Shown here: one piece after another, positions 1 through 52,459 of the stretch | Position numbering within the stretch: position 1 is the first letter of the stretch | Layout of the letters: each line of letters opens with the position of its first letter | Assembly (NCBI GenBank): GCA_965233585.1 | Contig: CBDDTI010000593.1 | Location: 1 to 52,459 of the forward strand | DNA length: 52,459 bases | Direction of reading: 5' to 3' | Source of the DNA: a bacterium | GTDB taxonomy: Bacteria; SAR324; NAC60-12 | The notes under the pieces: model-generated | Databases searched by the model: none | What the model was told of the DNA's origin: nothing | What the model saw: the letters and a program-made list of their open reading frames with translations, nothing else | Position numbers and translations under genes: made by a program

Positions 1-802
1 ATAACAGGCCTAGAAGTAGATCTTATGATGCTGTTTTGTCAAGAAGAAAGAGGCTTGTGATTTTACATCCAATTTTGAGGGGATTTGACCAATAAGTTCT
101 TTTTTCCTGGATATGATCATCGGAAATGGTTGATTGCGCACAGTATCTGATGTTCCAAGCAACTCAAGTAATCACTGCATGCATTTTGCGCATAATTTCA
201 GACGTTTCTTGTATAGGTCTGAGTGACGCTGACAAGTTTTTTTCTTTCCCGTGAATTTGTTAATTCAATAAGATCCAAACTGGCCCTTTGATATAACTAA
301 TAATGCTTAATGGGATTTTCTACCCTTGGTTAATAAGTTCTGCAGCACATGCTCAGGACATTTTAACCCTTTGAGTGCCGAGCACATCTTGTCTAAACGA
401 CCACAGAGATATAAACTGAACGACCGCAGTTTTACGTCTATTGTATATATTTTTTCTATATACTTACCCAAGCTACCAGGGACATATATATACGTCTTCA
501 TACAAGCTGTTTTGCCTTTTAACCAGGTCGTTCGCGAGTTGTCATACAGTAAAAAAAATGGAAAACTACTTTCAGTGACCACAGTAAACCCTCCCAATGA
601 CCGGGTAAGACAAAAATAAGCTTTGGTGAGGACGTATATACACGTGCATGGCATCTGAGCCTGGATTAAAGTACGTATATATACATCCATGGTCGCTAAA
701 TTACGTTTTTTGGATGCATATATACCATGTCCCGCTGTAGCCCCCTCTCCTTTGCCTGCTTGGCTAGTGTAGAGAGCATCATACCAACAGCTTTTCACCA
801 TG

Positions 803-2165
803 TACAGTGTAAAATATGATCACCATGCATGGTGAAAATACAACGTATGGCATATTTTCATAATATAATATAATTTATTTTAATATGACATATGTTGTAG
901 TTTCACCATTAACTGAATTAGGTTCTTCACCATAATTATCACGGTGAGAAAAAAAATTTATGTAGGGCTTTTTTTTTATTTTCACCGTGAAAAAACCATG
1001 TAATAGTAAAATGTAAACTAGATAATCCCTTTCCCTTACACCACTCAAGAAAAAGGGATTACCCATGCATGTGGACAGTTCTCTTGTACGGGGATTCAGA
1101 TATTCCCTATCTAAAAAGGAATTGTAGGAACCAGCCTTACTCAGGCTTCCTGCCTGGCCTGCAAACTGCTGTAATGCCTGTCCTGTTTCCACACTTGAGA
1201 CAGGAGAACCAGCCAGTCACCCAAGGCAAGAACGGTCAATGTAGAAGAGCAATAGATTGTTCAAACTTCATAGTACCTACTTTCCTCACACCTGGCCTAT
1301 CACCTTATAGCAAAAAAACTTGTATTTACTAAAATATTGAATTATTTAATATTTTTCTACTTTAATATTTACTCAATTTTGTATATTTTGTAAAAAAATT
1401 TTGTAGAAAGTATTTTTGAAGTAATTAAGTATTTCATTGCATAAATTTCATTAACCGAATCTTTAGTAGTGGTTCTTGCATAAAGACTGCTAGTGCCATC
1501 TATTGTGATAAATTGTGAAAAATTGAATACATTTTCACGATTTTTCCCTTGCACCCTGTGTAATAAATATATGGCAGTAGTGGTGTAAATACAAGAACCA
1601 TTACTAAATATCCATTGTATTTTTACTTTTGTGAACAAACTTACGCAATGAAGTACTTTAATTAGTTCAAAAATACTTTTTACCAATTTTTTTTACAAAA
1701 TTAAGTAAATAGTAAAATATCAATGCTGCAGTGAAATAAAGTAGAATAAATCATAAATATACAGGGTTGTGGACCAGACTGCAATGATGGCAATTAAAAT
1801 GGTCCTCACATTTTCTGTTGCATTCCATATTAAAGGGACTGGTTGAGCTATTTCTTTAAAGGAATGAGTATTCTTTAAAGGGACTTTTCCTGCCCTATAC
1901 TAACCGCATTTCTTGAATGGTTGCTCTTTAGAAAGAAATGTCTGAATGCCTACACGAGAGAACTGCCCGCACGAATAGATAATCTTATCTTTTTAAGTGT
2001 TAAGGAACAAAGATTATCTAGATTTCATGGTGAAAATAAAAAAGCCCTGTATAAAATTTTCTTCTCACCATGATAATTATGGTGAGGAACCTGCTTATGT
2101 TCATGGTGAAAATACAACAAATGTCATATTTTCACCTTGCATGGTGATCACATTTTACGCCTTAC
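803..2165. mobile_element. Degenerate long-inverted-repeat (foldback/MITE-like) element
   Basis: ~803-1120 is an imperfect reverse complement of ~1925-2165 (e.g. GTAAAATATGATCACCATGCATGGTGAAAA vs TTTTCACCTTGCATGGTGATCACATTTTAC); no coding signature. Confidence 0.5.
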
Positions 2166-2925
2166 ATGGTGAAAATAAAATGAATCCATTTTAACGCAAA
2201 GTGTGATGCACTTTTTGTGGTATTTTGTACTGTACGTTTGGGTACGTCATAAAATTTAGATTTGGCTGGAAATCTTTTTTTTCACCCCTTATGCGATGAA
2301 GAAATCTGATGAAAGGACGGAGGAATTATAATCTTAGATTGCTCAACGAAGAAGACGTAAGGACTATAGTCCTTGAGATTTTGTTACTGACTTAAGTCTG
2401 AATCATATTCTGAGATTTACTGACGAAGTAGACGTTTATCACAATATTACATTGTACATAAGAAAAACAAAATGGCTGGAAGTAGATCCATTACCTACTT
2501 TCCATGAAGTTATCACGAGACTTTAACCCTTGCAAGGGTTATCGCTAAGCGAGTGCAATTAGGAGGAAAGGAGCAAATTTGCTCCTTTTCTTTGAAGGGA
2601 AAGTTGAGAAATTGCATCGTTTAAGAATCACATTTCATGTCATAGCAAAATGAATAAATGGTCTTCTAATTCAATTATCTTCCTTAATTTAACAACTGGT
2701 CCCTTCACGGAATAGCCAAAATTTGGGCTCAATTGGGCCAAAAATCAGGCAGTTAAGAGCTCTTTGCTTTTTTAGAAAATCTCGTTCACAGTATGATTTT
2801 GGGTTTGATTATATAATCCTGAATTGCAAAAGGAAATAAGTTACATTAATTCAGGGCCCTATCCCAAATGTTTTTCTGTAAAGTTCAAGTTGCTGGCTGG
2901 CAGATTTTTACACATTCAACTTAAT

Positions 2926-3098
2926 GAACCTATTCATCTGAATTTGAATTTTTCGCAAATGTGTGAAAAATTTACAAAAACTGTGAAATTTTCACTCCTT
3001 TTGCTAATTTTTCACAACAAATTTCGCAAAAGGTGTGAAAATTTCACACTTTTTGTTAATTTTTCAAACATGTGCGAAAACTCCCGATGAATAGGTTC
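2926..3098. mobile_element. MITE, family A copy 1
   Basis: TIR GAACCTATTCATC...GATGAATAGGTTC; internal TGTGAAAATTT repeats; second copy at 20015-20214. Confidence 0.75.
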
Positions 3099-3749
3099 AT
3101 TCTGTTACCTTATATAATAGCAGAGGGATCTGGAGCCAACACATGAATGCACCAATCAAAACAATTTTTGGTAAAACGGCCTCCCTTGGGATCAGAGGAT
3201 CACAAAAAGTACAGTAAATTTATAAGAATTGTTTTTCAGTAAAAAGTTAGAAGGGTTTAGATTTCTCTGCATAAGCTCATTAAATAACTTATGTAGCGGT
3301 TTTCTAAGCCATCTAATTTTTTACTGAAAAACAATTCTTATAAATGGGGCGGTACAAAATAGACAGGAAGTAGGGGAAGCATCGGCCCTGTTGCCCTATC
3401 ACAATTTTTCTAAAAAATCATCATTTGTTTGGATTCTTATTACATGCACTCAATAATAAACTAAACACCAAATATTCCGGCTCGCTTCTCTGGGACTGAG
3501 ACCCATATTACCATAGTACTGTTATCATAACTAAAAATGTCAACGTAGTAAATACCTCTCTTTTTGCCTAATATACCTACAGTACGATGCCTCGCCTCCC
3601 TCGCCTTGAAATAGTGCTGCTCTTCATAGGTATATAATAATACTCTGTGCTGCATCCTCCAAAAAATCTGGAGAAAGTGAAGAAAACGTTATGACGATGA
3701 TTCGGTCGCCAAAAAAAAATGGACGATCTGAATGATTTGATGAAATGAA

Positions 3750-4247
3750 TCGCTGGTTTTGAGAGCAAAGAACAGCTACGTAGCTCAGAAATTAAAGAAG
3801 ATGGCCTACGTTTCATTGAGCATCAAAAAGAGGTGAGGTCGTCCAGGCAGTAGTCATCATTTTGGGGGTTGTTGGCCTCAGAAGAGTCAACAACGAACAG
3901 GCCGGATCTCCGGACATGAGTAGCGTGGCCTGTAGCTCTGAAATTAAAGAAGATGGCCTACGTTTCGTTGAGTGTCAACGTGACGATCATCAACCTCAAA
4001 GTCGCTGGTTTTGAGAGCAAAGAACGGCTACGTAGCTCTGAAATTAAAGAAGATGGCCTACGTTTTGTTGAGCATCAACGTGATGATCATCGATGATCAA
4101 CCCCAAAGTCGCTGGTTTTGAGAGCAAAGAACGGCTACTTAGCTCTTAAATTAAAGAAGATGGCCTATGTTTCGTTGAGCGTCAATGTGACGATCATCAA
4201 CCCCAAAGTCGCTGGTTTTGAGAGCAAAGAACGGCTATGTAGCTCTG
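3750..4247. repeat. ~100-bp tandem repeat array
   Basis: Unit TCGCTGGTTTTGAGAGCAAAGAACGGCTACGTAGCTCTGAAATTAAAGAAGATGGCCTACG... recurs near 3750, 4001, 4108, 4208; partial copy near 5268. Confidence 0.85.
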
Positions 4248-4443
4248 TTGTATAAGATGATAGGCACGGTGCAAAGTGATATAAAATGTACAGTGTAAAG
4301 ACCTGTCCCTCCAACACTTAAGTTCCTAAAGTATCGCTATGAAAGCTTTCAGAGTCAAATCACTACTAAACTATATTCTCTCTTCCCCAATATATATAGG
4401 TAGTCTATTACTTTCCGCACCGCTCGTCAATCGCCATTTCCAG

Positions 4444-5200
4444 CTCGTCTTTGTCGCGGGCACACGCTCTCATAGAAGTCGACGAAGATGGGATCGTGAC
4501 GTTGAAAGATTGCAATTCCCTGAACGGGTCTTTTAAGGGAAAAATCAAAATGAAGCCTCAAGTTCATTACAGTTTGGAGGGCGGAGAAGTTCTCAGATTC
4601 GGAGAGGCTGTTTTTAGATCGACTGTTTCTTTCATTCCGGAAACGCTGTTTAAAACCCCTTTTTTCCGAAGGTGCTCAAAAATTCAAAGTTCCGGAATCT
4701 CCTCTTTCAACCGACGATGATTCGTTGATCGCTGCGACCCAAGCCACGCCTTTGCCGACCAAAAGGCAGAAAGGGCAGCCCGGGGTGGCCACCCAAGTCC
4801 TCCAAAGTCTGGTTGAAAATCAAGATTCCATTTTTGACCTGGAAACTCAATCCGCGAAACCGTCGAAAGAAAAATTTGGCAGAGAAACCATGGAGCTATT
4901 AAACATGGAAACGCAAGATCAAAAATACAAAGAGGGAGGAAACTTAAAGCTCCAGGCAAAACAGGTGGTTTTCAGGGAAAAAGACCACTTCTTTTCCGAC
5001 TTTCTGTCTTGAACCAGAAAAAGCCAAGGGTCGAGGAAACCGCCGGCAGAAAACACTGACAAGCAAGCAAAACCGTCTCTTCTCTTTGTTTGCTTGGCCT
5101 TTGCATTACCGGAGTGGATTCATCAGAAGAGAGAGAATGCCGTGATGCAAACAGTCTATGATGACGAATGATGGTGATGATGAAGGTCACCTTGTCACCT
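4444..5200 (+). pseudogene. MDC1: MDC1-like FHA-domain gene fragment, frameshifted
   Basis: After acceptor TTTCCAG (4443): SSLSRAHALIEV...LKDCNSLNGS...LRFG (FHA SxxH and NG motifs), followed in another frame by TQ-rich text (AATQ, ATQV, LETQ, METQ); frameshifts and stops. Confidence 0.55.
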
Positions 5201-5587
5201 TGTCACCTTGTCCAGGGGGAGTATCCGATCTCGTCTGAGGAGATGGAATGTGCTGACTCATAGATCCTATAGCTCTGAAATTAAAGAAGATGGCCTACGT
5301 TTCGTTCCCAGGGGAAATGAAGGCTATTTACGACGTGAATTGATATATCAAGTTATAAACTCGTGTTTTAGAGAAAACTTAGTACAAATATATTTTTAGA
5401 CAATAAACACTTCATGTATATAGGTGGGAAATCAAAGATACCTAACAGTCTCTTCTGGGTCTTGTCTTGGTTTGCTGATCACGCTCACTTCCCAGTTCAC
5501 TAGTTTTTGGCCTTCCTATCAATGATCGTTTAGAACTTTAAAGCTGTAAAGGCCAAATTTCCAGGCATGACAGTTTCTGTTTTTAAG

Positions 5588-5999
5588 CGACCAACCAAGT
5601 TCAGGCAGTAGTCGTCGTTTTTGGGGTTGTTGGCCTCAGAAGAGTCGATGACAAACAAGCCGGATCTCCAGATGAACTTTTTGGTCGTGGCGTGGAAAGG
5701 CAGTAGTCGTTGTTTTGGGGTTCTTGGCCTCAGAAGAGTCGACGATGATTAGGCCGGATCTCCAGACAAACTTTTTGGTCATGGCGAGGAAAGTTCAGGC
5801 AGTAGTTGTCGTTTTTGGGGTTCTTGGCCTCAGAAGAGTCGACAATGATCAGGCTGGATCTCCAGACAAACTTTTTGGTTGTGGCAAGGAAAGTTCAGGC
5901 AGTAGTCATCTTTTTTGGGGTTCTTGGCCTCAGAGGAGTCGACAAAGGCCAACAACTCCAAAAATGACAAATACTGCCTGAACTTGCGTTGGTTGGTCG
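5588..5999. repeat. ~100-bp tandem repeat closed by an inverted partial unit
   Basis: AAGTTCAGGCAGTAGTCGTCGTTTTTGGGGTTCTTGGCCTCAGAAGAGTCGAC... near 5597, 5698, 5791, 5891; inverted copy 5946-5999; same unit also near 3845. Confidence 0.8.
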
Positions 6000-6899
6000 T
6001 AATTTTTTTCGGCTTCGAACCTTCGAAGTTTTTTTTGGATTTTGGAGTTTTCCAGTCAACCACGTTCAGCTGAGCTCTCTTCGCAGTCCTCTCTTCCAAG
6101 TTAGAGAGGTAGTTGTTGGCCTTAGTCGACGACGAAGAGGCCTGATCAACCACGTTTAACTTGCTTGTGATTGGCGTATTGGAATTTTTTTCAGCTTCGA
6201 ACCTTCGAAGTTTTTTTGGAGGATGCCGATCCGGCGATGGAACCACATTTTTTAAATTTCATGAAACTTATCTGATTTGTACCTTAAATTTCTCCAATTT
6301 TTAATATCAAAAAATTTTTTTTCTATTATGTAAAATGTGAATATTTTAAAATGCTCTAAAGGTTTTATTAAAGAAAAAATTTTTTATAATATATATATAT
6401 ATATTTTTTAAATTAAGTAACAGAGGCTTCTCGTCAGCCAGCGGCAGGCCAAAAGTCCTCCACCAATATGGCGACCGGAAGTGACAGTTTGGTCACGTGA
6501 GTGAAAACGATCTATATCATATTAGTCTGGTGGTACAGTTGTTATGTGGGAATGTTGCTGAAATCGGCAACTGCATGGCATTTGAGCTCATTCTTGCTTG
6601 GCTGTGGTCACATCCGACCAAGGACTGAAACCCCGACATTTATGAATCTGTTTGGCCGTCCATTCCCAGCCTATCTATCATGCATCATTTACCTCAAGAT
6701 TACTCCTGATGATGTGAAATTTAGAGGGACATAATTTTTGACAGCTAGGTTCATACGAATTGGACTAAACATTCTTGCTAAAGATTTGGCTGACAAATAA
6801 AGGTTGATGTTCTTACACCCAATACGGATTAAAGTTGGATTGTGACATTGTATTGACCTCTAGGTTTAGCAATAATTGGCGGGAAATCCTTTTACCAAA

Positions 6900-7163
6900 A
6901 AGGTCCGGACTAATTTAGCGCACCTGATTATAAGCCGCACCCAGTAACATTTTTAAAGGAGACCTTGTTTCATCCATACATAAGCCGCACCGGACTATAA
7001 GTCACATGTGCACCTCATTGAAACATTATATATTTAACTTCTGATTGAGTCCAGTTCACTGGCAGAATTGATCCAAAAATACGCCTCATCAATGCACAAG
7101 CAGCAGAAGTTGACATAGTGTGGGAAAAATTTTACGCCTTCGATAGTCCGATAATATACGGTA
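6900..7163. mobile_element. pogo/Tigger-like non-autonomous remnant
   Basis: Repeated ATAAGCCGCACC motifs and terminus-like ATAGTCCGATAATATACGGTA, resembling Tigger-type ends. Confidence 0.35.
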
Positions 7164-9279
7164 TTTGGCCCATTCCAGTGCTTAATGGGCATACCTAGTG
7201 CATCCAGTCTTATAGTAGCATCTATTAATGGTCGTAATTCAGGAGAGATTCTTAACTCTTGGTAGATGGCACTGGGAACCGCAGTACTAAACAAGTTAGT
7301 GACATAAGAATTAAACCCATTTTTTACCGACCAAAATGATGAAAAAATTAATATGTTCACATAAATAGCGAGTTTCTTGAAACTATTCAAATATTGGCCA
7401 TTATCACAAGACCAGTCTGAAATCAGGCCCTTGTAATGCAGTCCAAGCAATTCTGACACTAAATAGTCGCGGCTTCACCGTTTGACCGCACTCGGAACTT
7501 ACGCGTGCTGCATTTGGCAAACTTGCCGCATGTTCAGCACCATCTCTTGCATTTCAACTGAAACATTTAAATGGCCATTAAATTCTGTAATCAATATGGG
7601 CCAAGCACAGAATTGGAACTTTCCAATTAAGCTGCGATTGCGTAGGGAAGCTTGTGCGTTACCCATGCAGTGATTAAAAAGGTTTCTGACTATTATATGC
7701 TGGTTCCGAGAGACTTTTTCAACTTTCTCCCCCACTTCCATTGGGGTGACAGTAGCGGCCTGAGCTAATGAACATTGGAACTTTTCAGTGCTCATAAGTG
7801 ACGCCAGTGAAATCTTCCCATGGCAAAAGGCAGGAAGTAAGAGTCAGCTGTGCTGCGGGAATTCTGTGGTTGCGACGCACCAGTTATATCTTCACGCGAT
7901 CGCGGCTTTTACCTCGACTGCACCATAGTTGCTTCATATGTCATTGTGACCATGTTCTTTGGTCACGCTGACACATTGGACTGTGAGGGTCAAAGCGAAA
8001 GAAAAACCAACTTTTTGGTTAACGACCATTAGGCACAAAGAAGATCTTAGGTCAGCTGTCATCTGTCACACATTGGAATTATGGTCTGAAATTGTCAGGA
8101 CCAATTACAATTGGTAAAGGATTATCAAAATTTGGTAAACCAAGAGTAACCAAAATTGGAATTGGTCACCAAATTCGTGACCCCAATTTTTGATCAAACC
8201 CAATTGCCTTATTGATTCCATTTGGTCCTTAAACAGATCCAGACAAGCCGCTATTTGGTCGCCAAATGACATTTTTTCAGGCTAATACATGTGCTACCAA
8301 AAATAAAAAACCAGAACTTAGTCTTGGGCCTAGTGCATCTTTTGCAAGCCCCTTATTACCCTACTGTCAAGAAAAAGTGTAAGCTTTCAGCCCAAGGAAC
8401 ATCGGTGCTACCTCCTGGTATGCAATATTGCTCATGCGATCTCAGTTCAGCACATTTGTACCACCCTACTCAGTAATTCTCAGGTTATGGACCTTGTGTA
8501 AAATTAGGCGATTTTAAGCTCCCCTGCGAATAATAGATAACTAAGCAATTTCAGTTAGCTTTAGAGTTGTCAGGCTCGTTGCCGAATGCGAATGCGAGGC
8601 AACATACTTTTTGAGCTCGTGGACCCAGACCTAACTGAAATTGTCTTGATTTTTTAGGTTAGGCTAGCTCACGCGTTAGCCTCGGTTCAGGTCAAGTTAG
8701 GTTCGCGTTAGTTTAGCGTTAGAGTAAGGGAATAATTTCCGGATAGATAACAGCTAAAACATTTTGGGTAAATAATGAGTACCCCATCCTAAGAAAAGTG
8801 AGGATCGCATTTACCAAAGTAGAATCACTGGTCCACGAGACCGCATACTTTTTAAGTAGCCGACCATGGAAATCTGTTGGATCATTAAGATTCAGTAAAG
8901 ATGCACCAGTGTAAGTCTCAGTCGATAAAATGATTTGATCAGCGTTCGAACCGGGGGTAATTGTATGTTCGCGCATGATGCTTGAGGACCTTTTGAACGT
9001 GGGACTTAAATAGGTGCATACAGTAATAAAAAAGTTTTAACGTGTTCGACAGTGGGGGAAATTGTTGTTCCCTGACCGCGTAGAGGACTTTAACGCAAAG
9101 GGGTTTAAAAAGGCGCTCAATCATAGTTTTTTACACCCCTGAAGCGGGGGATACTGTCATTCAACTAAAGATGTCAAAGCGGGGGAAATTTGTAGGGTAT
9201 TACATGATGAACCTTGTGGAAGCTACGATCGAAAAAGTCGTAGTATGATTCGTGCCTCTAATCACTTTGAATACTTGCT

Positions 9280-9932
9280 CGGAGATTCTAGGTCTTAGGA
9301 ACTGGTTTTTTAAGTACTGTATAATAAAGAAATTGCATGACAAGATCACAACAGATTACACCTTATTACTGGGGTTGTGTAAAAAACACTGGGTCAAATA
9401 TGGATTTGGCACTATCTCTCTTGCCTCATTGGTGGTGAATGGAAAATTTTGTTTGTTGACAAATAAACAAGTCTTTGTTTGGGTTATATCTATGCTTGGC
9501 CTAGTGCCTCTTGCACAACAACTGTACTAGTATAAATAATGATGTTGACAGAAAAACTGTGAAGTAAACCATCTCTGTTCTTTGAGTGTGTTGGCAGCTT
9601 GGTCAGCTGTAACAGCTTTTTCCACCCTCAAAAGTGAAAAGTACCTGCTATTCCTGGGGTTGTCCAAGAAGCATCAGGCCAAACATAGATATAACCCAAG
9701 TAGAGACTTTTTTATTCATCAACAAGCAAAATTTTCCATGCACCACCAGTAAGGCAAGAGGACCAAGTGTCAAATCCATATTTGTCCTGGTGTTTCTTAC
9801 ACAATCCCATTAACATGGTGTAGTCTGTTGTGATCTTGTCATGCAATTTCCTTATTATACATAAGTACACAAAAAGCCAGTTCCTAAGATTTAAATTCTC
9901 CAAGCTTACATGAGCCATGGCAGGCTTCCATT
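9280..9932. mobile_element. MITE family B, 5'-truncated copy
   Basis: Closely matches 17379-18060; retains right end CCATGGCAGGCTTCCATT. Confidence 0.75.
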
Positions 9933-11518
9933 CCTTCCTTCTGAGTAGTAAGGATTTTTAGAATAGAGGCTGCACAACCTATATTTTTTACATACAATTT
10001 ATTTAATTATTTTATCAAGAGTTTATCTGTTGTAAGCTTGTATTTTTATGAAGATATTAGCCATTTGGATTTTTATTTGATGATATAATGTTGATACAAT
10101 TCTAAATTATGATAGATGGAAGCAAATTTTGACAATTAGCACCATCTTATGATCGCCATCAGCCTTATGAGTCATGAAAAAAAGCTGAAAATCATTTATG
10201 GAATTAGAGATTGATGTTTGGGACGTTTGTTGGAAGGTCATTTGCTGGATAAACATTTGCCATGGGGACGTTTGATGGCTGCCCATCAACAGAGGAGCTT
10301 CAAACAACCAAAAGGAAGATTTGCTAACTTATGTAGGTCCTCCAGAGCCAACAAGGGGACTTGCTGACAACAAAGAATACTCTTTCATAACTCAGTGAGC
10401 CCTGCCAAAAATAGAATTGCTTGGCCCCAATTCTAAGTGGCCTTGCTGAAAGGAGAAAAAAGGGCTTGGCAACAAGATAAAAAATAATCAATCAATCTGG
10501 GTCGACTGGGATATTTTATTGACAGATTCGGAGTGGCAAAAATATGATAATAGCAAAAAATTCATGATTTATTCACATTAAGAGAAAGAAACACCAAAAG
10601 AAACTAAAATGCGACCATGTTCAACAAAAGCAAATCATGATCTTTTTCAAATATACAACAGTGATATTTTTAAAATTTTTATTGATATACTAGCAGACCC
10701 GTTGCTGCGCTATGCTGCTGCCTGTTAAAAGCCCTAAAAGGCCTCACCATCTTACAGGTAAACATCCCTCTGGCAAACATCCTGCCAGCAAATGTCACTC
10801 CAGCAAAACTACAGCTCTGGGGTTTTTGCTAATGAAAATTTCTTTCTCTTCACCCCCTACCCTTATCGATTAACCAACTTACCACAACTGATCAAGAAGC
10901 AGCTTAAAAGGGATCATGCACCTTGGCGTCTGGGAAAACTGCTTAATCTGTTTTGATTTCCTTACAAATGCGCACCGTCGACCCATCCCATGCATAGCAA
11001 TCAAAACAAAAACACAGGAACCGGTTACTTAATAAATTAACAAAATTGAATAATTAACATTATTTTAATTAATGAATGGCTAATTTTTTTCTGCCAGAAA
11101 CCATCTTCAAGGCTGCCTGAAACTTTGCAGATAAATGAAATTACGATAGGCCTTTAGCGCCTTGTGGCCATCGATTACAAAGAAATTGATTTTGCTATAT
11201 ATATATATATATATATATATAGATATTTTTGCTTCTTTGAAGCCTCCAATAAAATTATGTATTATATATAGAAAACTCCAAAATATATACTTCATTGTCA
11301 AACAAAGATTAAAAAGGACCTTATGATAAAATGATGCTGATGATTTTTTTTGTAATTGCTTATTACAAATTGTTTGTGCTTGGTCCTCTCGAAAGCCAAA
11401 ACAATGTTGGAAATTACGATTTCCATGCAAAGTTTTCAGATTTGAAAACTATTTCATGAATCTGGCCATCCATGGTACTGAGCAGTCCATGATTTTACAT
11501 AATTGTTAAATTACACTG

Positions 11519-12061
11519 CGTTGTTTTTAAAACAGGTGACTGTGTTTTTTGCAGAAACCACTCAGTAGATTCTCATAAAAACAACTGATATCTGTTCATG
11601 TTGGCAGGACCCATCTTTTTTGTTTAATGCTTCATTCTTAATTACCTCTAATTACCTCATAATGTGACCCCCTTGCCATAGACCTCAAAAATGGAGGACA
11701 TGATGGTAAAAGGTTGTTTATTGGTATAAACAGCTTCCCGACAGGTCCAGTAATTGCTTCCAACAAGAATTGGAGCATTCCAATTAAATGAACAGTTGTA
11801 ATTGCATTTTGAAATTCTGCTTATTACATGATCAAGATTCGAGAGAGACTCCTTCCTCTCCTCCTTTCCTGTTATGTAGTCGGGAGTTGTGCTTGTAGAA
11901 GTTGGTTTTTGATCAATTCCAAGTGAAATATTGGACCAATCAAGTTCAAATTAATGCAGAAGGTGCATGATGTATGTAGGAATGATTGAAATAAGGTCTC
12001 TCAAAATATTACTGAAGAGTTTTCATGAAAATTACAGTAACCTGTTTAAAAAAACAACACG
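11519..12061. mobile_element. MITE family C copy 1
   Basis: Ends GTTGTTTTTAAAACAGG...CCTGTTTAAAAAAACAAC; reverse-complement copy at 15211-15746. Confidence 0.7.
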
Positions 12062-15000
12062 GTAGATATATAGATATTCTATGTTACGAGTCTATGAGTC
12101 TCAATCCTATTAGATGTAGAAATACATTGGTCTACAAATACTAATGTAAGAGTAATTAATGTCAATTTCGTGAAAAAATATTCTGCCTCTAAAACCCTTA
12201 CTCTACTATTGTTTCTCATTCTTACCTGAGAATCTATCTTCCGAAATTCAAGAAGTCTGTAGATGTTTAAGGTTCTTGGTAATTTATGAAACTACCAGTC
12301 AATGGCAAAAAAATCAGCCCAAGAGATCCTTTCCCCTCAGGATAGTTCCCCTTTCTTCTTTCTATTTCCCCTTTTCATCGAAGGCAAACTTCATACCTTC
12401 AGTCTTACTGTTTTGCTCAGATAATTAAGGTGCTTTGATTCTTGCTTCTGAAACCTATTTTGGGGTCCCTAGTGGTCGTGCAATATTTTCTATCCAGCAC
12501 TATCAACTATAGACTGAAAAAATTTCTGAACCTTTGACATGATATTTGACGTTAGGTTTTAATTAGGCTTAGAAAGTTGTCTATTGGCCTTTCGCGTCGT
12601 CAAAGACCGTAGGTTCTTAAAACTGATATATACGCGCGCTTAAAACGAGGAAGCCCAACCCAAGTCCTTTGGAGATTGAAACGGTGCAAGGTTTTCCCTA
12701 CTGCCCATCTCAAGGCTAACTTGTTGAGGCTTTCCAAACACGTCAAGTATCATCTGAAAGAGTGCTAAGTTGTCTGAAACAACAATTACTACGGCGGTTA
12801 GATAGTGCAAACACTTGAATGAGTTGGGTCAAGGAAATTCACAAGAGTCTGTAAGTTAGATGCACACGCGCGTGTATCTTACAATACAATTTTACGTATT
12901 CCTCCTTTTTTACACACTTGTGTAAAGCCGTGCCCAGTGCATACATGACATCGAAATGCACAGGTTAATGAGGTGCATCTGCATTTACGTCGGCGTAATA
13001 TTTTTTATGAAGTAAAGAATCTACACACCAAGAGGATGAATCTCTCTCGCCAACACAGGCAGAATTGCTCAAACTTTGATAAAATATATTTTGATATCGG
13101 TTCAGTAAAACTTGTCTTTCAATGACTATAACTATTTCTATCAGTAGTATGAACATTTTCTTTGTTGTTATTTCATCCGAATCTCCCTAAAAGTCTTGAA
13201 AAAGGCCTTTTTTGGCCTATTAAGCCATGCACTTTTCCCCTCTCTCTTGAAATGCTTCTCATCTGATAAGCATTTTTCCTACAAGCATATTTGGGACCAT
13301 CATTTTGTTTTTCACTAATGTTTTGAAGAACATTTCTTCTATTCCTTTCATAATGCACAACTGCCAAGTAGACAGGCAAACCTCAATTTTAATAGACATT
13401 TGCCAGTTCCATCTTGCCAGTCCTACGGCTCTGTCATGCTAGATTTTTTTTCAGCCCCAAGTTTTTGCTCCAATTTATCATTTTATTGAAAACTGTTTTA
13501 AGCAAGCATTAATATATTTTTTTACAAGCTACATAATGAGCCTGGCAGTTTTTTAATGCAAAATTTTTTGAAAATTTTATATTTTTGTTTTTAGTTTTAT
13601 TCTCATAGTAAGTACTGGCAACTATAGGATCAGCAACCTGCGACCAGCTTAGAGCAATTCTAAGCAGAAAAAAAGGAAGAAGAAAAATTCCTGGGAGGTA
13701 TGGTTAAAATGGAAACTCTTTCTTGGCAACTTAATGTTGGGTCCAATAAACTCGCTGCAAAAAACAAGACACCAAAATTAATCTACACACTAATTTATAA
13801 GTAGTTTGGAAACCCCAACAAAAAGAGATTTAATTTTATGTCTCCATGCGGGAAATATTTTGTTGCAGCTTCTTTACCTATGCATTTCGATGATACATGA
13901 TCTAAGCTTATGCCTTTTTTCTCCATTTCCTGTCTCTGATGTTGAAATTGTTGAAGTTAAAAGGGGAAGCCATTTTGAAACAGGATGAAAAAGATTTTCA
14001 TGGATTATAAAAATTCATAATGGCCTCCCGCAATTTGCCATTTTCATTCAGGAAATGAAATAGTTGCGTTGATTTATCTGCATTTGATTTACAAATACAC
14101 ACAAATATGAAAACCAGTTCCAAACCAAAACAAAACACCATCAATCCTTGAGGCAACTTATGATTGATGATGATATGATTGAATGATAAACCAAAGAAGT
14201 CAATTATGTGACAAAACAATAAAATACTGAGAGGGCATCCCCTAGACATTTTTTTTATGCCAGTAGAATTGAAAGGACCATAGTTGAATCAACTTTGATC
14301 ATGAGGTAATGCTAAAATTTTTCCTAAACATTTTCAACAAAAACAAGCATTAGGCAGGGGTTGGCCATAATTCTATTGACTGTATACCAGGGTTGTACTT
14401 TTAATCATATGTAGACAAAGCTCACTTTGGTGAAACATTGCCTTTGTATTTAACTACCTGTATATTAAAGGCTGAGACCTACCGACTTTCTCGATTTATA
14501 TTTCTCTCTGCTTAATTCCTGCTGAGATTATACATAAATTCCAGCAGCCATAGAAACTTTTACCTTACTCCTAAACTCCTTCAAAATGTGTTTAGTTTAA
14601 AGCTAATATCAAACAATATGCCCAAAAAGTTTTTTTTATTTTAAAATCCACAACCTTTAAAATTGAACAAAATGGCGGATCGTTCAACTATAACAACATG
14701 AAAGTGCTTAGAAACCGGTCGCTAATTAAGTGTGAAAAAAAATGTCAACACTCTTTATCAACCATCAAAATGTTAAGCCTCTTCAAAACAATAATGCGCA
14801 ACAATACATCCCATGGGAGCTAGAGATGAAAGAAAATCAAAAATTTAGGCGCAGCTTATAAAGGGAAGGAACAATAGTAAACACATCTATGTAAGTGCTT
14901 AGAACATTAAATAAATCCGTACGTACTCTACCATTATGCTCCATTGGGTCCCTCCAACATCTGTGCCAGTGCAAAAAGTTAACTGTACAGAGTCTGCCCT

Positions 15001-15210
15001 AGCCTTGTCAGCTGGTGAATTTTTCCCCAGTATCAGTTGCTGTACTATTAAGTTTTGTAATGGTCCGCTGGATCTTAGCCTTAATGTATTAAAGTTTTCT
15101 GAAATTTTACAGTTTCCCTCCAATCATTGATTACCTTATTGAGACACCTTTTGCTTTGAGGAAGATAATATCTGTTAAAAGAAAACACTTAACTGTGATC
15201 GCCTCTACCT

Positions 15211-15746
15211 TGTTGTTTTTTTAAACAGGTCACTGTGATTCTCATAAAAACTCTTCAGTAATATTTTGAGAGACCTTGTTTCAATCATTCATACATACGT
15301 CATACACCTTCTTCATTAATTTGAACTTGATTGGTCCAGTATTTCACTTGGAATTTGTCAAAAACCAACTTCTACAAGCACAATTCCCTACTACATAACA
15401 GGAAAGGAAGAGAGGAAGGAGTCTCTCTCCAGCATATAATAAGCAGAATTTCAAAATGCAATTACAACTTCCCATTTAATTGGAATGTTCCAATTCTTGT
15501 TGGAAATGATCACTGGACCTGGGAGGAAGCTGTTCATGCCAATAAACCACCTTTAACCATCATGTCCTCCATTTTTAAGGTTATGTCAAGGGGGTCACAT
15601 TATGAGGTAATTATAGGTAATTAAGGATGAAGCACTAAACAAAAAAGATGGGTCTTGCCAACATGAAGAGATATCAGCTGTTTTTATGAGAATCTACCGA
15701 GTGGTTTCCGCAAAAAACACGGTGACCTGTTTAAAAAAACAACACA
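15211..15746. mobile_element. MITE family C copy 2 (opposite orientation)
   Basis: Reverse complement of 11519-12061 along its length. Confidence 0.7.
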
Positions 15747-16011
15747 GTAGCTCAGGGGCAAAGCCAGAAGCCCAGGCTTTTACCATTCAGATGGTGCAGG
15801 TTCAAACTCAGCTTTCAAGCATTATTGAGAAAAACATTACCCTTTTTTTCCAAAAATCAATCTTCATTCCAAAAAGATTCCTCTTTTTTGGAAATAAACA
15901 TTCCTTGCTCAGCATGGTAATAGGTACAACAAGTCGTTGTCAGCCCTAATGTAATGATTCCCTGTAGCTCTAGGGAAAAAGTACTCTCTTCACCTGTGGA
16001 ATTTCTCAGCA

Positions 16012-17204
16012 CTTGGTTACATTGAAACGCGTATCATTGACACAAGTTTCACTTTTCACTACAATGTATGTAGTAAAATGATGGCATGTACTTGAAACGC
16101 GTGGCATTTGAAACCAACGGCATGCAATTGGAAAAAACTGCACTGAGGATGAAACGTGTGGCAAATGAAATCTGATGTCAAATGAAACAAATGGCAAATG
16201 ATGTGAAGTAAAATAAAGAAATCATTTTATGTTTTTTTGATATGATTCCTGGCTTTTTTCTAAGAAGGACTTTTTGAATTGGGATAAATTAATGGTTTGG
16301 AAGGTGGAATAAGAAAACGATTTATTAGGGTCCATATACGTTTAATTTGCCAAATGTAAAGCTTTTATTAATTAATAGATATTCCCAAAATTAATTGAAG
16401 CAAAGGTTATTAATATTTATAGAATGAATAATGTAATAGGAGTTCTAGTATAATAAGATTTTCAAAAGTGCAATTTGTAAATGATGTACAAATTTTACCC
16501 AAAAGTATTTAGTTGCTTCTCAACTTTGAGAAGGAAACAACAACAAAAATTTGTTTTGAATTTAATAAAAGCCAGGTATTGAATGGTGATAAAAGTGAAT
16601 GCTTGGTCTGAAAACTGGATGATGGAAGTGGCAGCAACAGGGCCAAAAGAGGGCTGTAAAAAGTCTGAAAACCCGATGGTCAGTAAATGACCATGCACCC
16701 CTTCAGATATCCTCCCTTTTTGAATGCTAACAAACAACTACGACTGAGCCTACAACTTCGCGTTTTTATGCTCAAGGTGATTGTGTCCGAGGGGTCAGCC
16801 AATGAAGAGGAAAAAGATCCATGGTTGATTTTTTGGGGTCAAAAAGGTCTGCCCATTCTTTGAAGGTAAAAAATCACTTTAAAACTCTCTTCATATGAAA
16901 TATTTCTTTTCTTTGGAATTCCTGTATTTTCAGGTGTTAATTCTAGAATTGTTGTTTCTTGAGCATACTACATTATTTTGAAAGAACACTGTGTTAAATG
17001 CCCACGGTAGAAAGAAAAACAAAAGGTAGATACCTTCTGTTCTCACATGCCACAAGTTTCAAATGACACAAGGTTCAAATGCCACATGCTTCAAATGACA
17101 CAAGTTTCATTTGAAATCACTTTCCATCAATTTCACGAAAGTTGTTTAATGAATTTTGTTTCATCTGACATCTGATACCACCCACATGTTTCTATGTAAC
17201 TAAG
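16012..17204. mobile_element. Foldback/MITE-like element
   Basis: CTTGGTTACATTGAAAC at left vs GTTTCTATGTAACTAAG at right; subterminal TGAAAC/GTTTCA repeats in opposite orientation. Confidence 0.4.
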
Positions 17205-17378
17205 GCCTTACCATCCGATTCCTCTATTTGAACTTTCCTAAATCATCATTGGAAAAAAACAACTGTGAATCACTGAATTTCCGCTATACTACTGTTGTAT
17301 TTTATCAAAAATTAATTATCCAAGTATCTGACACGTAATATCTTAAGAATTAAAGAGCGGACAACGTAAAGAGTTTAC

Positions 17379-18060
17379 CAATGGAAGCCTGCCATGGCTC
17401 ATATAAGCTTGGGGATTCTAGGTCTTAGGAACTGTTTTTTTAATTACTGTATAATAAAGAAATTGCATGACAAGATCACAAAAGATTACACCTAATTACT
17501 GGGGTTGTGTAAAAAACACTGGTTCAAATATGGATTTGGCACTATTTCTCTTGCCTCATTGGTGGAGAATGGAAAATTTTGTTTGATGACAAATAAACAA
17601 GTCTTTGTTTGGGTTAGATCTATGCTTGGCCTAGCGCCTCTTGCACAACAACTGTACTAGTATAAATAATGATGTTGACAGAAAAACTGTGAAGTGAACC
17701 ATCTCTGTTCTTTGAGTGTGTTGGGAGCTTGGTCAGCTGTAACAGCTTTTTCCACCCTCAAAAGTGAAAAGTACGTGCTATTCCTGGGGCTGTCCAAGAA
17801 GCATCAGGCCAAACATAGATATAACCCAAGCAGAGACTTTTTTATTCATCAACAAGCAAACTTTTCCATGCACCAACAATAAGGAGTGAGGACCAAGTGT
17901 CAAATCCTTATCTGTCCTGGTATTTCTTACACAATCCCATTAACATGGTGTAGTCTGTTGTGATCTTGTCATGCAATTTCCTTATTATACAGTACACAAA
18001 AAACCAGTTCCTAAGATTTAAATTTTCCAAGCTTGCATGGCCCATGGCAGGCTTCCATTG
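17379..18060. mobile_element. MITE family B, full-length copy
   Basis: TIR CAATGGAAGCCTGCCATGG...CCATGGCAGGCTTCCATTG; long imperfect internal inverted arms. Confidence 0.8.
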
Positions 18061-18409
18061 TTTCAAATTATGTGACTGGAGAGAGAGGGGACTCGATCTG
18101 GGCCCACCTTTTATAGGGACGCTTACTTTAGGTGTAACCTTCTAAGCAACATTGTTCAGCAAAGTCATAGCACAACAGGGAGGAAATGATCAAGCTTTCC
18201 AAGTTGGAGAGTTGGAATACTCCCAGATAGACTTAAAGCTGCACACTTTCATGTGTTTAGTGTTGCGAAACTTGCAATACTCAGAATTGGGGTCCAAGCT
18301 TTTTTCAAAGGTAGATGGTCTGGGATGGGGAAAGTTTGTTTTATTGTATATTTGTCACTCTTGTAGTATATAATCCCTTGCAGAGTCTAAAGCCCCTAGC
18401 TAATGGAGG

Positions 18410-19000
18410 AATATTTCCAGGGATATCCTCGAAATTTTATTTTAAATATCAGAAAGGATATCCATTGAGATTGTTCCTGAAAAATTGAGGATATTCCTAG
18501 GAATATTCCTAGGAATATCCGTAATAATTTTCTAAAGAATAATACTTTCAACTATGATTCTTTTGCTTTACAAAACAAAACGATGATGACAATGGATATT
18601 TCTAGCAGTATTCCTAGGAATATTCCTAGGAATATCTGTAATAGTTTTCCAAAGAATGATATTTTCAACTATGATTCTTTTGCTTCAGAAAACAAAATGA
18701 TGATAAAAGATATTCCCAGTAATATTCCTAGGAATATTAATAATAATTTTCCAAAGAATAATACTTTCAACTATGATTCCTTTGCTTTAGAAAACAAAAC
18801 GATGATACATATGGGGAAACATTCTTTAAACTCAAGAAGGATATCCATCAAACTTTTAGAATGTGTTCAGAAAATATTCCTGATTTTCAGTAAACCATTT
18901 TTTGAGATATATCCCTCAAAAAAATGGATATCTTTAGGAATATTCCTCTTTATTTAGTGCTTATGAAGTGAAATTATTACAAATGCAGAATGGATATCCC
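18410..19000. repeat. AT-rich tandem repeat (3 units of ~110-120 bp) with GGAATATTCC palindromes
   Basis: TTTTCCAAAGAATAATACTTTCAACTATGATTC-like unit x3; repeated GGAATATTCCTAGGAATAT. Confidence 0.7.
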
Positions 19001-19545
19001 TCAGGTTAGAGAGCACAATAAATGTATACCATATTTTTTTACAGCTTAAGACGAGGAAGCGGAGGATGCAATAACAGGGATTTTAGTGGATACACAGCTC
19101 TTCACTACGCAGCCCTCCACGGTCATTTGTAAGTTTGTTTAGGACATTTCCTATTTTTCCTTCTTATTTTCCCATTCCATTTTTTATATTTTCCATCAAA
19201 TTTTGGTAATTTTTAGCAAATTTTGGTAATTATCACCAATATTTGATCATTTTTACAAAAATTTGGTAATTTTTGCCAAAAGTTTGACTCTGAAAATGTT
19301 ATGCACCAAATGGAATTGCTTAGAACTCACCAGCCTTTACTTTTTCAAGATTTTGACCTTTTCATGCATCTGCCCAACCTTTCCTCACTCTATTCAAAGA
19401 CAGAATGAAAAATTTTATTTTTGTTGGTTTGTTTTGTTGTTGTTAAGCTTGGTAATCTTAGATAATACAAATCTTAGATGCACTCAGTGGGGCCATAGGC
19501 TACATTGATATGATTATCTAGTTCCTAGGGTGAGTATAGAATCTA

Positions 19546-20475
19546 CCGGGTGGGGTGAAAAAATCTTCACACTTTCAATATAGAACTTTATCAAGATGTA
19601 TTTGGGAAACCAGTAATGTTGTGGCAATAAAAATGTTTTAAAATAACTAAAACAATGTCTTGGCTACCCTAATCATTGATGTAGCCCCCTTAGCAGCAAT
19701 GATGGCCTCCAGGCAGCCACGGAAGGCCTTGCACCCAATGCAGATGTGGTCCTCAGACATGGTTTCCCTGTGTTGATTGACAGTGTCGTTTAGGGCATTG
19801 ATATTTTTGTGACATATAGTGCAGGCCTTGGACTCAACATACACCCAAAAAGTGAAGTCCAATGGGTTGGCATCTGGTAAGTAAGGGGGCCACATGTTCT
19901 TTGGCCAGAAAGGCTATGTTGTCCTCCAACCACTTCTGAGCCTTTTTGGGGCCTTTTCAGGTGCTCCATCCTGTTGAAACATCATGTTCTTGCCTGGCTA
20001 GTAATGGGAACAACGAACCTATTCATCTAAAGTTTGAATTTTTCACACTGTGCGAAAAATTAACAAAAAGTGCAAAATTTTCACACCTTTTGCGAATTTT
20101 TCACAACAAATTTCGCAAAAGGTGGGAAAAATTCGCAAAAGGTGTGAAAATTTCGCACTTTTTGTTAATTTTTCACACATGTGCGAAAAATTTAAACTTC
20201 AGATGAATAGGTTCAACTTCTCTTGATCCCCAACTGCTTTGCAATTTCTGTTGGCATTTAATAGTGCGCGGATTAAAATTGGTTGGTCAAATTCAGATGG
20301 CATTTTCTGGGGTTCTAGAGCACTTAGGAAGCTCCAATTTTCTTTGTATACTTCATTTTTGTTTATTTGTTTATTTATTTATTTATTTTATTTGACCAGA
20401 AAAATTTTACCACATTCATACAACCTTGAGCTATTTAGCAAAAACGAAGTGTAAAGATTTTTTCACCTCACACGG
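19546..20475 (-). mobile_element. Internally deleted Tc1/mariner-superfamily transposon (transposase pseudogene)
   Basis: Minus strand FQQDGAP and WPPYLPDANPLDF motifs; imperfect TIRs CCGGGTGGGGTGAAAAAATCTT / AAGATTTTTTCACCTCACACGG; TA at left; interrupted by MITE A. Confidence 0.8.
20015..20214. mobile_element. MITE family A copy 2 nested in the Tc1/mariner
   Basis: Same TIR as 2926-3098; flanked by AAC on both sides (possible 3-bp TSD). Confidence 0.75.
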
Positions 20476-21215
20476 CATATGGATATTCTCACCCTAGTTT
20501 ACAAGGGACATATTAATCAGTTTCTAGGGCGAGAATAGAATCTATGAGGATATTCTCACCCTAGTTTACACCCTAGTTTCCACCCTAGTTTCTTGGGTGA
20601 GAATAGAATAGAAAGTGTATAAAAATTAATTCTCACCCTACGTACCTCAGGGTGAGAATAGAACGAACCGCCTCCCTTAGAACCAATTGATTGCTAAAAA
20701 GCTCAAAAGCTAATAAAAATTCTAAGAAAAAAGGTAAAAGGCCGGACATTTTACTTCATGTGGCTACTAAATTACTTATTTAGTGTTTTTCAAATAGACA
20801 TATCTTTTTTCCCCCAGAAAGAATTTTTATAAGCTCTTTGGCTTCTTAGCAGCTTCTATGTCATGATCCACTTCTTAAAGTTGGAGATCTTAAAAGTTAA
20901 CATGCAGGATTTACCACAAGGGCTCAAACTCCTCTAAGACCCCTAATCAGAAAATCGATGTTTCACCTGAGGTGACATTGCTTCTTTTGTCTTCAACTTT
21001 TATCCAATAGCAACCTAATGTGTTTAAGTGAAATAAATTCCTTCATCTAAAATGTCCCTAAGAATATAAAGGGCTCACTTTTTGAAGGCTGCTAGTAATT
21101 CCGCCAAAACTACATGTAGCTTGTATTATACGGAAAAGAGTGCCATCCTACTACGTAATGCTTCTGAAGTGCTACTCGAATTTGAAACCATTAACCCTCT
21201 AATTGTAACTTACAG

Positions 21216-21371
21216 AGATATTGTAGAGCTGTTACTTAGTTATGAAGCGTCGTGCAACAGCGCCGATGATAAAGGATCAGTCCACTCCATCTAGCTGCAT
21301 GGGCAGGCCATACGCAAATAGTGGAAACTCTACTTACCCAAGGACCTTCCATTGCAAACGTCAATCTCACG
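21216..21371 (+). CDS. ANKS1: Internal exon of host ankyrin-repeat gene (ANKS1/caskin-like); apparent 1-bp deletion
   Basis: TTACAG acceptor, GTAAGT donor; reads DIVELLLSYEASCNSADDKGS[frameshift]SPLHLAAWAGHTQIVETLLTQGPSIANVNLT; ankyrin consensus and GPSxxNVNL typical of ANKS1 proteins. Confidence 0.75.
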
Positions 21372-21497
21372 GTAAGTTAGTTAGACTGCTTTGTAGTTTT
21401 GCAAAAAATGGCTTAATAGCACCAAATCTTCAGCTACTTGAGTTGAATTCAATCAATATAACATTCACCTTATCTGTTTGTATTTTATCAGGTGATA

Positions 21498-22210
21498 CTG
21501 CCATCCAAACCAAATACCAGAGTTCATAATGCAGTGGTTCTTAACCTTTTTCGACGGTGTGCCGCAGTGCTCATTTACAAAAATCATACGTGCCGACCAA
21601 TTACGTATATTTCGTTGCGTATTTAGTGAGATACTTGAAACTGCATTTGGCCGTCCAGAAGAGCCGAGTGCCGCACTCGGACCTTTCGCGTGCCGCATTT
21701 GGCACGCGTGCCGCACGTTAAGAACCACTGTCATAATGCCTTCTAATCATTTGCCACCAATACCAAGTACCACCCTAACTAAGTGCCACCCAAGACATTT
21801 GCCATCCAAGATATTTTCCTATTAAGACATTTGCTGCCCAAGACATTGGCCACCCAAGACAATGGCCACCAGAGACATCTTCCACCCAAGACTTTTGCCA
21901 TTCAGGGCAAAAGCCAGGTGGCAAATGTCACAAGCAATCAATGTCTTGGATGGCAAAAGTCTTGGGTGGCAGATGTCTCCGATGGCCATTGTCTTGGGTG
22001 GCAAACGTCTTGAGCAGCAAATATCTTGAGCAGCAAATGTCTTGAGCAGCAAATGTCTTGAGCAGCAAATGTCTTGAGCAGCAAATGTATTGATAGGCAA
22101 ATATCTTGGATACCAAATGTCTTGCATGTCAAATGTCTTGGGTGGTACTTGGTATTGGTGTCAAATGATTTACAGGCATTATGAATTCTGGCATTTGGTT
22201 TGGATGGCAG
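21498..22210. mobile_element. Foldback element with internal short tandem repeats
   Basis: CTGCCATCCAAACCAAAT... vs ...ATTTGGTTTGGATGGCAG; internal GCCACCCAAGACATTT and GAGCAGCAAATGTCTT repeats. Confidence 0.7.
21532..21730. mobile_element. hAT-type MITE nested in the foldback element
   Basis: TIR CAGTGGTTCTTAAC...GTTAAGAACCACTG; perfect 8-bp TSD TCATAATG (21524-21531, 21731-21738). Confidence 0.9.
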
Positions 22211-23437
22211 AAGTCTTTGGTGGCAAATGTAGTGGGGGCAAAATTACTGGGGGCAAATAGGATAGGTGGCAGGTGTCTGGAGGCGTGTCAGGTGGCAACA
22301 TTGCAGTGACATCTGTCGTAGAATCTAAAGAAACAATAGAAATTCAACAAACCCGAATTATATTTCCTCACGGATGATGAGGTCACTTCCAGTGCTCTAG
22401 GCAGAAAAATATCAATGGTTGGAAGGGGCCATTTTTGTAATGTTCACCAAATAAAGCTGAAAAATGAATTGTATCATATAAAGACTGGCAATGCTACGCG
22501 CTGCTGCCTGTTAAGGCTCCAAAAATAGACCACGCCAGAGTTAAATATTTCGAACTATCTTTGTGGTGTCTGGCCAGGTGGCAACCTTATTGGGGAGAGT
22601 GGCGACTCCTGTAATACCAGCTTCTGCAACACAACCTGCTGACCAACGGAGAAGGTAAGAAACATGGAATTGCAAAGGAATAGTTCAAGGTAGTAGAGGC
22701 TGGAAACAAAGCTGGGCAAAGCCTTTTTGAATTGGCATGGTCTAAGTACATGCATTTCTAATCTGTAATGTGTTTTCTGTGACATGAACATTGGGAAGGT
22801 GTATACTTAAAGGAATGAATTTTGAGGACTGAATTTTGAGCAAACACCTACGCGACAAAAATGATAATGGTTATGAAAAATGGCAATGAATTGGCAGTGA
22901 AATTATAAAAATTTTTAGACCACATGAAAAGGGTCTAATCATCAAACTATTTACATATATTTTTACCCAAAATTCAATGATCAAAAGTCATTCATCAATA
23001 GGTGTTTCATCAATATACATGCTGCCAACACAAAAACATTACAAGTTAAAAATAACTGGCTGTAGATGACAGCACCTAATAATGGGAGGGGATCAGTTTT
23101 GAAATTTTGGATGGAGAGGGACATTCTTCCCTGGCATGCAGTGAGGCCATTTACTAAATAGTGACAGAAGTACAAAAATCTATAATTTTCAGGTGCCTTA
23201 AAAAATTGCTTTGTTTTTTGCAATGTTGTAGTATTTTCAGTAAAACATCACCACTTTTTGGCATGCAAATTGGACCAGAATGTCAACACGACAAGAAAAG
23301 TATTCGGCCAAAGGCCGAAAAAAGTTTTTGAGTTTTTCAGTTGAAGTATCCTGGTTGTGCTTTTTTGAGAGCCCTGTGGTTTAAAAATCTTACGTTTTTA
23401 AGGCAGTGTATTTTTTGTTAAGTGAGCATGTGTTTTT

Positions 23438-23661
23438 GTATACAAAGCGACCTCTACGGATCTAAAAATAGGCGCCATCGGTCTACGCGTAGACCGTTTG
23501 AGACTGAATCGGCCTTAAATGATCTAAAAAGACCTCAAAACAGTCTGCTTGCAGGCTGCACGTAGACTGAATGGCACCTTCCTGCAGCCTGCAAGCAGTC
23601 CGTTTGAGACTGAATCGGCCTGAAATGATCTAAAAAGACCTCAATACAGCCTTCCCGCAGC
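23438..23661 (+). repeat. Left terminal inverted repeat (224 bp)
   Basis: GTATACAAAGCGACCTCTACGG...CCTTCCCGCAGC; reverse complement of 46897-47120 with no mismatch seen. Confidence 0.95.
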
Positions 23662-24339
23662 CTGCAAACAGCCTTCATGTAGCCTTCTCGCAACGATTAA
23701 AATTTTTTATTCGATGAGTGTCTTATGATACATGTCCAAATCAAAGGTACCCAAGGGAATATAAAGCAACTGTAATGCACCAATGTATTTTTTCTCAACG
23801 AGTTGAGGTAATGTTGAATTGCCAACGGCTTTATTTTTTTGAATCTTAATCGTGTTTTAAATCTATCGGTGATCGGTTCTCCACATATCATCGAATTTGC
23901 CTACTCTCCTCCGGTTCTACCTTCGATTCATGGGATAATTTTACCAAGAACCGGAGCTATAGCTGGAGGAAATTTGGGCTTTTGTTGCTTCGATCGTCTA
24001 AAGAAGAATCGCATAACGCCGAGTTTGCCTGCTCTCCCCCTTCGACTTCTCAAAATTAGGATTCGTCATCAAATTTTGTGTCGTCGCCGGAGGAGATTTG
24101 GTAAACATTTCTTCCTTCGAGTTTTTGTGTAAAAAAATCAAACGAGTCGAACCAAGTGAATGAAGAGCGAATTATTAACACCGTAATTTTCACTCCATTG
24201 ATTTCTTTAATCCGTAACCTATGGTTTGAAGGAGTCAATGGTGTAGAAAATTGGTTCTGTCAACTCATCGTGAAGAAATAAACATCGGTTTATTTTAGTC
24301 TGTTTTTAAATTCGTTTATTTCAATGAAAATTGTATTTT

Positions 24340-25354
24340 TTATACAATTCTGTTTAACATGGGAAATTTTTTTAATTTAATTTTTGTCTTCATTTTCATT
24401 AGTTTATCATCCATTTTATCAAGTGCATTAATGTTTACGTAAAAAGGATTTTTAGCTAGTCTATTCAATCTGATTATTGGGTTCCTAAGTTTAAATTTTC
24501 TATCTCCTGCTTTTAACGCCAATTTCGATTTATTCAGTTTAACTGTGGGGGTCCTAAGCAAAAGGCTTGTATCTTCCGGTTTTAACCCCAATTTTGATTT
24601 ATTCACTTTAATTGTGGGGGTCCTAAGTTGAAGGTATGTATCTTCCGGTTTTAACCCCAATTTTGATTTATTCAGTTTAACTGTGGGGGTCCTAAGCAAA
24701 AGGCTTGTATCTTCCGGTTTTAACGCCAATTTTGATTTATTCAGTTTAACTGTGGGGGTCCTAAGCAAAAGGCTTGTATCTTCCGGTTTTAACCCCAATT
24801 TTGATTTATTCACTTTAATTGTGGGGGTCCTAAGTTGAAGGTATGTATCTTCCGGTTTTAACCCCAATTTTAATTTATTCAGTTTCACTGTGGGGGTCCT
24901 AAGCAAAAGGCTTGTATCTTCCGGTTTTAACCCCAATTTTGATTTACTCAGTTTAACTGTGGGGGTCCTAAGCAAAAGACTTGTATCTTCCGGTTTTAAC
25001 CCCAATTTTGATTTACTCAGTTTAATTGTGGGGGTCTTAAGCTTAAGGCTTCTATCTTCCGGTTTTAACCCCAATTTTAATTTATTCAGTTTAACTGTGG
25101 GGGTCCTAAGCAAAAGGCTTGTATCTTCCGGTTTTAACGCCAATTTTGATTTATTCAGTTTAACTATGGGGGTTCTAAGCTGAAGTTTTCCATCTTCCGG
25201 TTTTAACGCCAATTTTGATTTATTCAGTTTAATTGTGGGGAGTTTAAATTTTTGCATTAATCTTAATGGTTTTAATTTTGTCGTAATCATTTTTCTTTTT
25301 TTCTTTAGAATTATTTCATCATCATCATCTTCCTCGTTCCAGCGCCTTTTCCCT
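24340..25354 (-). CDS. Lys/Leu-rich 23-aa tandem-repeat region; probable exon 2 of the 26498 gene
   Basis: 11 copies of TPTVKLNKSKLGLKPEDTSLLLR (69-bp unit); ORF start at 25371 is TTG; joins upstream ORF in frame via GTAAG...AAG intron 25355-25419. Confidence 0.75.
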
Positions 25355-25419
25355 CTTAATGTGGGAGGCAAATAAAATGGCAGTTCTCTTAACTCAGTCG
25401 TCGGATTTAGTCTCCTTAC

Positions 25420-26498
25420 TTTCTCTCCTCATCTTCTTCTTCATCGTCTTCTCTATTTTTCCTTTTTCCTGTCTTAATTCTTTCAATCTGCCGTGTTCTT
25501 TGAATTCTTTCCCATTTATCTGGCGGTATTGGTCTAAATGATTTTTTTCTTTTTCTACGATTTGTTTTTAGAGTGGGTTGTTTTTTCCCCTCTCTAATTT
25601 GTTGATCAATTTCTTGTTGACCAAGTTTTCCCAGCTTTACTTGTGATTCCATTTCATCTAAAGCCGGCCTTTTTTCCGCCGCTCGATGTAATTCCCTCAT
25701 ATCCTCTCTATGACTTTGCAAGAAGGACGGAGTAAGTAAAACTTTTTTCTTCGGCTTTATTTGTTGTTGTTTTTGGCTTAGTTTGTCCAAATTCTCTCTG
25801 ACCATTCTTTGTTCCATAGCATTTAGCCGGTAGTTGTGTTTCTGATGCATGTGTCTGGCGAAAAATCCCGTCTTTTTAAAGTCGGCGCTGTTTTTGCAAA
25901 GAGGACATTTTAACGAAGAACTATGTAATATATCATTGATAGCCCAATTGATGAGAAATTTAGCTCGGTCTGTTTCTGTTTGAGACGAAGTCGCTTCCCT
26001 TGTTTCTTGCGGCAGTGACTGGGGTAAATCGGCGACGGGGAAAATTGCATTTTGCTCAGCAACGGGCGGTGCGGAAATAGAATTTGACCTTTGCCTCGTA
26101 ACACTGTGCTCGGCAACGGGCGGTGCGGAAATGGAATTTGTCCTTTGCCTCGTAAGGATCGGAGGAGGTGCATTGGCAATTGTTTCAATTTGTTCGTCAA
26201 ACGTCTGTTGAGGAAAATCTTCTGTTTGCATCTCATCATCGTTAACTGTAGCATACGTGTCATTGATTTCCCTATCCGGTGATGGTTGTTCATTTACCTC
26301 TCTCGGTTGAGATTTAAATGATTTTAATTGATGAAATCGTAGGGCTTTTTCTAAATAATTGGTCTCGGCGTTTAAGTCTTGTACTCTTTTTAACTGATCC
26401 GGGTCTTCTATGTTTTTTACAATGTTAAAATAAATTCCTTTGGGAATTAAAAACATTTCCGAAACGCCCTCCATGTTTTTTGATTTTATTTTCTTCAT
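25420..26498 (-). CDS. C2H2-zinc-finger-containing viral protein; probable exon 1 (spliced product 697 aa)
   Basis: 360-aa ORF with CPLC-x13-H-x4-H; stop lies inside the GTAAG donor; ATG overlaps the stop of the 117-aa gene (ATGA). Confidence 0.75.
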
Positions 26499-26848
26499 CT
26501 TGTCAAAAGTTGAGTAATTAGGGGAATTACGGCGCTGGCTATGGCTGATAGCACTCCGATTATTCCCCCCCTTTGCAACAGTTTTCTTCTCTTCCCGATA
26601 TCAGATTGTGAACGGGGGTGACTGGCCAGTTTTTTAAAATCTGACAAATGACTTTTTACCTTTTTCCTCAATCTCCCCCGCACCCCCCGCCTCAATTCAA
26701 GTTCGCCGTTCAATACGTAATGGATTATTTGACACAAAATATATATTCCCTTATCATCTAAATGTCTTATGAAATTGGCGCAATCGTGCCCTTTTAAGTG
26801 TTTTATCGCCGTAAAAAAGGAAACGGCTTTTTCTAATGATCTAGTCAT
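26495..26848 (-). CDS. Small Polinton virion protein with QxGG site and C-terminal amphipathic/hydrophobic helix
   Basis: 117 aa, basic, ends LLQRGG-IIGVLSAIASAVIPLITQLL; adjacent to the ATPase. Confidence 0.75.
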   Translation of the reverse strand: MTRSLEKAVSFFTAIKHLKGHDCANFIRHLDDKGIYILCQIIHYVLNGELELRRGVRGRLRKKVKSHLSDFKKLASHPRSQSDIGKRRKLLQRGGIIGVLSAIASAVIPLITQLLTR

Positions 26849-26882
26849 TTAACCGAATTCATTATGTTGTATATTTCAACTC

Positions 26883-27569
26883 TTACATAGATACGTGATA
26901 GGTTTTCATCGGATATTCGTGAGGGAAAATGTGACTTCTTAATCGCACCAAATTGTTTTGTCGCTGATGAAAATCAAGCAAGAGGTATCCGTAAGGACGA
27001 TTGTTGGTAGCCAAACGATAGGCTTCATTTAATAAAAAATTTCTCCCGGGAAACACTTGTTTCGACAGTTGAGATATGGAGCTTTGATCTCTGGGGTTAT
27101 TGAACAAAACCATATATTGGGTGTTGATGCTCAGTGTTCGAAGTTCATTTTTGGCATTGAATAAGTTTTGACACAGGAAAATGGTGAAACAATGATAGTG
27201 GTGAGTAAGGACCGTAAAAAAATGCTTTAAAACCGATCCTACTTCGTCTAAATAATCATCGAACACTACCAGTTTCGGAGCTTTTTTCGGCAACATTTCT
27301 AATATGTCTTTTATTTCCTCCACGGAGGAAGGTATCGATGCAAATTTAAAAAAGCGAGTTTCGTTTTGATCTTGATTCATCTGTTGGTCCATGTCCTCGT
27401 AAGCCTTCTGCCATTCTTTGTAAAATAGTATCATGTACTTTGGTACTTCGGCAAACATGATTTGGCGATTTTCCACTAGTCTCTTTAACCACGATGTTTT
27501 CCCGCTGGAAGTAGGTCCTACCGCCAACATGTTGGATGGCAGGAAAAATCGCACATCGAATCCGCCCAT
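26883..27569 (-). CDS. Genome-packaging ATPase (FtsK/A32-like)
   Basis: Walker A GPTSSGKT, Walker B LVVFDD, downstream HH, QNLF, RTLSIN and RPYGYLLLD motifs typical of Polinton ATPases. Confidence 0.93.
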   Translation of the reverse strand: MGGFDVRFFLPSNMLAVGPTSSGKTSWLKRLVENRQIMFAEVPKYMILFYKEWQKAYEDMDQQMNQDQNETRFFKFASIPSSVEEIKDILEMLPKKAPKLVVFDDYLDEVGSVLKHFFTVLTHHYHCFTIFLCQNLFNAKNELRTLSINTQYMVLFNNPRDQSSISQLSKQVFPGRNFLLNEAYRLATNNRPYGYLLLDFHQRQNNLVRLRSHIFPHEYPMKTYHVSM

Positions 27570-27623
27570 TATTTTTGCCGTTACTCACGTTTTCACACGC
27601 CAATGTTTATATTTAATCTATTT

Positions 27624-30600
27624 TTACGGCTTACATAGATGATGTCTTTTGTATCTCTTAATATACACACTGCCCAGGGCCAATGTACATTTGCCGCAAG
27701 GTAATATATATCTTTTTGTGTCCATAGAAGAGAGGGCAATTTTCCGCCGAAAAGTTGTGCTGATTCGATGGTTCTTTGATGCCAAATGGGTAAACGTTTT
27801 GTAGGTCAATTTGCTATCGATCAAACATTTTTCATAATCTTCGAAAGAAAGTTGATTTTGGATGCTCGTTCTTTTCAATCCTTTGCAAACTTTTTTTTGA
27901 GCTTCTTTTTTACTATTTAAATTTTTTATTTTCATGGCGTAACATTTCGGTCTTAATCCGATAAAATCGGTAATGGCCGACTGACCTTTCAGTTCGTCTT
28001 TAAAATAAAACAAATGATTAGCTCTGCTGTTGTTGTACAGTACGTGATTCTTATTGTACTTGGAAAAGTCGAACATGTGCTCCATTTCTTTCAGTTTATC
28101 GATCAAATTGCTGCACTTGACTTGAAACAAGAAACTATCCGTATCCGAGAAGCATAATTTTAAATTTTTTGCGCCAAATTGTTGCCGAAATTTATCGTAA
28201 GATCGAAACATGAATAATTTGGATAATTCTAAAATCGCAAATCCGGTAGGGGTGGGTTTATTCAGGGTGATGAAATCGGGCTTTTTCATCACCGCTACCA
28301 AATTTTCGTTGATGATCTTAAAGTTGGAAACGTGCTGTCCTAGGCACGCTTTTCGTAGACTTTTTTCATTATCACACAAAATAATGCTGGTGTAATTTCG
28401 TGCGTTTTCTGAAAAAATATCCATGATATCAATTGATCATTTTTTGTTTTAAAAAAAAGGAGGAAAACATAATTACCTATGAATTTCCCGAAAGTTGAGT
28501 TGGCAAAAAGTTTGAACAGCCGAAGTTCAAATTCTGTTTCTGCTTCCGATCTTAGTTTGGTGATTTTTGTAATGAAATTTTTCAGGAAATCTTTTTGGAT
28601 AAATTTTACCGCTCTCCTTATTTTTACCAATTTTAACCCTTTTTGAAGATAATACTGCAAATTGTCCAATAAAACCACATACTTCTTCCGCGGATAAAAT
28701 GTGGCTAAAAGTTTTTTGGAATTGTACTTCTTTCTTCGGTAATCTCGGTAGTTTTGCATTTTTAGAACCTGTCTGTTGAACGGAGATAAGTTTTTAAAAT
28801 CAATTTGTCCGTTGTAGGGAGCTAGTGGAAATTGATCATCTCGCTGATAAAAAAATGGGAGAAAAAAATTTAATTATATTTTTTTCTTTGATAAAACTGA
28901 GAATATCCTTTTTCTCTTTTATCATCATTACCTTGTGATATTTTTTGGGATAGATCATATCAACTTCAAAGGCGTAGCCTGTTTCTCCCTGCGTTGGAAT
29001 GTTCAAAATGTCTTCGGCCGTCCATGATTGGAGTTGTTTCTCCGACACCCACTCGAAATTTCCCACGGGTAGTTTAAACGTTTCACAACTTCCATATAAA
29101 TTATTAGCTAGAAATATGATGGAGGGGGGAAAAAAATCAGATCGAATTTTTCTTTCTGGCTATATTTTTTTACTTACCGTCAACATAAAGCAGATGATTC
29201 CCCGGTGTTTTAGGATCTTCGTTTCCCTTCGCTCGCCTGGTCGATATAAAGCTTTGCCCTCCTCGTATGCCTTTATTGAAAAACTGTTCCATGTCCGGAT
29301 CATGGAGCAAATCTAATGAACCAAATGGTTTTTCGGTTTCGTCCTTATTTTCAGTCTTTTCCTTTTCATAGTACATTTTCAGCATAATGTCGAAAGATAA
29401 ACCGGGTATGCCTATATAGAAAAAAATGTTTTTAAAATAAATGAACCAAATAAATTTTTCCATTTTTTTCAAAAATATCTAAACGTACCTAAGTAATAAA
29501 TCGGGTCCAATTTAAAATGATGTAATACCATTTCCCGATATTTGACGAAAACTTCTGCCAGCAAAATGACATCCAGTCCGCAGTATAACTTCATGTAATC
29601 CTCCATCGTTCGACATTGGAAGAATTTAAAGACTTTTTTCCCGTGTTGATAGTCTTCAACGGAAATCCCCGCGTCGTTTAACGTCGAGTGAAACTCTGCT
29701 CGAGATGGGAACGTGCGACTATTTTTAATATGCTCGAACGAGGAAAAAAATTCGTAAGGGTAAACGCCTTTTCGCTTTAATAATTTTACAGCGGGGGGTT
29801 TTTTACGGTGCTTCAGCTTTTGTAAGACCTCAAATTGGCGAAGAAGGGGGAAATTAAAATTGTCATCTTTACACAGGTCCGATACCAGAGCATCCAGACT
29901 CGAAGGGATGTGTTCCAAAGAATCTTTTATTTGAAATCGGCCGATGGAGAGCGTTCTAAATTTTTCCTGATTCCTGGCCATAACTTTGGCTTTAATTTTC
30001 AGTTTTTCCAGCAGCAAATTTATGTCGTATCTGAAATGATTGAGGGGAAACGAGTCATTGTCACAACATGTTGTGGACATGAAAATATTCTTACCCCTGA
30101 GCGTTATGAAAATACAGCGGCGTCAAGAAGGGTCCCTGTCTCTGAAGATTGCAAATAGCGTGTGCAGCTTCGACGATTTTCCCCGAAACATGATCGTGAT
30201 CTACCACTTTTCTATACCGGAAAGATCGGCTTTCAAATGGTTTTTCGCAAATGTGACAAGTTTCGGCCCGGTGGTAAGCGTCCCACTCTAGGGGGGAGGC
30301 TACTATTTGGCTTACTTTTCTAAATCTTTGTTTTCTTTCTTCTACCAATCGTTCGTAATCCGTTAACTTGTTCAGAAAACGCTCAACCGCGTCCTCCCCG
30401 CTGTAGGTTTCTTGGAAAAAAACGTCATTTTCCGAATCCACGAAACATATGGAATAAGCGCAAGGCTTATGCCGGCATTGTTCTACACTGGCTGACACAT
30501 CACATTGGCACGAAATTGGGTTCTTATTACATTTTTTACACTTCACCTTTTGGCCCTGATCGCCTTTTTCCATGAAACATTCGAAATCTGCGAATCCTAT

Positions 30601-31302
30601 CACCGGGGCTTTGAAAGCGTTCTTTTGATTTCGATAGTTTATGCTGTCCCCCTCGTTCGGGTAAACGATTCTTTGTTTATCGTTCTGACAATAACGCCGA
30701 TGAACGTTCTTTTTCCTCCTTGATCGAAATCGAAGCAGACACATTTCGCAGTAGTGGTTACTCACTCTTTTTTTGTTCGGCGAACAGCTGAAGTTTCTCA
30801 TGTTCAGGTAGGCGTTCAAGTTTTTGATGGTAAAAAAGTGGTACTGGTGTTGAATTTGACGCAAGGTAGAAATGGATTTCGTATTGATGTCGTGCGGATC
30901 AGCCCCGATGTACGAATGATCGTATTTCAGCATGAGCAAGTTTAAAATGTTTTTTGTCTTGTTTTTATCGTTGCTCCGGTTGGAAAACGTGTCCAATATA
31001 CTCACTTCGTTTTCGCTGTCGAACAGCACTCTAATGTTCAGTTTTAAATGTTTATTTTTTTGCACAAACTTGTTGATCTGCTTATACGGCAGGGGGAAAT
31101 TTAACCCGTCAAGATTAAAGCGATCTAAATATTCAGTGGGAATGTTTTTAAAATGAGTAATGTGCGCCGTTTGAAGGGGCCATAAATGACGAACGACGCA
31201 ATACAAAAAGTTTTTTTCATCGTACACAAAATTCCATTTCACACTTTTGCAATTCAATAATGTTTTGGAAATGATGATCGATTTGGAGTACGACGGCTTC
31301 AT
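27624..31302 (-). CDS. polB: Protein-primed family B DNA polymerase, 6 exons, 1103 aa, with vOTU-like and EndoVII/HNH regions
   Basis: Exons 31302-30095, 30030-29489, 29411-29178, 29107-28932, 28843-28477, 28408-27624 (3312 nt, in frame). Motifs: ExoI FADFE, EndoVII CHIC..DHDH..CN, ExoII FHNAQGYD, KGVYPY, ExoIII YCGLD, YVDANNLYG, KLFANSTFGK, FSDTDS, RPKCY. Confidence 0.93.
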
Positions 31303-31320
31303 GTTTCTCTGTTTCTCTCG

Positions 31321-31983
31321 TTACAATACGTTGGAAGAGTCGTACAACACTATATCACAATATTTAAGAGTCTGAAAACGCCAACCCGATCCCCTGGTCA
31401 ATAAGTCTTCCTCCCTTTTGGCAGCCCCCCTCAGCATTGACCTAATTCTATTCCTACGCTGTCTCTCGCTCTGATATCGATTGAACAACAGACCTTTTGA
31501 TCTTAGAGCCAACGTATCGTTATCAACGCTTTTATTTTTCTCTCCCGTTTCTTCCTGGCTCAGATCAGGGATCTCGTAATCGGCAAAAATGACTATGCTC
31601 ATCCTAAAAACGGTTCTGACCGCTGTTTGACTTCTGACCAAATTATTTATCGTGTTGACCGTTCCATTAGAGGAGCAAAAATTAGCAAGCGAGGTGTTAT
31701 TTTCTTCTAAAGACATTCGGTAGATGACGACTTTTTGAGAAATTGAGCTTCTCGAAGTAAAGGGGAGTAAAGATTGATGTTGAGGAGACCACATGTGCTC
31801 AATTAATTGGTCTTTATCTTGGAAAAAAAGGTCGCAAAATGGGCAATCTTTTTTGGAAGATGAGGATGGGGTGACGGCAATAATTTGCTGTTCATCGGAC
31901 GGATGTTTTTTTCTCAAATGTCTGTTTAAATTGTTTTTTCGAGAGAAGAAAATATCACACTTTTCACACTTGTAAATTTTCAT
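31321..31983 (-). CDS. Two C2H2 zinc fingers plus putative terminal-protein domain (normally the PolB N-terminus)
   Basis: CEKC...HLRKKH and CPFC...HMWSPQH; C-terminal RGSGW motif characteristic of the N-terminal region of Polinton pPolBs; first ATG at 31983 (32037 is GTG). Confidence 0.75.
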   Translation of the reverse strand: MKIYKCEKCDIFFSRKNNLNRHLRKKHPSDEQQIIAVTPSSSSKKDCPFCDLFFQDKDQLIEHMWSPQHQSLLPFTSRSSISQKVVIYRMSLEENNTSLANFCSSNGTVNTINNLVRSQTAVRTVFRMSIVIFADYEIPDLSQEETGEKNKSVDNDTLALRSKGLLFNRYQSERQRRNRIRSMLRGAAKREEDLLTRGSGWRFQTLKYCDIVLYDSSNVL

Positions 31984-32192
31984 CTCGTTATTACGACAGG
32001 AAAAAAAGGACGATAAACAATTTGATTTTTTTATCACGATGTTTATTTCGCTTGAGATGCGGTAACCGACTGAATAAAATTTCTCAGACGATGATGATGA
32101 TGTAGAATACGAGTGAGTGAGGGCAAGAAAAGAGGGGAAGGGGTTAGAACGAAGAAAAAATATATAACAAAGGAAGGAGGGGGTAGCACAAC

Positions 32193-33455
32193 TCAGGGCA
32201 AATCCATGATCGAATCTAAACCGCTAGCGATGTTCTTGAGGTCTGATAAGCGGTGCATCAACAGGTTTATTATAATATTCAACCTGGCTGTTGTGCGATC
32301 ATCCCTAACAAAACTTACTCCATCAGAAGGGAAAATTGAGGAAAGGCGACGTTGACATTGTTGAAATTGGTCGGATATGGCTCTAAGTTTCATTAAAGCC
32401 ATAAATTCCTTATGCCTGTCCAGCGGCAGCAAATTTTGCATTTGCATGGCTTGCTCCTGGGTAAAAAGGTAGGTATTTTCAAGGGTATTATGTCCAGTAG
32501 CATTCCGGGCTTGGTCAAGTCCCGCCCTCTTTAACTGGTACATGGTGGACAATTTGTACAGGGGCAAATAATTTGACACTTGCGAGGGGGGGACAGGAAC
32601 ATTGATGGAAGCAGTGGCGGCGGTACGAGGTAAGGGTTGATCAACGGGTTGACGTGTAAAGCTACTGGAGGGAACGGTATTGGTGGCGGTTGTCGGAGGA
32701 AAAGACATATTTTGAGGAGGAGAAGAAAACCGGGCAGTCAACGCTTGAAGAGGGTCGGGGGTGACAGGGGAAAAAGTCTGTTGGTTGGGTCTGATGGATA
32801 TTGATGGAGTAGGAGAGCATAAAGGTGTTCGATAATGCCACATGGACCTGGTGGCAGGAGATAAGCTCTGGGTCATAAGGGACAATGGTGAGGGTGACGA
32901 TGTTCGAAGTAAATGGCTTAAAATGGAATTATCTGAAGATTGTGATCGAAATAAAATATGGGATGATGATGATGATGGTAGTGGTGGTGGTGGTGGTGGT
33001 GGCGGAAGTGACGATGCGAGAGGACGTGATCTTTTAACGGTCAAATCAAGGGGATCCTTTTCTTCCTCGTCCGTCATCGAAATTTTCCTCTTTCCTTGCT
33101 CAGATGTGGTATTGATGGTAGTGGTCGATATCAAAGAAGATGGTGCTATGGTGGAAGGAAGCTGATGAAGGATAACACAGGGCTGAGGTCGAGAAATACG
33201 GCGAGGACGGGAGAGTTTCCTCTTCGATTTACCCTCATCATCCGCCGAATTGATGACGGGAGAGGTCGTTGGTGGAACGACCCTTTCCTCAGTTTGATTT
33301 TTTCGATTTCTGAGGATTCGGATTTTTAGTCCATCATCGGAAGCGGTGGTGCTGGAAAAAGTCGATGATGAAGCCCCTTCCGCATGAATATTCGCAGGAG
33401 TAACATCGGTGGTGGAGGTGGTGGTGGTGGTGGTTTGTTCTTGATGATCAGACAT
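32193..33455 (-). CDS. Ser/Thr/Pro-rich, largely disordered 420-aa protein with CtBP-type PLDLT motif
   Basis: Long intact ORF; PLDLT at 33039-33053; basic NLS-like patches; predicted 5'UTR intron 33464-33522 (GTAAGC...TTTTTAG). Confidence 0.8.
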   Translation of the reverse strand: MSDHQEQTTTTTTSTTDVTPANIHAEGASSSTFSSTTASDDGLKIRILRNRKNQTEERVVPPTTSPVINSADDEGKSKRKLSRPRRISRPQPCVILHQLPSTIAPSSLISTTTINTTSEQGKRKISMTDEEEKDPLDLTVKRSRPLASSLPPPPPPPPLPSSSSSHILFRSQSSDNSILSHLLRTSSPSPLSLMTQSLSPATRSMWHYRTPLCSPTPSISIRPNQQTFSPVTPDPLQALTARFSSPPQNMSFPPTTATNTVPSSSFTRQPVDQPLPRTAATASINVPVPPSQVSNYLPLYKLSTMYQLKRAGLDQARNATGHNTLENTYLFTQEQAMQMQNLLPLDRHKEFMALMKLRAISDQFQQCQRRLSSIFPSDGVSFVRDDRTTARLNIIINLLMHRLSDLKNIASGLDSIMDLP

Positions 33456-34235
33456 GATTTTTTCTAAAAAAATAATAATGTATAAAAAAATTTTCTCCGT
33501 AACACTTTTATTATTTGCTTACCTTTAAGTTTTTTTGGCTAAGTCCTCCCAAAAAAAATGAAAAAGTTTTTTTATTGTTGTATGTTATCCGGTTAAATGG
33601 AATCGAAGTAATGATGATAATAGGAAATCCATATTTGGTTATATAGTTTCCCCCCCAATTAACACTTGCCCCGCTTATTAATTTTAAAAAGCAAAAGAAA
33701 AAAATTCATAGGCGTAAGTAGGGGGAATAAAAAGAGACGGCTGTCTAGGGGAAAAATCAGGTCAATTAAATCACTTCCCTTCCCCTCGGGGCTTAAAGGT
33801 GCAAAGTACTTAAAGAACTTTCTGCACGCGCGCACACCCCCTTACGTGTTGGAAAATAAAAAAAGGAAATCGGCCTCCGCTTCACCATTGATATAGACGG
33901 CGGTATCGAAATTAATGATGGCCGGACAAATAATTGTGTCTCCTCCTTTTTTCCTTTTGTAAAAATAAAAAATGATGTTGGGGTGTTGAAGAAGCGGTTA
34001 ATTGGTTTTTATTCAAAAAGGTAACTAACGAGATGATGATGATGATGAGGGCGATCTTAATGAAAAAGCTAGCCTTCTCCCCTTTTCTTTAATTGGAATA
34101 AAGCCCGATGGAGGGGGAAGACATTGGAATACAAAAGAATTATCTTCTCCCCTCCATTGAGAAAATTTGAACATCGTTAAAAGGGGGTATGTGAATAATA
34201 ACAGGTGCGTTATGACCGCGGCTTAAAAAATAGAC

Positions 34236-34272
34236 TATAAAAAGTTGAGATTGTTTGTTAAAAATATCAGTT
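34236..34272 (+). promoter_or_regulatory. Canonical Pol II core promoter: TATA box + arthropod-type initiator
   Basis: TATAAAAA at 34236 and TCAGTT at 34267, ~70 nt upstream of ATG 34341. Confidence 0.6.
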
Positions 34273-34340
34273 CTGGGTTGACTTTCATCCTTTGAAGACA
34301 AACTTTATTATTTTTCCTCTATATAAGAAAGGAATAAACG

Positions 34341-35637
34341 ATGGGAAAGGCAAAGGGTGAAGCCGCCAAATCCGCCGCTGGTGACAAACATGTCAAAAAA
34401 GGCGGTACGGCGAAAAAGAAAGATCAGCAGAAGGAAAAGAAGGTGGAACAGTCAAAAAAAGAGTTACTCCCGAAAAAAGCGGGGCAAAAGCGGCAAAAAA
34501 ATGGAGGCGGTGATGAGGTCCTTAAGAAGAAGAGTCCTGTTAGCGCCTCCTCCTCGAAGAATCGTAACAAAGGACATTTCAAATTGATAAGGACAAAGAG
34601 AATGATTGACGACGACGACGACAAGATAAAGGAAAAGATGATTGATGACGAGGAGGAGTTGGAGGAGGAGGAGGTGAATCAGGAGGAGGAAGATGAAATG
34701 GCAGATTTCATCGATGACGACGAGGGTACCGATGACACGGAGTCCATAGATACTGTCGACGTTGATATGAAATCTGATACGACGGACGTGAATGATGAGG
34801 ATGAGTCGGAAGAAGAGGAAGAACCGGAAATTCAAACCAAAAAAGTAGCGGTTAAGGCTAACAAAAAAAAGGTCCATGATGCTGACGCGCCCCCTGCCAA
34901 AAAAAAAGCGGTTAAAAGGTATGCGGAGCCGGATCAAATTCTCTCCAAAATCGACATGATCAATTTACCCTTAAGTAAGCAAAAACAAATTTTTTCTGCC
35001 GACAATCAGTGGGAGATTGTAACGCCGGTAGCGACTGCAAGTATAGACTACGACCGTTGGCAAGAACAACACGGAAATCGGGAGGCCTACTTCTTCGCCG
35101 ACGATGGGGTAAGTGAATGAGGAAGTGATAAAAAAAGGAGATTACCAAATCAATAATAAGCCTTTTTTCCACTTGGCTCATCCGCTTATAGTACATCTAC
35201 CCTAATGGGACGACGATGAAGAAATTCATCGAAGCCCTCAGGAACAAAGAGGTAGATTTGGAAAACATCAGTCTTCCCTTCGTACCGATGAATAAGTCCG
35301 TCTCCACGAACCCCCTGATCCGGATGGGGATCACGGGGGTTCGCCACCTGCAGCGCGCCGGGGGGCTGGCCGTCTGGCCAGTGGTTTATCTCAGTCAGGT
35401 TCAGGTAAGGGTAAAAAAAAACGAAAGGTAAGACGTTGATGATGTTGAACTGACTATTTTTTTTTTCTTTCCCTTCTACAGTACAACGAGAACAACAAAA
35501 ATTACAATACGAAGACGATCAAGATAAATTTCCCCCTCTATAAATTGGACGCCATAACCGAAGGACTCTTTGAGCTTTGCACGGGATTGGGTTTTGACAT
35601 AAACTCCGCCTCCATCATCAACAAAATGAAAAAGTAA
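34341..35637 (+). CDS. Three-exon 378-aa protein with basic N-terminus, long acidic tract and globular C-terminal domain
   Basis: Exons 34341-35108, 35192-35404, 35482-35637 (1137 nt, in frame); introns GTAAGT...TATAG (83 nt) and GTAAGG...CTACAG (77 nt). Confidence 0.78.
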
Positions 35638-35851
35638 AAAGCGTCGTCCAACCCTTTTTTCCACCAGCGAATAACAAGATGTATTGTACATAGAATAGCA
35701 CCTGCACTTACCCGGCGATCGCCGGGGAAGCTCGTCCGCCGCCTTTTTTTCTTTTTCCTATTATTTTTTAATATAAATGCCATCGACCGTAAATAAGATA
35801 AGGAAAATACATTATAAATCGTCACAGTCGTCACACCTGCCATGTCTCTAT

Positions 35852-36412
35852 TTATTCCGGCACCGCTTTTAGCTTATCACACAATGATTTTATTAAATAT
35901 TGTACAATTTTTTCGTTATGGTTTAAATTTTGACGAGAGAAAAAGTTTGAAAAATATCGTGGATCGCAACTTGAATAAATGGTAACCATCATACAAAAGG
36001 CGGCCGTGTACCACCCGCAAAACAAGGAATTAAAATTCTGGACGGGATAGGTGAGCACGCGCCTTATCGTAACATTCTTCCGCCTTTTCTTCCACCTTTG
36101 CAATAAGTTCATTAAATGATGATTATGAGCGGGCGGAGGTAGAGCGTAACTGTCAAAATACCAAAGATTTTTCCCCTTGATGTAAATAGCGATAAAATGC
36201 CCGCCCGACCGATGAGAGGGGGATAGATTGACGATAAAACACTTCCCCCCATGATGAACGTTGAATAATTGCGGGGGGACGAGGTCTACGGAGAAAACCC
36301 CCGCAAAATGACGATGGTCTAATTGACGTAAGAATTTTTCCAAGACATCGTTTCTTAACCCCTCGTTGGTCACGACCGACTCGTTCCCCATGTTATGAAT
36401 CGGCGACCTCAT
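35852..36412 (-). CDS. Adenain-like cysteine maturation protease
   Basis: GVFSVD, IVNL, GGHF (His), YFDSY (Asp), Q..NSLFCG (Cys); start may be the second ATG at 36391. Confidence 0.93.
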   Translation of the reverse strand: MRSPIHNMGNESVVTNEGLRNDVLEKFLRQLDHRHFAGVFSVDLVPPQLFNVHHGGKCFIVNLSPSHRSGGHFIAIYIKGKNLWYFDSYALPPPAHNHHLMNLLQRWKKRRKNVTIRRVLTYPVQNFNSLFCGWYTAAFCMMVTIYSSCDPRYFSNFFSRQNLNHNEKIVQYLIKSLCDKLKAVPE

Positions 36413-37742
36413 CGGTTCTGATCACCTGACCTCCGTTATCAATTTTCAACCCGGAATTGAAAATGGAATAGGCCAGGAGATAAATAGGATGGGTTTTGGC
36501 TGTTTTGAAACCCAATTCGACGTCCAACTTCCCCTTTTCGTCCGGGTGGATATGATAACTATTGCAACGGTCGGGGGTGAAATCCGCCGTCAGAAAACAC
36601 CGACCCTTCTTAAAAGCCTCCATGCTTACGCTGCAAGTGTAGTTGGAAATGCCGTAGCCGATGCTGTCGTACATGTGTCGATACAAATCCAGGTAATTGT
36701 CGTTGTCAAAATCGGGCTGAAAAGCCTTCGGAAAGACGCATTGCCCATTTTTGATCACGTTAAAGTGATTTAAATCGAAATGTTGAAAGTTGAAGGGGTT
36801 TCTCGAGCTGCTCTGCGACAGGGCCTGGTTGTGAATCATGCACATAATGAGTTGTTTGGGGAGAATTTGAGAAGCCACGTTGGTGACCGTGTAAGTCGTC
36901 ACATTGGCCGGAATGACAAAAACCTTGAATTGCGTCATTTTGTAGGGTATGTAACACGGCTCCCGGCTCAATTTCAGCGTGAAAGCATCTCGCTGTTGAG
37001 CGGAAGGGAGAACTTTTCTCATTTTCAGCTTCAAATCCTTCAACTGGACGACATAGGTTTTCCCGACCTCGTTGTGCAGAATACCGAATTGGGGATGGGC
37101 TCTCACCAACTTTATCTTGATATCCACATTCGGTGGAAGATATTTATCGGTGTACATGATATCAGCCCCCAAGCGCGAGCAAAAATACACCTTTTTATGA
37201 TCCGTCAATAAATCTCGGCGAGCGGTCAAATTTGTATTACCAGTGGGATCGTTTTTTTCGATTTCCTCCGGTTCTTCGACGAAATAACCTTCGCTTTTTA
37301 ATTGGCATTTTTTGCTCTCCAAATCGTAAGACAACTCCGTCTGGATAAAATTTCTAAACGGATAGGCGTTGGCGGTGCTTTGATCGCAAACTTGCACGCC
37401 GTTCAGGTAAATTTCCACTTGGGAGAATAAGTTATAGGCAAAATTATTAGCCAGAAAAACTTTATGGTCGTCCTCCACATCTCCTGCGGCACCATCTTGC
37501 TTGACAATAAAATGTCCGATCAGTCTGGTTTGGTCCAAAATGAACGAACATTCCGCGTCGCGAGGGATCAGGAATTCAACGGGTCCCGCGTTGGTCACGC
37601 TGGTCACGCTATCGTAAATAACATCCGATCCCTTTTCTAAACTCACATCAACCCCCAGGGGCGAATGCAGATCAAGAGCCTGTTCGATAAGATCGTCTTG
37701 CTCGAAACCTAATCCCGCGATACCGCCCCTATTGTCGGACAT
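36393..37742 (-). CDS. Major capsid protein 1 (Polinton double-jelly-roll type)
   Basis: 449 aa; LFSQVEIYLNG, YPF, KYLPPNVDIKIKL, NPFNFQHFDL, DFTPD motifs typical of Polinton MCPs. Confidence 0.88.
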   Translation of the reverse strand: MSDNRGGIAGLGFEQDDLIEQALDLHSPLGVDVSLEKGSDVIYDSVTSVTNAGPVEFLIPRDAECSFILDQTRLIGHFIVKQDGAAGDVEDDHKVFLANNFAYNLFSQVEIYLNGVQVCDQSTANAYPFRNFIQTELSYDLESKKCQLKSEGYFVEEPEEIEKNDPTGNTNLTARRDLLTDHKKVYFCSRLGADIMYTDKYLPPNVDIKIKLVRAHPQFGILHNEVGKTYVVQLKDLKLKMRKVLPSAQQRDAFTLKLSREPCYIPYKMTQFKVFVIPANVTTYTVTNVASQILPKQLIMCMIHNQALSQSSSRNPFNFQHFDLNHFNVIKNGQCVFPKAFQPDFDNDNYLDLYRHMYDSIGYGISNYTCSVSMEAFKKGRCFLTADFTPDRCNSYHIHPDEKGKLDVELGFKTAKTHPIYLLAYSIFNSGLKIDNGGQVIRTDEVADS

Positions 37743-37861
37743 GATCGAGGAAGAGTAATTTTTTTATTTTTATTTTTAAAAGTTTATTTATTCAATATTT
37801 TTTCAACTGATACACCTTTGCCCTTAAATAGAGACATGCGGCTCGGGGCAGGGGAATGCGA

Positions 37862-39298
37862 TCAATAATATCTCTTTTGTACCTGACGGTCTTTACCGAT
37901 CAAAAGAAGGGCGTTGTACACGGCGTAAGAAAGCAAGGTATAATCCGATTGAGCCAACTTGCTAAAAGTCAAATCCAATGCAAGAGAACCGGATTCGGAG
38001 TTATGGTTGTGAAAAGAATGGCATTTGTCGGGCGTTAAATCGAAAACCATAAAAGTGTATCCTTTTTTGTAATTGTCAAGGGTGACTCGATTTCTGGTGT
38101 TGACATTACTTTGAAAATGGTCGTACATGTGCACGTAATCCCCATTGTCAAAATTGCAACGCATGATGCGCGGTAGCAGAGGTTTACCGTCCTTTTTCAG
38201 CATGACGGAAGAAAGGTTGGCATCTGAATAATAAAAGGGGGAATCGGTACATACATTCCTGCCTAACAGCCTGCTCCGGACCAGGGCAAAAACGATCTGC
38301 ACAGGCATTTTTCTGCCCGCGTTAATGAAATTGGCGCTAAAACTGAGAGAGCCGAAAGGGATGTTATAAAACTTTAGCTGCGTGTCCTTGTAAGGTATAA
38401 CACAGGGCGAATTTTTTTCGTTAAGTGAAACGTTGATCCTGTTGCGCACGCGTACGGTGGTTAGCGCCTTTCGCATCCGTAACTTTACATCTTGTAAACA
38501 AATGTTGTAACGGTCATAAGACGTGGATTTGCTTATTAGCCCAAACATGGGATTAAACCTCCGCAATTTTATATTGATTTCCACATTAGGGGGCAGATAC
38601 TTGTCGGAGTAGAATATATCGGCGGGAATGACCGTGCTAAAGTAGACCTTTTTTCCATTCATGATACGGTTGTGATTTTCTACTAATCGAGGGTCAGTCA
38701 AAGCCGTATCCAAGGTACGTTCGGAGACAGTCCCCGTAGCCGTATCGGTGGGTTCATTTCCATCCTCGTCCATCTCAACCTCCTCAGCAACGTCTTTAAA
38801 TACCAACTTAAACTCATTTTTCCTTTCGGCGGTGTAGTATCCTTCCGTTTTAAAAAGGTAATTGGAGACGGAAAAGGGGTAGGATAAAGTTACATCGATA
38901 TTGTGTTTGAACGGGTAGGAGACGGAAGCGCTGAGATCGCACACTTGAGTGCCGTTGAGATAAACCTCTATTTGTGAAAAGAGACAGGCCCCATAGTGAT
39001 TGGCTAGAGTAACCTCGTCTTTCTCATCTAAAAATTTCCCCTTGAGATCTTTGACCACAAAGTAGCCCTCCAATCTGCTTTGATTCAGCAAGAAATGACA
39101 CTCCGGATCGGGGGGGATATGAAATTCAACATCCCCCGTCTCCTCGATCGGTGAAACGCTGCTATAAATAACAGTACGACCGGATATTAAATCCACTTCT
39201 TGTTCCAAAGGCTTATGCAAGTCCAGACTCTCTCCTTTCAGCTCATTAAACTCCACATTCAGCCCTCCGATACCGCCGCGAGAGGTGGCGGAAGTCAT
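37862..39298 (-). CDS. Major capsid protein 2 (divergent paralogue)
   Basis: 478 aa; shares RGGI.GL, LDLH.PL, LFSQ.E.YLNG.QVCD.S, DKYLPPNV, D.TPD.C.S.H with MCP1; extra acidic insertion. Confidence 0.85.
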   Translation of the reverse strand: MTSATSRGGIGGLNVEFNELKGESLDLHKPLEQEVDLISGRTVIYSSVSPIEETGDVEFHIPPDPECHFLLNQSRLEGYFVVKDLKGKFLDEKDEVTLANHYGACLFSQIEVYLNGTQVCDLSASVSYPFKHNIDVTLSYPFSVSNYLFKTEGYYTAERKNEFKLVFKDVAEEVEMDEDGNEPTDTATGTVSERTLDTALTDPRLVENHNRIMNGKKVYFSTVIPADIFYSDKYLPPNVEINIKLRRFNPMFGLISKSTSYDRYNICLQDVKLRMRKALTTVRVRNRINVSLNEKNSPCVIPYKDTQLKFYNIPFGSLSFSANFINAGRKMPVQIVFALVRSRLLGRNVCTDSPFYYSDANLSSVMLKKDGKPLLPRIMRCNFDNGDYVHMYDHFQSNVNTRNRVTLDNYKKGYTFMVFDLTPDKCHSFHNHNSESGSLALDLTFSKLAQSDYTLLSYAVYNALLLIGKDRQVQKRYY

Positions 39299-39914
39299 GA
39301 TGATAGAAGCGGCGGTTAACCGAGATGACTACACGATAAGTAATATTAAAATCAGCTGCGTCATTGCTATAAAAACTGCGAATCTTCTACTCTTAAATAG
39401 CGATGATAAGAATGTGAAATATTTTGGAAATTTTATCGTCGTTAGAAGAAACAACTTTGTTTACAGCATTTTCAGAAAAAGAAAAAAATCCATCAGAGAG
39501 ACGAATAAGGAAAGGAACGGCGGCGACGCGGTCTTGTATCATATCAACATCACCAAAATTCCGTCGCCTGACCAAATTGCGTCTTCCATCGACAATTTGA
39601 AAAACATCATCCAAAACGAGTATTTTGTGATGACCAAGATAATCAACAACGTAACGTGCACCTACGATACCAAATTATCGTCCATCCCGCTGTTAGATTT
39701 GATAGAGGAATTGAAGGAGAAAATACCGTCGGTGAAGCGGGTGAGATTTAATCCGGAAAGATTTCCGGGAATGTTTATTTCATTTCCGGACAACACCTTG
39801 TTAATTTTTTCTTCCGGCAAAATGGTTGTAATCGGCGGTAGAAGCGAGCGGGTCAATCTTCATAGCATCGGTGAAATGGTCAAATTTTTAAAAATGATCC
39901 AAGACCGGAAATAA
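39297..39914 (+). CDS. TATA-binding-protein-like factor
   Basis: RFNPERFPGMFI...TLLIFSSGKMVVIGGRS matches TBP repeat consensus (YEPELFPGLIY...LLIFVSGKVVLTGAK); ISNI and INNV match the NxV/I strand opening each repeat; first ATG 39297. Confidence 0.87.
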   Translation: MMIEAAVNRDDYTISNIKISCVIAIKTANLLLLNSDDKNVKYFGNFIVVRRNNFVYSIFRKRKKSIRETNKERNGGDAVLYHINITKIPSPDQIASSIDNLKNIIQNEYFVMTKIINNVTCTYDTKLSSIPLLDLIEELKEKIPSVKRVRFNPERFPGMFISFPDNTLLIFSSGKMVVIGGRSERVNLHSIGEMVKFLKMIQDRK

Positions 39915-39981
39915 AACACATATATAAATGACGATCGTTAATGAGATAAAATTGCAGTAAGACATCATCCTCGGGACACGC

Positions 39982-40704
39982 ATGTATTTTCAAAACTATT
40001 GCCATCATTGTCCACATCCAAGGCCGGTGAACGATGTGAGTAACGGCTTTCACGTTTGTCAAGATTGCGGAAAAGTATTGGGACCAGTGTACGCGGAATC
40101 GGCAATCGCATGTCATACGCCCCGATTAGAAAGTCCCAATCAAAACTCATTCGAAAAAGACCTGTTGGAGCGAATATGTGACAAATGCTACATCAACGAT
40201 GCGGAATTAATTCGTGTCATAAACCATCAATGGTCGGACCTTAAACGCCAGAAGAAAAAAAACCTTCACAACGTGGAAGCTTTGATGCTTGTCGCCGTTT
40301 TTTTAGCCTTGGTAAAAAGTAAAGTGCCGAGACCTGTGCAACACTTGTGCCAACTGACCAGCATCGAGCCCGAAAAAGTGTGGCCCCTTCTAAACCCGCA
40401 AGAATTTTATTTCCAACCCAGTCTGATGTGCGAATACTTTCTTAAAGGGCTGAACCTGTCTTTCAAAGATGTTGAATCGATAAGAAAAAGAGTCAAATTT
40501 TACGAAAGAAAGATCGTGTTTTCGCCGCAAACAATTATAGCCGCCTGCGCTTACACCTTTCTAAGAGAAAATAAAATGACTTATACTTTATCAGGGAGAG
40601 AAACCCCAATTACTCGCCTGACCTTCGTGGGATTGGCCAAAGAATTAGGTATCAGTCCTATGGCGCTGAATAGATGCGTGAAAAGATTAACCGCCGTAGA
40701 GTAA
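39982..40704 (+). CDS. TFIIB-like factor
   Basis: N-terminal Zn ribbon CPH...GFHVCQDCGKVL; cyclin-repeat motifs VAVFLALVKSKVPR and SPQTIIAACAY; C-terminal LAKELGISPMALNRCVKRL helix-turn-helix. Confidence 0.85.
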   Translation: MYFQNYCHHCPHPRPVNDVSNGFHVCQDCGKVLGPVYAESAIACHTPRLESPNQNSFEKDLLERICDKCYINDAELIRVINHQWSDLKRQKKKNLHNVEALMLVAVFLALVKSKVPRPVQHLCQLTSIEPEKVWPLLNPQEFYFQPSLMCEYFLKGLNLSFKDVESIRKRVKFYERKIVFSPQTIIAACAYTFLRENKMTYTLSGRETPITRLTFVGLAKELGISPMALNRCVKRLTAVE

Positions 40705-40749
40705 CTCGAACACAGGAAGCAGGACGAAAAAAAGAAAAAAAAGGTCGTA

Positions 40750-41169
40750 ATGAGATATCATCGAGGGCCCGCGGTACAGCAAGGCGCGGGATTAGGTTCT
40801 ATTTTTAGCGGCTTAATTCGAACTCTGGCGCCGGTGGCCAAAGGCGCCGTAAAATCAATCGGTCGAATTGTAAAAAGTGACGGTGCCAAATCGGTGGGAC
40901 GGTATTTAAAAAAGGAGGCCACTAGGGCAGCCGTTGACACGGCCTTAGAAGCGTTGGAAGGTAGACCCGTTGGAAAAGCCGCCAAAAATCGATTAAAGAC
41001 CGCTACCAAAAACATACTCTTGAGCGGGAGACAGGCCGTCGCGGCTAATTCTAGCAAACGGCGAAAAGTGAAACGAAAAAATGTAAAATCATCGGCTGTC
41101 AAAAGGAGCCGACTAACGCGATCGAGGCCGTTGTTTGAAGATTACGAGGATGACGACGAGGATTACTAA
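40750..41169 (+). CDS. Small basic virion protein with QxGxG site and amphipathic helix (adenovirus pVI-like role inferred)
   Basis: QQGAGLGSIFSGLIRTLAP motif typical of Polintons; KRRKVKRK basic patch; acidic tail. Confidence 0.8.
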   Translation: MRYHRGPAVQQGAGLGSIFSGLIRTLAPVAKGAVKSIGRIVKSDGAKSVGRYLKKEATRAAVDTALEALEGRPVGKAAKNRLKTATKNILLSGRQAVAANSSKRRKVKRKNVKSSAVKRSRLTRSRPLFEDYEDDDEDY

Positions 41170-42238
41170 GGACGAATTTATCGAAGCTTACACCCGACCC
41201 GGCTCATCTCTCGCTTTCTCCTCTCCTTACCGGGCTTTTAAACAATTTAAGGGAGAAATCCCGCTAAGCAAAATAAAAAATTGGATGCACGGATTGGACA
41301 GTTACACCTTGCACAAACAAGCCAAATCCGCCAGACCGAGGAATCCGACCTATTCCTATTACAAAAGGTATCAGTTTCAGATAGATTTGATCGAATTAAC
41401 TGAGTCAGTGTCGAGCGCCAATGATGATTACCGGTATTTGTTAACCGCCATCGATATATTTACTCGGTACGCCTTTGTCGAGCCGTTAAAAAATAAAAAA
41501 GCATCCACTTTTTTGGAGGGCTTCAAACGCATCGCGGAAAGGGCCCTTACCTTACCTCAAAGAATTCTGGCTGACAGAGGCGCGGAGATCAAAAATAAAT
41601 CTTTCGCGGACTATTGCCGTCAAAACAGAATAAAACTTTTACACAGCGATAATTATATTCATGCGCCGTTTATAGAAAGATTCAACAGAACTTTAAAAGC
41701 CTTAATGTACCGATACATGACTTCGCGCGAAACGGAGCGATTTATCGACGTGTTACCCCGTTTGGTGGAGACCTACAATTCGCGAGAACATCGCATGATC
41801 GGGATGTCGCCCAACGAGGCCGAAAAGGAAGAAAATGCCAATTTGGTACGGGAAAAACAGGAGGAAAATTACGCGAAAAGAACGAGAAAAACGCCTAGAT
41901 TTAAGGAAGGGACGACGGTCAGGATAAGCAAATTGAAAGGACAATTTGATCGGGGCTTTGACGAACAGTTTCACGAGGAAATTTTCAAAATTAAAAAAGT
42001 ATTCACCCGTTTGCCCATTCCGACTTATCAGCTGGAAACTTTTGACGGAGACGAAATTATCGAGGGAAATTTTTACGGAAATGAGTTGGCGGAGGTGGAT
42101 CCTCCCGAACTTTTTAAGATTGAAAAGATAATACGACGAAAAAGAGATTCAAAAACGGGGAAAAAATTGGTCTTGGTGAAATGGCGAGGGTACCGAAATC
42201 CCAGCTGGATACCGGAAAGTGACGTAGTCGATATATAA
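41150..42238 (+). CDS. int: Retroviral-like (rve) DDE integrase with C-terminal chromodomain
   Basis: QIDLI, IDIFTRYA, ADRGAE, IERFNRTLK; chromodomain FKIEKII...LVKWRGY..PSWIPE; first ATG 41150. Confidence 0.95.
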   Translation: MTTRITKDEFIEAYTRPGSSLAFSSPYRAFKQFKGEIPLSKIKNWMHGLDSYTLHKQAKSARPRNPTYSYYKRYQFQIDLIELTESVSSANDDYRYLLTAIDIFTRYAFVEPLKNKKASTFLEGFKRIAERALTLPQRILADRGAEIKNKSFADYCRQNRIKLLHSDNYIHAPFIERFNRTLKALMYRYMTSRETERFIDVLPRLVETYNSREHRMIGMSPNEAEKEENANLVREKQEENYAKRTRKTPRFKEGTTVRISKLKGQFDRGFDEQFHEEIFKIKKVFTRLPIPTYQLETFDGDEIIEGNFYGNELAEVDPPELFKIEKIIRRKRDSKTGKKLVLVKWRGYRNPSWIPESDVVDI

Positions 42239-42252
42239 AGAGGGGCACGGAG

Positions 42253-43860
42253 ATGAATCGGGGACATTATATTCATTGTCTTTCTAACGCTAGCGTGGAC
42301 GTTTTTTATAACAACAAACTCTCTAATTTTACCAATGTGTTACCGAGAAATTTTAACCTATCGTCTGGCGGCGAAGACCGAGCTTGGGAAATTGGAATAG
42401 CCGCTATAGGGATAGATTTAAACATAGCTGACAATAATTATTTTGAAGTGGTGAAAATTACCTCGGATATTATTACCGCAGAACCGAATGAAGAAGAGCC
42501 CGTTCTGTACACGACAAGTTTACCCGTCAAAAAAAAGAACAAATACTTTTTCAAAACCGTTAATAACATTCAATATTTTCCCGTAAGGAACACCAACCTT
42601 AAAACCGTAAGCATAAAACTCCTGGATACGGAGGATAAAATTCTCCCACTCCAGGACGGTCAACCGAGCGTCGTCCAGTTCCACTTGCGCAAAAAAGCGA
42701 ACGAGATGGCTTTCGAAACCATTCATCTTCAAGTTGACAATCAATCGGACGTGGAGGCTTATCCGCAAAATAGGCCTGATAATTTCTCCTTTAACCTAAA
42801 AACACCGATTTATTTAAACCGAGGTGCCAAAATAGCCTTGACAGACATTTCTTACCCCAACAGCGTGCAAAAATTGCCGGACTCGATATTCGATGAAATG
42901 CATGAAATTGATGGCGAATTAAATCGTCTACCCATCAATCTGAACTTTTCAACGGGAACAAACCTCGACCCAACGACCTTAATCAAATATCTGAACCGTC
43001 ACAGAGATATTTATTCCAAGATGCTATCCTTTGGCGTTGTGGCAAAGAAAAATTCCAACCTTGATCATTTTCAAGTAAAGTTCGCCGGAGGGAACATCGG
43101 TTCGTACAGACTGTACATCTTAATCCCCGGTGCATTAAAAAGACTGTTGGGCGTGGAAGGAATGGCGGATATATTCGTAGATAATGATAACAACAAAACA
43201 TTTACCGCCGAAAAACCTTTAATTAATTTATCCTCCATACCGTACCTGGAAGCGGCAGATAGAAAAATAATCATTTCTATGAGCAAAAAGTACGAAAAAT
43301 TTCCTCTAATCAGGGCTACCACGAGCACAAATGACGCCAACAATTTCGCCCTTTCGCTCATTAACAAGCTGGAAGAAAGAGTGAAAAAATATATTGAATT
43401 TTCTTTTCGAGACGGATATCTGATGATTACCAGGAAATCTGAAGATACCTCAGTGAAGATGAGAGTAATAATTCGAGGGGGGACCAAGAACATACTAGGA
43501 ATAAACCTGAACCGAGAAATTGTGCTGCCTACAAAAGGATCGACATTTATAGCCGACAGACGCATTAATTTATACGCGCAGTATCCCGGAATAATGATGT
43601 GCTACACCAATTTTATTCAACACTCGATGGTAGGGGGCGATTTTTATCCCCTATTTAGAACCATACCAACGGCCGATCAATCAAACCGGGAGGATGAATA
43701 CATTTCTGTCCATTTCGATAACTTGGAATTTCACAAAATAAACACAAGCCGGCTGGATTTTATGCACTTTCAATTTAAAAGGATAAACGGAGATTTTGTG
43801 AATTTTATTGACAATAATCAAAAAATGATCGTAAATTTAACCATACGTAATCCGAAATAA
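42253..43860 (+). CDS. Minor capsid (penton-like) protein with two tandem modules
   Basis: SNAS..F.NN..SNFTN.LP...WEIG at the N-terminus and a second YPQNRPDNFSFNLKTPI...IALTDISYP; each followed by penton-type C-terminal strands. Confidence 0.8.
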   Translation: MNRGHYIHCLSNASVDVFYNNKLSNFTNVLPRNFNLSSGGEDRAWEIGIAAIGIDLNIADNNYFEVVKITSDIITAEPNEEEPVLYTTSLPVKKKNKYFFKTVNNIQYFPVRNTNLKTVSIKLLDTEDKILPLQDGQPSVVQFHLRKKANEMAFETIHLQVDNQSDVEAYPQNRPDNFSFNLKTPIYLNRGAKIALTDISYPNSVQKLPDSIFDEMHEIDGELNRLPINLNFSTGTNLDPTTLIKYLNRHRDIYSKMLSFGVVAKKNSNLDHFQVKFAGGNIGSYRLYILIPGALKRLLGVEGMADIFVDNDNNKTFTAEKPLINLSSIPYLEAADRKIIISMSKKYEKFPLIRATTSTNDANNFALSLINKLEERVKKYIEFSFRDGYLMITRKSEDTSVKMRVIIRGGTKNILGINLNREIVLPTKGSTFIADRRINLYAQYPGIMMCYTNFIQHSMVGGDFYPLFRTIPTADQSNREDEYISVHFDNLEFHKINTSRLDFMHFQFKRINGDFVNFIDNNQKMIVNLTIRNPK

Positions 43861-43890
43861 ACAAATAAACTAATATCGTCATAGTCGTCT

Positions 43891-44190
43891 TTATTGATGT
43901 TGTTTTTTTACAAACGCTAAAAGATTTTTAAATTGCACAGTAAGCGAAACAAAAATAAGGAACGCGATAGCAGTTAAAAAGAAACAAGAACAACAACCGC
44001 AAAAATAGATAACATTTATAATGTCCCATTTATCACGTTTATCTATTTTGACCGTATCATGGGTATTACTATCGTATGGTGGGGGAGCGAGAAAAATATC
44101 ATTATTGCTCACTGGCATTAAATCTCGTTCAACCAGATTTCCAAAATTATAAAGTGAATTAGGGGAAGAGTAAGGAATCGGAGAAGGCAT
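43891..44190 (-). CDS. Small single-pass membrane protein, paralogue A (PPxY motif)
   Basis: 99 aa; APPPYD; Cys cluster CGCCSC then hydrophobic segment; ends AFVKKQHQ. Confidence 0.7.
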   Translation of the reverse strand: MPSPIPYSSPNSLYNFGNLVERDLMPVSNNDIFLAPPPYDSNTHDTVKIDKRDKWDIINVIYFCGCCSCFFLTAIAFLIFVSLTVQFKNLLAFVKKQHQ

Positions 44191-44207
44191 CTTAAAGTTT
44201 TTTGCCT

Positions 44208-44525
44208 TTAATTTTGATGTTGTTTTTTTACAAAAGCAAAAAGTTGATACACTTCAAAAAAAATTAGAGCAAAAGTAATCAGCATGGTAACGCTTAAAAA
44301 AAACCATGAGCAACAATTGCAAATAAGGGCAGATTCTATAATTTCCGCTTTATCCTTTTGAGTCATTTTGATTATATTATCGTTGGCCAATCGTTTGTTT
44401 CGACGTTCTTTTATGTCAAAATAAAGCTTCTCCAATTCATCCGATCTGATCAATTCTTCTCGACGTTGCTGTTTCTTAAAATTATAAGGTAAATCAGAGA
44501 AGGAGTTGGGAGTCGGGGAAGACAT
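44208..44525 (-). CDS. Small single-pass membrane protein, paralogue B
   Basis: 105 aa; MSSPTPNS vs MPSPIPYS; CNCCSWFFL then hydrophobic segment; ends AFVKKQHQN. Confidence 0.7.
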   Translation of the reverse strand: MSSPTPNSFSDLPYNFKKQQRREELIRSDELEKLYFDIKERRNKRLANDNIIKMTQKDKAEIIESALICNCCSWFFLSVTMLITFALIFFEVYQLFAFVKKQHQN

Positions 44526-45168
44526 CTTCTAGTTTAAAGGAACCAACGGGCTGATTTTCAATGTTTGCCATTGCCGTCGTCAAGGAGGGATCGTTTTGTT
44601 CAGGCTTTTCCTTTTTCAACAAATCTTCGGCCGTAAGATCCATAGGAGGCGCGATCTCACCTTTCTTTATCAATTTCGGGTTGGAATCTTTTTCAATTAG
44701 TTCATCCAAATCAAAATGCTTTTCCATAAAAACAAAAATCGGATGAAAAGTATCGTCCAACTCGCGATGAATTCGATCCAATCTTTGTCTACTTTTATCG
44801 ATCAACTCAAAAAATTGTCCCGGTTTAGAAGGGATAACGGTACGACTAAGGTGATCAACGTGTTCCCTGGCCACTTCAATATCTTTCACTGCTTGAGCTA
44901 AACATTGAATCGCGCAAGCCGTGGTATGATAATCGGGGAAAATATACGGGATCCAGGGAATCTGGGGCGTCGTTCTTTCCTCGGGCGACGTAGCGGGATG
45001 TTGAATCACGGCGCAAGGTTTAGCTCTGATAATCCTCCCCAATTGAGGCTGTTGACGCAGAACTGAGTCCAAAAACTTAAGAGGACGTGATGAACTGACG
45101 GGGAACGCTAGCGCATTAGCGGGAAGTTTTTTTTTCTTTTTGATTACTCTATTAACTTTCGCTGACAT
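44494..45168 (-). CDS. Hypothetical 224-aa viral protein
   Basis: ATG-initiated intact ORF in the minus-strand cluster; poly-K NLS-like patch; PMDLT motif. Confidence 0.65.
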   Translation of the reverse strand: MSAKVNRVIKKKKKLPANALAFPVSSSRPLKFLDSVLRQQPQLGRIIRAKPCAVIQHPATSPEERTTPQIPWIPYIFPDYHTTACAIQCLAQAVKDIEVAREHVDHLSRTVIPSKPGQFFELIDKSRQRLDRIHRELDDTFHPIFVFMEKHFDLDELIEKDSNPKLIKKGEIAPPMDLTAEDLLKKEKPEQNDPSLTTAMANIENQPVGSFKLEDVFPDSQLLL

Positions 45169-45302
45169 TGTTTTCTTTTTTTCAGTTTTTCTTTAAAAAC
45201 AAAGGGAATAAAAAACACACATGTTCACTCTTGAAGGGTTTAACTCGAATTGCGACATTTCTAGAAAAAAGACTCTAATTTATAAGGAAATTAAGGGATG
45301 TT

Positions 45303-45710
45303 TTATTTATTTTTTTTAGAGATGGACAATATTTTGTTCAACATATTTCGAGCCGATGCATTAATGAAATAAATCTGCGATCTAACACCCTGATATTTTT
45401 CAACGATCCCGATAAATTTCTGGTAATCGCGACGAGAAATATCTTCAGACAAATATAACATTAATTCCGGCGATTGTAAATGACACAATAAAATATTTAC
45501 GGAATTAAACAAATCGGAGGAAGTTCTCAGGCTGGACAAAATACTCTTTTGCGGGATGCTAAGGTAAAAATCGTGAATGCCACATTCATCAATGTCTTGA
45601 TGATTACTTTCCTCCCAACCATCTTTTTCTTTTATTATTTCTTTATTTTCGTCTTCGTTCTTGTTTGTTTCTTCTTCCGATACCGATTTTCGAGTAAAAA
45701 GAAGAGACAT
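45303..45710 (-). CDS. Hypothetical 135-aa viral protein
   Basis: ATG-initiated intact ORF, acidic N-terminus, no recognised motif. Confidence 0.55.
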   Translation of the reverse strand: MSLLFTRKSVSEEETNKNEDENKEIIKEKDGWEESNHQDIDECGIHDFYLSIPQKSILSSLRTSSDLFNSVNILLCHLQSPELMLYLSEDISRRDYQKFIGIVEKYQGVRSQIYFINASARNMLNKILSISKKNK

Positions 45711-45758
45711 GTTGACTCAACTAGAAACAAAATACAACTGAATTAACAAAACAAAAAA

Positions 45759-46080
45759 TCAGCCAAATATAAACGACGAAACAAAAGATGATGAAAAAAC
45801 GGTCAATTTAAAGCTAGCCAATAGCGAAAAGCAAAAAGCCAATTAAGATCCTTTTTCACCACTGGGCAGCTTATAAATCGTCAGCCGTTTTATTATTTCT
45901 TCTTAATTTGAAATTTAACATCAACCAAATATAAACGACGAAACAAATATGATGAAAAACGGACAATCTAAAACCAGCCAATAATGAAAAGCAAAAAACC
46001 GACCAAGATCTTTTTTTCATTCGTGGTTGGCTTCAAATCATCAGACGTTTTATTATTTCTTCTTAATTTGAAATTTAACA
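45759..46080. repeat. ~160-bp direct tandem duplication in the viral non-coding region
   Basis: 45759-45920 and 45921-46080 both begin TCA.CCAAATATAAACGACGAAACAAA and end TTCTTAATTTGAAATTTAACA. Confidence 0.85.
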
Positions 46081-46896
46081 CGAACACAAATGATGAATTG
46101 GAACAATTTTGGCAGTCGGCCAACATGTCACTCCTCAATTACAACAAATAGGAGCAACATGTTGCCGATCACCAAAAAGTGATCCTTGCTTTCTTCTTTT
46201 TCTTTTTTCTCCGAAATGTTTTTTAAACAAATCGCACAATTGATGACATTGGCCAATTTTAAAAAGGTAACAATGTATATCACAAAATTATTGAACGAGA
46301 GTATGATATCCATTCGCTACCTTTTTAAAACAAGAAACGTTTTAAATCTTCGCGTAAAACAAAAATAAAAAAATTGGGGGTCATTATTTACAAAAATAAA
46401 TGATGAAATAGGACAATTTTTGAAGATTGTAAACAACCCCTACTGAGTGATAAAACACAATTCAGATAGGGGATGTGTACAAATCAACAAAAATGTTGTT
46501 ATTTTCTTTTCCTTGAAATTTCTTAAAAAGTACTGATGAAACACAATTCAAAAACTTTAAACAGAATTTTGATTATCACATGTTAACGTTTAAGGAAGCA
46601 AAAATGAACTGATTTCAAAATGGCAGTATGTAAAATATTTTGCTGACTTTACGTAGATTTAATCATGTCGTTTTTCTTCAGAAGAAGCTTTTTAGACCAA
46701 GCACAGACAGTATCAAGTGTTTCACAAGAAAAAAGGAAGCAGGAAGCTCGTATATCGTTTAAGATTAACAAAAAGATAACAAAAAAAGAATGCTTATACT
46801 GAGATATGATTTAATTTAACATTTTTTGCGACTAAAAGTTTTAGACGTTATCAATTTTATTCGACTATTTGAACAATTTTTTTGCTGACTCAAATC

Positions 46897-47120
46897 GCTG
46901 CGGGAAGGCTGTATTGAGGTCTTTTTAGATCATTTCAGGCCGATTCAGTCTCAAACGGACTGCTTGCAGGCTGCAGGAAGGTGCCATTCAGTCTACGTGC
47001 AGCCTGCAAGCAGACTGTTTTGAGGTCTTTTTAGATCATTTAAGGCCGATTCAGTCTCAAACGGTCTACGCGTAGACCGATGGCGCCTATTTTTAGATCC
47101 GTAGAGGTCGCTTTGTATAC
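46897..47120 (-). repeat. Right terminal inverted repeat (224 bp)
   Basis: Reverse complement of 23438-23661. Confidence 0.95.
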
Positions 47121-47491
47121 CGGCAAATCCTCCGCCGTCGGCTACAACAACACCCACGGCTGCGGGACCCGATCGACCAGATGAAAATCGTGACACATAC
47201 GCACGGACCACAAGGAGCGGCCGTACCGTTCGCCGCACCGCAAGATTCGAATGAAACCAAAAGAGTAAAGTGTTCTCGGTCGAGCATCTTATTTTTCGTT
47301 TATTCCCTTATATTTCACATTATATTGAGTATGACCTGTGGGGCTGACACTGGGGGGGGGTCATGTAGCGGTAGAGGGAGCTCCCTTTTCCCGCATCAGC
47401 CGACGATCGACAGCTGATAGTCAGTTAATATAGAGAGTCCAGACTGCCAACACCTTTTCTCTCTTGATTGTGGACGGATTCTCCCTCCACA
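47121..47491 (+). mobile_element. Gypsy 3' internal fragment, PPT and short LTR (LTR 47364-47491)
   Basis: Diverged direct copy of ~51382-51756; G-run PPT followed by TG...CA LTR. Confidence 0.8.
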
Positions 47492-47623
47492 AATTCCCTC
47501 CACAAAAAAGCGGGCCATAACGGGAATATATTTCATGGTGAAATAAATGGAAAATGGACAACAGATCAACTAGCTTGGAGGGATAGGATAAAACCAGTAG
47601 ACGCGAGTATCATCGGTTCACGA

Positions 47624-49240
47624 CCGCTGGTTTTATCCTATCCCTCCATGCTAGTTGATCGGTTGTCCGTTTTCCCTTTATTTCACCATGAAATATATTC
47701 AGTAGTTCGGAGATACTCATAGTGTTATCACCTACGCTATATTGGTGACCTTTTGACTTTCCCTCGACGAACTCAGGGAAGCGCCGAACACTCAACCCGG
47801 GCCTCGGCCCCTCGGTCCCTCGGCTGTTATCTTGAACTTCCAACCATGACGGCCGATATTTTTGACTGGGGCCTAATGCCAGGACAAAGACGACGAAGCT
47901 AACGAACCGATGACCGCTTCGGGGAAGTGCAACAAAATAAGGTCAGTCCCCTCAATTTTACAGATATTTCGATATTGATTTTGCAGCATCTCGTTTTGTT
48001 TTCCCGGTTGTTTGCACACGCACCGCGGCCAGGGCCATGGCCGCTCAGCCGCCGTCACCGGCTCCTTGGCTGCCATCACCTGCGGCCCCTCGGCCTCAAA
48101 CTCCGCCGTCATCTCGACTTTCCGGCCCCAACGAACTCAGCCACGACGCATCCGGCCACAATGCATCTGGCCATGACGAATCCGTCCATCAGTCTCAGAC
48201 CCGGCCACCCCACCCTCCGACCTGCTCTCCAACCCGCTCTCGGAACCCAGCCACAATGTACATGGACACGACCACGATCCCGAAGATGATCGTGGTTTCA
48301 ACACAGATGGCAACAAGCCCTCCTTCGTGGAGATCCCATTGCCACCGAGGCAACCATTCCTTCTTCGGGGAGATCCCATTGCCACCGAGGCAACCATTCC
48401 TCCTTCGTGGAAATCCCATTGCCACCGAGGCAGCCATTCCTCCTTTGTGGAGATCCCATTGCCACCGAGGCAACTGTCACACCGACCGCAATCCCGAAGA
48501 TGATCGTGGCTTCTGCACCAACTGCAGCCATTTTCATCAATCCTTCTTGCGTAAGGATCCCGAAGTTGATCTTGATTGTAATTCCTGCATCGAGCAACCG
48601 CCTTCCATCTATCCTTCTCGCATAAGGATCCCGAAGTTGATCTTGATCGTAATTCCTGCATCAAGCAACCGCCTTCCATCGATCCTTCTCGCATAAGGAT
48701 CCCGAAGTTGATCTTGATCGTAATTCCTGCATCGAGCAACTGCCTTCCATCGATCCTTCTCGCATAAGGATCTCGAAGTTGATCTTGATCGTGATTTCTG
48801 CACCAAGCGGCCACCTTCCATCGATCCCTCTCCCACAAGGACTCCGAAGATGATCGGGCAACCCCGTTGGCCCAGCATCGATCCCCGTTGGCACCGCATC
48901 TCAACAACCATCTCACGCACCACCTTATCTCGACAATTTAATCTCGCGCGCCACCTTATCTCGACCATCTCATCTTGCACACCACCGCATCCTGACGACC
49001 TCATCCCGCGTGCCTTCTCATCTTGACAATCTCATCTCACGTCTTTGCGACAGCCTCATCCAGGTACCCAACGCAGATGCTGGGGGGAGTGGTGTGGCGG
49101 TCGCGCACCAACAATACTCGCGTCTGCTGGTTTTTCCTATCCCTCCAAGCTAGTTCATCCGTTGTCCGTTTTCCCTTTATTTCACAATGAAATATATTCA
49201 GTAGTTTGGAGATACTCATAGCGTTATCACCTACGCTATA
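47624..49240 (+). mobile_element. Small non-autonomous LTR element of a second family
   Basis: Direct repeats ~47624-47741 and 49093-49240; PBS-like TGGTGACC right after the first; G-rich PPT before the second; internal 40-bp and 71-bp tandem repeats. Confidence 0.65.
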
Positions 49241-49249
49241 TTTTCCCCT

Positions 49250-51515
49250 GCGAATTCCTCCGGATGCCTTTCAGCCTGAAAAACGCGGGCCAGACATTTC
49301 AACGTCTCATGGATGGCTTGCTAGGGGATTTGGAATTCGCGTTCGTCTACACAGACGATATTCTCGTGGCCAGCAACACCTTGGAGGAGTACGAGAAGCA
49401 TTTCCGCGCATTGTTCCGTCGCTTGGCCGATCACGACCTCATCGTGAATCCCGGGAAATGCCGTTACGGGCAGACGTCCCTCGAGTTCCTCGGACACACA
49501 GTCTCGAGAGCTGGCGTCCGTCCACTAGAAGCCAAGGTCGAAGCAGTCGAGAGGTTCCCTGTGCCAGCGACACTCGGAGCTTCATTGATTTCTGGGTATG
49601 GTGAACTATTACCGACATTTCATCCCTAAGGCAGCAGCGATCATGGCCCCTTTGCACGCGGCCGCGTCCGGAAACCCCAAGCCATTGAGTTTCCAGTGGT
49701 CAACGGAACTGGACGAAGCATTCAAAGCAACGAAATCGGCCCTCGCAAAGGCAACTTTTCTACCCCACCCACTGCTGGATGCCGAGATCTCCATCACGAC
49801 GGATGCCTCAGCCGTTGCTGTGGGGGCCGTGTTACAACAAAGACCACTGGAAGGAGGTCAATGGGAGCCCATCGCATACTTCAGCAAGAAGCTGCGACAA
49901 CCAGAGCTAAAGTATAGCGCGTTCGACAGGGAATTGCTGGGTTTGTATCTCGGCATTTGGCATTTCCGGCACTACCTCGAAGGCCGCGATTTCCCGGCTT
50001 TCACAGACCACAAGCCACTAACGTTTGTGATGGCGAAAGTTTCAGAGCCTTGGATCACAAGGCAAGCGCGACATCTGGAGTACATCTCCCAGTGCACCAC
50101 TGATATCCGACACGTTGCTGGAGCTGACAACACCGTCGCAGATGCGTTATCACGGGTGGCGGTCAGCAAGGTTAGGAATGGCGTGGATTTCAATGCAATG
50201 GCGGACCAACAGCGGGAAGATCCAGAAACCGAAGCATACCGCACATCCATTACTGGCCTTCGCTGGGAGAATATTCTGATAGACGGAGGCCGATGAACTT
50301 TGTTGTGTGATGTTTCAGCTGGAAACCTGAGGCCCCTGGTACCTGCAGTGATGCAAAGGCAGGTTTTTGACACCATCCACAATCTGTCCCACCCGGGTGC
50401 AAACGTGACGGTTTGGTTGATGAAGGCCAAAGTCGTATGGCACGGATTGGCCAAAGACGTCCGGGGGTGAGCCCGGGCCTGTTTCGAGTGCCAGCGGGCA
50501 AAAGTCCACCACCACGTCAACGCTCCACTCACGTAAATCGAGCTCCCCACGAACCGATTCACCCATGTCCACGTGGATCTCGTGGGCCTGATACCGATGT
50601 CCGAAGGGTACACACATCTACTGACAGTGATTGACCGTTTCACTCGATGGCCCGAGGCCATTCTGCTTCGGAGTACTGACACGTCCAGCATAGCTCGCGC
50701 TTTCGCCCTTTTCTGGATCGCCCGACATGGCATCCCGGCCGACATCACCTCCGACCAAGGCATCCAGTTCACCTCGAGACTATGGCATGCCATGTCAGAG
50801 CTTCTCGGTTTGAAATTACACCCGACAACAGCATACCACCCACAGGCGAACGACCTGGTGGAACGGTTCCATCGCTCACTGAAGGCGGCGCTCATGGTGA
50901 GATTGACATCCACCCGCTGGATGGACGAGCTCCCGTGGGTCTTACTGGGATTGAGGACCACACCAAAGGATGACATCGGCACATCATTGGCCGAAATGCT
51001 ATACGGCACCCCAATAACCGTGCCCAGGGCGCTAATCATGCACGAACACGAGCCAGATCCAAGCAGACAACTCGAATGCTTAAGCGAAATAGCCGGGCAT
51101 CTAGGGCCAGCCCCCGACGCGTGGCACTGCAGCCGCAACAGCACCGTTCCAGCAAGTCTGCAAACGGCGGAGTCCGTTTTTATCCGCTGCGACGCACCCC
51201 TCTGCCTGCTACAACCCCCATATAAGGGCCTGTACAAGGTGCTGGAAAAGAAGCCGAAGTTTTCACAGTTCAATGCGGAAACCGAACAGAGACAGTGTCC
51301 ATCGACCGCCTGAAGGCCACAAACACCGACCGGAACAGCCAGTAAGGCCCGCACAACCTCCACCAAGAGGCCGGCCCCCACGGGCAAATCCTCCGCCGTC
51401 GGCTACGACAACACCCACGACTGCGGGACCCGATCGAACAGACGAAAATCGTGACACAAACACATGGACCACAAGGAGCGGCCATACCGTTCGCCGTCCC
51501 GCAAGATTCGAATGA
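49250..51515 (+). pseudogene. pol: Ty3/Gypsy pol (RT, RNase H, integrase), disrupted
   Basis: MPFSLKNAGQTFQR, YTDD, TDAS, YSAFDRELL, TDHKPL, DLVG, DRFTRWPEA, SDQG, VERFHRSLK; frameshifts and stops. Confidence 0.93.
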
Positions 51516-51620
51516 AACCAAAAGAGTAGTGTTCTTGGTCGGGCTTCCTATGTTTCATTTATTCCCTTATATTTCACATTATATTCTGTATGACCTGTGG
51601 GCCTGACACTGGGGGGGTCG

Positions 51621-51756
51621 TGTGGGGGTAGAGGGCGCTCCCTTTTCCCACGTCAGCCGACGATCGACAGCTGATGGTCAGTTAATACAGAGAGTCCAGC
51701 CTGCCAACACCATTTCTCCTTTTCTCTCTTGTTTGTGGACGGATCCTCCCTCCACA
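51621..51756 (+). repeat. Gypsy 3' LTR
   Basis: TG...CA, preceded by G-run PPT; similar to 47364-47491. Confidence 0.8.
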
Positions 51757-52459
51757 CCTGCAAATAATTGGGTAGAGGCAATCGTAATGGAGAACCTCCA
51801 TCCATTCCCAAGGATGGAACTAGATGGAAGAATTGTTCGCTCCTTTGAAATGGACGGTCCATTTCCAAGGTCAGAAGGAGTAGTGGACATTTTGTTGGGA
51901 TGAGCAGATTCGTTAAAGTTCTTAAGAAAGAGACATGTATTCCTAAAGAAGGATTTTGCTTTGCTGTTCACAGTTTACGGATACGTGTCCTGTGGAAGTC
52001 AGCCGGCAAAGGCTTTAGCTGATCCCAGCAATATGAACACCCTTCCTAGTTATGCATACCTTACGTCAACGGAAGCGCTGACGAAAGCTATGGAAAAAAT
52101 GTGGGAAATGGATAGATTACCTATGGATGATTCACCTTCGTCGTTAACTAAAGATGAATTAATTGTGGTTTCAAAGATAAAAGACACATTGTTCTTCCAC
52201 AAAGGCCTTACATGGTTCGTCACCGGGCTGCTGTGGAGAGCATATCCAGACCTGGTCAGCAATTACGCGAGTGCACGTTATAGGCTGGATTCATTAATGA
52301 GAAAGTTCAGTCAAAATCCGGAGCTTAGGCATGCCTATTGCGAGGCTATGGAAGAGTATATTCGCAGCCAGGTGGTAGAAAGGGTGCATGACCCTGCCGC
52401 TGACGATCTCAGCAGTACTGACGTTTATTATCTTCCACATCGTGCTGTATATGATGCTT
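51757..52459 (+). pseudogene. BEL/Pao LTR retrotransposon polyprotein fragment (runs off the window)
   Basis: VDILLG protease motif, in-frame stop, then LLW...NY..A..RL...AY...MEEY...YYLPH.AV typical of the Pao pre-RT region. Confidence 0.8.

Follow-up and report, generated by a model that had tools for sequence, protein, structure and literature searches.

Mavericks/Polintons are widespread virus-like elements, and to our knowledge almost all of their non-structural genes are unexplained. Some mobile elements carry tethers for heterochromatin, the Ty5 integrase targeting motif for Sir4 being one of them. The chromodomain integrases of chromoviruses are another, as cited in the accessible part of PMC8502044.

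Host proteins use shorter signals. In the available sections of PMC12526061, HP1a Access Codes (HAC) are an extended 15-mer form of the HP1 chromoshadow-binding motif PxVxL, with a core that has a hydrophobic residue at −2, V or I at 0 and an aliphatic residue at +2, and flanks that have a basic residue at +4, three to six basic residues in −4 to +4, no acidic residue at −6, −3, −1, +1 or +5, and no aromatic residue at −4 or +6. The same sections report that the short core marks over half of a proteome, so that a bare PxVxL is weak evidence. A repeat-bearing viral protein of another kind is the adenovirus fibre, which the accessible text of PMC3457955 describes as an N-terminal tail with the motif FNPVYPY, a repeated shaft and a knob.

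Here, we describe a tandem repeat array in an accessory gene of a Maverick/Polinton and compare it with these systems. Like the chromovirus and Ty5 tethers, the element carries a domain for silent chromatin (here an integrase chromodomain); unlike them, its candidate tether is a separate, multivalent protein. The array gene also resembles the adenovirus E1A-type hub binders and the adintovirus 'Oncoid', as presented in the accessible part of PMC8502044, in combining a zinc-binding CxxC with short linear motifs in the neighbourhood of PolB. It differs from 'Oncoid' as described there in its class of motif, the LxCxE that defines 'Oncoid' beside paired CxxC occurring in 0 of 14 family members, and in its position, 'Oncoid' genes lying upstream of PolB and the array gene downstream of the ATPase. 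PxDLS, PPxY and PTAP are absent from the family as well.

The host element

The analyzed stretch (hereafter the window) comprises 52,459 nt of contig CBDDTI010000593.1, from a bin that is filed as a bacterial genome (GCA_965233585.1) and holds at least 1.8 Mb of contigs with eukaryotic mobile-element genes. The element within the window is a virus-like Maverick/Polinton of 23.7 kb, lying in eukaryotic DNA. It is bounded by terminal inverted repeats (TIRs) whose outer edge is sharp, with no target-site duplication seen at the element ends, and it encodes an rve integrase (Pfam E = 2.7e-11), a protein-primed family B polymerase (PolB; one piece matches DNA_pol_B_2 at E = 0.0043, and an NSxxGKF motif is present) and a packaging ATPase (ATPase_2 E = 6.5e-6; Pox_A32 E = 1e-3). 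These findings bear out an earlier model-generated reading of the DNA, hereafter the first-pass annotation, which had called the array product a viral protein. The element also has its own TBP homologue, and genuine short introns exist in it, with a 68-nt GTAAT..TTTCAG intron in PolB.

The array gene is the last gene before the left TIR, and the 117-aa ORF and the ATPase upstream of it are conserved in all lineages. The features of this end of the element, together with the right TIR, are as follows (NLS-like and polyadenylation-type assignments are by pattern only).

23438..23661: left TIR, 224 nt, 100% complementary to 46897-47120
24289..24320, minus strand: two AATAAA polyadenylation-type signals, 20 and 46 nt after the stop codon
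24340..24417, minus strand: Lys-rich C-terminal end, with FPML (24355-24366) as the family [FY]P[KM]L end motif and the stop codon at 24340-24342
24418..24486, minus strand: degenerate twelfth unit, R-N-P-I-I-R-L-N-R-L, running into the family NPFY motif (24439-24450)
24487..25245, minus strand: eleven in-frame 69-bp (23-aa) units (Tandem Repeats Finder, unit table and codon table)
25291..25371, minus strand: bipartite-NLS-like stretch (LPPTLRGKRR, acidic run, KKKRK), just upstream of the array
25416..26498, minus strand: N-terminal half of the gene, with N-domain, low-complexity middle, C2H2-like finger and basic region
25419..25451, minus strand: acidic GAT/GAA/GAG tract with a single-base frameshift (alignment with sister copy C608)
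25836-25907, minus strand: C2H2-like finger, C-x2-C-x14-H-x4-H
26310-26456, minus strand: conserved N-domain, MFLIP...NYLEKAL
26495-26848, minus strand: 117-aa ORF with hydrophobic C-end (synteny)
26883-27569, minus strand: A32-like packaging ATPase (Pfam and synteny)
46897..47120: right TIR

The integrase chromodomain scored just under the Pfam cut-off (E = 2e-5) and was present in 38 of 41 integrase matches, across all lineages. It does not track the PxVxL motif, and we rejected a link between the two because the chromodomain is found in all lineages.

Architecture of the array gene

We hold with high confidence that the array forms the C-terminal tail of a Maverick/Polinton accessory gene that is conserved and evolves fast, an intact copy encoding about 692 aa. 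From N- to C-terminus, the intact protein very probably consists of an N-domain of 50 aa that is conserved, low-complexity sequence, a single C2H2-like finger, a basic region that contains bipartite-NLS-like stretches, the repeats and a terminal NPxY..[FY]PKL. Relatives keep the bipartite-NLS-like stretch, and in another lineage this stretch is what has been amplified.

In the window copy, the frameshift in the acidic tract divides the gene into ORFs 25416-26498 and 24340-25371, and this copy therefore cannot make the full-length protein. The gene reads through as one ORF in the sister copy C608 (98% identical) and in database proteins P0002 and P0040, and the other (unshifted) tract length carries most of the contig depth in four runs of one study.

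The first-pass annotation had proposed that the array is fused to the finger by splicing, a proposal that we abandon: intact copies are a continuous ORF, the window copy is frameshifted, and the supposed intron is kept as protein in relatives of 44-61% identity. The intron candidate was a 65-nt GTAAGG...TTAAG stretch whose removal would restore the window frame; we rejected it because the majority form is in frame unspliced, excision would break that form, and the stretch is kept as protein in P0005, P0020, P0021 and P0066.

The same annotation had reported a C2H2 finger, and a C2H2-like pattern is indeed carried by the array protein. The pattern C-x2(4)-C-x12-14-H-x4-H occurs in 15 of 15 family members checked, and M1, C186, H204 and H209 are invariant in 19 sequences. 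Pfam matches for the finger were below cut-off only. When the family profile was compared with PDB, all eight matches were C2H2 fingers, but at E values of 0.15-3.2. With the N-terminal half as query, nine of the best ten named Protein Atlas matches were C2H2 (score ~0.9); the whole protein returned nothing above 0.82 there.

An in-frame array of 69-bp units

Tandem Repeats Finder reports the array at 24511-25240 of the window, with a period of 69, 10.6 copies, 90% matches, 0% indels and a score of 1187. Slicing into units recovers the eleven in-frame 69-bp units, seven with PxVxL and ten with LKPE, that the first-pass annotation had counted, and places them at 24487-25245, so the originally given span of 24468-25243 was right to within ~20 bases. 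The regular unit has the form R-T-P-T-[VI]-K-L-N-K-S-K-L-[GA]-L-K-P-E-D-T-S-L-L-L. An exact PxVxL is found in seven of the 11 regular units (six PTVKL and one PIVKL), with PTIKL in two and PTIKV in two of the rest, and LKPE in every regular unit except the eleventh and last, which has LKAG within the string LKAGD. The degenerate twelfth unit, with PIIRL, is the ancestral terminal unit, common to other lineages.

These units lie in ORF 24340-25371 on the minus strand. An overlapping plus-strand ORF (24890-25183) was set aside as arising from the repeat itself; the true coding frame is the minus one, since in sister copies and database relatives it runs on from the conserved N-terminal half. Pfam matches to TFIID-18kDa, UBA_ARI1 and DUF7077 on the repeat were all below cut-offs, without a passing stretch, and were dismissed as repeat noise.

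Counting P-x-[VI]-x-[LIVM] cores in the 343-aa ORF, we observed 12, against a mean of 0.57 and a maximum of 4 in 1000 shuffles. The count is thus far above chance; a single young unit has been copied, and the 12 cores do not count as independent events. Note additionally that short-read contigs break or collapse at the array, which limits unit counts per copy.

A family that repeatedly amplifies its tail

The members of the unnamed family to which the array protein belongs share a conserved N-domain, a single C2H2-like finger and a basic tail with NPxY..[FY]PKL at its end. A search of 1.84 billion representatives at E ≤ 1e-3 places 33 clusters in the family, and the source bin holds 43 family loci. 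No related DNA loci were found in genome, viral or metagenome contig collections, nor in phage records, and full-text literature searches listed no paper on the family, on a Maverick protein with PxVxL motifs, or on a Maverick TBP. The order C2H2, o403, PolB, ATPase, o117, array gene is kept in eight of the eight contigs listed, and between lineages the N-terminal half is 27-31% identical, compared with 64-71% for the ATPase. The work thereby defines one conserved Maverick accessory family, which occupies a fixed place in the element, is recognizable by its architecture and has a tail in which short modules have been amplified repeatedly.

Most relatives carry, once or a few times before the NPxY end, an ancestral module of ~17 aa in which an acidic pair is followed by K-L-h-x-x-x-P-x-[VI]-x-L-x-[KR]-h, and the 23-aa unit of the window is a young in-frame amplification of it. 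A basic P-x-[VI]-x-L module is retained in five of six main-clade lineages, at overall protein identities of 26-44%. It is absent from three sister lineages that are abundant in the same bin (the 266-aa type, the 471-aa type and the 'ENEPLSKLRR' type), so the module is not needed for propagation.

Similar numbers of cores are reached with different repeat architectures. P0040, P0070 and P0066 have 11 cores each (shuffles giving ~0.8-0.9), in a 23-aa unit, a 24-aa unit and a three-motif super-unit, respectively. Core spacing is 23 aa in the window, 23-24 in P0070, 16-46 in P0066, 19-79 in P0045, 45-80 in P0037 and 42-85 in P0018, and the linkers between modules are polar and run from 1 to 70 residues in relatives. 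NPFY itself is repeated three to four times in two lineages. Other lineages carry in-frame arrays of unrelated units in the same gene (258 bp x4.7, 120 bp x2, 93 bp x2.9 and 111 bp x2.6), different lineages having amplified different tail units independently. Tandem amplification may be a general property of the family tail, because lineages without the module amplify other units.

These arrays bear directly on the possibility that the repeat has no function and is a recent expansion, by slippage or unequal crossover, in the tolerant low-complexity tail of a decaying copy. Such an origin would fit the unrelated arrays, the frameshift of the window copy, the 90% identity of the units, a three-unit higher-order duplication (units 5-7 and 8-10), and a pN/pS of 1.23 between units within the array, a value that gives no hint of purifying selection among them and is uninformative for an array this young. 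It fits poorly with an array that is in frame and without indels, with intact full-length copies bearing 11 cores in three diverged lineages, and with a module kept at the protein identities given above, and we consider it quite improbable.

The units fit an extended HP1a signature

All 12 window units, the twelfth included, agree with every position of the HAC signature as given in the available sections of PMC12526061, a signature derived for Drosophila HP1a. As in the motifs described there, P stands at −2, V or I at 0 and L at +2, with a basic residue at +4, three basic residues in −4 to +4 and no acid at the barred positions; hydrophobic residues at −7, −5, +5 and +7 are also shared, and the module lies in a charged region that may be disordered. 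Unlike the examples in that text, which are single motifs, the array protein has eleven to twelve tandem copies, and unlike the host-encoded HAC proteins it is encoded by a mobile element.

The strict signature was passed by 0.29% of shuffled units (20000 trials), and shuffles of the whole ORF gave a mean of 0.19 matches and a maximum of 2 (1000 shuffles) against the 12 observed. The bin has 5737 stop-to-stop ORFs that are 150 aa or longer; of these, 5593 had no match, 140 had one, two had two, one had five and the array ORF had 12. The reversed array ORF had 0 matches, and reversed P0037 still had 4. All of these figures concern one motif class only, tested after the fact.

We also collected 31 distinct 15-mers from eight lineages, anchored solely on P, V/I and the aliphatic residue. 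At the unanchored positions, +4 was basic in 25 of 31, +5 and +7 were hydrophobic in 23 and 22 of 31, −7 was hydrophobic in 23 of 31 and −3 was basic in 16 of 31. The strict signature is unevenly distributed in relatives, being found in 9 of 11 cores of P0070, 6 of 11 of P0066, 1 of 9 of P0045, 2 of 6 of P0018 and 6 of 7 of another relative. E stands at +1 in several relatives, often in the cores of P0045, which departs from the HAC signature, where it is disfavored in the accessible text of PMC12526061. Searches of the bin and of 88 genomes from the phylum yielded no chromoshadow sequence, and a search for chromoshadow proteins with the integrase chromodomain returned 11 integrase fragments only. 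At the level of the motif, the PxVxL reading first put forward for this array is supported by the fit of 12 of 12 units to the extended signature and by retention of the module in diverged relatives, pointing to candidate HP1 docking sites. The decoy or tether of heterochromatic silencing that the first-pass annotation went on to propose is not supported in this way; a core protein and a beta-repeat fibre were its alternatives.

Folded, condensing or docking tail

Over 235 aa the tail has a net charge of +45, and a charge-hydropathy plot puts it on the disordered side; support for disorder of the motif region consists of this estimate and the variable linkers in relatives. The units might instead fold as a structural repeat, whether a beta-solenoid, an LRR-like rod or a fibre shaft, with NPxY..[FY]PKL anchoring it in the particle and PxVxL and LKPE being structural and partly buried. 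Each 23-aa unit does contain three h-x-h dyads (V5-L7, L12-L14 and L21-L23) with P, G or polar turns between them, and phmmer aligns the array to the 23-residue LRRs of PDB 4u08 (Leptospira LIC11098) at E = 4.9e-5; the match is high-bias, falls to E = 8.2 with two units and is gone with the family profile. With LRR proteins the array shares the 23-residue period, several core positions occupied by Leu, and a Pro at the LP position. It is unlike them in having K or T at three core positions and S or L where Asn is expected, in going back to a module of ~17 aa whose spacing varies, and in matching no Pfam LRR model or other repeat family even at E ≤ 10.

A fibre would be consistent with a weak PHROG tail-fibre match (E = 1.1e-3), with a unit number and type that differ between lineages as in fibre shafts, and with the place of the gene after the packaging ATPase. 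The end motif resembles the penton-base-binding fibre-tail FNPVYPY, likewise preceded by a basic stretch in the accessible text of PMC3457955, so that both proteins have a terminal NPxY-type motif by a basic stretch, beside variable-number repeats. In the array protein, unlike the adenovirus fibre, this motif is at the C-end (reversed polarity), the region is strongly basic, a zinc finger is present and module spacing is irregular in relatives, and the motif match covers just four to five residues. Module spacings of 16 to 85 aa with polar linkers of 1 to 70 residues are hard to fit to one solenoid, the high net charge argues against a fold of this kind, the zinc finger and NLS-like stretches would be odd for a fibre, and three to four NPFY copies would be unexpected for a single anchor. 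A double jelly-roll capsid or penton gene for comparison was not identified by sequence, the remaining ORFs giving no Pfam, PHROG or PDB sequence match, including with a nine-sequence profile of the 449/478-aa paralogues. We regard a folded repeat as unlikely.

Alternatively, the tail could be a DNA-condensing or core region that compacts element DNA for packaging or coats it in the nucleus, with the finger binding DNA and the motifs incidental to a Lys/Leu-rich composition. Consistent with this, K+R make up 27% of the repeats and 30% of the basic region, with a pI of 10-11, and adintovirus virion proteins have basic pX-like C-terminal domains in the accessible part of PMC8502044. The gene adjoins the packaging ATPase and the small hydrophobic-tailed ORF in every lineage, and it evolves fast and changes length, as condensing proteins do. 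Set against composition as the explanation, Pro, the central V/I and Leu are kept across lineages, each module has an acidic pair, and the motif is lost in shuffled or reversed sequence of the same composition. Moreover, 2 of 14 family members have a single (M/L/I)xGG-type adenain site, a mark of adenovirus core precursors, and no adenain-like protease was detected in the element (no Peptidase_C5 or Peptidase_C48 match; in the bin, one Peptidase_C5 on another contig and no Peptidase_C48). A condensing role is, in our judgment, rather unlikely.

The best reading of the tail, which we adopt tentatively and at less than even confidence, is that of a multivalent docking array, probably for HP1. 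Under the docking reading, the tail would be largely unfolded, with modules arranged as beads on a string. Each module would bind a host hub protein through beta-strand addition, and the chromoshadow-domain dimer of an HP1-family protein is the best candidate for that hub. If the hub is HP1, a single molecule with its 11-12 or so modules would act as a multivalent nuclear ligand of HP1 and, together with the zinc finger and the integrase chromodomain, could link the element or its genome to H3K9-methyl/HP1 chromatin, or perturb that chromatin; a tether, a targeting aid and an anti-silencing sponge are all possible directions. Docking on HP1 would supply a concrete mechanism by which a DNA element chooses or escapes silent chromatin. 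It would also provide a tunable multivalent ligand of natural origin with which to examine the assembly and breaching of heterochromatin condensates. Should the hub be some other protein, peptides could still be used to test the question, since similar copy numbers were reached by independent amplification.

A bolder version, which we consider possible yet doubtful, is that a Maverick clade carries its own multivalent HP1 ligand, a nuclear zinc-finger protein with about eleven candidate chromoshadow-docking modules, a number reached independently in three lineages via different repeat architectures. Such a protein could cross-link many HP1 dimers and then seed, enter or dissolve heterochromatin condensates around element DNA, acting with the chromodomain integrase and the TBP homologue. 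If true, it would be the first DNA transposon or virus manipulating heterochromatin through motif multivalency.

The LKPE string

The string psi-K-x-E takes the form LKPE in ten of 11 window units, and LKPE is scored as a SUMO consensus site in a table of PMC5880895 and in the accessible text of PMC3485284. The first-pass annotation had read it as a SUMO consensus; the string itself stands, and its conservation does not, since psi-K-x-E sites number 9 in P0040, 0 in P0070 (which has LTPED/LRPED) and 1 in P0066, confining it to a sub-lineage. In 11 other family members tabulated there are 0-3 sites, and psi-K-x-[ED] occurs in 12% of shuffled units. On this comparison, the LKPE consensus appears to be a recent side effect of the amplification of the unit, outside the conserved function. 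The homologous string in P0066 is LKAGD, as in the last regular unit of the window.

A young array in the tail of a conserved Maverick protein

An ancestral basic P-x-V-x-L module was recently amplified in frame to give the 69-bp array, which forms the tail of a Maverick zinc-finger (C2H2-like) protein that is conserved and so far undescribed. Tandem Repeats Finder returned a single array at window 24511-25240 (period 69, 10.6 copies, 90% matches, 0 indels, score 1187), and slicing the ORF that contains it gave the units listed below.

The repeat gene in the window
24340-25371, minus strand, repeat ORF containing the array
24487-25245, minus strand, 11 regular 23-aa units
24418-24486, minus strand, degenerate twelfth unit, PIIRL
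25416-26498, upstream ORF of 360 aa with a CxxC...H....H finger, in a different frame from the repeat ORF

The slicing reproduced the motif counts of the first-pass annotation, with exact PxVxL in 7 of the 11 regular units (PTVKL in six, PIVKL in one) and LKPE in 10; the other regular units carry PTIKL (two) or PTIKV (two). The units differ at few codons, with a pN/pS of 1.23 between them, and a higher-order duplication of three units pairs units 5-7 with 8-10. Some public-run contigs bridge 24385-25429 wholly or partly while omitting 552 bases (8 units) or about 1040, representing either copies with fewer units or assembly collapse, both of which fit short-read contigs.

The first-pass annotation also proposed that the array is fused by splicing to a C2H2 finger. 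The finger does belong to the same gene, but splicing is not what joins them: a second copy in the bin (contig C608, 98% identical, its end falling exactly at the array start) is one continuous frame, as are the database relatives P0002 (506 aa) and P0040 (692 aa), and the window copy departs from C608 by a single-base length difference in an acidic GAT/GAA/GAG tract (25419-25451). At place 25424, depth with the other length was 6.1/6.1, 29.9/37.2, 23.3/44.8 and 22.1/40.4 in contigs of four public runs, all from one study and possibly not independent of the window. Relatives of 44-61% identity retain the would-be intron stretch as protein sequence. Read-through copies, majority length and protein conservation together rule out an intron between the two ORFs; what the window holds is a single gene, about 692 aa when intact, in frameshifted form.

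The surrounding element and its bin

The array-bearing ORF is the final gene before the left end of a 23.7-kb Maverick/Polinton, with two AATAAA signals 20 and 46 nt past its stop.

Features of the element
23438-23661, left terminal inverted repeat, 224 nt, perfect match to the right repeat
46897-47120, right terminal inverted repeat, 224 nt, perfect match to the left repeat
26495-26848, minus strand, 117-aa ORF
27624-30122, minus strand, family B polymerase (PolB) gene
36393-37742 and 37862-39298, minus strand, paralogous ORFs of 449 and 478 aa, 37% identity
39297-39914, plus strand, TBP homologue
39982-40704, plus strand, weak TFIIB-like ORF

The outer edges of both inverted repeats are sharp, with no target-site duplication seen there. 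Between them lie an rve integrase (E=2.7e-11) with a chromodomain (Chromo E=2e-5, just below cut-off), a protein-primed family B polymerase in pieces, an A32-like ATPase, a C2H2 protein and the TBP homologue. PolB is split over at least five frame pieces. At one junction (28476 to 28409) a canonical intron of 68 nt (GTAAT..TTTCAG) links the NSxxGKF motif region in frame; short spliceosomal introns are thus a feature of the element's genes. The TBP homologue (Pfam TBP E=1.9e-11; PDB TBPs to E=2e-13) and the TFIIB-like ORF after it (zinc ribbon E=6e-4, below cut-off; no PDB match) are retained in all Maverick lineages of the bin, and no paper on a TBP gene in Mavericks was among those listed by a full-text literature search. 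The 117-aa ORF, with a basic middle and hydrophobic C-end, lies between ATPase and repeat gene in every lineage at 55-72% identity, its stop overlapping the repeat gene start, and has no family match. The 449- and 478-aa ORFs, a pair conserved in clade A where clade B has one, are candidate capsid genes from their size and place; neither single-sequence nor nine-sequence profile searches matched them in Pfam, PHROGs or PDB.

The window is one whole contig, among 747 in a 12.0-Mb bin, and has a eukaryotic look: beyond 24.3-45.7 kb few ORFs reach 110 aa, and a gypsy-like RT/RNase H/integrase element occupies the right flank (49.2-51.3 kb). With a completeness of 92.5% and a contamination of 2.1%, the bin is catalogued as bacterial, yet Maverick genes of the window's type lie on 67 of its 747 contigs (1.83 of 12.0 Mb), from at least five lineages; eukaryotic DNA has been binned together with a bacterium. 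At 21784-22145, 1.3 kb beyond the element's left end, inverted arrays of a 16-bp unit (TGCCACCCAAGACATT + complement) form a long imperfect palindrome.

A protein family with shared ends and a variable tail

A full HMMER pass of P0002 against 1.84 billion representative proteins returned 33 clusters with E<=1e-3, of which 18 reached 1e-10 and 9 reached 1e-30; among the 10 clusters looked up no member had an informative name, the sole name being 'hypothetical protein' for a 34-aa fragment. Two further full-length members, P0066 and P0070, came from a profile search, and tblastn with seven members as queries located 43 family loci in the bin. Among the papers listed by full-text searches, none described the family or a PxVxL-bearing Maverick protein.

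Architecture of the family, N- to C-terminus
N-domain, about 50 aa, MFLVPxRIY...NYIENAI, shared by the family
Low-complexity stretch after the N-domain, shared by the family
Finger, C-x2(4)-C-x12-14-H-x4-H, one, or two in some members
Basic region, bipartite-NLS-like stretches, before the tail
Tail, variable, preceding the end motif
End motif, NPxY..[FY]PKL, C-terminal, shared by the family

The finger appears C2H2-like, below curated thresholds: its C, H and H are invariant in 19 sequences, all eight profile matches in PDB are C2H2 fingers (E 0.15-3.2), Pfam matches fall below cut-off, and nine of the ten best named Atlas matches are C2H2. The order C2H2, 403-aa ORF, PolB, ATPase, 117-aa ORF, repeat gene recurs in 8 of 8 contigs compared. 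Between lineages, the N-half of the repeat gene is 27-31% identical compared with 64-71% for the ATPase and 60-71% for the integrase, placing the repeat gene among the element's fastest-evolving conserved genes.

In-frame arrays by lineage
Window, tail, 69 bp x10.6
C246, tail, 258 bp x4.7
C435, tail, 78 bp x2.3 and 120 bp x2
C58, tail, 93 bp x2.9
C224, middle region, 111 bp x2.6

The unit sequences of these five contigs of the bin are unrelated to each other. An ATPase tree places clade A (window, C98 and 'ENEPLSKLRR' types) apart from clade B (471-aa and 266-aa types), and a tree of N-domain plus finger has the same deep split while leaving six main-clade lineages unresolved. In clade-B elements (C476:18144-18947, similar places in C288, C212, C579 and C705) an insert of about 2.3 kb between polymerase pieces contains a GC-rich tandem repeat, one frame of which would read as acidic DDHAPPVLV-type units that also score as P-x-V-x-[LV] cores, without basic flanks. 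On C112 a clade-B element is present twice in direct tandem, the copies about 18.05 kb apart, with gene order repeating at 31-8447 and 18084-26500.

A conserved module with linkers of free length

As to copy number in sister elements, which the first-pass annotation had named as a check, P-x-[VI]-x-[LIVM] cores occur in the tail of 5 of 6 main-clade lineages, the sixth having a near-form whose Pro lies outward by one position, and no such module occurs in clade B. Shuffles of the same relatives gave a mean of 0.8-1.3 cores.

Cores and core spacing in relatives of the repeat gene product (window spacing, 23 aa)
P0040, 11 cores, 23 aa
P0070, 11 cores, 23-24 aa
P0066, 11 cores, 16-46 aa
P0045, 9 cores, 19-79 aa
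P0037, 6-7 cores, 45-80 aa
P0018, 5-6 cores, 42-85 aa
P0013, 1 core

P0040 and P0066 are 44% identical (BLASTP E=3e-146) with modules that pair one to one, and their alignment shows the ancestral unit as an acidic pair followed by K-L-h-x-x-x-P-x-V-x-L-x-[KR]-h. Linkers between cores run from 1 to 70 polar residues; a short conserved module with free-length linkers is the pattern of a linear-motif array, unlike that of one rigid repeat fold. That the tail is instead a folded structural repeat or fibre is doubtful. Each unit contains three h-x-h dyads set off by Pro/Gly/polar turns, making a solenoid conceivable for the regular 23-24-aa arrays, and in phmmer the array aligned with leucine-rich repeats of 23 residues in PDB 4u08 (E=4.9e-5, high bias). 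However, that match drops to E=8.2 for two units alone and is lost with the family profile, none of the Pfam LRR models matches the array even at E<=10, and the tail, at net +45 over 235 aa, falls on the disordered side of a charge-hydropathy plot, a crude measure. We regard a DNA-condensing tail as unlikely, and an array that is a functionless expansion as distinctly improbable.

The end motif calls to mind FNPVYPY, the penton-base-binding sequence of the adenovirus fibre tail (PMC3457955). In two family lineages, however, NPFY is amplified 3-4 times, more in keeping with a linear motif than with a lone anchor.

HP1 as a candidate partner, and the SUMO consensus

Tentatively, we read the tail as a multivalent docking array whose best candidate partner would be the HP1 chromoshadow dimer. 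With the central V/I as position 0, the HP1a-binding signature, as excerpted from PMC12526061, has a hydrophobic residue at -2, V/I at 0 and an aliphatic residue at +2; basic residues nearly invariant at +4 and numbering 3-6 from -4 to +4; acid barred at -6, -3, -1, +1 and +5 and aromatics at -4 and +6; and hydrophobic residues favoured at -7, -5, +5 and +7. All 12 window units match it on every hard requirement. By comparison, ORF shuffles gave a mean of 0.19 matches (maximum 2 in 1000), the reversed ORF gave 0, and over 20000 trials a shuffled unit, tiled, passed 0.29% of the time, against 2.7% when the bare core alone was required. Among 5737 bin ORFs of at least 150 aa, 5593 had no match, 140 had one and two had two, the top being a TPR-repeat protein with five and the repeat ORF with twelve.

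Across 8 lineages, 31 distinct 15-mers were gathered with only the three core positions as anchors, and their free positions conform to the signature: +4 is basic in 25/31 and -3 in 16/31, hydrophobic residues stand at +5 in 23/31, +7 in 22/31 and -7 in 23/31, and acid at -1 is absent. Against this, 5/31 have E at +1 and 4/31 an acid at -3; the cores of relatives that pass strictly number 9/11 in P0070, 6/11 in P0066, 1/9 in P0045, 2/6 in P0018 and 6/7 in a further relative; and reversed P0037 still scores 4. A short core by itself, as PMC12526061 cautions, marks over half of a proteome, the module is absent from three multi-copy lineages in the bin, and the signature was derived in Drosophila, from which the Maverick's host may differ.

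The first-pass annotation had further taken LKPE as a SUMO consensus, leading to a proposed HP1/SUMO decoy or tether. The string does fit psi-K-x-E, and two papers score it so (PMC5880895, PMC3485284); a shuffled unit has such a string 12% of the time. Relatives, however, do not retain the acceptor lysine: in P0070 this position reads LTPED or LRPED, with no consensus site, P0066 has LKAGD and one site elsewhere, and P0040 has nine sites. We therefore regard this consensus as recent and incidental to the amplified unit.

LxCxE occurs in 0/14 family members, so the family is not the adintovirus 'Oncoid' as defined in PMC8502044. Adenain-type sites are nearly absent (2/14 members), and an adenain-like protease was not detected in the window's Maverick. 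The bin's only Peptidase_C5 (adenain-family) match, in a 491-aa open frame at C389:14929-15237 (E=2.2e-4, over cut-off), may mark a different kind of Maverick.

Follow-up and report, generated by a model that had tools for sequence, protein, structure and literature searches.

The core genes of Maverick/Polinton elements are treated in the literature as intronless, apart from introner insertions in dinoflagellate elements (PMC8097293, PMC11957031). Core genes without introns are reported for vertebrates in PMC8097293 and for nematodes in bioRxiv 10.1101/2022.07.12.499685, and PMC10120064 says of endogenous viruses at large that they 'do not contain introns'. Surveys of Mavericks, polinton-like viruses and other endogenous DNA viruses commonly rely on prokaryote-style gene callers, or else take interruptions for decay (PMC10120064, PMC8097293). 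Neither 'intron' nor 'splic' occurs in the text of two further papers (PMC4028283, PMC10328495), and a search of the open literature, with subscription papers and Repbase reports outside its scope, retrieved no account of a Maverick polymerase with conserved introns of the spliceosomal type. Here we describe a polymerase gene of this type that appears to carry five of them.

The gene lies in a stretch of 52,459 nt (hereafter the window), a contig assigned to a bacterium. The contig is eukaryotic contamination inside a bacterial bin, with histones that are mollusc-like, and the element is taken to reside in the nuclear DNA of an animal, probably a mollusc. Among host markers in the same assembly, COX1 was found only on one bacterial-type 1-Mb contig and actin only as fragments. 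The element copies considered below were drawn from this metagenome bin, in which several host genomes may be represented and chimeric joins among ~40 similar elements may occur. The polymerase gene sits in an apparently intact Maverick/Polinton of 23.7 kb, with the following features besides the polymerase:

23438..23661: left terminal inverted repeat, 224 nt, 100% complementary to 46897-47120
26883..27584, minus strand: A32/FtsK-like packaging ATPase, Walker A GPTSSGKTS, below Pfam cut-offs
31321..32223, minus strand: C2H2 zinc-finger protein gene (zf-C2H2 2.5e-9; 34 contigs)
34338..35431, plus strand: second intron-bearing gene of the element (intron 35109-35191, 83 nt, G/GTAAGT...TTATAG/T)
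36393-37763 and 37862-39328, minus strand: two candidate double-jelly-roll capsid-type ORFs, given as a lead only
41117..42238, plus strand: rve integrase with C-terminal chromodomain (rve 2.8e-11, Chromo 7.7e-5; 44 contigs)
46897..47120: right terminal inverted repeat, 224 nt, perfect complement of the left repeat

The packaging ATPase is conserved on 43 contigs of the assembly and scores 26.5 bits with ATPase_2 (E = 6.8e-6, cut-off 33.2) and 19 bits with Pox_A32 (E = 1.1e-3, cut-off 22.8), and the rve match of the integrase reaches 44 bits against a Pfam cut-off of 32.6. The stop of the zinc-finger gene lies 18 nt upstream of the polymerase ATG. The two capsid-like ORFs gave no match in a Pfam scan, and have an ESM-Atlas feature score of 0.98 to clusters with PF21738 in 15-30% or PF16903 in 24% of their members. 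In a search for an adenain-like cysteine protease, Pfam recognised no protease family among the 31 window ORFs; a 189-aa ORF (35852-36421) is a protease candidate on size alone. Among the element's other genes is one for a TBP-domain protein, which is conserved in these elements together with a possible TFIIB-like one. No target-site duplication (5-6 bp expected) was present at the window element, whose flanks (...GTTTTT and CGGCAA...) differ, a mismatch that could be explained by a mis-join or by recombination between copies. In the second intron-bearing gene, diverged copies on 9 of 12 further contigs listed have their HSPs split at one and the same residue (107/108). Another candidate intron (33522-33464) was rejected on account of stops in the joined frames, and a further candidate (40701-40808) separates the TFIIB-like ORF from the one that follows.

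Read as ORFs, the polymerase falls into six minus-strand stop-to-stop fragments (30091-31320, 29469-30122, 29170-29478, 28836-29159, 28340-28873 and 27624-28436). Six exons, the first opening with an ATG at 31302 and the last closing with a TAA (27626-27624), join into a single frame of 3312 nt (1103 codons and the stop) with no internal stop:

30095..31302, minus strand: exon 1, aa 1-403; C2HC/C2H2-like finger, ExoI (FADFEC), first half of ExoII (FHNAQG)
30031..30094, minus strand: intron 1, 64 nt, phase 2, G/GTAAGA...TTTCAG/A; junction FHNAQG/YD
29489..30030, minus strand: exon 2, aa 404-583; second half of ExoII (YD), ExoIII (YCGLDVILLAE); PF03175, E = 0.0043
29412..29488, minus strand: intron 2, 77 nt, phase 1, G/GTACGT...TATATAG/G; junction YYLG/IPGLSFD
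29178..29411, minus strand: exon 3, aa 584-661; ends at the motif A aspartate (LLYVD)
29108..29177, minus strand: intron 3, 70 nt, phase 1, G/GTAAGT...TTTCTAG/C; junction YVD/ANNLYG
28932..29107, minus strand: exon 4, aa 662-720; remainder of motif A (ANNLYG)
28844..28931, minus strand: intron 4, 88 nt, phase 0, G/GTAATG...TTATCAG/C; junction YHK/RDDQFPLAP
28477..28843, minus strand: exon 5, aa 721-842; ends in motif B (KLFANSTFGKFI)
28409..28476, minus strand: intron 5, 68 nt, phase 1, G/GTAATT...TTTTCAG/A; junction FGKFI/ENAR
27624..28408, minus strand: exon 6, aa 843-1103 and TAA; motif C (FSDTDS), KxY (PKCYAM)

The motifs (Exo I-III, A, B and C) were identified directly in the sequence. 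An earlier note on this DNA had proposed the five introns, with these boundaries and in correct phase, and the 1103-aa frame; a script run on the window recovered them exactly. Four of the junction contexts that it gave also stood, the fifth (FGKFIE/NAR) having to be corrected to FGKFI/ENAR, as E is the split codon. All five introns start with GT, end with AG, follow an exonic G and have a T-rich tract before YAG; none has a length divisible by three, and their A+T content is 62-83% as against 59-66% in the exons. An Endonuclease-VII/HNH-like insertion was detected within exon 1 (Endonuclease_7, Pfam, E = 6.4e-4, residues 346-388). The start Met is conserved and preceded by an in-frame stop in all families, and the DTDS of exon 6 is invariant in 7/7 sequences (alignment A1).

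That the gene, which the note had called a viral DNA polymerase and set beside Polinton PolB, is a protein-primed family-B DNA polymerase of Polinton/Maverick type is supported by the match of the spliced protein to P0001 (E = 3e-134), which itself bears PF03175 (59.8 bits, cut-off 25.8), together with the 224-bp inverted ends and the integrase and A32-like ATPase alongside. No polymerase came up when solved structures were searched by sequence with exon 6, with P0001 or with profile A2.

Searching the 12-Mb assembly with the spliced protein (tblastn) returned 238 HSPs on 51 contigs, with breaks at aa 403/404, 583/584, 662/663, 719/720 and 842/843. Among the 42 strong copies, 36 gave calls at all five sites, and in nearly all of these every site is occupied by an intron whose phase and flanking residues are constant but whose sequence and length differ. 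The comparison of intron positions in sister elements, which the earlier note had suggested, thus recovers the same five sites and phases in ~40 diverged copies. Intron 1 was confirmed at the nucleotide level in C93 and C98. Sites that seemed uninterrupted, being crossed by single tblastn HSPs (C47, C530, C106, C212 and others), turned out to be in-frame, stop-free introns that had been read through. At site 5, two sister families carry an intron of 1.1-2.3 kb.

The 87 unique short introns measure 55-96 nt, and the median length of element introns is 61 nt. Lengths divisible by three occur in 17/87, some of them stop-free, so that retention would keep the frame in some copies. The paralog search required GT and AG, and these dinucleotides are therefore not independent evidence in paralogs. 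At positions that the search left unconstrained, 110 unique introns (a count that includes one spurious 33-nt 'intron 1' call in the C98 family) have G at exon -1 in 109, A at donor +3 in 104 and at +4 in 108, and, at the acceptor, C or T at -3 in 106, T at -5 in 99 and T at -6 in 96. A branch-point-like YTRAY motif at -45..-10 is weakly enriched (52/87 introns, against 42 +/- 4.8 when shuffled).

Once spliced, 30 of the 36 copies are open without a stop over 1035 codons or more; two partial copies are also free of stops, and four contain them. The dN/dS of the spliced coding sequences is 0.07-0.26 in the six pairs for which dS could be estimated, dS being saturated between families. Length changes fall in the introns: the window and C608 copies differ by no gap over 3309 nt of exons and by eight gap events over 358 nt of introns, and when nine copies of the 65% family are aligned, every internal indel lies at one of the four intron intervals or outside the coding sequence. 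The contigs of public runs gave a similar picture, with 11 of the 12 indel variants listed in introns 2-5 and one just 3' of the stop. Among public runs, none of RNA was listed as containing the stretch. Four public runs from one study, possibly the source sample, behave as DNA, their contigs spanning the introns without joints, and they are therefore uninformative on splicing.

Two precise absences were observed. Intron 2 is missing from 10 copies of the 65% family (TAC TAT TTA GGC ATA CCT), and intron 4 from C98 and C212:66406 (TAT CAC AAA AGG GAT GAT), in both cases with the junction precisely where the neighbouring exons were predicted to meet. In the tree, the copies with introns form a single clade (100/100), inside which both families lacking an intron are nested. 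P0001-P0003 align collinearly with the spliced protein (E = 1e-110 to 1e-134), gap-free at every junction, which answers the note's proposal of a spliced alignment to intronless relatives. In a survey of 84 loci from viruses and metagenomes, HSPs that individually cross junctions 1 to 5 were free of insertions in 34/36, 47/47, 50/51, 57/57 and 69/69 cases, respectively, and C657, from the same assembly, is uninterrupted at the polymerase sites. This survey agrees with the papers cited at the outset, and with the earlier note, in that a Polinton PolB is usually one long ORF. Viral contigs yielded four relatives in a profile scan and none when scanned with a single sequence. Since the sites are common to families with saturated dS, the introns are old; since introns are absent from all outgroups and their bearers form one clade, gain, as the note had proposed, is the parsimonious reading. 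The five-segment pattern is far beyond chance: diverged copies have GT..AG at the same sites, and three uninterrupted relatives align gap-free across the junctions. The proposed spliceosomal nature of the introns is likewise upheld by the conservation of site and phase while sequence and length diverge, by purifying selection, by indels confined to introns and by the two precise absences.

The six fragments of the ORF-based reading might suggest a decayed pseudogene whose frameshifting insertions are bounded by GT and AG by accident, and Genewise 'introns' were counted as decay in vertebrate surveys (PMC8097293). This is already contradicted by the stop-free frames obtained from 30/36 diverged copies on removal of the same five segments, by the low dN/dS, by the near-invariance of the unconstrained splice positions and by the closest two copies, with their eight intron indels and no exon indel; we regard decay as very improbable. 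Removal by means other than the spliceosome (group I or II self-splicing introns, inteins or translational bypass) could be thought of in view of the group I introns known in some polinton-like viruses (PMC12220804) and of the HNH/EndoVII-like domain in exon 1. However, the segments are AT-rich, GT-AG bounded and just 55-96 nt long in their 87 unique versions; those of the window (64-88 nt) lie in a region, 23000-47500, that gave no Rfam match at the gathering threshold; and they are out of frame, and therefore not inteins. Such mechanisms are thus extremely unlikely.

Introners populate Maverick-Polinton-like elements of dinoflagellates (PMC11957031), and in the C98/C212 family a further insertion, 223 nt long, is bounded by GT..AG and has inverted ends of ~43 nt; taking it out restores the frame. 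The five introns might accordingly be recent insertions of an introner transposon family. Against this, they match only themselves and the 99% C608 copy in the 12-Mb assembly, with no match to one another, and their sites are common to families with saturated dS. The missing further copies are weak evidence, because the bin covers only part of the host genome, and with the shared sites taken into account we hold recent insertion to be highly unlikely. Finally, the introns could be real and the copies immobile, as endogenised or domesticated polymerase genes that gained introns like resident nuclear genes. The flanks of the window element lack a matching target-site duplication, and most introner-bearing Maverick-like elements of dinoflagellates reportedly gained introns after endogenisation (PMC11957031). 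By contrast, the introns are common to at least four families with saturated synonymous sites, several near-identical copies exist per family (98-99.8%; 99.3%), other core genes adjoin each copy (64 contigs with core genes, 31-45 per core gene), and the inverted ends of the window element are identical over 224 bp. Purifying selection on many copies at once suits replication-competent elements better than it does one domesticated gene, and domestication consequently seems unlikely.

We therefore favour, with a probability of about 0.88, the reading that this is the PolB of an apparently intact 23.7-kb Maverick in an animal, probably a mollusc, with five short U2-type introns. Host machinery would transcribe the element in the nucleus, and the host spliceosome would excise the introns to give an mRNA for the 1103-aa polymerase. 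As the element would propagate as DNA, its introns would be copied too; they would have arisen on the stem of the element lineage and then been retained, with occasional precise loss. Actual splicing, nuclear transcription and current mobility are what we infer here, nuclear transcription from the type of the introns. It is possible, though rather doubtful, that this is an active animal Maverick lineage with host splicing built into its own expression, in which selection has preserved five ancient introns over many cycles of element replication, as part of an element-directed Pol II programme. Polymerase output would then depend on nuclear pre-mRNA processing, with three introns inside or beside catalytic motifs, and nuclear expression comparable to the adenovirus style would occur in elements whose genes are taken to be simple and intronless, with the TBP-domain and possible TFIIB-like proteins as part of the programme. 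Introns would also still be gained via small inverted-repeat insertions, such as the 223-nt one in the C98 family.

Pipelines of the kind used in the surveys cited above would overlook or break up an entire clade of intact polymerases split by introns, or would count it as dead. The conserved introns would constitute evidence for nuclear expression of these elements, and the intron gains on a shared stem and later precise losses would offer a dated series in a fast-evolving DNA element, tractable for the study of intron origin and loss. The locus is also a concrete case of host repeats (virus-like elements, histone arrays) contaminating a 'high-quality' bacterial bin.

The element resembles the animal Mavericks/Polintons (polintoviruses) in its protein-primed PolB, rve integrase with chromodomain, putative A32-like ATPase and long inverted repeats, as well as in its size of ~20 kb, its many host copies and, as a lead only, its capsid-like genes. 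It differs from them in its five conserved polymerase introns, in the one in a second core gene and in its TBP-domain protein; a target-site duplication and an adenain-type protease were not found in the window element. The ββα-Me/HNH-type (Endonuclease VII-like) motif inside the window polymerase recalls the HNH insertion of nematode and oomycete pPolB2 (PMC10748475), a paper that mentions introns solely with regard to group I introns. The motif lies between ExoI and ExoII and is present in 5/7 relatives scanned, with Pfam scores at or below the cut-off; the likeness is one of motif type. For a predicted model of the uninterrupted relative L030 (33% identical, and not the window protein itself; mean pLDDT 60, target TM about 0.4), phi29 DNA polymerase was the top structural match (ranks 1-9, E = 5e-13 to 1e-9). 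In the window protein, motifs Exo I-III, A, B, C and KxY are legible; compared with the phi29 enzyme, it has roughly double the length and carries zinc-finger and nuclease-like insertions. Puzakov and colleagues reportedly described, in 2020, Tc1-like DNA transposons of molluscs with spliceosomal introns. These too would be DNA-based mobile elements with introns in the transposition gene, but they belong to another class, with a cut-and-paste DDE transposase. The introner-bearing Maverick-Polinton-like proviruses of dinoflagellates likewise combine spliceosomal-type introns with otherwise complete elements, and these introns belong to repeated introner families mostly acquired after integration (PMC11957031 / PMC12166617), whereas the introns described here are unique in sequence, 55-96 nt long, ancient and fixed at shared sites across diverged animal-host families.

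Read as stop-to-stop ORFs, the polymerase gene (minus strand, 27624-31320) falls into six fragments. The earlier note had explained these as a Polinton-type PolB split by five spliceosomal introns, and a script run on the window reproduced exactly the coordinates of the five segments it had proposed.

Introns of the polymerase gene in the window
30094-30031, minus strand: intron 1, 64 nt, phase 2
29488-29412, minus strand: intron 2, 77 nt, phase 1
29177-29108, minus strand: intron 3, 70 nt, phase 1
28931-28844, minus strand: intron 4, 88 nt, phase 0
28476-28409, minus strand: intron 5, 68 nt, phase 1

All five start with GT, end with AG and directly follow a G that closes the exon; their donors read GTA(A/C), and a T-rich stretch precedes YAG in each. 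None of their lengths is divisible by three, and their A+T content is 62-83%, against 59-66% in the exons. Once the exons are joined, the claimed uninterrupted frame runs from an ATG at 31302 to a stop codon (TAA, 27626-27624), 1103 codons without an internal stop, and the junction contexts are the same as originally described.

A tblastn search of the source assembly (GCA_965233585.1) with the spliced protein returned 238 HSPs on 51 contigs, broken at the five junction residues. Calls at all five sites were obtained for 36 of the 42 strong copies, after correction by nucleotide alignment and anchor-based measurement. In nearly all of these 36, an intron was found at every site with phase and flanking residues unchanged, the outcome of the comparison with sister elements that had been suggested. 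The introns measure 55-96 nt (median 61; 87 unique short versions), and their sequences cannot be aligned between families of diverged copies. Single HSPs crossing junctions were considered as intron losses; nucleotide alignment and anchors identified most of them as read-through of in-frame, stop-free introns. Since the search for introns in paralogs demanded GT and AG, those dinucleotides are not independent evidence; the positions that it left free were near-invariant over 110 unique intron sequences.

Conservation at splice-site positions left free by the search
Exon -1: G in 109/110
Donor +3: A in 104/110
Donor +4: A in 108/110
Acceptor -3: C or T in 106/110
Acceptor -5: T in 99/110
Acceptor -6: T in 96/110

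Splicing yields an intact reading frame that is under selection. Of the 36 copies, 30 stay open for at least 1035 codons without stops, two partial copies are also stop-free and four contain stops; for the spliced CDS, the six pairs with estimable dS gave dN/dS values of 0.07-0.26 (between families, dS is saturated). Between the window and its 99% identical copy on another contig of the assembly (C608), there are no gaps in 3309 nt of exon and 8 gap events in 358 nt of intron. In the nine aligned copies of the '65%' family, internal indels cluster at the four intron intervals or lie outside the CDS. Among the 12 indel variants listed in public-run contigs, 11 fall in introns 2-5 and one just past the stop; these contigs come from four runs of one study that may be the source sample, and do not count as independent support. 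No Rfam family matched within the element, and the window introns have no further copies in the 12-Mb bin except on C608; other intron types are very unlikely. The recurring sites and phases, the splice consensus at free positions, the intact selected frame and the intron-limited indels thus support spliceosomal introns.

Pfam gave only weak matches on single polymerase exons. In the proposed spliced alignment to intronless relatives, about 1000 residues aligned with three uninterrupted proteins (E 1e-110 to 3e-134), of which P0001, the relative reaching 3e-134, carries PF03175 above its cut-off. A structural model was also made of L030, an uninterrupted relative found on a viral contig and sharing 33% identity with the window protein. 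This model was closest to phi29 polymerase (ranks 1-9, E 5e-13 to 1e-9), and its quality was moderate (mean pLDDT 60, target TM about 0.4). Both results agree with the Polinton-type assignment. Between ExoI and ExoII lies an Endonuclease-VII/HNH-like motif (C..C...DHDH..G.....AH..CN; 30139-30267, minus strand, exon 1 residues 346-388), present in five of seven relatives scanned and above the Pfam cut-off in one. It is reminiscent of the HNH insertion that has been reported in the pPolB2 polymerases of Polintons from nematodes and oomycetes (PMC10748475).

In a maximum-likelihood tree built from 17 proteins, the intron-bearing copies fall into a single clade (support 100/100). Within it, the 55% and 52% families, both with the full set of five introns, branch as sister to a group that contains the window family, the 65% family and C98 (100/99). 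Intron 2 is missing from all ten 65%-family copies, where YYLG|IPG is contiguous, and intron 4 from C98 and C212:66406, where YHK|RDD is contiguous; both absences were checked at the nucleotide level, and their junctions are exactly the predicted splice points. Because the tree places both intron-lacking groups inside the intron-bearing clade, the absences are best read as derived precise losses. Spliced transcripts, if they exist, would be expected to leave such a pattern; genomic deletion may also have produced the two absences.

All outgroups lack these introns. Three viral contigs and contig C657 of the same bin align in one HSP over all five junctions, with 0-7 extra residues nearby at most. 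In a survey of 84 viral and metagenome loci (27-43% identity), almost all single HSPs crossed the junctions without insertion.

Loci crossing each junction without insertion
Junction 1: 34/36
Junction 2: 47/47
Junction 3: 50/51
Junction 4: 57/57
Junction 5: 69/69

With all outgroups intron-free, gain of the five introns on the stem of the single intron-bearing clade would be the simplest explanation, in line with the intron gain suggested earlier.

Introns also occur elsewhere in these elements. A GT..AG intron of 83 nt (35109-35191) interrupts a second gene (34338-35431, plus strand); among the matches listed, 9 of 12 other contigs show an HSP break at the same residue, and one HSP crosses the site in C608, C93 and C382. 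Intron 5 reaches 1.1-2.3 kb in two sister families (L023:3116-5373 and L022:3018-4233; contigs C411 and C112 of the bin). On the antisense strand, these long versions hold an ORF of 398 or 426 aa that encodes low-complexity repeats, Gly/Ala/Trp/Ser-rich or Pro/Thr/Glu/Val-rich. In the C98 family, polymerase exon 1 contains an additional insertion of 223 nt (C98:7382-7604, C212:69449-69671), with inverted ends of about 43 nt, GT..AG boundaries and similar flanking words (CTAAG and CTAAAG). Its removal restores frame and collinearity, and it has no other full copy in the bin; a small inverted-repeat element may here have given rise to an intron. Two public contigs (L031:2395-6441 and L038:1227-4868) represent a more distant polymerase lineage interrupted at other sites, as read from GT-AG ends in L031 only and from HSP breaks and gaps in L038. 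One interruption lies 5 nt from the window intron 3 site (IDAN|gtgaga...tttcag|NLYG). L031, labelled a giant-virus bin, is probably a eukaryotic element too.

Perfect 224-nt inverted repeats (23438-23661 and 46897-47120) delimit a 23.7-kb unit around the polymerase gene.

Other genes of the element (Pfam)
26883-27584: A32-like ATPase, below cut-offs
31321-32223: C2H2 zinc-finger protein
39168-39914, plus strand: TBP-domain protein, significant (43 bits, cut-off 22.9)
39961-40704, plus strand: ORF with a weak TFIIB zinc-ribbon match and an HTH match
41117-42238: rve integrase with chromodomain

Conserved versions of these genes, and of several ORFs without a name, occur on 31-45 contigs of the bin. 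The TBP-domain gene and the adjacent TFIIB-like ORF (39168-40704), both kept on 34 contigs, are core genes of this Maverick lineage; judged by title, the publications listed for TFIIB together with Polinton deal only with giant viruses, with viruses of other groups or with methods. As a lead only, language-model features place ORFs 36393-37763 and 37862-39328 close to clusters of the double-jelly-roll capsid type. Pfam identified no protease gene among the 31 window ORFs scanned. The minus-strand genes are packed very closely (31302-31323 and 27569-27626): the zinc-finger TAA lies 18 nt upstream of the polymerase start codon, and about 55 nt separate the polymerase stop from the ATPase ATG. 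This spacing suggests that they share a primary transcript or use internal promoters.

The identical inverted ends and near-identical copies suggest that the element may be currently mobile. No target-site duplication lies beside the perfect inverted ends (23432-23437 versus 47121-47126), possibly because copies recombined or the assembly was mis-joined. The flanks differ, AT-rich repeat DNA on the left and GC-rich retrotransposon DNA on the right. The left half of the contig (9277-22184) holds many inverted or dispersed repeats of 100-230 nt (e.g. 11524-12066 versus 15204-15738) and no Pfam-recognisable genes; the tail (54% G+C) holds a Ty3/gypsy-type fragment (49589-51313, plus strand; RT_RNaseH_2 1.6e-28, rve 7.9e-14).

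The assembly (12.0 Mb, 747 contigs), of which the window is contig C593 in full length, is filed as a prokaryote genome and scored 92% complete and 2% contaminated. It is a mixture: 43 contigs (about 3.9 Mb) have bacterial ORF density, and about 600 (more than 6 Mb) a eukaryote-like low one. Maverick genes occur on 64 contigs (1.74 Mb in all), and tandem 6.6-kb histone repeats (H1, H3, H4, H2B, H2A) on C7 and C488. Named best matches of H1 are almost all molluscs (Mytilus, Crassostrea/Magallana, Ostrea, Saccostrea, Aplysia, Nucella, Bradybaena), with one shrimp. The contig is therefore host DNA, most likely of a mollusc or other lophotrochozoan, that was binned together with a bacterium whose G+C is similar, with practical consequences for bin quality control.

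The anatomy, conservation, constraint and phylogenetic polarity of the gene are established. The element would be transcribed in the nucleus, where the host spliceosome would excise the introns to yield an mRNA for the 1103-aa polymerase; the introns would persist since the element is copied as DNA.

In the openly accessible literature searched, we found no account of a Maverick polymerase with conserved spliceosomal introns, and our comparisons support a Maverick lineage with what appear to be old, conserved spliceosomal introns in core genes. This matters in practice for surveys of viruses and transposons that rely on ORFs; one large protist survey states that a prokaryotic gene caller was chosen since endogenous viruses 'do not contain introns' (PMC10120064). 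Intact vertebrate Mavericks are described as lacking introns, 'in agreement with Kapitonov and Jurka (2006)' (PMC8097293), and a study of nematode Mavericks calls core genes intronless and reports introns in cargo genes (bioRxiv 10.1101/2022.07.12.499685). In dinoflagellates, introners are reported in about 25% of viral elements, mostly Maverick-Polinton-like, and most are described as acquired after integration (PMC11957031). Group I introns are reported in some polinton-like viruses (PMC12220804), and spliceosomal introns in mollusc Tc1-like transposons, in a paper cited in PMC10294476.

Follow-up and report, generated by a model that had tools for sequence, protein, structure and literature searches.

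The virion genes of a Maverick/Polinton element were found to share a short TATA-like box, T[T/G]TAAGRR, which has been kept in three clades of sister copies and takes T or G where the canonical TATA box has A. The box is probably a promoter element. We give about even chances to the fuller reading that it is the core-promoter element of the virion-gene units, plausibly read by the element's own TBP together with its TFIIB-like protein.

The window analyzed here is the whole stretch of 52,459 nucleotides, within which the element spans 23.7 kb and ends in perfect 224-nt inverted repeats (unstranded; 23438 to 23661 on the left and 46897 to 47120 on the right, 100% complementary). It carries two double jelly-roll capsid paralogs, an A32-type ATPase, an integrase, a split polB gene, a TBP homolog, and a TFIIB-like protein. 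Terminal repeats, a protein-primed PolB, an rve integrase, a double jelly-roll capsid protein, and an A32-type ATPase place it in the Maverick/Polinton class. By Pfam, the integrase combines rve with a chromodomain, and the polB motifs KLFANSTFGKF and SDTDS were found in the exon ORFs. None of the libraries searched confirmed a protease, and no RNA polymerase family was matched by Pfam among the element's 24 ORFs. About 45 sister copies, in clades A, B, and C, are present in the same assembly.

All four box-bearing genes lie on the minus strand. MCP1 (36393 to 37742) encodes a double jelly-roll major capsid protein of 449 amino acids (model pLDDT 88) that matches capsid proteins of iridovirus, PBCV-1, Sputnik, and mavirus with E values of about 1e-16. 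Its paralog MCP2 (37862 to 39298; 478 amino acids), also a major capsid protein, is 36.5% identical to MCP1, with which it aligns. The A32-type packaging ATPase (26883 to 27569) is conserved in 46 copies; its Pfam Pox_A32 and ATPase_2 matches fall below the curated cut-offs. The small protein p117 (26495 to 26848) has a C-terminal hydrophobic segment; its stop codon overlaps the start of p360 (ATGA), and its ORF is poor in ATG triplets.

The original prediction had placed three related sequences on the minus strand, and all three are there: CTATTTAAG at 39400 to 39392 and again at 37831 to 37823, and CTATTTAT at 36487 to 36480. The MCP2 box (core TTTAAG, 39397 to 39392) sits inside the TBP ORF of the opposite strand, with 93 nt between the box G and the MCP2 ATG. 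The MCP1 box lies 80 nt upstream of its ATG in the strictly noncoding MCP2-MCP1 intergenic spacer. We located two further exact instances, both of CTATGTAAG on the minus strand and both absent from that prediction: one at 27638 to 27630, 60 nt upstream of the ATPase ATG and overlapping the final polB codons, and one at 26890 to 26882, 33 nt upstream of the p117 ATG, where the TAA of the box is the ATPase stop codon. The ATPase thus keeps its proposed membership through the CTATGTAAG site and not through the looser TATTAAG first named for it, which lies about 92 nt upstream of the gene and is kept only in a near-identical copy. A canonical TATAAA also occurs 42 nt upstream of the window's ATPase.

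The CTATTTAT site before the protease was rejected as a member of the set: it falls in MCP1 codons (H-P-I-Y-L-L), and its DNA differs in clades B and C. The motif had also been reported missing before a "penton" gene and a "139-aa" gene. If 27624 to 28759 was meant, those are polB exons. The penton candidate p535 and the protease both lack the box, a point against the promoter reading. Within the window, CTATTTAAG was observed 3 times versus 0.58 expected (3 of 100 shuffles reached 3), TATTTAAG was not significantly enriched (4 versus 3.62 expected), and a one-mismatch search for CTATKTAAG gave no excess (25 versus 25.9 expected). The evidence of the window by itself is weak.

We ran a word-enrichment search, in which the motif was not picked beforehand, on 158 upstream regions (27 starts of MCP1, MCP2, ATPase, or p117 and 131 other ORFs) from 8 representative elements. 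In these counts, which are not independent since the copies are related, TATTTAAG ranked first among 14,282 8-mers (14 of 158 regions versus 1.67 expected; P = 2e-9), and TAAGAA ranked first among 3,810 6-mers. Within single clades, TATTTAAG ranked 5th of 4,753 words in A, 15th of 6,607 in B, and 9th of 5,776 in C; the three top-ranked words of clade B were TAAGAA, TTAAGA, and TTTAAG. Counted on both strands of the 8 elements, 11 of 22 TATTTAAG sites fell before virion genes, in the 150-nt sense windows upstream of the 27 starts (0.29 expected), and 3 of the 22 fell before the 131 other ORFs. The degenerate form WTKTAAG behaved similarly (21 of 150 sites before virion-gene starts versus 2.05 expected). 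Restricting the count to noncoding DNA gave 10 sense and 0 antisense T[TG]TAAG sites before virion genes (1,251 nt), compared with 10 sense and 9 antisense sites before other ORFs (8,490 nt), a density approximately 7-fold higher before virion genes and in the sense orientation only. An EM motif finder returned only A-rich tracts.

The idea of a shared noncanonical TATA-like element before both capsid genes, which the original prediction had made dependent on conservation in relatives, was borne out in all three sister clades. With a variant pattern broadened post hoc to take in TATTAAAAG, TATTTAAAAG, and ACGTAAG, the box was present in every copy of p117 (43/43), ATPase (42/42), MCP1 (41/41), and MCP2 (15/15). 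The spacers cannot be aligned between clades, and the box is retained nonetheless. Before MCP1, the box is a stretch where C593 and C93 are still identical while the spacer around it has diverged; it reads CTTTTTAAG in clade B and AATTTAAG in C98. Before MCP2, all 15 copies retain it in the form TATTTAAG or TATGTAAG; the sole change in the C58 MCP2 box is T to G, for which the TBP pays with an Asn-to-His replacement while the T/G position is retained. ATGTAAG, coding Cys-Lys, is kept before the ATPase in clades A and B, and clade C has intergenic TTTATTTAAG or TTTATTTAAAAG in its place. The clade C p117 box is likewise intergenic (CTATTTAAG, 26 nt upstream of the ATG).

These alignments did not uphold "TATT" as the shared hallmark. 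The TA prefix is variable, with CCATTTAAG, CTTTTTAAG, GAATGTAAG, and CACGTAAG at the same place, and the core conserved across clades is T[T/G]TAAGRR, mostly preceded by C-T/C-A/T. Every copy of MCP2, ATPase, and p117 has TTAAG or GTAAG in its box, and so does MCP1 in clades A and B; in clade C, the capsid gene box is TATTAAAAG, which lacks TAAG. With T or G at position 2, the virion-gene boxes do not match canonical TATAWAWR, in which that position is A. The smallest distance from the first T of a box to a start codon is 33 nt (p117, clade C), equal to the TATA-to-initiator spacing of canonical promoters. Several instances overlap coding sequence: the MCP2 box encodes TBP Leu-Asn, the ATPase box of clades A and B encodes polB Cys-Lys, and the p117 box of these clades contains the ATPase stop codon. 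In a synonymous-site check of the MCP2 box, codons were identical in 20 of 68 columns regardless, Leu and Asn codons were often kept, and no DNA-level constraint beyond coding was resolved. In the split polB gene, GTAAGA serves as the intron donor as well.

The gene next to MCP2 encodes a true two-repeat TBP homolog (39297 to 39914, plus strand; 205 amino acids), whose start codon overlaps that of MCP2 head to head. Its second repeat matches PF00352 (44.1 bits versus a cut-off of 22.9), and a PDB profile search gave an E value of 2.8e-25. The structural model (pLDDT 90.5) aligned with TBP cores over about 200 columns (TM 0.52 to 0.75); cellular TBPs took all of PDB ranks 1 to 44 in the model search, and herpes proteins were not among the TBP search matches. 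In the TBP family, four Phe residues kink the DNA, alongside two central Asn residues. Among 55 family TBPs, Phe46 is present in 54, Phe59, Phe156, and Phe171 in 54 or 55, Asn16 in 53, and Asn118 in all 55. In contrast, position 160 is Phe in 55/55 (Val or Ile in 4 aligned archaeal TBPs) and position 167 is Thr or Ser in 55/55 (Val in the same 4). Together, Lys18, Thr120, Phe160, and Thr/Ser167 replace archaeal Val/Ile contacts in 53 to 55 of the 55 members, so that the element TBPs depart from the Val/Ile minor-groove contacts expected for A/T recognition. Phe at the equivalent of position 160 is also seen in some archaeal TBPs. In the adjacent TFIIB-like protein (39982 to 40704, plus strand; 240 amino acids), a zinc ribbon and a probable cyclin-like core are followed by a C-terminal helix-turn-helix, and its profile matches human TFIIB over ribbon and core (E = 6.6e-10). 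The zinc ribbon was matched in 6/6 members (best E, 4.2e-8; at 19.7 bits, the window copy misses the cut-off of 29) and the TFIIB repeat in 1/6.

Other genes of the element have promoters of a different kind. Upstream of the TFIIB-like gene (39921 to 39958, plus strand), TATATAAA is followed by CAGT; the distance from the first T of TATAAA to the A of CAGT is 33 nt, and the layout recurs in C93 and in clade B. Before p259 (34236 to 34273, plus strand), TATAAAAAG is followed by TCAGTT, its A again 33 nt downstream, and C93 and C58 share the TATAAAA. As described earlier, canonical TATAAAA plus TCAGTT precede the 34341 gene, and sister copies keep them. TATAAA or TATAAG precedes the TFIIB-like gene in 27 of 28 distinct upstream sequences; by hand count, the CAGT A follows the first T by 32 to 33 nt in clades A and B, and p259 is spaced likewise. 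This is a layout that host TBP/TFIID should read. After the virion-gene boxes, no CAGT was found at the canonical 33-nt spacing. Before the TBP gene, TATAAAT (39163) and TATTAAA (39185) are present as reported, but both lie within the MCP2 coding sequence.

We propose that the box would act as a TATA box (TATAAGRR or TATAAAAG) with T or G in place of the A at its second base, at the head of several putative transcription units: one for MCP2, one for MCP1 and probably the protease, one for the packaging ATPase, and one for p117 and p360. Host machinery would make the TFIIB-like protein first, and the TBP too, from a promoter that we do not assign. The element TBP would then bind the T[T/G]TAAG boxes, and the Phe and Thr/Ser of the C-terminal repeat, which take the places of Ile and Val in cellular TBPs, would face the second base pair. 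Finally, TBP and the TFIIB-like protein would recruit host RNA polymerase II to the virion genes. That the element's TBP is the reader of the box is a serious possibility that we hold at somewhat less than even confidence. Initiation would be expected about 30 nt downstream of the box, and the box-bearing virion genes would presumably be late. A start at about 30 nt would leave 5' leaders of 0 to 7 nt for p117 and about 10 nt for clade C ATPase and clade B MCP1; such leaders are unusually short for an animal-type host and count against initiation at that distance.

An altered-specificity yeast mutant offers a guide to the proposed recognition. TBPm3 (I194F, V203T, L205V) binds TGTA as well as TATA; its substituted residues lie against the second base pair, and it is the C-terminal repeat that contacts the 5' half of the box, as described in the available part of PMC1636458. 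In 55/55 members of the element family, the residues aligned with I194 and V203 are Phe and Thr/Ser, and the box varies at exactly the second base (TGTAAG or TTTAAG). This equivalence with yeast numbering, which we take from archaeal TBP alignments and from Pro191 in that paper, is partly our assumption. TBPm3, for its part, is of laboratory origin and retains binding to TATA; L205V is absent from the element TBP, which keeps Leu, and the element TBP additionally replaces two Val residues of the N-I-V motifs, by Lys18 and Thr120.

The herpesvirus parallel drawn in the original prediction is apt for how the system would work, but not for membership. In the accessible part of PMC4893493, herpesvirus TATT late promoters likewise mark virion genes by a one-base departure from TATA, with canonical TATA on earlier genes, and use a viral TBP-fold protein (here the proposed reader) with host polymerase II. 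Many element instances also read TATTTAA. The herpesvirus box, TATT(T/A)AA, has the T at position 4 as its hallmark and lies about 30 nt upstream of late-gene start sites. However, the conserved part of the element box is T[T/G]TAAG and not that T, and the element TBP does not match the reader family ORF24/BcRF1/UL87. Herpesvirus TBP-fold proteins are only about 10% identical to TBP, whereas the element factor is detected by Pfam as a PF00352 TBP, a genuine homolog and not a distant mimic. The herpesvirus factor works in a six-protein viral complex, whereas the element's partner is a probable TFIIB homolog, and the carrier is a 24-kb Maverick and not a herpesvirus.

The box might instead be an initiator-type late promoter as in baculoviruses, with transcription starting in or next to TAAG and a non-TBP reader (a host factor, the element's C2H2 zinc-finger protein, or contacts by polymerase II itself); we consider this unlikely. 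Baculovirus and nudivirus late promoters carry (A/G/T)TAAG, initiate inside TAAG, and depend on a virus-encoded RNA polymerase, with the subunits LEF-4, LEF-8, LEF-9, and P47 in baculoviruses. The invariant [T/G]TAAG shares this pentamer core and matches the baculovirus late DTAAG, the element's other promoters are TATA plus CAGT like the early ones of baculoviruses, each genome thereby showing the same contrast, and the host promoter grammar is probably arthropod-like. TAAG late promoters are also mentioned in PMC4893493. A start at the box would give all four genes ordinary 5' leaders of 26 to 97 nt, and the lack of CAGT 33 nt after the boxes is consistent with it. Nevertheless, the baculovirus TAAG reader is a four-subunit viral RNA polymerase, a family with no Pfam match in the element's 24 ORFs, and an initiator would leave the conserved TBP/TFIIB pair without a role, would fail to explain the 33-nt minimum to the start codon, and is at odds with the TAAG-less TATTAAAAG of the clade C capsid gene. 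A somewhat less probable account makes the box an ordinary weak TATA variant for host TBP/TFIID, with the element pair serving in a general takeover, in competition with host factors, or at canonical TATA boxes. Cellular TBP does tolerate AT-rich TATA variants to some degree, and on the canonical DNA-binding surface of the element TBP the four Phe and the two Asn are intact; Epstein-Barr virus (EBV) BcRF1 binds TATA and TATT alike in vitro (PMC4893493, seen in part). Yet a change of A to G at position 2 abolishes specific binding by wild-type TBP (PMC1636458, likewise in part) and TGTAAG recurs, the box is confined to virion genes while TATAAA stands before TFIIB and p259, and the four Val/Ile contacts are replaced in nearly every family member.

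It is quite improbable that the box has no function and reflects AT-rich spacers, stop codons (TAA then G), codons (Leu-Asn, Leu-Arg, Cys-Lys), GTAAG splice donors, and shared ancestry. The nonsignificant TATTTAAG count in the window, the coding and stop-codon overlaps, and the polB intron donor GTAAGA all fit such an origin; the sense-only, 7-fold noncoding density, the persistence of the box in unalignable spacers, the top rank of TATTTAAG in a search with no motif chosen beforehand, and the new intergenic positions in clade C (ATPase and p117) argue against it. A 3'-end signal for polyadenylation or termination of the same-strand upstream gene would account for the fact that 3 of 4 boxes follow or overlap an upstream stop (MCP2 before MCP1, polB before ATPase, ATPase before p117). 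We regard it as scarcely credible, given that the MCP2 box has no same-strand upstream gene (TBP and TFIIB run oppositely), that the box is not AATAAA-like, and that a separate AATAAA lies downstream of the MCP1 box.

Returning to the proposed reading by the element's TBP and TFIIB-like protein, virus-encoded pairs of this type have precedents. NCLDV TBP-like and TFIIB-like proteins act jointly on virus-specific promoters (PMC7458399 and PMC12917281, in the parts available). Pairs such as ASFV B263R with C315R and poxvirus VITF-3 serve a viral polymerase in the cytoplasm, whereas the pair of the 24-kb element, which lacks a polymerase, would have to redirect the host enzyme. For Polinton-related viruses, a "TBP" gene in the map of a midsize linear dsDNA (MELD) virus, which has an adintovirus-like PolB, is a precedent (Starrett et al. 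2021, PMC8502044); in section 3.4 and the Figure 5 legend of that source it is a legend label only, without a TFIIB partner, promoter motif, or residue analysis. We tentatively suggest, with some doubt, that this Maverick family may carry a private, orthogonal polymerase II initiation pair: a TBP retuned at its DNA-contact surface by the two substitutions that it shares with TBPm3 and that underlie the TGTA tolerance of that mutant, and a shortened TFIIB, which together would read T[T/G]TAAG boxes unusable by host TBP. If so, the virion genes would stay silent until the element's factors had been made from host-type TATA plus initiator promoters. The engineered altered-specificity TBP/TATA system would then have a counterpart in nature, and the "viral pre-initiation complex" strategy of herpesviruses would have been invented a second time, independently, in a virus lineage thought ancestral to adenoviruses and giant viruses. 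The same assembly also contains Maverick copies without a TBP, and in these TBP-less Mavericks CTATATAAATG plus TCAGTT, at the same spacing, precede the ATPase gene.

The contig C593, one entire contig of the 12-Mb, 747-contig assembly G000, carries a 23.7-kb element bounded by perfect 224-nt inverted repeats (23438 to 23661 and 46897 to 47120). On the minus strand lie an A32-type ATPase gene (26883 to 27569; Pfam), a polB gene divided among at least four ORF-exons within 27624 to 31302 (30091 to 31302, 29469 to 30080, 28340 to 28759, and 27624 to 28424), a putative protease with no library match (35852 to 36412), and two capsid genes, MCP1 (36393 to 37742) and its paralogue MCP2 (37862 to 39298; 36.5% identical). 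The TBP gene (39297 to 39914) and a TFIIB-like gene (39982 to 40704) follow on the plus strand, and the element further encodes a C2H2 zinc-finger ORF, a chromodomain-bearing rve integrase, a 535-aa protein, and a 139-aa protein that is Gly/Ala-rich and then basic. Two ORFs that the original prediction had called a 139-aa gene and a penton (28340 to 28759, 139 aa, and 27624 to 28424, 266 aa) hold polymerase motifs B and C (KLFANSTFGKF and SDTDS) and are therefore polB exons, not separate genes; GTAAGA-type donors in polB are conserved across clades. The AlphaFold model of MCP1 (pLDDT 88) resembles the double jelly-roll capsids of iridovirus, PBCV-1, Sputnik, and mavirus (E ~1e-16), its distant sequence relatives are "F54H12.2-like" records in lancelet, wasp, acorn worm, and sea urchin, and the nearest protein-atlas clusters are chiefly those of arthropods and echinoderms. 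This makes the element an animal-type Maverick/Polinton.

Searches with the element proteins (tblastn) recovered full-length sister copies on ~45 contigs of the assembly, falling into three clades. Clade A comprises the window, a 99% identical fragment, and contig C93; clade B comprises 13 contigs with two MCPs (~71% and ~49% identical to window MCP1 and MCP2, respectively); and clade C comprises ~21 contigs with a single MCP (~53% identical). In every copy the TBP gene stands head to head with a capsid gene and is followed by the TFIIB-like gene, and all 41 PF00352 matches in the assembly fall inside elements of this TBP-encoding family. The start codons of MCP2 and TBP overlap as CATG (39296 to 39299), so that the promoter of each gene must lie inside the coding sequence of the other; overlap or abutment of the two starts is kept in all three clades. 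Tandem double jelly-roll MCP paralogues (36393 to 39298) occur in clades A and B and one capsid gene in clade C. Two MCP genes are unusual for a Maverick, and the capsid may be heteromeric.

Three sequences had been proposed as a shared promoter element on the minus strand, and all three were found exactly where they had been placed. The window by itself makes no convincing case for them: CTATTTAAG is present 3 times versus 0.58 expected, a count equaled by 3 of 100 shuffles, and TATTTAAG occurs 4 times versus 3.62 expected. Relaxing one base gave CTATKTAAG, with 6 matches versus 1.02 expected (0 of 100 shuffles reached 6). Of the six, four belong to the element; each of these is a minus-strand site 33 to 93 nt before a start codon, namely those of MCP2, MCP1, the ATPase (site at 27638 to 27630), and the small ORF p117 (site at 26890 to 26882). 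This pattern was picked post hoc, and an independent test was therefore needed; with one mismatch allowed, it showed no excess in the window (25 found versus 25.9 expected). The site before the protease (36487 to 36480, minus strand), which the original prediction had counted in the set, lies in MCP1 codons, and its DNA differs in clades B and C; it was dropped as coding and not conserved. A TATTAAG ~92 nt before the ATPase was likewise dropped, since it is not kept in sister copies. TATAAAT and TATTAAA upstream of TBP both fall within MCP2 codons.

Words were then counted across sister elements, using 158 upstream regions of 150 nt (ORFs of at least 90 aa in eight representative elements) against word frequencies in the elements themselves. 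Here TATTTAAG ranked first of 14,282 8-mers (14 regions versus 1.67 expected; p = 2e-9) and was present in all eight elements; the top 6-mers were TAAGAA and TTAAGA. Within single clades its rank was 5 of 4,753 (A), 15 of 6,607 (B), and 9 of 5,776 (C), and the first three places in clade B went to TAAGAA, TTAAGA, and TTTAAG; these per-clade values alone would fail multiple-test correction, except TAAGAA in clade B. Half of the TATTTAAG sites on both strands of the eight elements (11 of 22) lie in sense windows upstream of the 27 start codons of MCP1, MCP2, the ATPase, and p117, where 0.29 would be expected, and 3 of 22 precede the remaining 131 ORFs. A self-written de novo EM motif finder run on all eight elements returned only A-rich tracts. 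Beyond the assembly, neither IMG/VR (TBP and MCP alignments) nor JGI metagenome contigs (MCP alignment) yielded relatives, and a TBP search of GTDB genomes returned archaeal TBPs only; ENA/Logan assemblies contributed ~110 MCP and ~95 TBP relatives, as proteins.

Lining up all copies showed a variant of the box before p117 in 43/43, the ATPase in 42/42, MCP1 in 41/41, and MCP2 in 15/15 cases (the pattern was widened post hoc for the last variants). Before MCP2 it reads CTATTTAAG or TTATTTAAG, with TTATGTAAG in the sister contig C58; before MCP1, CTATTTAAG in clade A, CTTTTTAAG in clade B, and AATTTAAG in contig C98; before the ATPase, CTATGTAAG, CCATGTAAG, GAATGTAAG, TTATTTAAG, or TTATTTAAAAG; and before p117, CTATGTAAG, CCATTTAAG, CACGTAAG, or CTATTTAAG. 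Only clade C's lone capsid gene is a real exception, with TATTAAAAG at the corresponding site of the TBP ORF. What stays constant is T[T/G]TAAG with purines after it. Thus, the idea of a TATT-type element held as regards a shared, conserved sequence before both capsid genes, but the "TA" prefix that makes it TATT varies among copies. The box upstream of the two capsid genes is real and conserved, the set also includes the ATPase and p117 and excludes the protease, and T[T/G]TAAGRR is its best description.

Conservation of the box must be weighed against constraint on overlapping proteins. The MCP2 box forms Leu-Asn codons of TBP, in clades A and B the ATPase box forms Cys-Lys near the polB C terminus, and the p117 box of the same clades includes the ATPase stop codon. 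In the TBP ORF, which contains the MCP2 box, 20 of 68 identically translated columns use the same codon in three lineages, so that two further identical codons are unremarkable. This test cannot part DNA constraint from protein constraint, and the case therefore stands on the noncoding instances. In DNA belonging to no ORF, the counts for T[TG]TAAG are 10 sense and 0 antisense in the 1,251 nt ahead of the four virion genes, versus 10 sense and 9 antisense in the 8,490 nt ahead of all other ORFs. The MCP2-MCP1 spacer is unalignable between clades and contains a box in each, and clade C has its ATPase and p117 boxes shifted into spacers. In C58, the MCP2 box differs solely by a T-to-G change, which turns Asn of TBP into His and leaves the position T/G. 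Together with the enrichment in sister elements, this pattern suggests that the box is probably a promoter element.

Other promoters of these elements are built differently. Of 28 distinct sequences upstream of the TFIIB-like gene, 27 contain TATAAA or TATAAG, followed in clades A and B by CAGT, whose A lies 32 to 33 nt past the first T of the TATA box (counted by hand). The canonical TATA and TCAGTT ascribed to the spliced gene p259 (34341) were borne out as TATAAAAAG followed by TCAGTT, with the spacing of the TFIIB-like promoter (again counted by hand). In addition to this more distal pair, a second box, CTATATAAG, lies 14 to 22 nt upstream of the p259 start codon (34319 to 34327, plus strand) and is kept in C93. 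At least two other Maverick families in the assembly have no TBP or TFIIB genes (contigs C446, C380, C690, C744, C581, C315, and others); before their ATPase, two related copies have CTATATAAATG and TCAGTT at 33-nt spacing and two further copies TTCAGTT alone. A TATA box with a CAGT initiator thus appears to be the host-type grammar, an arthropod-like arrangement. Read in the T[T/G]TAAGRR frame, the virion-gene box and the TATAAGA/TATAAAA of TFIIB promoters differ at the second base alone.

The element TBP gene is genuine, given its Pfam score (44.1 bits; cutoff, 22.9), the match of the family profile to solved TBPs (E = 2.8e-25), and a model (pLDDT 90.5) that aligns ~200 columns to TBP cores, with PDB ranks 1 to 44 all TBPs. 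In an alignment of the window protein with 54 metagenomic relatives and four named archaeal TBPs, the family keeps the four DNA-kinking Phe and the two Asn of the central contacts. At four positions where the archaeal proteins have Val or Ile, other residues stand almost throughout the family: Lys at 18 (54/55), Thr at 120 (53/55), Phe at 160 (55/55), and Thr or Ser at 167 (55/55). Positions 160 and 167 presumably correspond to yeast I194 and V203 (counted from the FPG proline of the HMMER alignments with archaeal TBPs). In the yeast study (PMC1636458), TBPm3 (I194F, V203T, L205V) binds both TGTA and TATA, its altered residues face base pair 2 of the box, an A-to-G change at that base pair abolishes wild-type binding, and the C-terminal repeat of TBP binds the 5′ half of the box. 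A box variable at its second base, alongside a TBP changed at two of the three TBPm3 residues, is the strongest argument for the element TBP as reader; however, the third TBPm3 change is absent, and Phe at the 160-equivalent place is also found in some archaeal TBPs. Several Asgard and Bathyarchaeia TBPs (loci L012 to L024) read FPG[MIL]F, with Phe equivalent to yeast I194F. The TFIIB-like protein has a zinc ribbon in 6/6 members, and its profile matches human TFIIB over ribbon and core (E = 6.6e-10). The predicted complex of the two element proteins scored 0.27 (mark, 0.32), a value that counts neither for nor against their pairing. That the box may be read by the element's own TBP is, on these comparisons of sequence, a tentative proposal to which we give slightly less than even chances.

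A different reader would be implied if transcription started in or next to TAAG, as in baculovirus late promoters, which have the TAAG core in common with the box; by Pfam, none of the element's 24 ORFs matches the polymerase of those viruses. The leaders bear on this point. The start codon lies 26 to 33 nt past the end of TAAG for p117, 34 to 75 nt for the ATPase, 38 to 97 nt for MCP1, and 79 to 93 nt for MCP2, so a start ~30 nt downstream of the box would make p117 almost leaderless, which favors initiation at TAAG itself. Against this, the minimum distance from the first T of the box to a start codon is 33 nt, the canonical TATA-to-initiator spacing. No clearly conserved initiator follows the box: CA lies at +21 in most MCP2 copies and in the window MCP1 and at +29 to +32 in some others, not clearly above chance. 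Among sequencing runs, none of RNA was listed for positions 31001 to 41000 of the window, and four runs of a single study contain that stretch as contigs whose type is not given. The p117 ORF has a single internal ATG in 354 nt versus 5.0 to 8.2 scaled from the densities of five other genes, and its stop overlaps the start of the next ORF, p360, as ATGA (25416 to 26848, minus strand); the same ATG depletion followed by a 281- to 383-aa ORF recurs in clades B and C. Scarce ATGs and an immediate large ORF are as expected if a very short leader lets ribosomes bypass p117 and translate p360 too, and this arrangement suggests a putative bicistronic p117-p360 mRNA read by leaky scanning.

We know of no explanation for how a Maverick/Polinton switches from silent resident to virus production, and to our knowledge the promoter grammar of these elements has never been described. 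One map of a Polinton-related virus carries a "TBP" gene label, as given in the Figure 5 legend of PMC8502044; beyond this label, no Polinton/Maverick paper with TFIIB or a TBP-read promoter was found in the literature searched, supplements excluded. On promoter motifs, that search found only virophages and polinton-like viruses borrowing giant-virus late promoters. The arrangement proposed here is similar to the TATT late promoters of herpesviruses, whose reader is a viral mimic of TBP (PMC4893493), but differs in box definition and in protein family. Giant viruses have the TBP/TFIIB pairing in common with the element but combine it with their own polymerase. If the element TBP and TFIIB do read a box that host TBP rejects, they would form a compact two-gene switch parting regulatory from virion genes. 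This would mean that altered TATA specificity can arise by evolution in a natural TBP, via the very residues known from yeast genetics, and it would add a further case of temporal control by DNA viruses without their own polymerase. The two-gene reading is testable with two proteins and 8 bp of DNA; probes proposed for TBP binding are TATAAGAG, TTTAAGAG, TGTAAGAG, and TCTAAGAG.

Other features of the assembly and the element were noted. The bin scored 92% complete and 2% contaminated, yet has hundreds of small eukaryote-like contigs, of which ~45 carry Mavericks and two (C64 and C577) carry actin fragments with introns; marker-gene contamination scores are blind to such contigs. The window and ~45 other small contigs look eukaryotic and full of one mobile-element family. 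Adjoining the left inverted repeat, a 316-aa ORF (24340 to 25290, minus strand) consists of ten 69-nt tandem repeats (23-aa units), and its counterpart is absent from sister copies. Two adjacent paralogous ORFs of 99 and 105 aa (43891 to 44525, minus strand; 33% identical) both carry a hydrophobic C-terminal segment whose last residues are FVKKQHQ and, besides the window's own copy, were found only in contig C435.

Follow-up and report, generated by a model that had tools for sequence, protein, structure and literature searches.

Homologues of both TBP and TFIIB are encoded by the giant viruses (Nucleocytoviricota), whose genomes range from 100 kb to megabases and most of which encode their own multi-subunit RNA polymerase. 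Small mobile genomes with a TFIIB-family factor also occur among archaeal viruses and integrated elements, where host and polymerase are archaeal and the lineages are unrelated to the one described here, and we know of no TBP gene that accompanies these archaeal viral TFBs. TFIIB is mentioned in the accessible part of a paper on thaumarchaeal integrated elements (PMC6563490). According to the sections available of two further papers, the late TBP mimic of beta/gamma-herpesviruses (BcRF1/ORF24/UL87) acts on TATT boxes, the EBV major capsid promoter having TATTAAA (PMC4893493; PMC7162547), and this mimic, in which a distant TBP fold forms one domain of a larger protein, works with five other viral proteins and with no TFIIB homologue (PMC4893493). 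Closest to the present case, Starrett et al. (2021) gave the gene label 'TBP' in their Figure 5 to a MELD virus with an adintovirus-like PolB, and in the available text of that paper the word TFIIB is absent and there is no conservation, pairing or promoter analysis (PMC8502044). The novelty entertained in the original prediction is reduced to the extent that the TBP label was already in print, but it stands in that no report of TFIIB, or of a TBP plus TFIIB pair, in such elements was found in the accessible parts of the literature searched.

The locus described here lies in a window of 52,459 nucleotides (the whole stretch of DNA analysed), within which perfect 224-nt terminal inverted repeats bound an element of 23.7 kb. 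The element is of the Polinton/Maverick (adintovirus-like) type, an integrated virus-like transposon, and its host is a eukaryote, probably a marine animal; the contigs belong to a metagenome bin and chimerism is possible. No target-site duplication was seen in the bases adjoining both ends, because the six bases outside each repeat end differ. Two adjacent, co-oriented ORFs had been predicted inside the repeats and are indeed there. By profile and by fold they are genuine homologues of TBP and TFIIB, and the best explanation, with a probability of roughly 60%, is that they constitute a selected core module of one Polinton lineage that directs host RNA polymerase II. The features of the element are as follows.

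23438..23661, no strand: left terminal inverted repeat, 224 nt, 100% complementary to 46897..47120
26883..27569, minus strand: A32/FtsK-like packaging ATPase (228 aa), Pfam Pox_A32 19 bits, below the cut-off of 22.8
27624..31302, minus strand: protein-primed-type family B DNA polymerase gene in several exon-like ORFs, weak Pfam DNA_pol_B_2
28409..28476, minus strand: intron of the polymerase gene, 68 nt, GT-AG, two frames joining exactly after KLFANSTFGKFI
31321..32037, minus strand: C2H2 zinc-finger protein, a further core gene, Pfam zf-C2H2 38.4 bits, 39 copies
35852..36412, minus strand: putative adenain-like cysteine protease (186 aa), H...D...Q-x6-C pattern read by eye in the translation
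36393..37742, minus strand: capsid-like gene 2 (449 aa), putative major capsid protein on its nearest ESM-Atlas clusters
37862..39298, minus strand: capsid-like gene 1 (478 aa), overlapping the TBP-like gene head to head at the start codons
39297..39914, plus strand: TBP-like gene (205 aa from the first ATG), two-repeat saddle
39910..39915, plus strand: AATAAA, candidate polyadenylation signal read from the sequence, overlapping the TBP-like stop codon
39982..40704, plus strand: TFIIB-like gene (240 aa), zinc ribbon, 26-residue linker, two cyclin folds and C-terminal helix-turn-helix
40750..41169, plus strand: small basic protein (139 aa), always directly after the TFIIB-like gene
41135 or 41150..42238, plus strand: integrase, rve core and C-terminal chromodomain, Pfam rve 44 bits against a cut-off of 32.6
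46897..47120, no strand: right terminal inverted repeat, partner of 23438..23661

The TBP-like protein matches Pfam PF00352 over residues 116-196 (1.9e-11, 44.1 bits, cut-off 22.9), and all 41 of the PF00352 matches in the assembly exceed the Pfam cut-off. A phmmer search of the PDB found archaeal TBP 1mp9 at 2.1e-13, the top 35 of 37 sequence matches being TBPs. Profile and structure searches had been proposed as the check on both folds, and with the AF2 model (pLDDT 88.1, pTM 0.81) all 44 Foldseek matches at E<=1e-3 were TBPs, aligned over about 205 columns (the whole length) with TM values of up to 0.74. The motifs on which the TBP assignment was originally made, NPERFPG and LLIFSSGK, are present at residues 152-158 and 168-175. 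The modelled saddle runs S1-(no H1)-S2-S5-H2 and then has a second repeat with all its elements; in the diverged first repeat helix H1 is absent, and a basic insert at residues 65-74 is disordered in the model. The predicted divergence and basic insertion of this repeat are thus real in this copy, but of the 33 family members aligned only 7 have the insert. The family profile aligns to TBPs over positions 88-176 only and no similarity was detected by hhalign between the two halves of the protein; the first repeat, undetected by sequence, is recognisable in the predicted structure by its fold only. Conservation across the 14 copies compared is complete for F156-P157-G158, F171, E154, N16, N118 and F59, and F46 is retained in at least 90% of them. 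F156 and F171 align in HMMER with both DNA-kinking phenylalanines of a TBP repeat, whilst F46 and F59 are putatively the kinking residues of the first repeat, an assignment made from strand register alone since that repeat is recognisable only by fold. From the TBP literature we take these phenylalanines and the central asparagines to have their kinking and central roles on the concave face.

The evidence for the TFIIB-like protein is of the same kind. A zinc ribbon and two cyclin repeats had been read in its translation, and profile and Foldseek searches agree with that reading. The window copy scores 19.7 bits against Pfam Zn_Ribbon_TF, below the cut-off of 29, and 24.6 bits against HTH_24 at residues 212-237, and the C-H-C-C ribbon ligands (C10, H12, C26 and C29) do not vary among the 14 copies compared. 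The family profile matched human TFIIB at 1.6e-28, and a Polinton-only profile, built from 14 copies with verified Polinton context, matched residues 98-289 of human TFIIB at 1.4e-17, its 10 best matches all being TFIIB or TFB. In the AF2 model (pLDDT 89.6) the zinc ribbon shows three strands; all 31 Foldseek matches at E<=1e-3 were TFIIB, TFB or Brf, and the core aligned with 1ais_B, 1d3u_B and 1vol_A over about 190 columns at an rmsd of 4.1-4.7. In Pfam searches of the wider family the zinc ribbon PF08271 was found in 41 of 52 members and the TFIIB repeat PF00382 in 32 of 52, the latter matching none of the 42 copies of this assembly. Against viral structures the model gave 24 matches at E<=1e-3 with identities of 11-18%, those with a name coming from mimi-, marseille-, pitho-, irido-, asco- and phycodnaviruses, and the rudivirus protein A0A6M3VXQ0 is also among its structural matches.

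The B-reader and B-linker segments of cellular TFIIB aid start-site selection and DNA opening. In the window copy they are largely missing between ribbon and core: the linker from the last zinc ligand, C29, to the first cyclin helix at residue 56 is of 26 residues, modelled as low-confidence coil (30-55), and the HMM alignment to human TFIIB skips from about 57-60 to about 98-103, leaving about 45 human residues (roughly 58-102) without a counterpart. With so reduced a segment, start-site selection and promoter opening would have to differ from the cellular route. The predicted lack of a B-reader therefore holds for the window copy, but not for the family, as a longer linker with E-x-x-W, a stretch that HMMER sets opposite the human B-reader, persists in 7 of the 14 sister copies; because other lineages retain it, the shortening is not uniform.

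The two genes travel together. Comparison of sister elements and of substitution rates had been suggested as a check, and the TFIIB-like gene lies directly downstream of the TBP-like gene in all 40 of the TBP-like matches of the assembly, with a divergent capsid-like gene upstream in 39 of the 40. The order is fixed, with protease and capsid-like genes leftward and the TBP-like, TFIIB-like, basic protein and integrase genes rightward; it is the same in all 36 contigs among the matches listed and spans lineages whose proteins are only about 30-45% identical. An independent metagenome contig (L015) has the same gene order with a capsid-like protein that is only 30% identical. The ORFs recovered comprise 39 TBP-like ones of 180-217 aa, free of internal stops, and 41 TFIIB-like ones, of which 39 are of 232-252 aa and two are shorter (133 and 210 aa). 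That the sister copies are assembly duplicates of one locus is excluded by their sequence divergence. AATAAA is present in 21 of 23 unique TBP-TFIIB spacers. Median dN/dS was 0.18 for the TBP-like gene (144 pairs) and 0.23 for the TFIIB-like gene (243 pairs), compared with 0.11 for the capsid-like gene, 0.14 for the protease, 0.16 for the basic protein and 0.05 for the packaging ATPase. On these sequence comparisons the pair belongs to the core of the lineage, as a module under purifying selection in some 40 sister elements, and is not a passenger. Co-folding of the two proteins gave a score of 0.37, against 0.00 for the best of three controls, with contact agreement of at least 88% across runs and a partner pLDDT of at least 83. 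In the calibration, whose counts hold only roughly as the alignments used were own-made, 116 of 157 solved complexes came up to the mark, as did 2 of 215 mismatched pairs; those that did so at or below 0.60 were only 18 of the 157 solved complexes plus both of the passing mismatches. The predicted complex lends weak support to pairing, and the pass may mirror likeness only, because TBP-TFIIB complexes have already been solved.

The placing of the pair between capsid and integrase genes, as originally described, is borne out by Pfam on the integrase side, where the rve match is accompanied by a chromodomain (23 bits, under the Pfam cut-off of 25.1), but the capsid identity has no such match. 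Neither the two capsid-like genes, which are paralogues with 36% identity, nor 12 of their relatives match any Pfam family; the closest ESM-Atlas clusters to the 449-aa protein are eukaryote proteins of about 450 aa, one nearby cluster having PF21738 (DJR-like_dom) in 15% of its members, and its relatives in Branchiostoma, Trichogramma, Ptychodera and Lytechinus carry the name 'uncharacterized protein F54H12.2-like', which denotes no function. On context and this language-model lead, the neighbouring genes are putative capsid genes. The putative protease, with 43 copies in the assembly, likewise has no Pfam match; the small basic protein has 40 copies and the packaging ATPase, which scores 26.6 bits against Pfam ATPase_2, has 48. 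Pieces of the polymerase gene are conserved in 47-53 copies; its match to DNA_pol_B_2 is weak (E 0.0043, below cut-off), a K-x3-N-S-x-F-G motif is legible in its translation, and a PDB search with one of its exons gave no match.

As had been noted beforehand, no RNA polymerase gene is apparent, with no Pfam match to such a family in the 21 element ORFs scanned. In the preferred reading the pair would be expressed from the element, the TBP-like saddle would bind an A/T-rich box in promoters of the element itself, and the TFIIB-like core would dock on the conserved C-terminal stirrup of the saddle and, via its C-terminal helix-turn-helix, on flanking DNA. The zinc ribbon would then recruit host RNA polymerase II, as the element does not itself encode a recognisable polymerase. 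The spliceosomal-type intron in the polymerase gene implies nuclear transcription by polymerase II. Three boxes stand out in the window.

37821..37831, minus strand: TATT-type box CTATTTAAGGG in the non-coding spacer, preceding the 449-aa capsid-like gene by 79-89 nt
39390..39400, minus strand: TATT-type box CTATTTAAGAG, preceding the 478-aa capsid-like gene by 92-102 nt
39921..39929, plus strand: canonical TATA box TATATAAAT, preceding the ATG of the TFIIB-like gene by 53-61 nt

The placement of these boxes is not random. Of the 27 unique sequences upstream of the TFIIB-like gene in sister elements, 26 have a TATA-like box at -135..-20, compared with 12.5% for random windows, and no such box was found upstream of the capsid-like (0/33), basic protein (0/19) or integrase (0/21) genes; the TBP-like gene itself has no consistent box (8/24). 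The box CTATTTAAGAG lies antisense within the TBP-like coding sequence, over the codons L-L-N-S, and at its site TATT[TA]AA[GA] is kept in 12 of 13 sister copies. In the codons beneath it Leu/Phe is always TTA/TTT and Asn always AAT, and the residue that follows could have an A-starting codon (S, K, N, M, R or T) in all 32 aligned relatives. A CTATTTAAGGG-type box is found in the matching spacers of all five two-capsid lineage representatives, with differing flanks. The 52-kb window holds two exact matches to CTATTTAAGRG, each preceding a capsid-like gene, and either CTATTTAAGRG or GTATTAAAAG stands upstream of capsid-like genes. Across 8 elements WTTTAAGR had 72 matches, of which 22 fall 20-140 nt ahead of an ATG where 4.5 would be expected, counts that are not independent events because the compared elements are related, and per-element p-values were modest (0.22 to 3e-5). 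The genes behind these boxes are mainly the capsid-like, basic protein and ATPase genes and a 124-aa ORF. In a general k-mer screen only A-rich words were significant after correction. Ordinary TBP can also bind TATTTAA-type boxes.

It is less certain that canonical TATA boxes, readable by ordinary host TBP, would drive the TFIIB-like and some non-structural genes, and that the viral pair would read the TATT-type boxes before capsid-like and other virion genes, in the manner of the beta/gamma-herpesvirus late complex. Combining the two gives a possible but doubtful picture, in which animal Mavericks of about 20-24 kb would express their genes in two stages, as herpesviruses do, by means of a minimal viral pre-initiation complex. 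Canonical TATA boxes read by host TBP would first give the viral TFIIB and other non-structural proteins, and viral TBP-TFIIB on TATT-type boxes would later bring host polymerase II to the virion genes; one TATT-type box lies antisense in the TBP coding sequence and another on the sense strand of the TFIIB coding sequence. The redirection of host polymerase II to late promoters by a minimal module, which was the core of the original prediction, we infer from the indirect support of the TATT-type boxes and the intron.

An important consideration is whether binding by the pair would lead to initiation at all. Its members could instead be a decoy or repressor, occupying TATA-type promoters and holding or excluding polymerase II without productive initiation, either to shut down host genes during replication or to keep the integrated element silent. 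The 26-residue linker between ribbon and core, with about 45 human residues unmatched, lends itself to this view, since a TFIIB without B-reader and B-linker might form complexes unable to initiate, and the DNA-contact and stirrup residues are retained as a competitor would need. However, invariant zinc ribbon ligands would be needless for pure promoter blocking, the longer E-x-x-W linker of other lineages shows that the shortening is not general, and virion genes with a box class of their own are a better fit to activation; two genes for repression only are possible in a 20-24 kb genome, but less economical. A decoy is thus the less likely use of the pair, though one to be taken seriously.

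It is improbable that the pair serves some other DNA transaction, such as marking the terminal repeats or an origin for the protein-primed polymerase, or recruits polymerase III or I in the manner of Brf or Rrn7. TFIIB-like cyclin folds do occur in ORC6 too, and the second cyclin-like domain of ORC6 gave weak matches in 5 of 52 family members (best E 8e-4), whilst the fold and profile matches include chains of Brf1 and Brf2 and one metagenome relative is labelled 'TFIIIB Brf1 subunit/TFIIB' by its source. Human TFIIB nevertheless scores far better (67-103 bits, against 21-42 for Brf2 and 19-60 for Brf1), there is no Brf-type C-terminal extension, because the protein ends at the second cyclin fold, and ORC6, to our knowledge, has no zinc ribbon; the boxes, moreover, precede protein-coding genes, and none was found by eye in the terminal repeats. 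Polintons pick up host genes, and the top score of the TFIIB-like profile is with an animal (human) TFIIB, so that recently captured passengers without a role, or even chance ORFs with TBP- and TFIIB-like motifs, come to mind. Such an origin is very improbable given 40 linked pairs in 40, synteny fixed across lineages of 30-45% identity and repeated on an independent contig, dN/dS values of 0.18 and 0.23, whole-length fold matches and 72 TFIIB-like clusters at 50% identity in an exhaustive search. Direction of host polymerase II by the pair is the reading retained, and it suggests a small virus that itself steers the host RNA polymerase.

Compared with cellular TBP-TFIIB (PDB 1VOL and 1C9B; archaeal 1AIS and 1D3U), the element's proteins have the same folds over their whole length and share the FPG and SGK motifs, the C-x-H...C-x2-C ribbon and two cyclin folds ending in a helix-turn-helix. 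Unlike cellular TBP, the element's first repeat is unrecognisable by sequence, is without helix H1 and has an invariant H-x-N-I-T-K strand at the usual SGK-type site; unlike cellular TFIIB, its partner has the 26-residue linker with about 45 human residues unmatched. The proteins are also small (205 and 240 aa) and their genes lie side by side in a mobile element. With the beta/gamma-herpesvirus late complex the proposed model shares a viral TBP fold, host polymerase II and structural-gene promoters marked by TATT. The likeness is functional only and within the model, since both of the element's factors, unlike the herpesvirus mimic, are plain homologues, and no herpesvirus protein was among the sequence or fold matches of either. 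The giant viruses share the two factors, but the element is of about 24 kb and has no polymerase family match. If the two-stage picture is true, no smaller set of general transcription factors would be known from a virus, and the pair may serve as a living model of the point from which the giant viruses built up their transcription apparatus.

The TBP-like and TFIIB-like genes lie within a Polinton/Maverick (adintovirus-like) element bounded by 224-nt terminal inverted repeats that are 100% complementary and begin GTATAC..., and they are a core module of this element, not a passenger. The features of the element that are referred to below are as follows.

23438-47120: the element, between the outer ends of its terminal inverted repeats
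24340-25371, minus strand: 343-aa ORF near the left end
28409-28476, minus strand: intron of the polymerase gene
31321-32037, minus strand: C2H2 zinc-finger gene
36393-37742, minus strand: capsid-like gene (449 aa)
37862-39298, minus strand: capsid-like gene (478 aa)
39297-39914, plus strand: TBP-like gene (205 aa)
39982-40704, plus strand: TFIIB-like gene (240 aa)
40750-41169, plus strand: basic protein gene (139 aa)

The assembly yielded 41 TBP-like and 42 TFIIB-like matches. Directly downstream of all 40 TBP-like matches covering at least 40% of the query, and on the same strand, is a TFIIB-like gene, so that the cassette proposed from the window alone does recur in other elements, and at 39 of these 40 a divergent capsid-like gene is found directly upstream. 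The one TFIIB-like match that has no partner is preceded by a TBP fragment containing a stop codon. Gene order was fixed in 36 of the 36 contigs listed, with one or two capsid-like genes followed by the protease in one direction and TBP, TFIIB, basic protein and integrase in the other, and across the sister lineages identity to the window's proteins is only 30-45%. The copy numbers of the core genes match (TBP 40, TFIIB 41, protease 43, basic protein 40, ATPase 48, integrase 48). The 39 intact TBP-like ORFs recovered are of 180-217 aa and have no internal stops, and 39 of the 41 TFIIB-like ORFs are of 232-252 aa, the other two being shorter (133 and 210 aa). Both genes proved to be conserved and under selection, with dN/dS values of 0.18 and 0.23.

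Median pairwise dN/dS of the core genes (Nei-Gojobori; pairs with dS 0.05-1.5; length outliers of more than 25% dropped)
TBP-like: 0.18 (144 pairs)
TFIIB-like: 0.23 (243 pairs)
Capsid-like: 0.11 (276 pairs)
Protease: 0.14 (236 pairs)
Basic protein: 0.16 (188 pairs)
Integrase: 0.07 (225 pairs)
ATPase: 0.05 (291 pairs)

A scan of JGI metagenomes gave 16 loci, three of which (L015, L016 and L020) were of the element's kind; the remainder were rejected as relatives since they match only the FPG...SGK core, as ordinary TBPs do. L015, an independent metagenome contig of 4.1 kb, has the same gene order, with a TBP-like protein of 169 aa, a TFIIB-like protein of 224 aa and a capsid-like protein that is only 30% identical, and in L020 a capsid-like gene adjoins a TBP-like gene at the contig end. 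Scans of IMG/VR with the TBP-like alignment and with the capsid-like alignment found no relatives. A second class of polymerase and integrase element, with about 33% identity in the polymerase and about 25% in the adjoining integrase, is present on eight contigs of the assembly (C581, C657, C493, C315, C606, C322, C492 and C154) and gave no capsid-like, TBP-like or TFIIB-like match; the module is therefore lineage-specific.

Among the other products of the element are an rve integrase bearing a chromodomain, a C2H2 zinc-finger protein, an A32-like ATPase, a family B polymerase recognised in pieces, and a putative protease in which an adenain-like H/D/Q/C pattern was read by eye. No target-site duplication was seen at 23432-23437 and 47121-47126, flanking the perfect terminal repeats, and its absence may be due to copies having recombined, to joins made during assembly or to another mode of integration. 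The two paralogous proteins of 449 and 478 aa have eukaryote proteins of about 450 aa as their nearest ESM-Atlas clusters, the named relatives being 'uncharacterized protein F54H12.2-like' in lancelet, sea urchin, acorn worm and wasp; Pfam assigned no family to either protein or to 12 relatives, and a literature search on F54H12.2 returned no paper. Their genomic context makes it likely that they are capsid proteins. The tandem paralogues of the window lineage are 36% identical and each is preceded by a TATT-type box; other lineages of the same assembly have a single capsid-like gene. The polymerase gene contains a 68-nt GT-AG intron, immediately after the motif KLFANSTFGKFI, at which two reading frames are joined exactly. 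This intron has a pyrimidine tract and is preceded by the motif K-x3-N-S-x-F-G, similar GT...AG stretches occur at the same position in sister copies, and the gene appears to include further exon-like pieces; one exon of the polymerase, used as a query against the PDB, found no match. The zinc-finger gene is itself a core gene (39 copies), has canonical TATA boxes before its copies in several lineages, and may encode an additional viral regulator. The Gly/Ala/Lys-rich basic protein is invariably encoded next after the TFIIB-like gene, and its N-terminal part may resemble adenovirus protein VI or core proteins. The 343-aa ORF matched the TFIID 18-kDa (TAF13) histone-fold family weakly and below threshold (23.9 bits, cut-off 27; E 4.3e-5), and no stretch of it passed by itself; the ORF is confined to the window's sub-lineage, with one full copy.

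Residues 116-196 of the TBP-like protein match the Pfam TBP family at 44.1 bits (cut-off 22.9), and of the 37 PDB sequences found by phmmer at E<=1 the best 35 are TBPs, headed by archaeal ones (2.1e-13). An AlphaFold2 model built from an alignment of 33 relatives (pLDDT 88.1, pTM 0.81) has a complete second repeat and a first repeat in which the strands and long helix are kept, the short helix is absent and a disordered basic insert occupies residues 65-74, the insert being found in just 7 of the 33 aligned sequences. Foldseek searches of the PDB with the model returned 44 matches at E<=1e-3, all of them TBPs aligned over about 205 columns (TM at most 0.74), and the next match had an E-value near 1e-2. 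By sequence the first repeat is undetectable: the family profile aligns to TBPs only via positions 88-176, and hhalign found no similarity between the two halves of the family. In 14 copies with verified Polinton context N16, F59, H82-x-N84-I-T-K87, N118, E154, F156-P-G158, F171 and G174-K175 are invariant, and F46 is kept in at least 90%. HMMER places F156 and F171 opposite both phenylalanines of the TBP repeat and E154-x-F-P-G opposite the stirrup; judging from the strand register of the model, F46, F59 and N16 may play the matching roles in the first repeat.

The window's TFIIB-like protein taken alone gave a sub-threshold zinc ribbon (19.7 bits against a cut-off of 29), a C-terminal HTH_24 match and no match among PDB sequences, and the Pfam TFIIB-repeat model on its own recognised none of the 42 copies in the assembly. 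Its assignment comes from the family. An exhaustive search of 1.84 billion representatives gave 72 clusters at E<=1e-3, and 65 of the 71 representative matches (the window's own cluster left out) form one linked group; Pfam detected the zinc ribbon in 41 and the TFIIB repeat in 32 of 52 aligned members. The family profile matched human TFIIB at 1.6e-28, spanning the ribbon and both cyclin folds, and a second profile built solely from the 14 copies with verified Polinton context, so as to exclude contamination, matched it at 1.4e-17, the ten best matches all being TFIIB or TFB. The ribbon of the AlphaFold2 model (pLDDT 89.6) has three strands, residues 36-55 are coil, and there are ten helices. 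Foldseek gave 31 matches to the model at E<=1e-3, to TFIIB, TFB or Brf without exception, and over about 190 columns the core matches have an rmsd of 4.1-4.7. C10, H12, C26 and C29 are invariant, and C-H-C-C is the ligand pattern of eukaryotic TFIIB. Between C29 and the first core helix there are just 26 residues, and alignments to the TFIIB-like profiles skip human residues ~58-102; the B-reader and B-linker are therefore largely missing in the window copy, which bears out the earlier suspicion that a recognisable B-reader is lacking. Since 7 of the 14 sister copies keep a longer linker with an E-x-x-W stretch, which HMMER sets opposite the human reader region, the alignments suggest loss from a fuller ancestor.

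As TBP and TFB are native to archaea, the source of the DNA has to be considered. The 12-Mb assembly that includes the window was filed as one prokaryote genome, and the contigs analysed are members of a metagenome bin. Long ORFs cover 85% of its five large contigs (2.9 Mb) compared with 25% of the other 742 contigs (9.1 Mb, the window among them), RNase H and integrase of an LTR retrotransposon of Ty3/gypsy type lie in the right flank of the element, and the Pao/BEL retrotransposon peptidase has 13 matches in the small-contig fraction (best E 8.7e-49), Pao/BEL being a transposon class known from animals alone. For these reasons a prokaryotic or archaeal origin was ruled out: the window is repeat-rich eukaryote DNA binned with a bacterium, and its source is probably a marine animal. 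The assembly is a mixture of five dense contigs and 742 small, repeat-rich eukaryote contigs carrying about 40 Polinton copies, Ty3/gypsy and Pao/BEL elements, and this is not apparent from its stated completeness and contamination figures. A search of the assembly for TBP and TFIIB of the host gave 41 matches to PF00352, which proved without exception to belong to elements, and none to PF00382. A search of sequencing runs listed four that contain this DNA, each from a single sample and study, and none of RNA. Several long imperfect inverted repeats in the left flank, 81-93% complementary (11524-12066/15204-15738 and 9277-9932/17379-18060), have the look of host repeats of foldback or MITE type.

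The two divergent gene blocks are arranged head to head, with start codons that overlap in the window and are 0-10 nt apart in sister lineages, and thus the promoter of each block must sit within coding sequence of the other. At 39921-39929, 53-61 nt before the TFIIB-like ATG, there is a canonical TATA box, TATATAAAT; an AATAAA overlapping the stop codon of the TBP-like gene comes shortly before it. A TATA-like box at -135..-20 precedes the TFIIB-like gene in 26 of 27 unique upstream sequences, compared with 12.5% of random windows, and none was found upstream of the capsid-like (0/33), basic protein (0/19) or integrase (0/21) genes. A second class of box is represented by CTATTTAAGRG, which has exactly two copies in the 52-kb window, both on the minus strand, one 79-89 nt before the ATG of the 449-aa capsid-like gene and the other 92-102 nt before that of the 478-aa gene. 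The capsid-like gene of single-capsid lineages is preceded by GTATTAAAAGAA at a distance of about 84 nt, and that of L015 by GTATTTAAAGAAG at 66 nt. Eight representative elements contain 72 matches to WTTTAAGR, of which 22 lie in sense 20-140 nt upstream of an ATG (4.5 expected), and 27 of 205 matches to TATAWAW lie in the same upstream windows (12.4 expected). The elements being related, these counts do not represent independent events, and the p-values of the single elements lie between 0.22 and 3e-5. WTTTAAGR is borne mainly by the capsid-like, basic protein and ATPase genes and a 124-aa ORF, and TATAWAW by the TFIIB-like and zinc-finger genes, the ORFs labelled o259 and o535, and sometimes the TBP-like gene; the polymerase exon o266 has a TATA-type match in one element, and no named core gene bears both classes in the eight-element listing. 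Other scans gave the following: a strict TATA search over all genes showed overall enrichment of only about two-fold, general 7-mer enrichment upstream of ORFs left only A-rich words after correction (AATAAAC and ATATAAA being suggestive), and a bacterial promoter and terminator scan, irrelevant to a eukaryote, gave the same result as shuffles.

The box of the first capsid-like gene is antisense to the TBP-like codons L/F-N-X and reads TATT[TA]AA[GA] in 12 of 13 sister copies, the codons always being TTA/TTT followed by AAT. Among the aligned relatives residue X is always S, K, N, M, R or T (32 of 32), and each of these amino acids can have a codon that begins with A, a pattern which looks like a constraint on the DNA besides that on the protein. 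The box before the basic protein gene falls in the TFIIB-like codons F-L-R/K-E.

The most likely mode of action is that the virus-encoded pair would assemble host Pol II at promoters of the element itself, and these are possibly the TATT-class promoters of virion genes. Pfam found no RNA polymerase family in the 21 ORFs scanned. Co-folding of the two proteins scored 0.37 against 0.00 for the best control, a value that may reflect likeness to solved TBP-TFIIB complexes, and lends weak support to their pairing. The main rival explanation is that the pair acts as a decoy or repressor, a role suggested by the missing B-reader and B-linker of the window's TFIIB-like copy.

To our knowledge, gene expression in Polintons, Mavericks and adintoviruses is essentially unknown, and these elements are usually assumed to be wholly dependent on host factors. 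From a conserved and selected pair it would follow that a midsize virus lacking an RNA polymerase can nevertheless carry its own promoter-recognition machinery; the finding also offers two concrete promoter classes, and a compact two-protein system in which to ask how TFIIB works without B-reader and B-linker. A search of the literature on these elements together with TBP, TFIIB, TATA or initiation factor did not find the TBP-TFIIB pair. The one relevant published item was a TBP gene labelled in the Figure 5 legend of Starrett et al. (PMC8502044), and the text of that article does not contain the word TFIIB. Within the literature searched, there appears to be no published account of the pair as a core module conserved in Polintons, of its truncated TFIIB or of the two classes of box.

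Apart from one protein of an archaeal rudivirus, every named viral neighbour of the TFIIB-like structure model comes from a giant virus. Giant viruses are already known to have TBP and TFIIB homologues, and the element's pair comprises the same two factors; as giant viruses are traced to Polinton-like ancestors, the pair may have a longer history in the virus realm than has been assumed. TFIIB serves as a giant-virus marker gene in metagenome tools, at least as these are described in PMC11502894 and the BEREN preprint, and so short Polinton TFIIBs could confuse marker screens of metagenomes; the further literature found mentions TFIIB solely as such a marker. A parallel for the promoters is provided by the beta- and gamma-herpesviruses, in which, according to PMC4893493 and PMC7162547, TATT boxes mark late promoters and a viral TBP mimic reads them. 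TATTAAA is present in the major capsid promoter of EBV, and TATT is reportedly bound poorly by cellular TBP. The element resembles them in having TATT-type boxes before its capsid-like genes.
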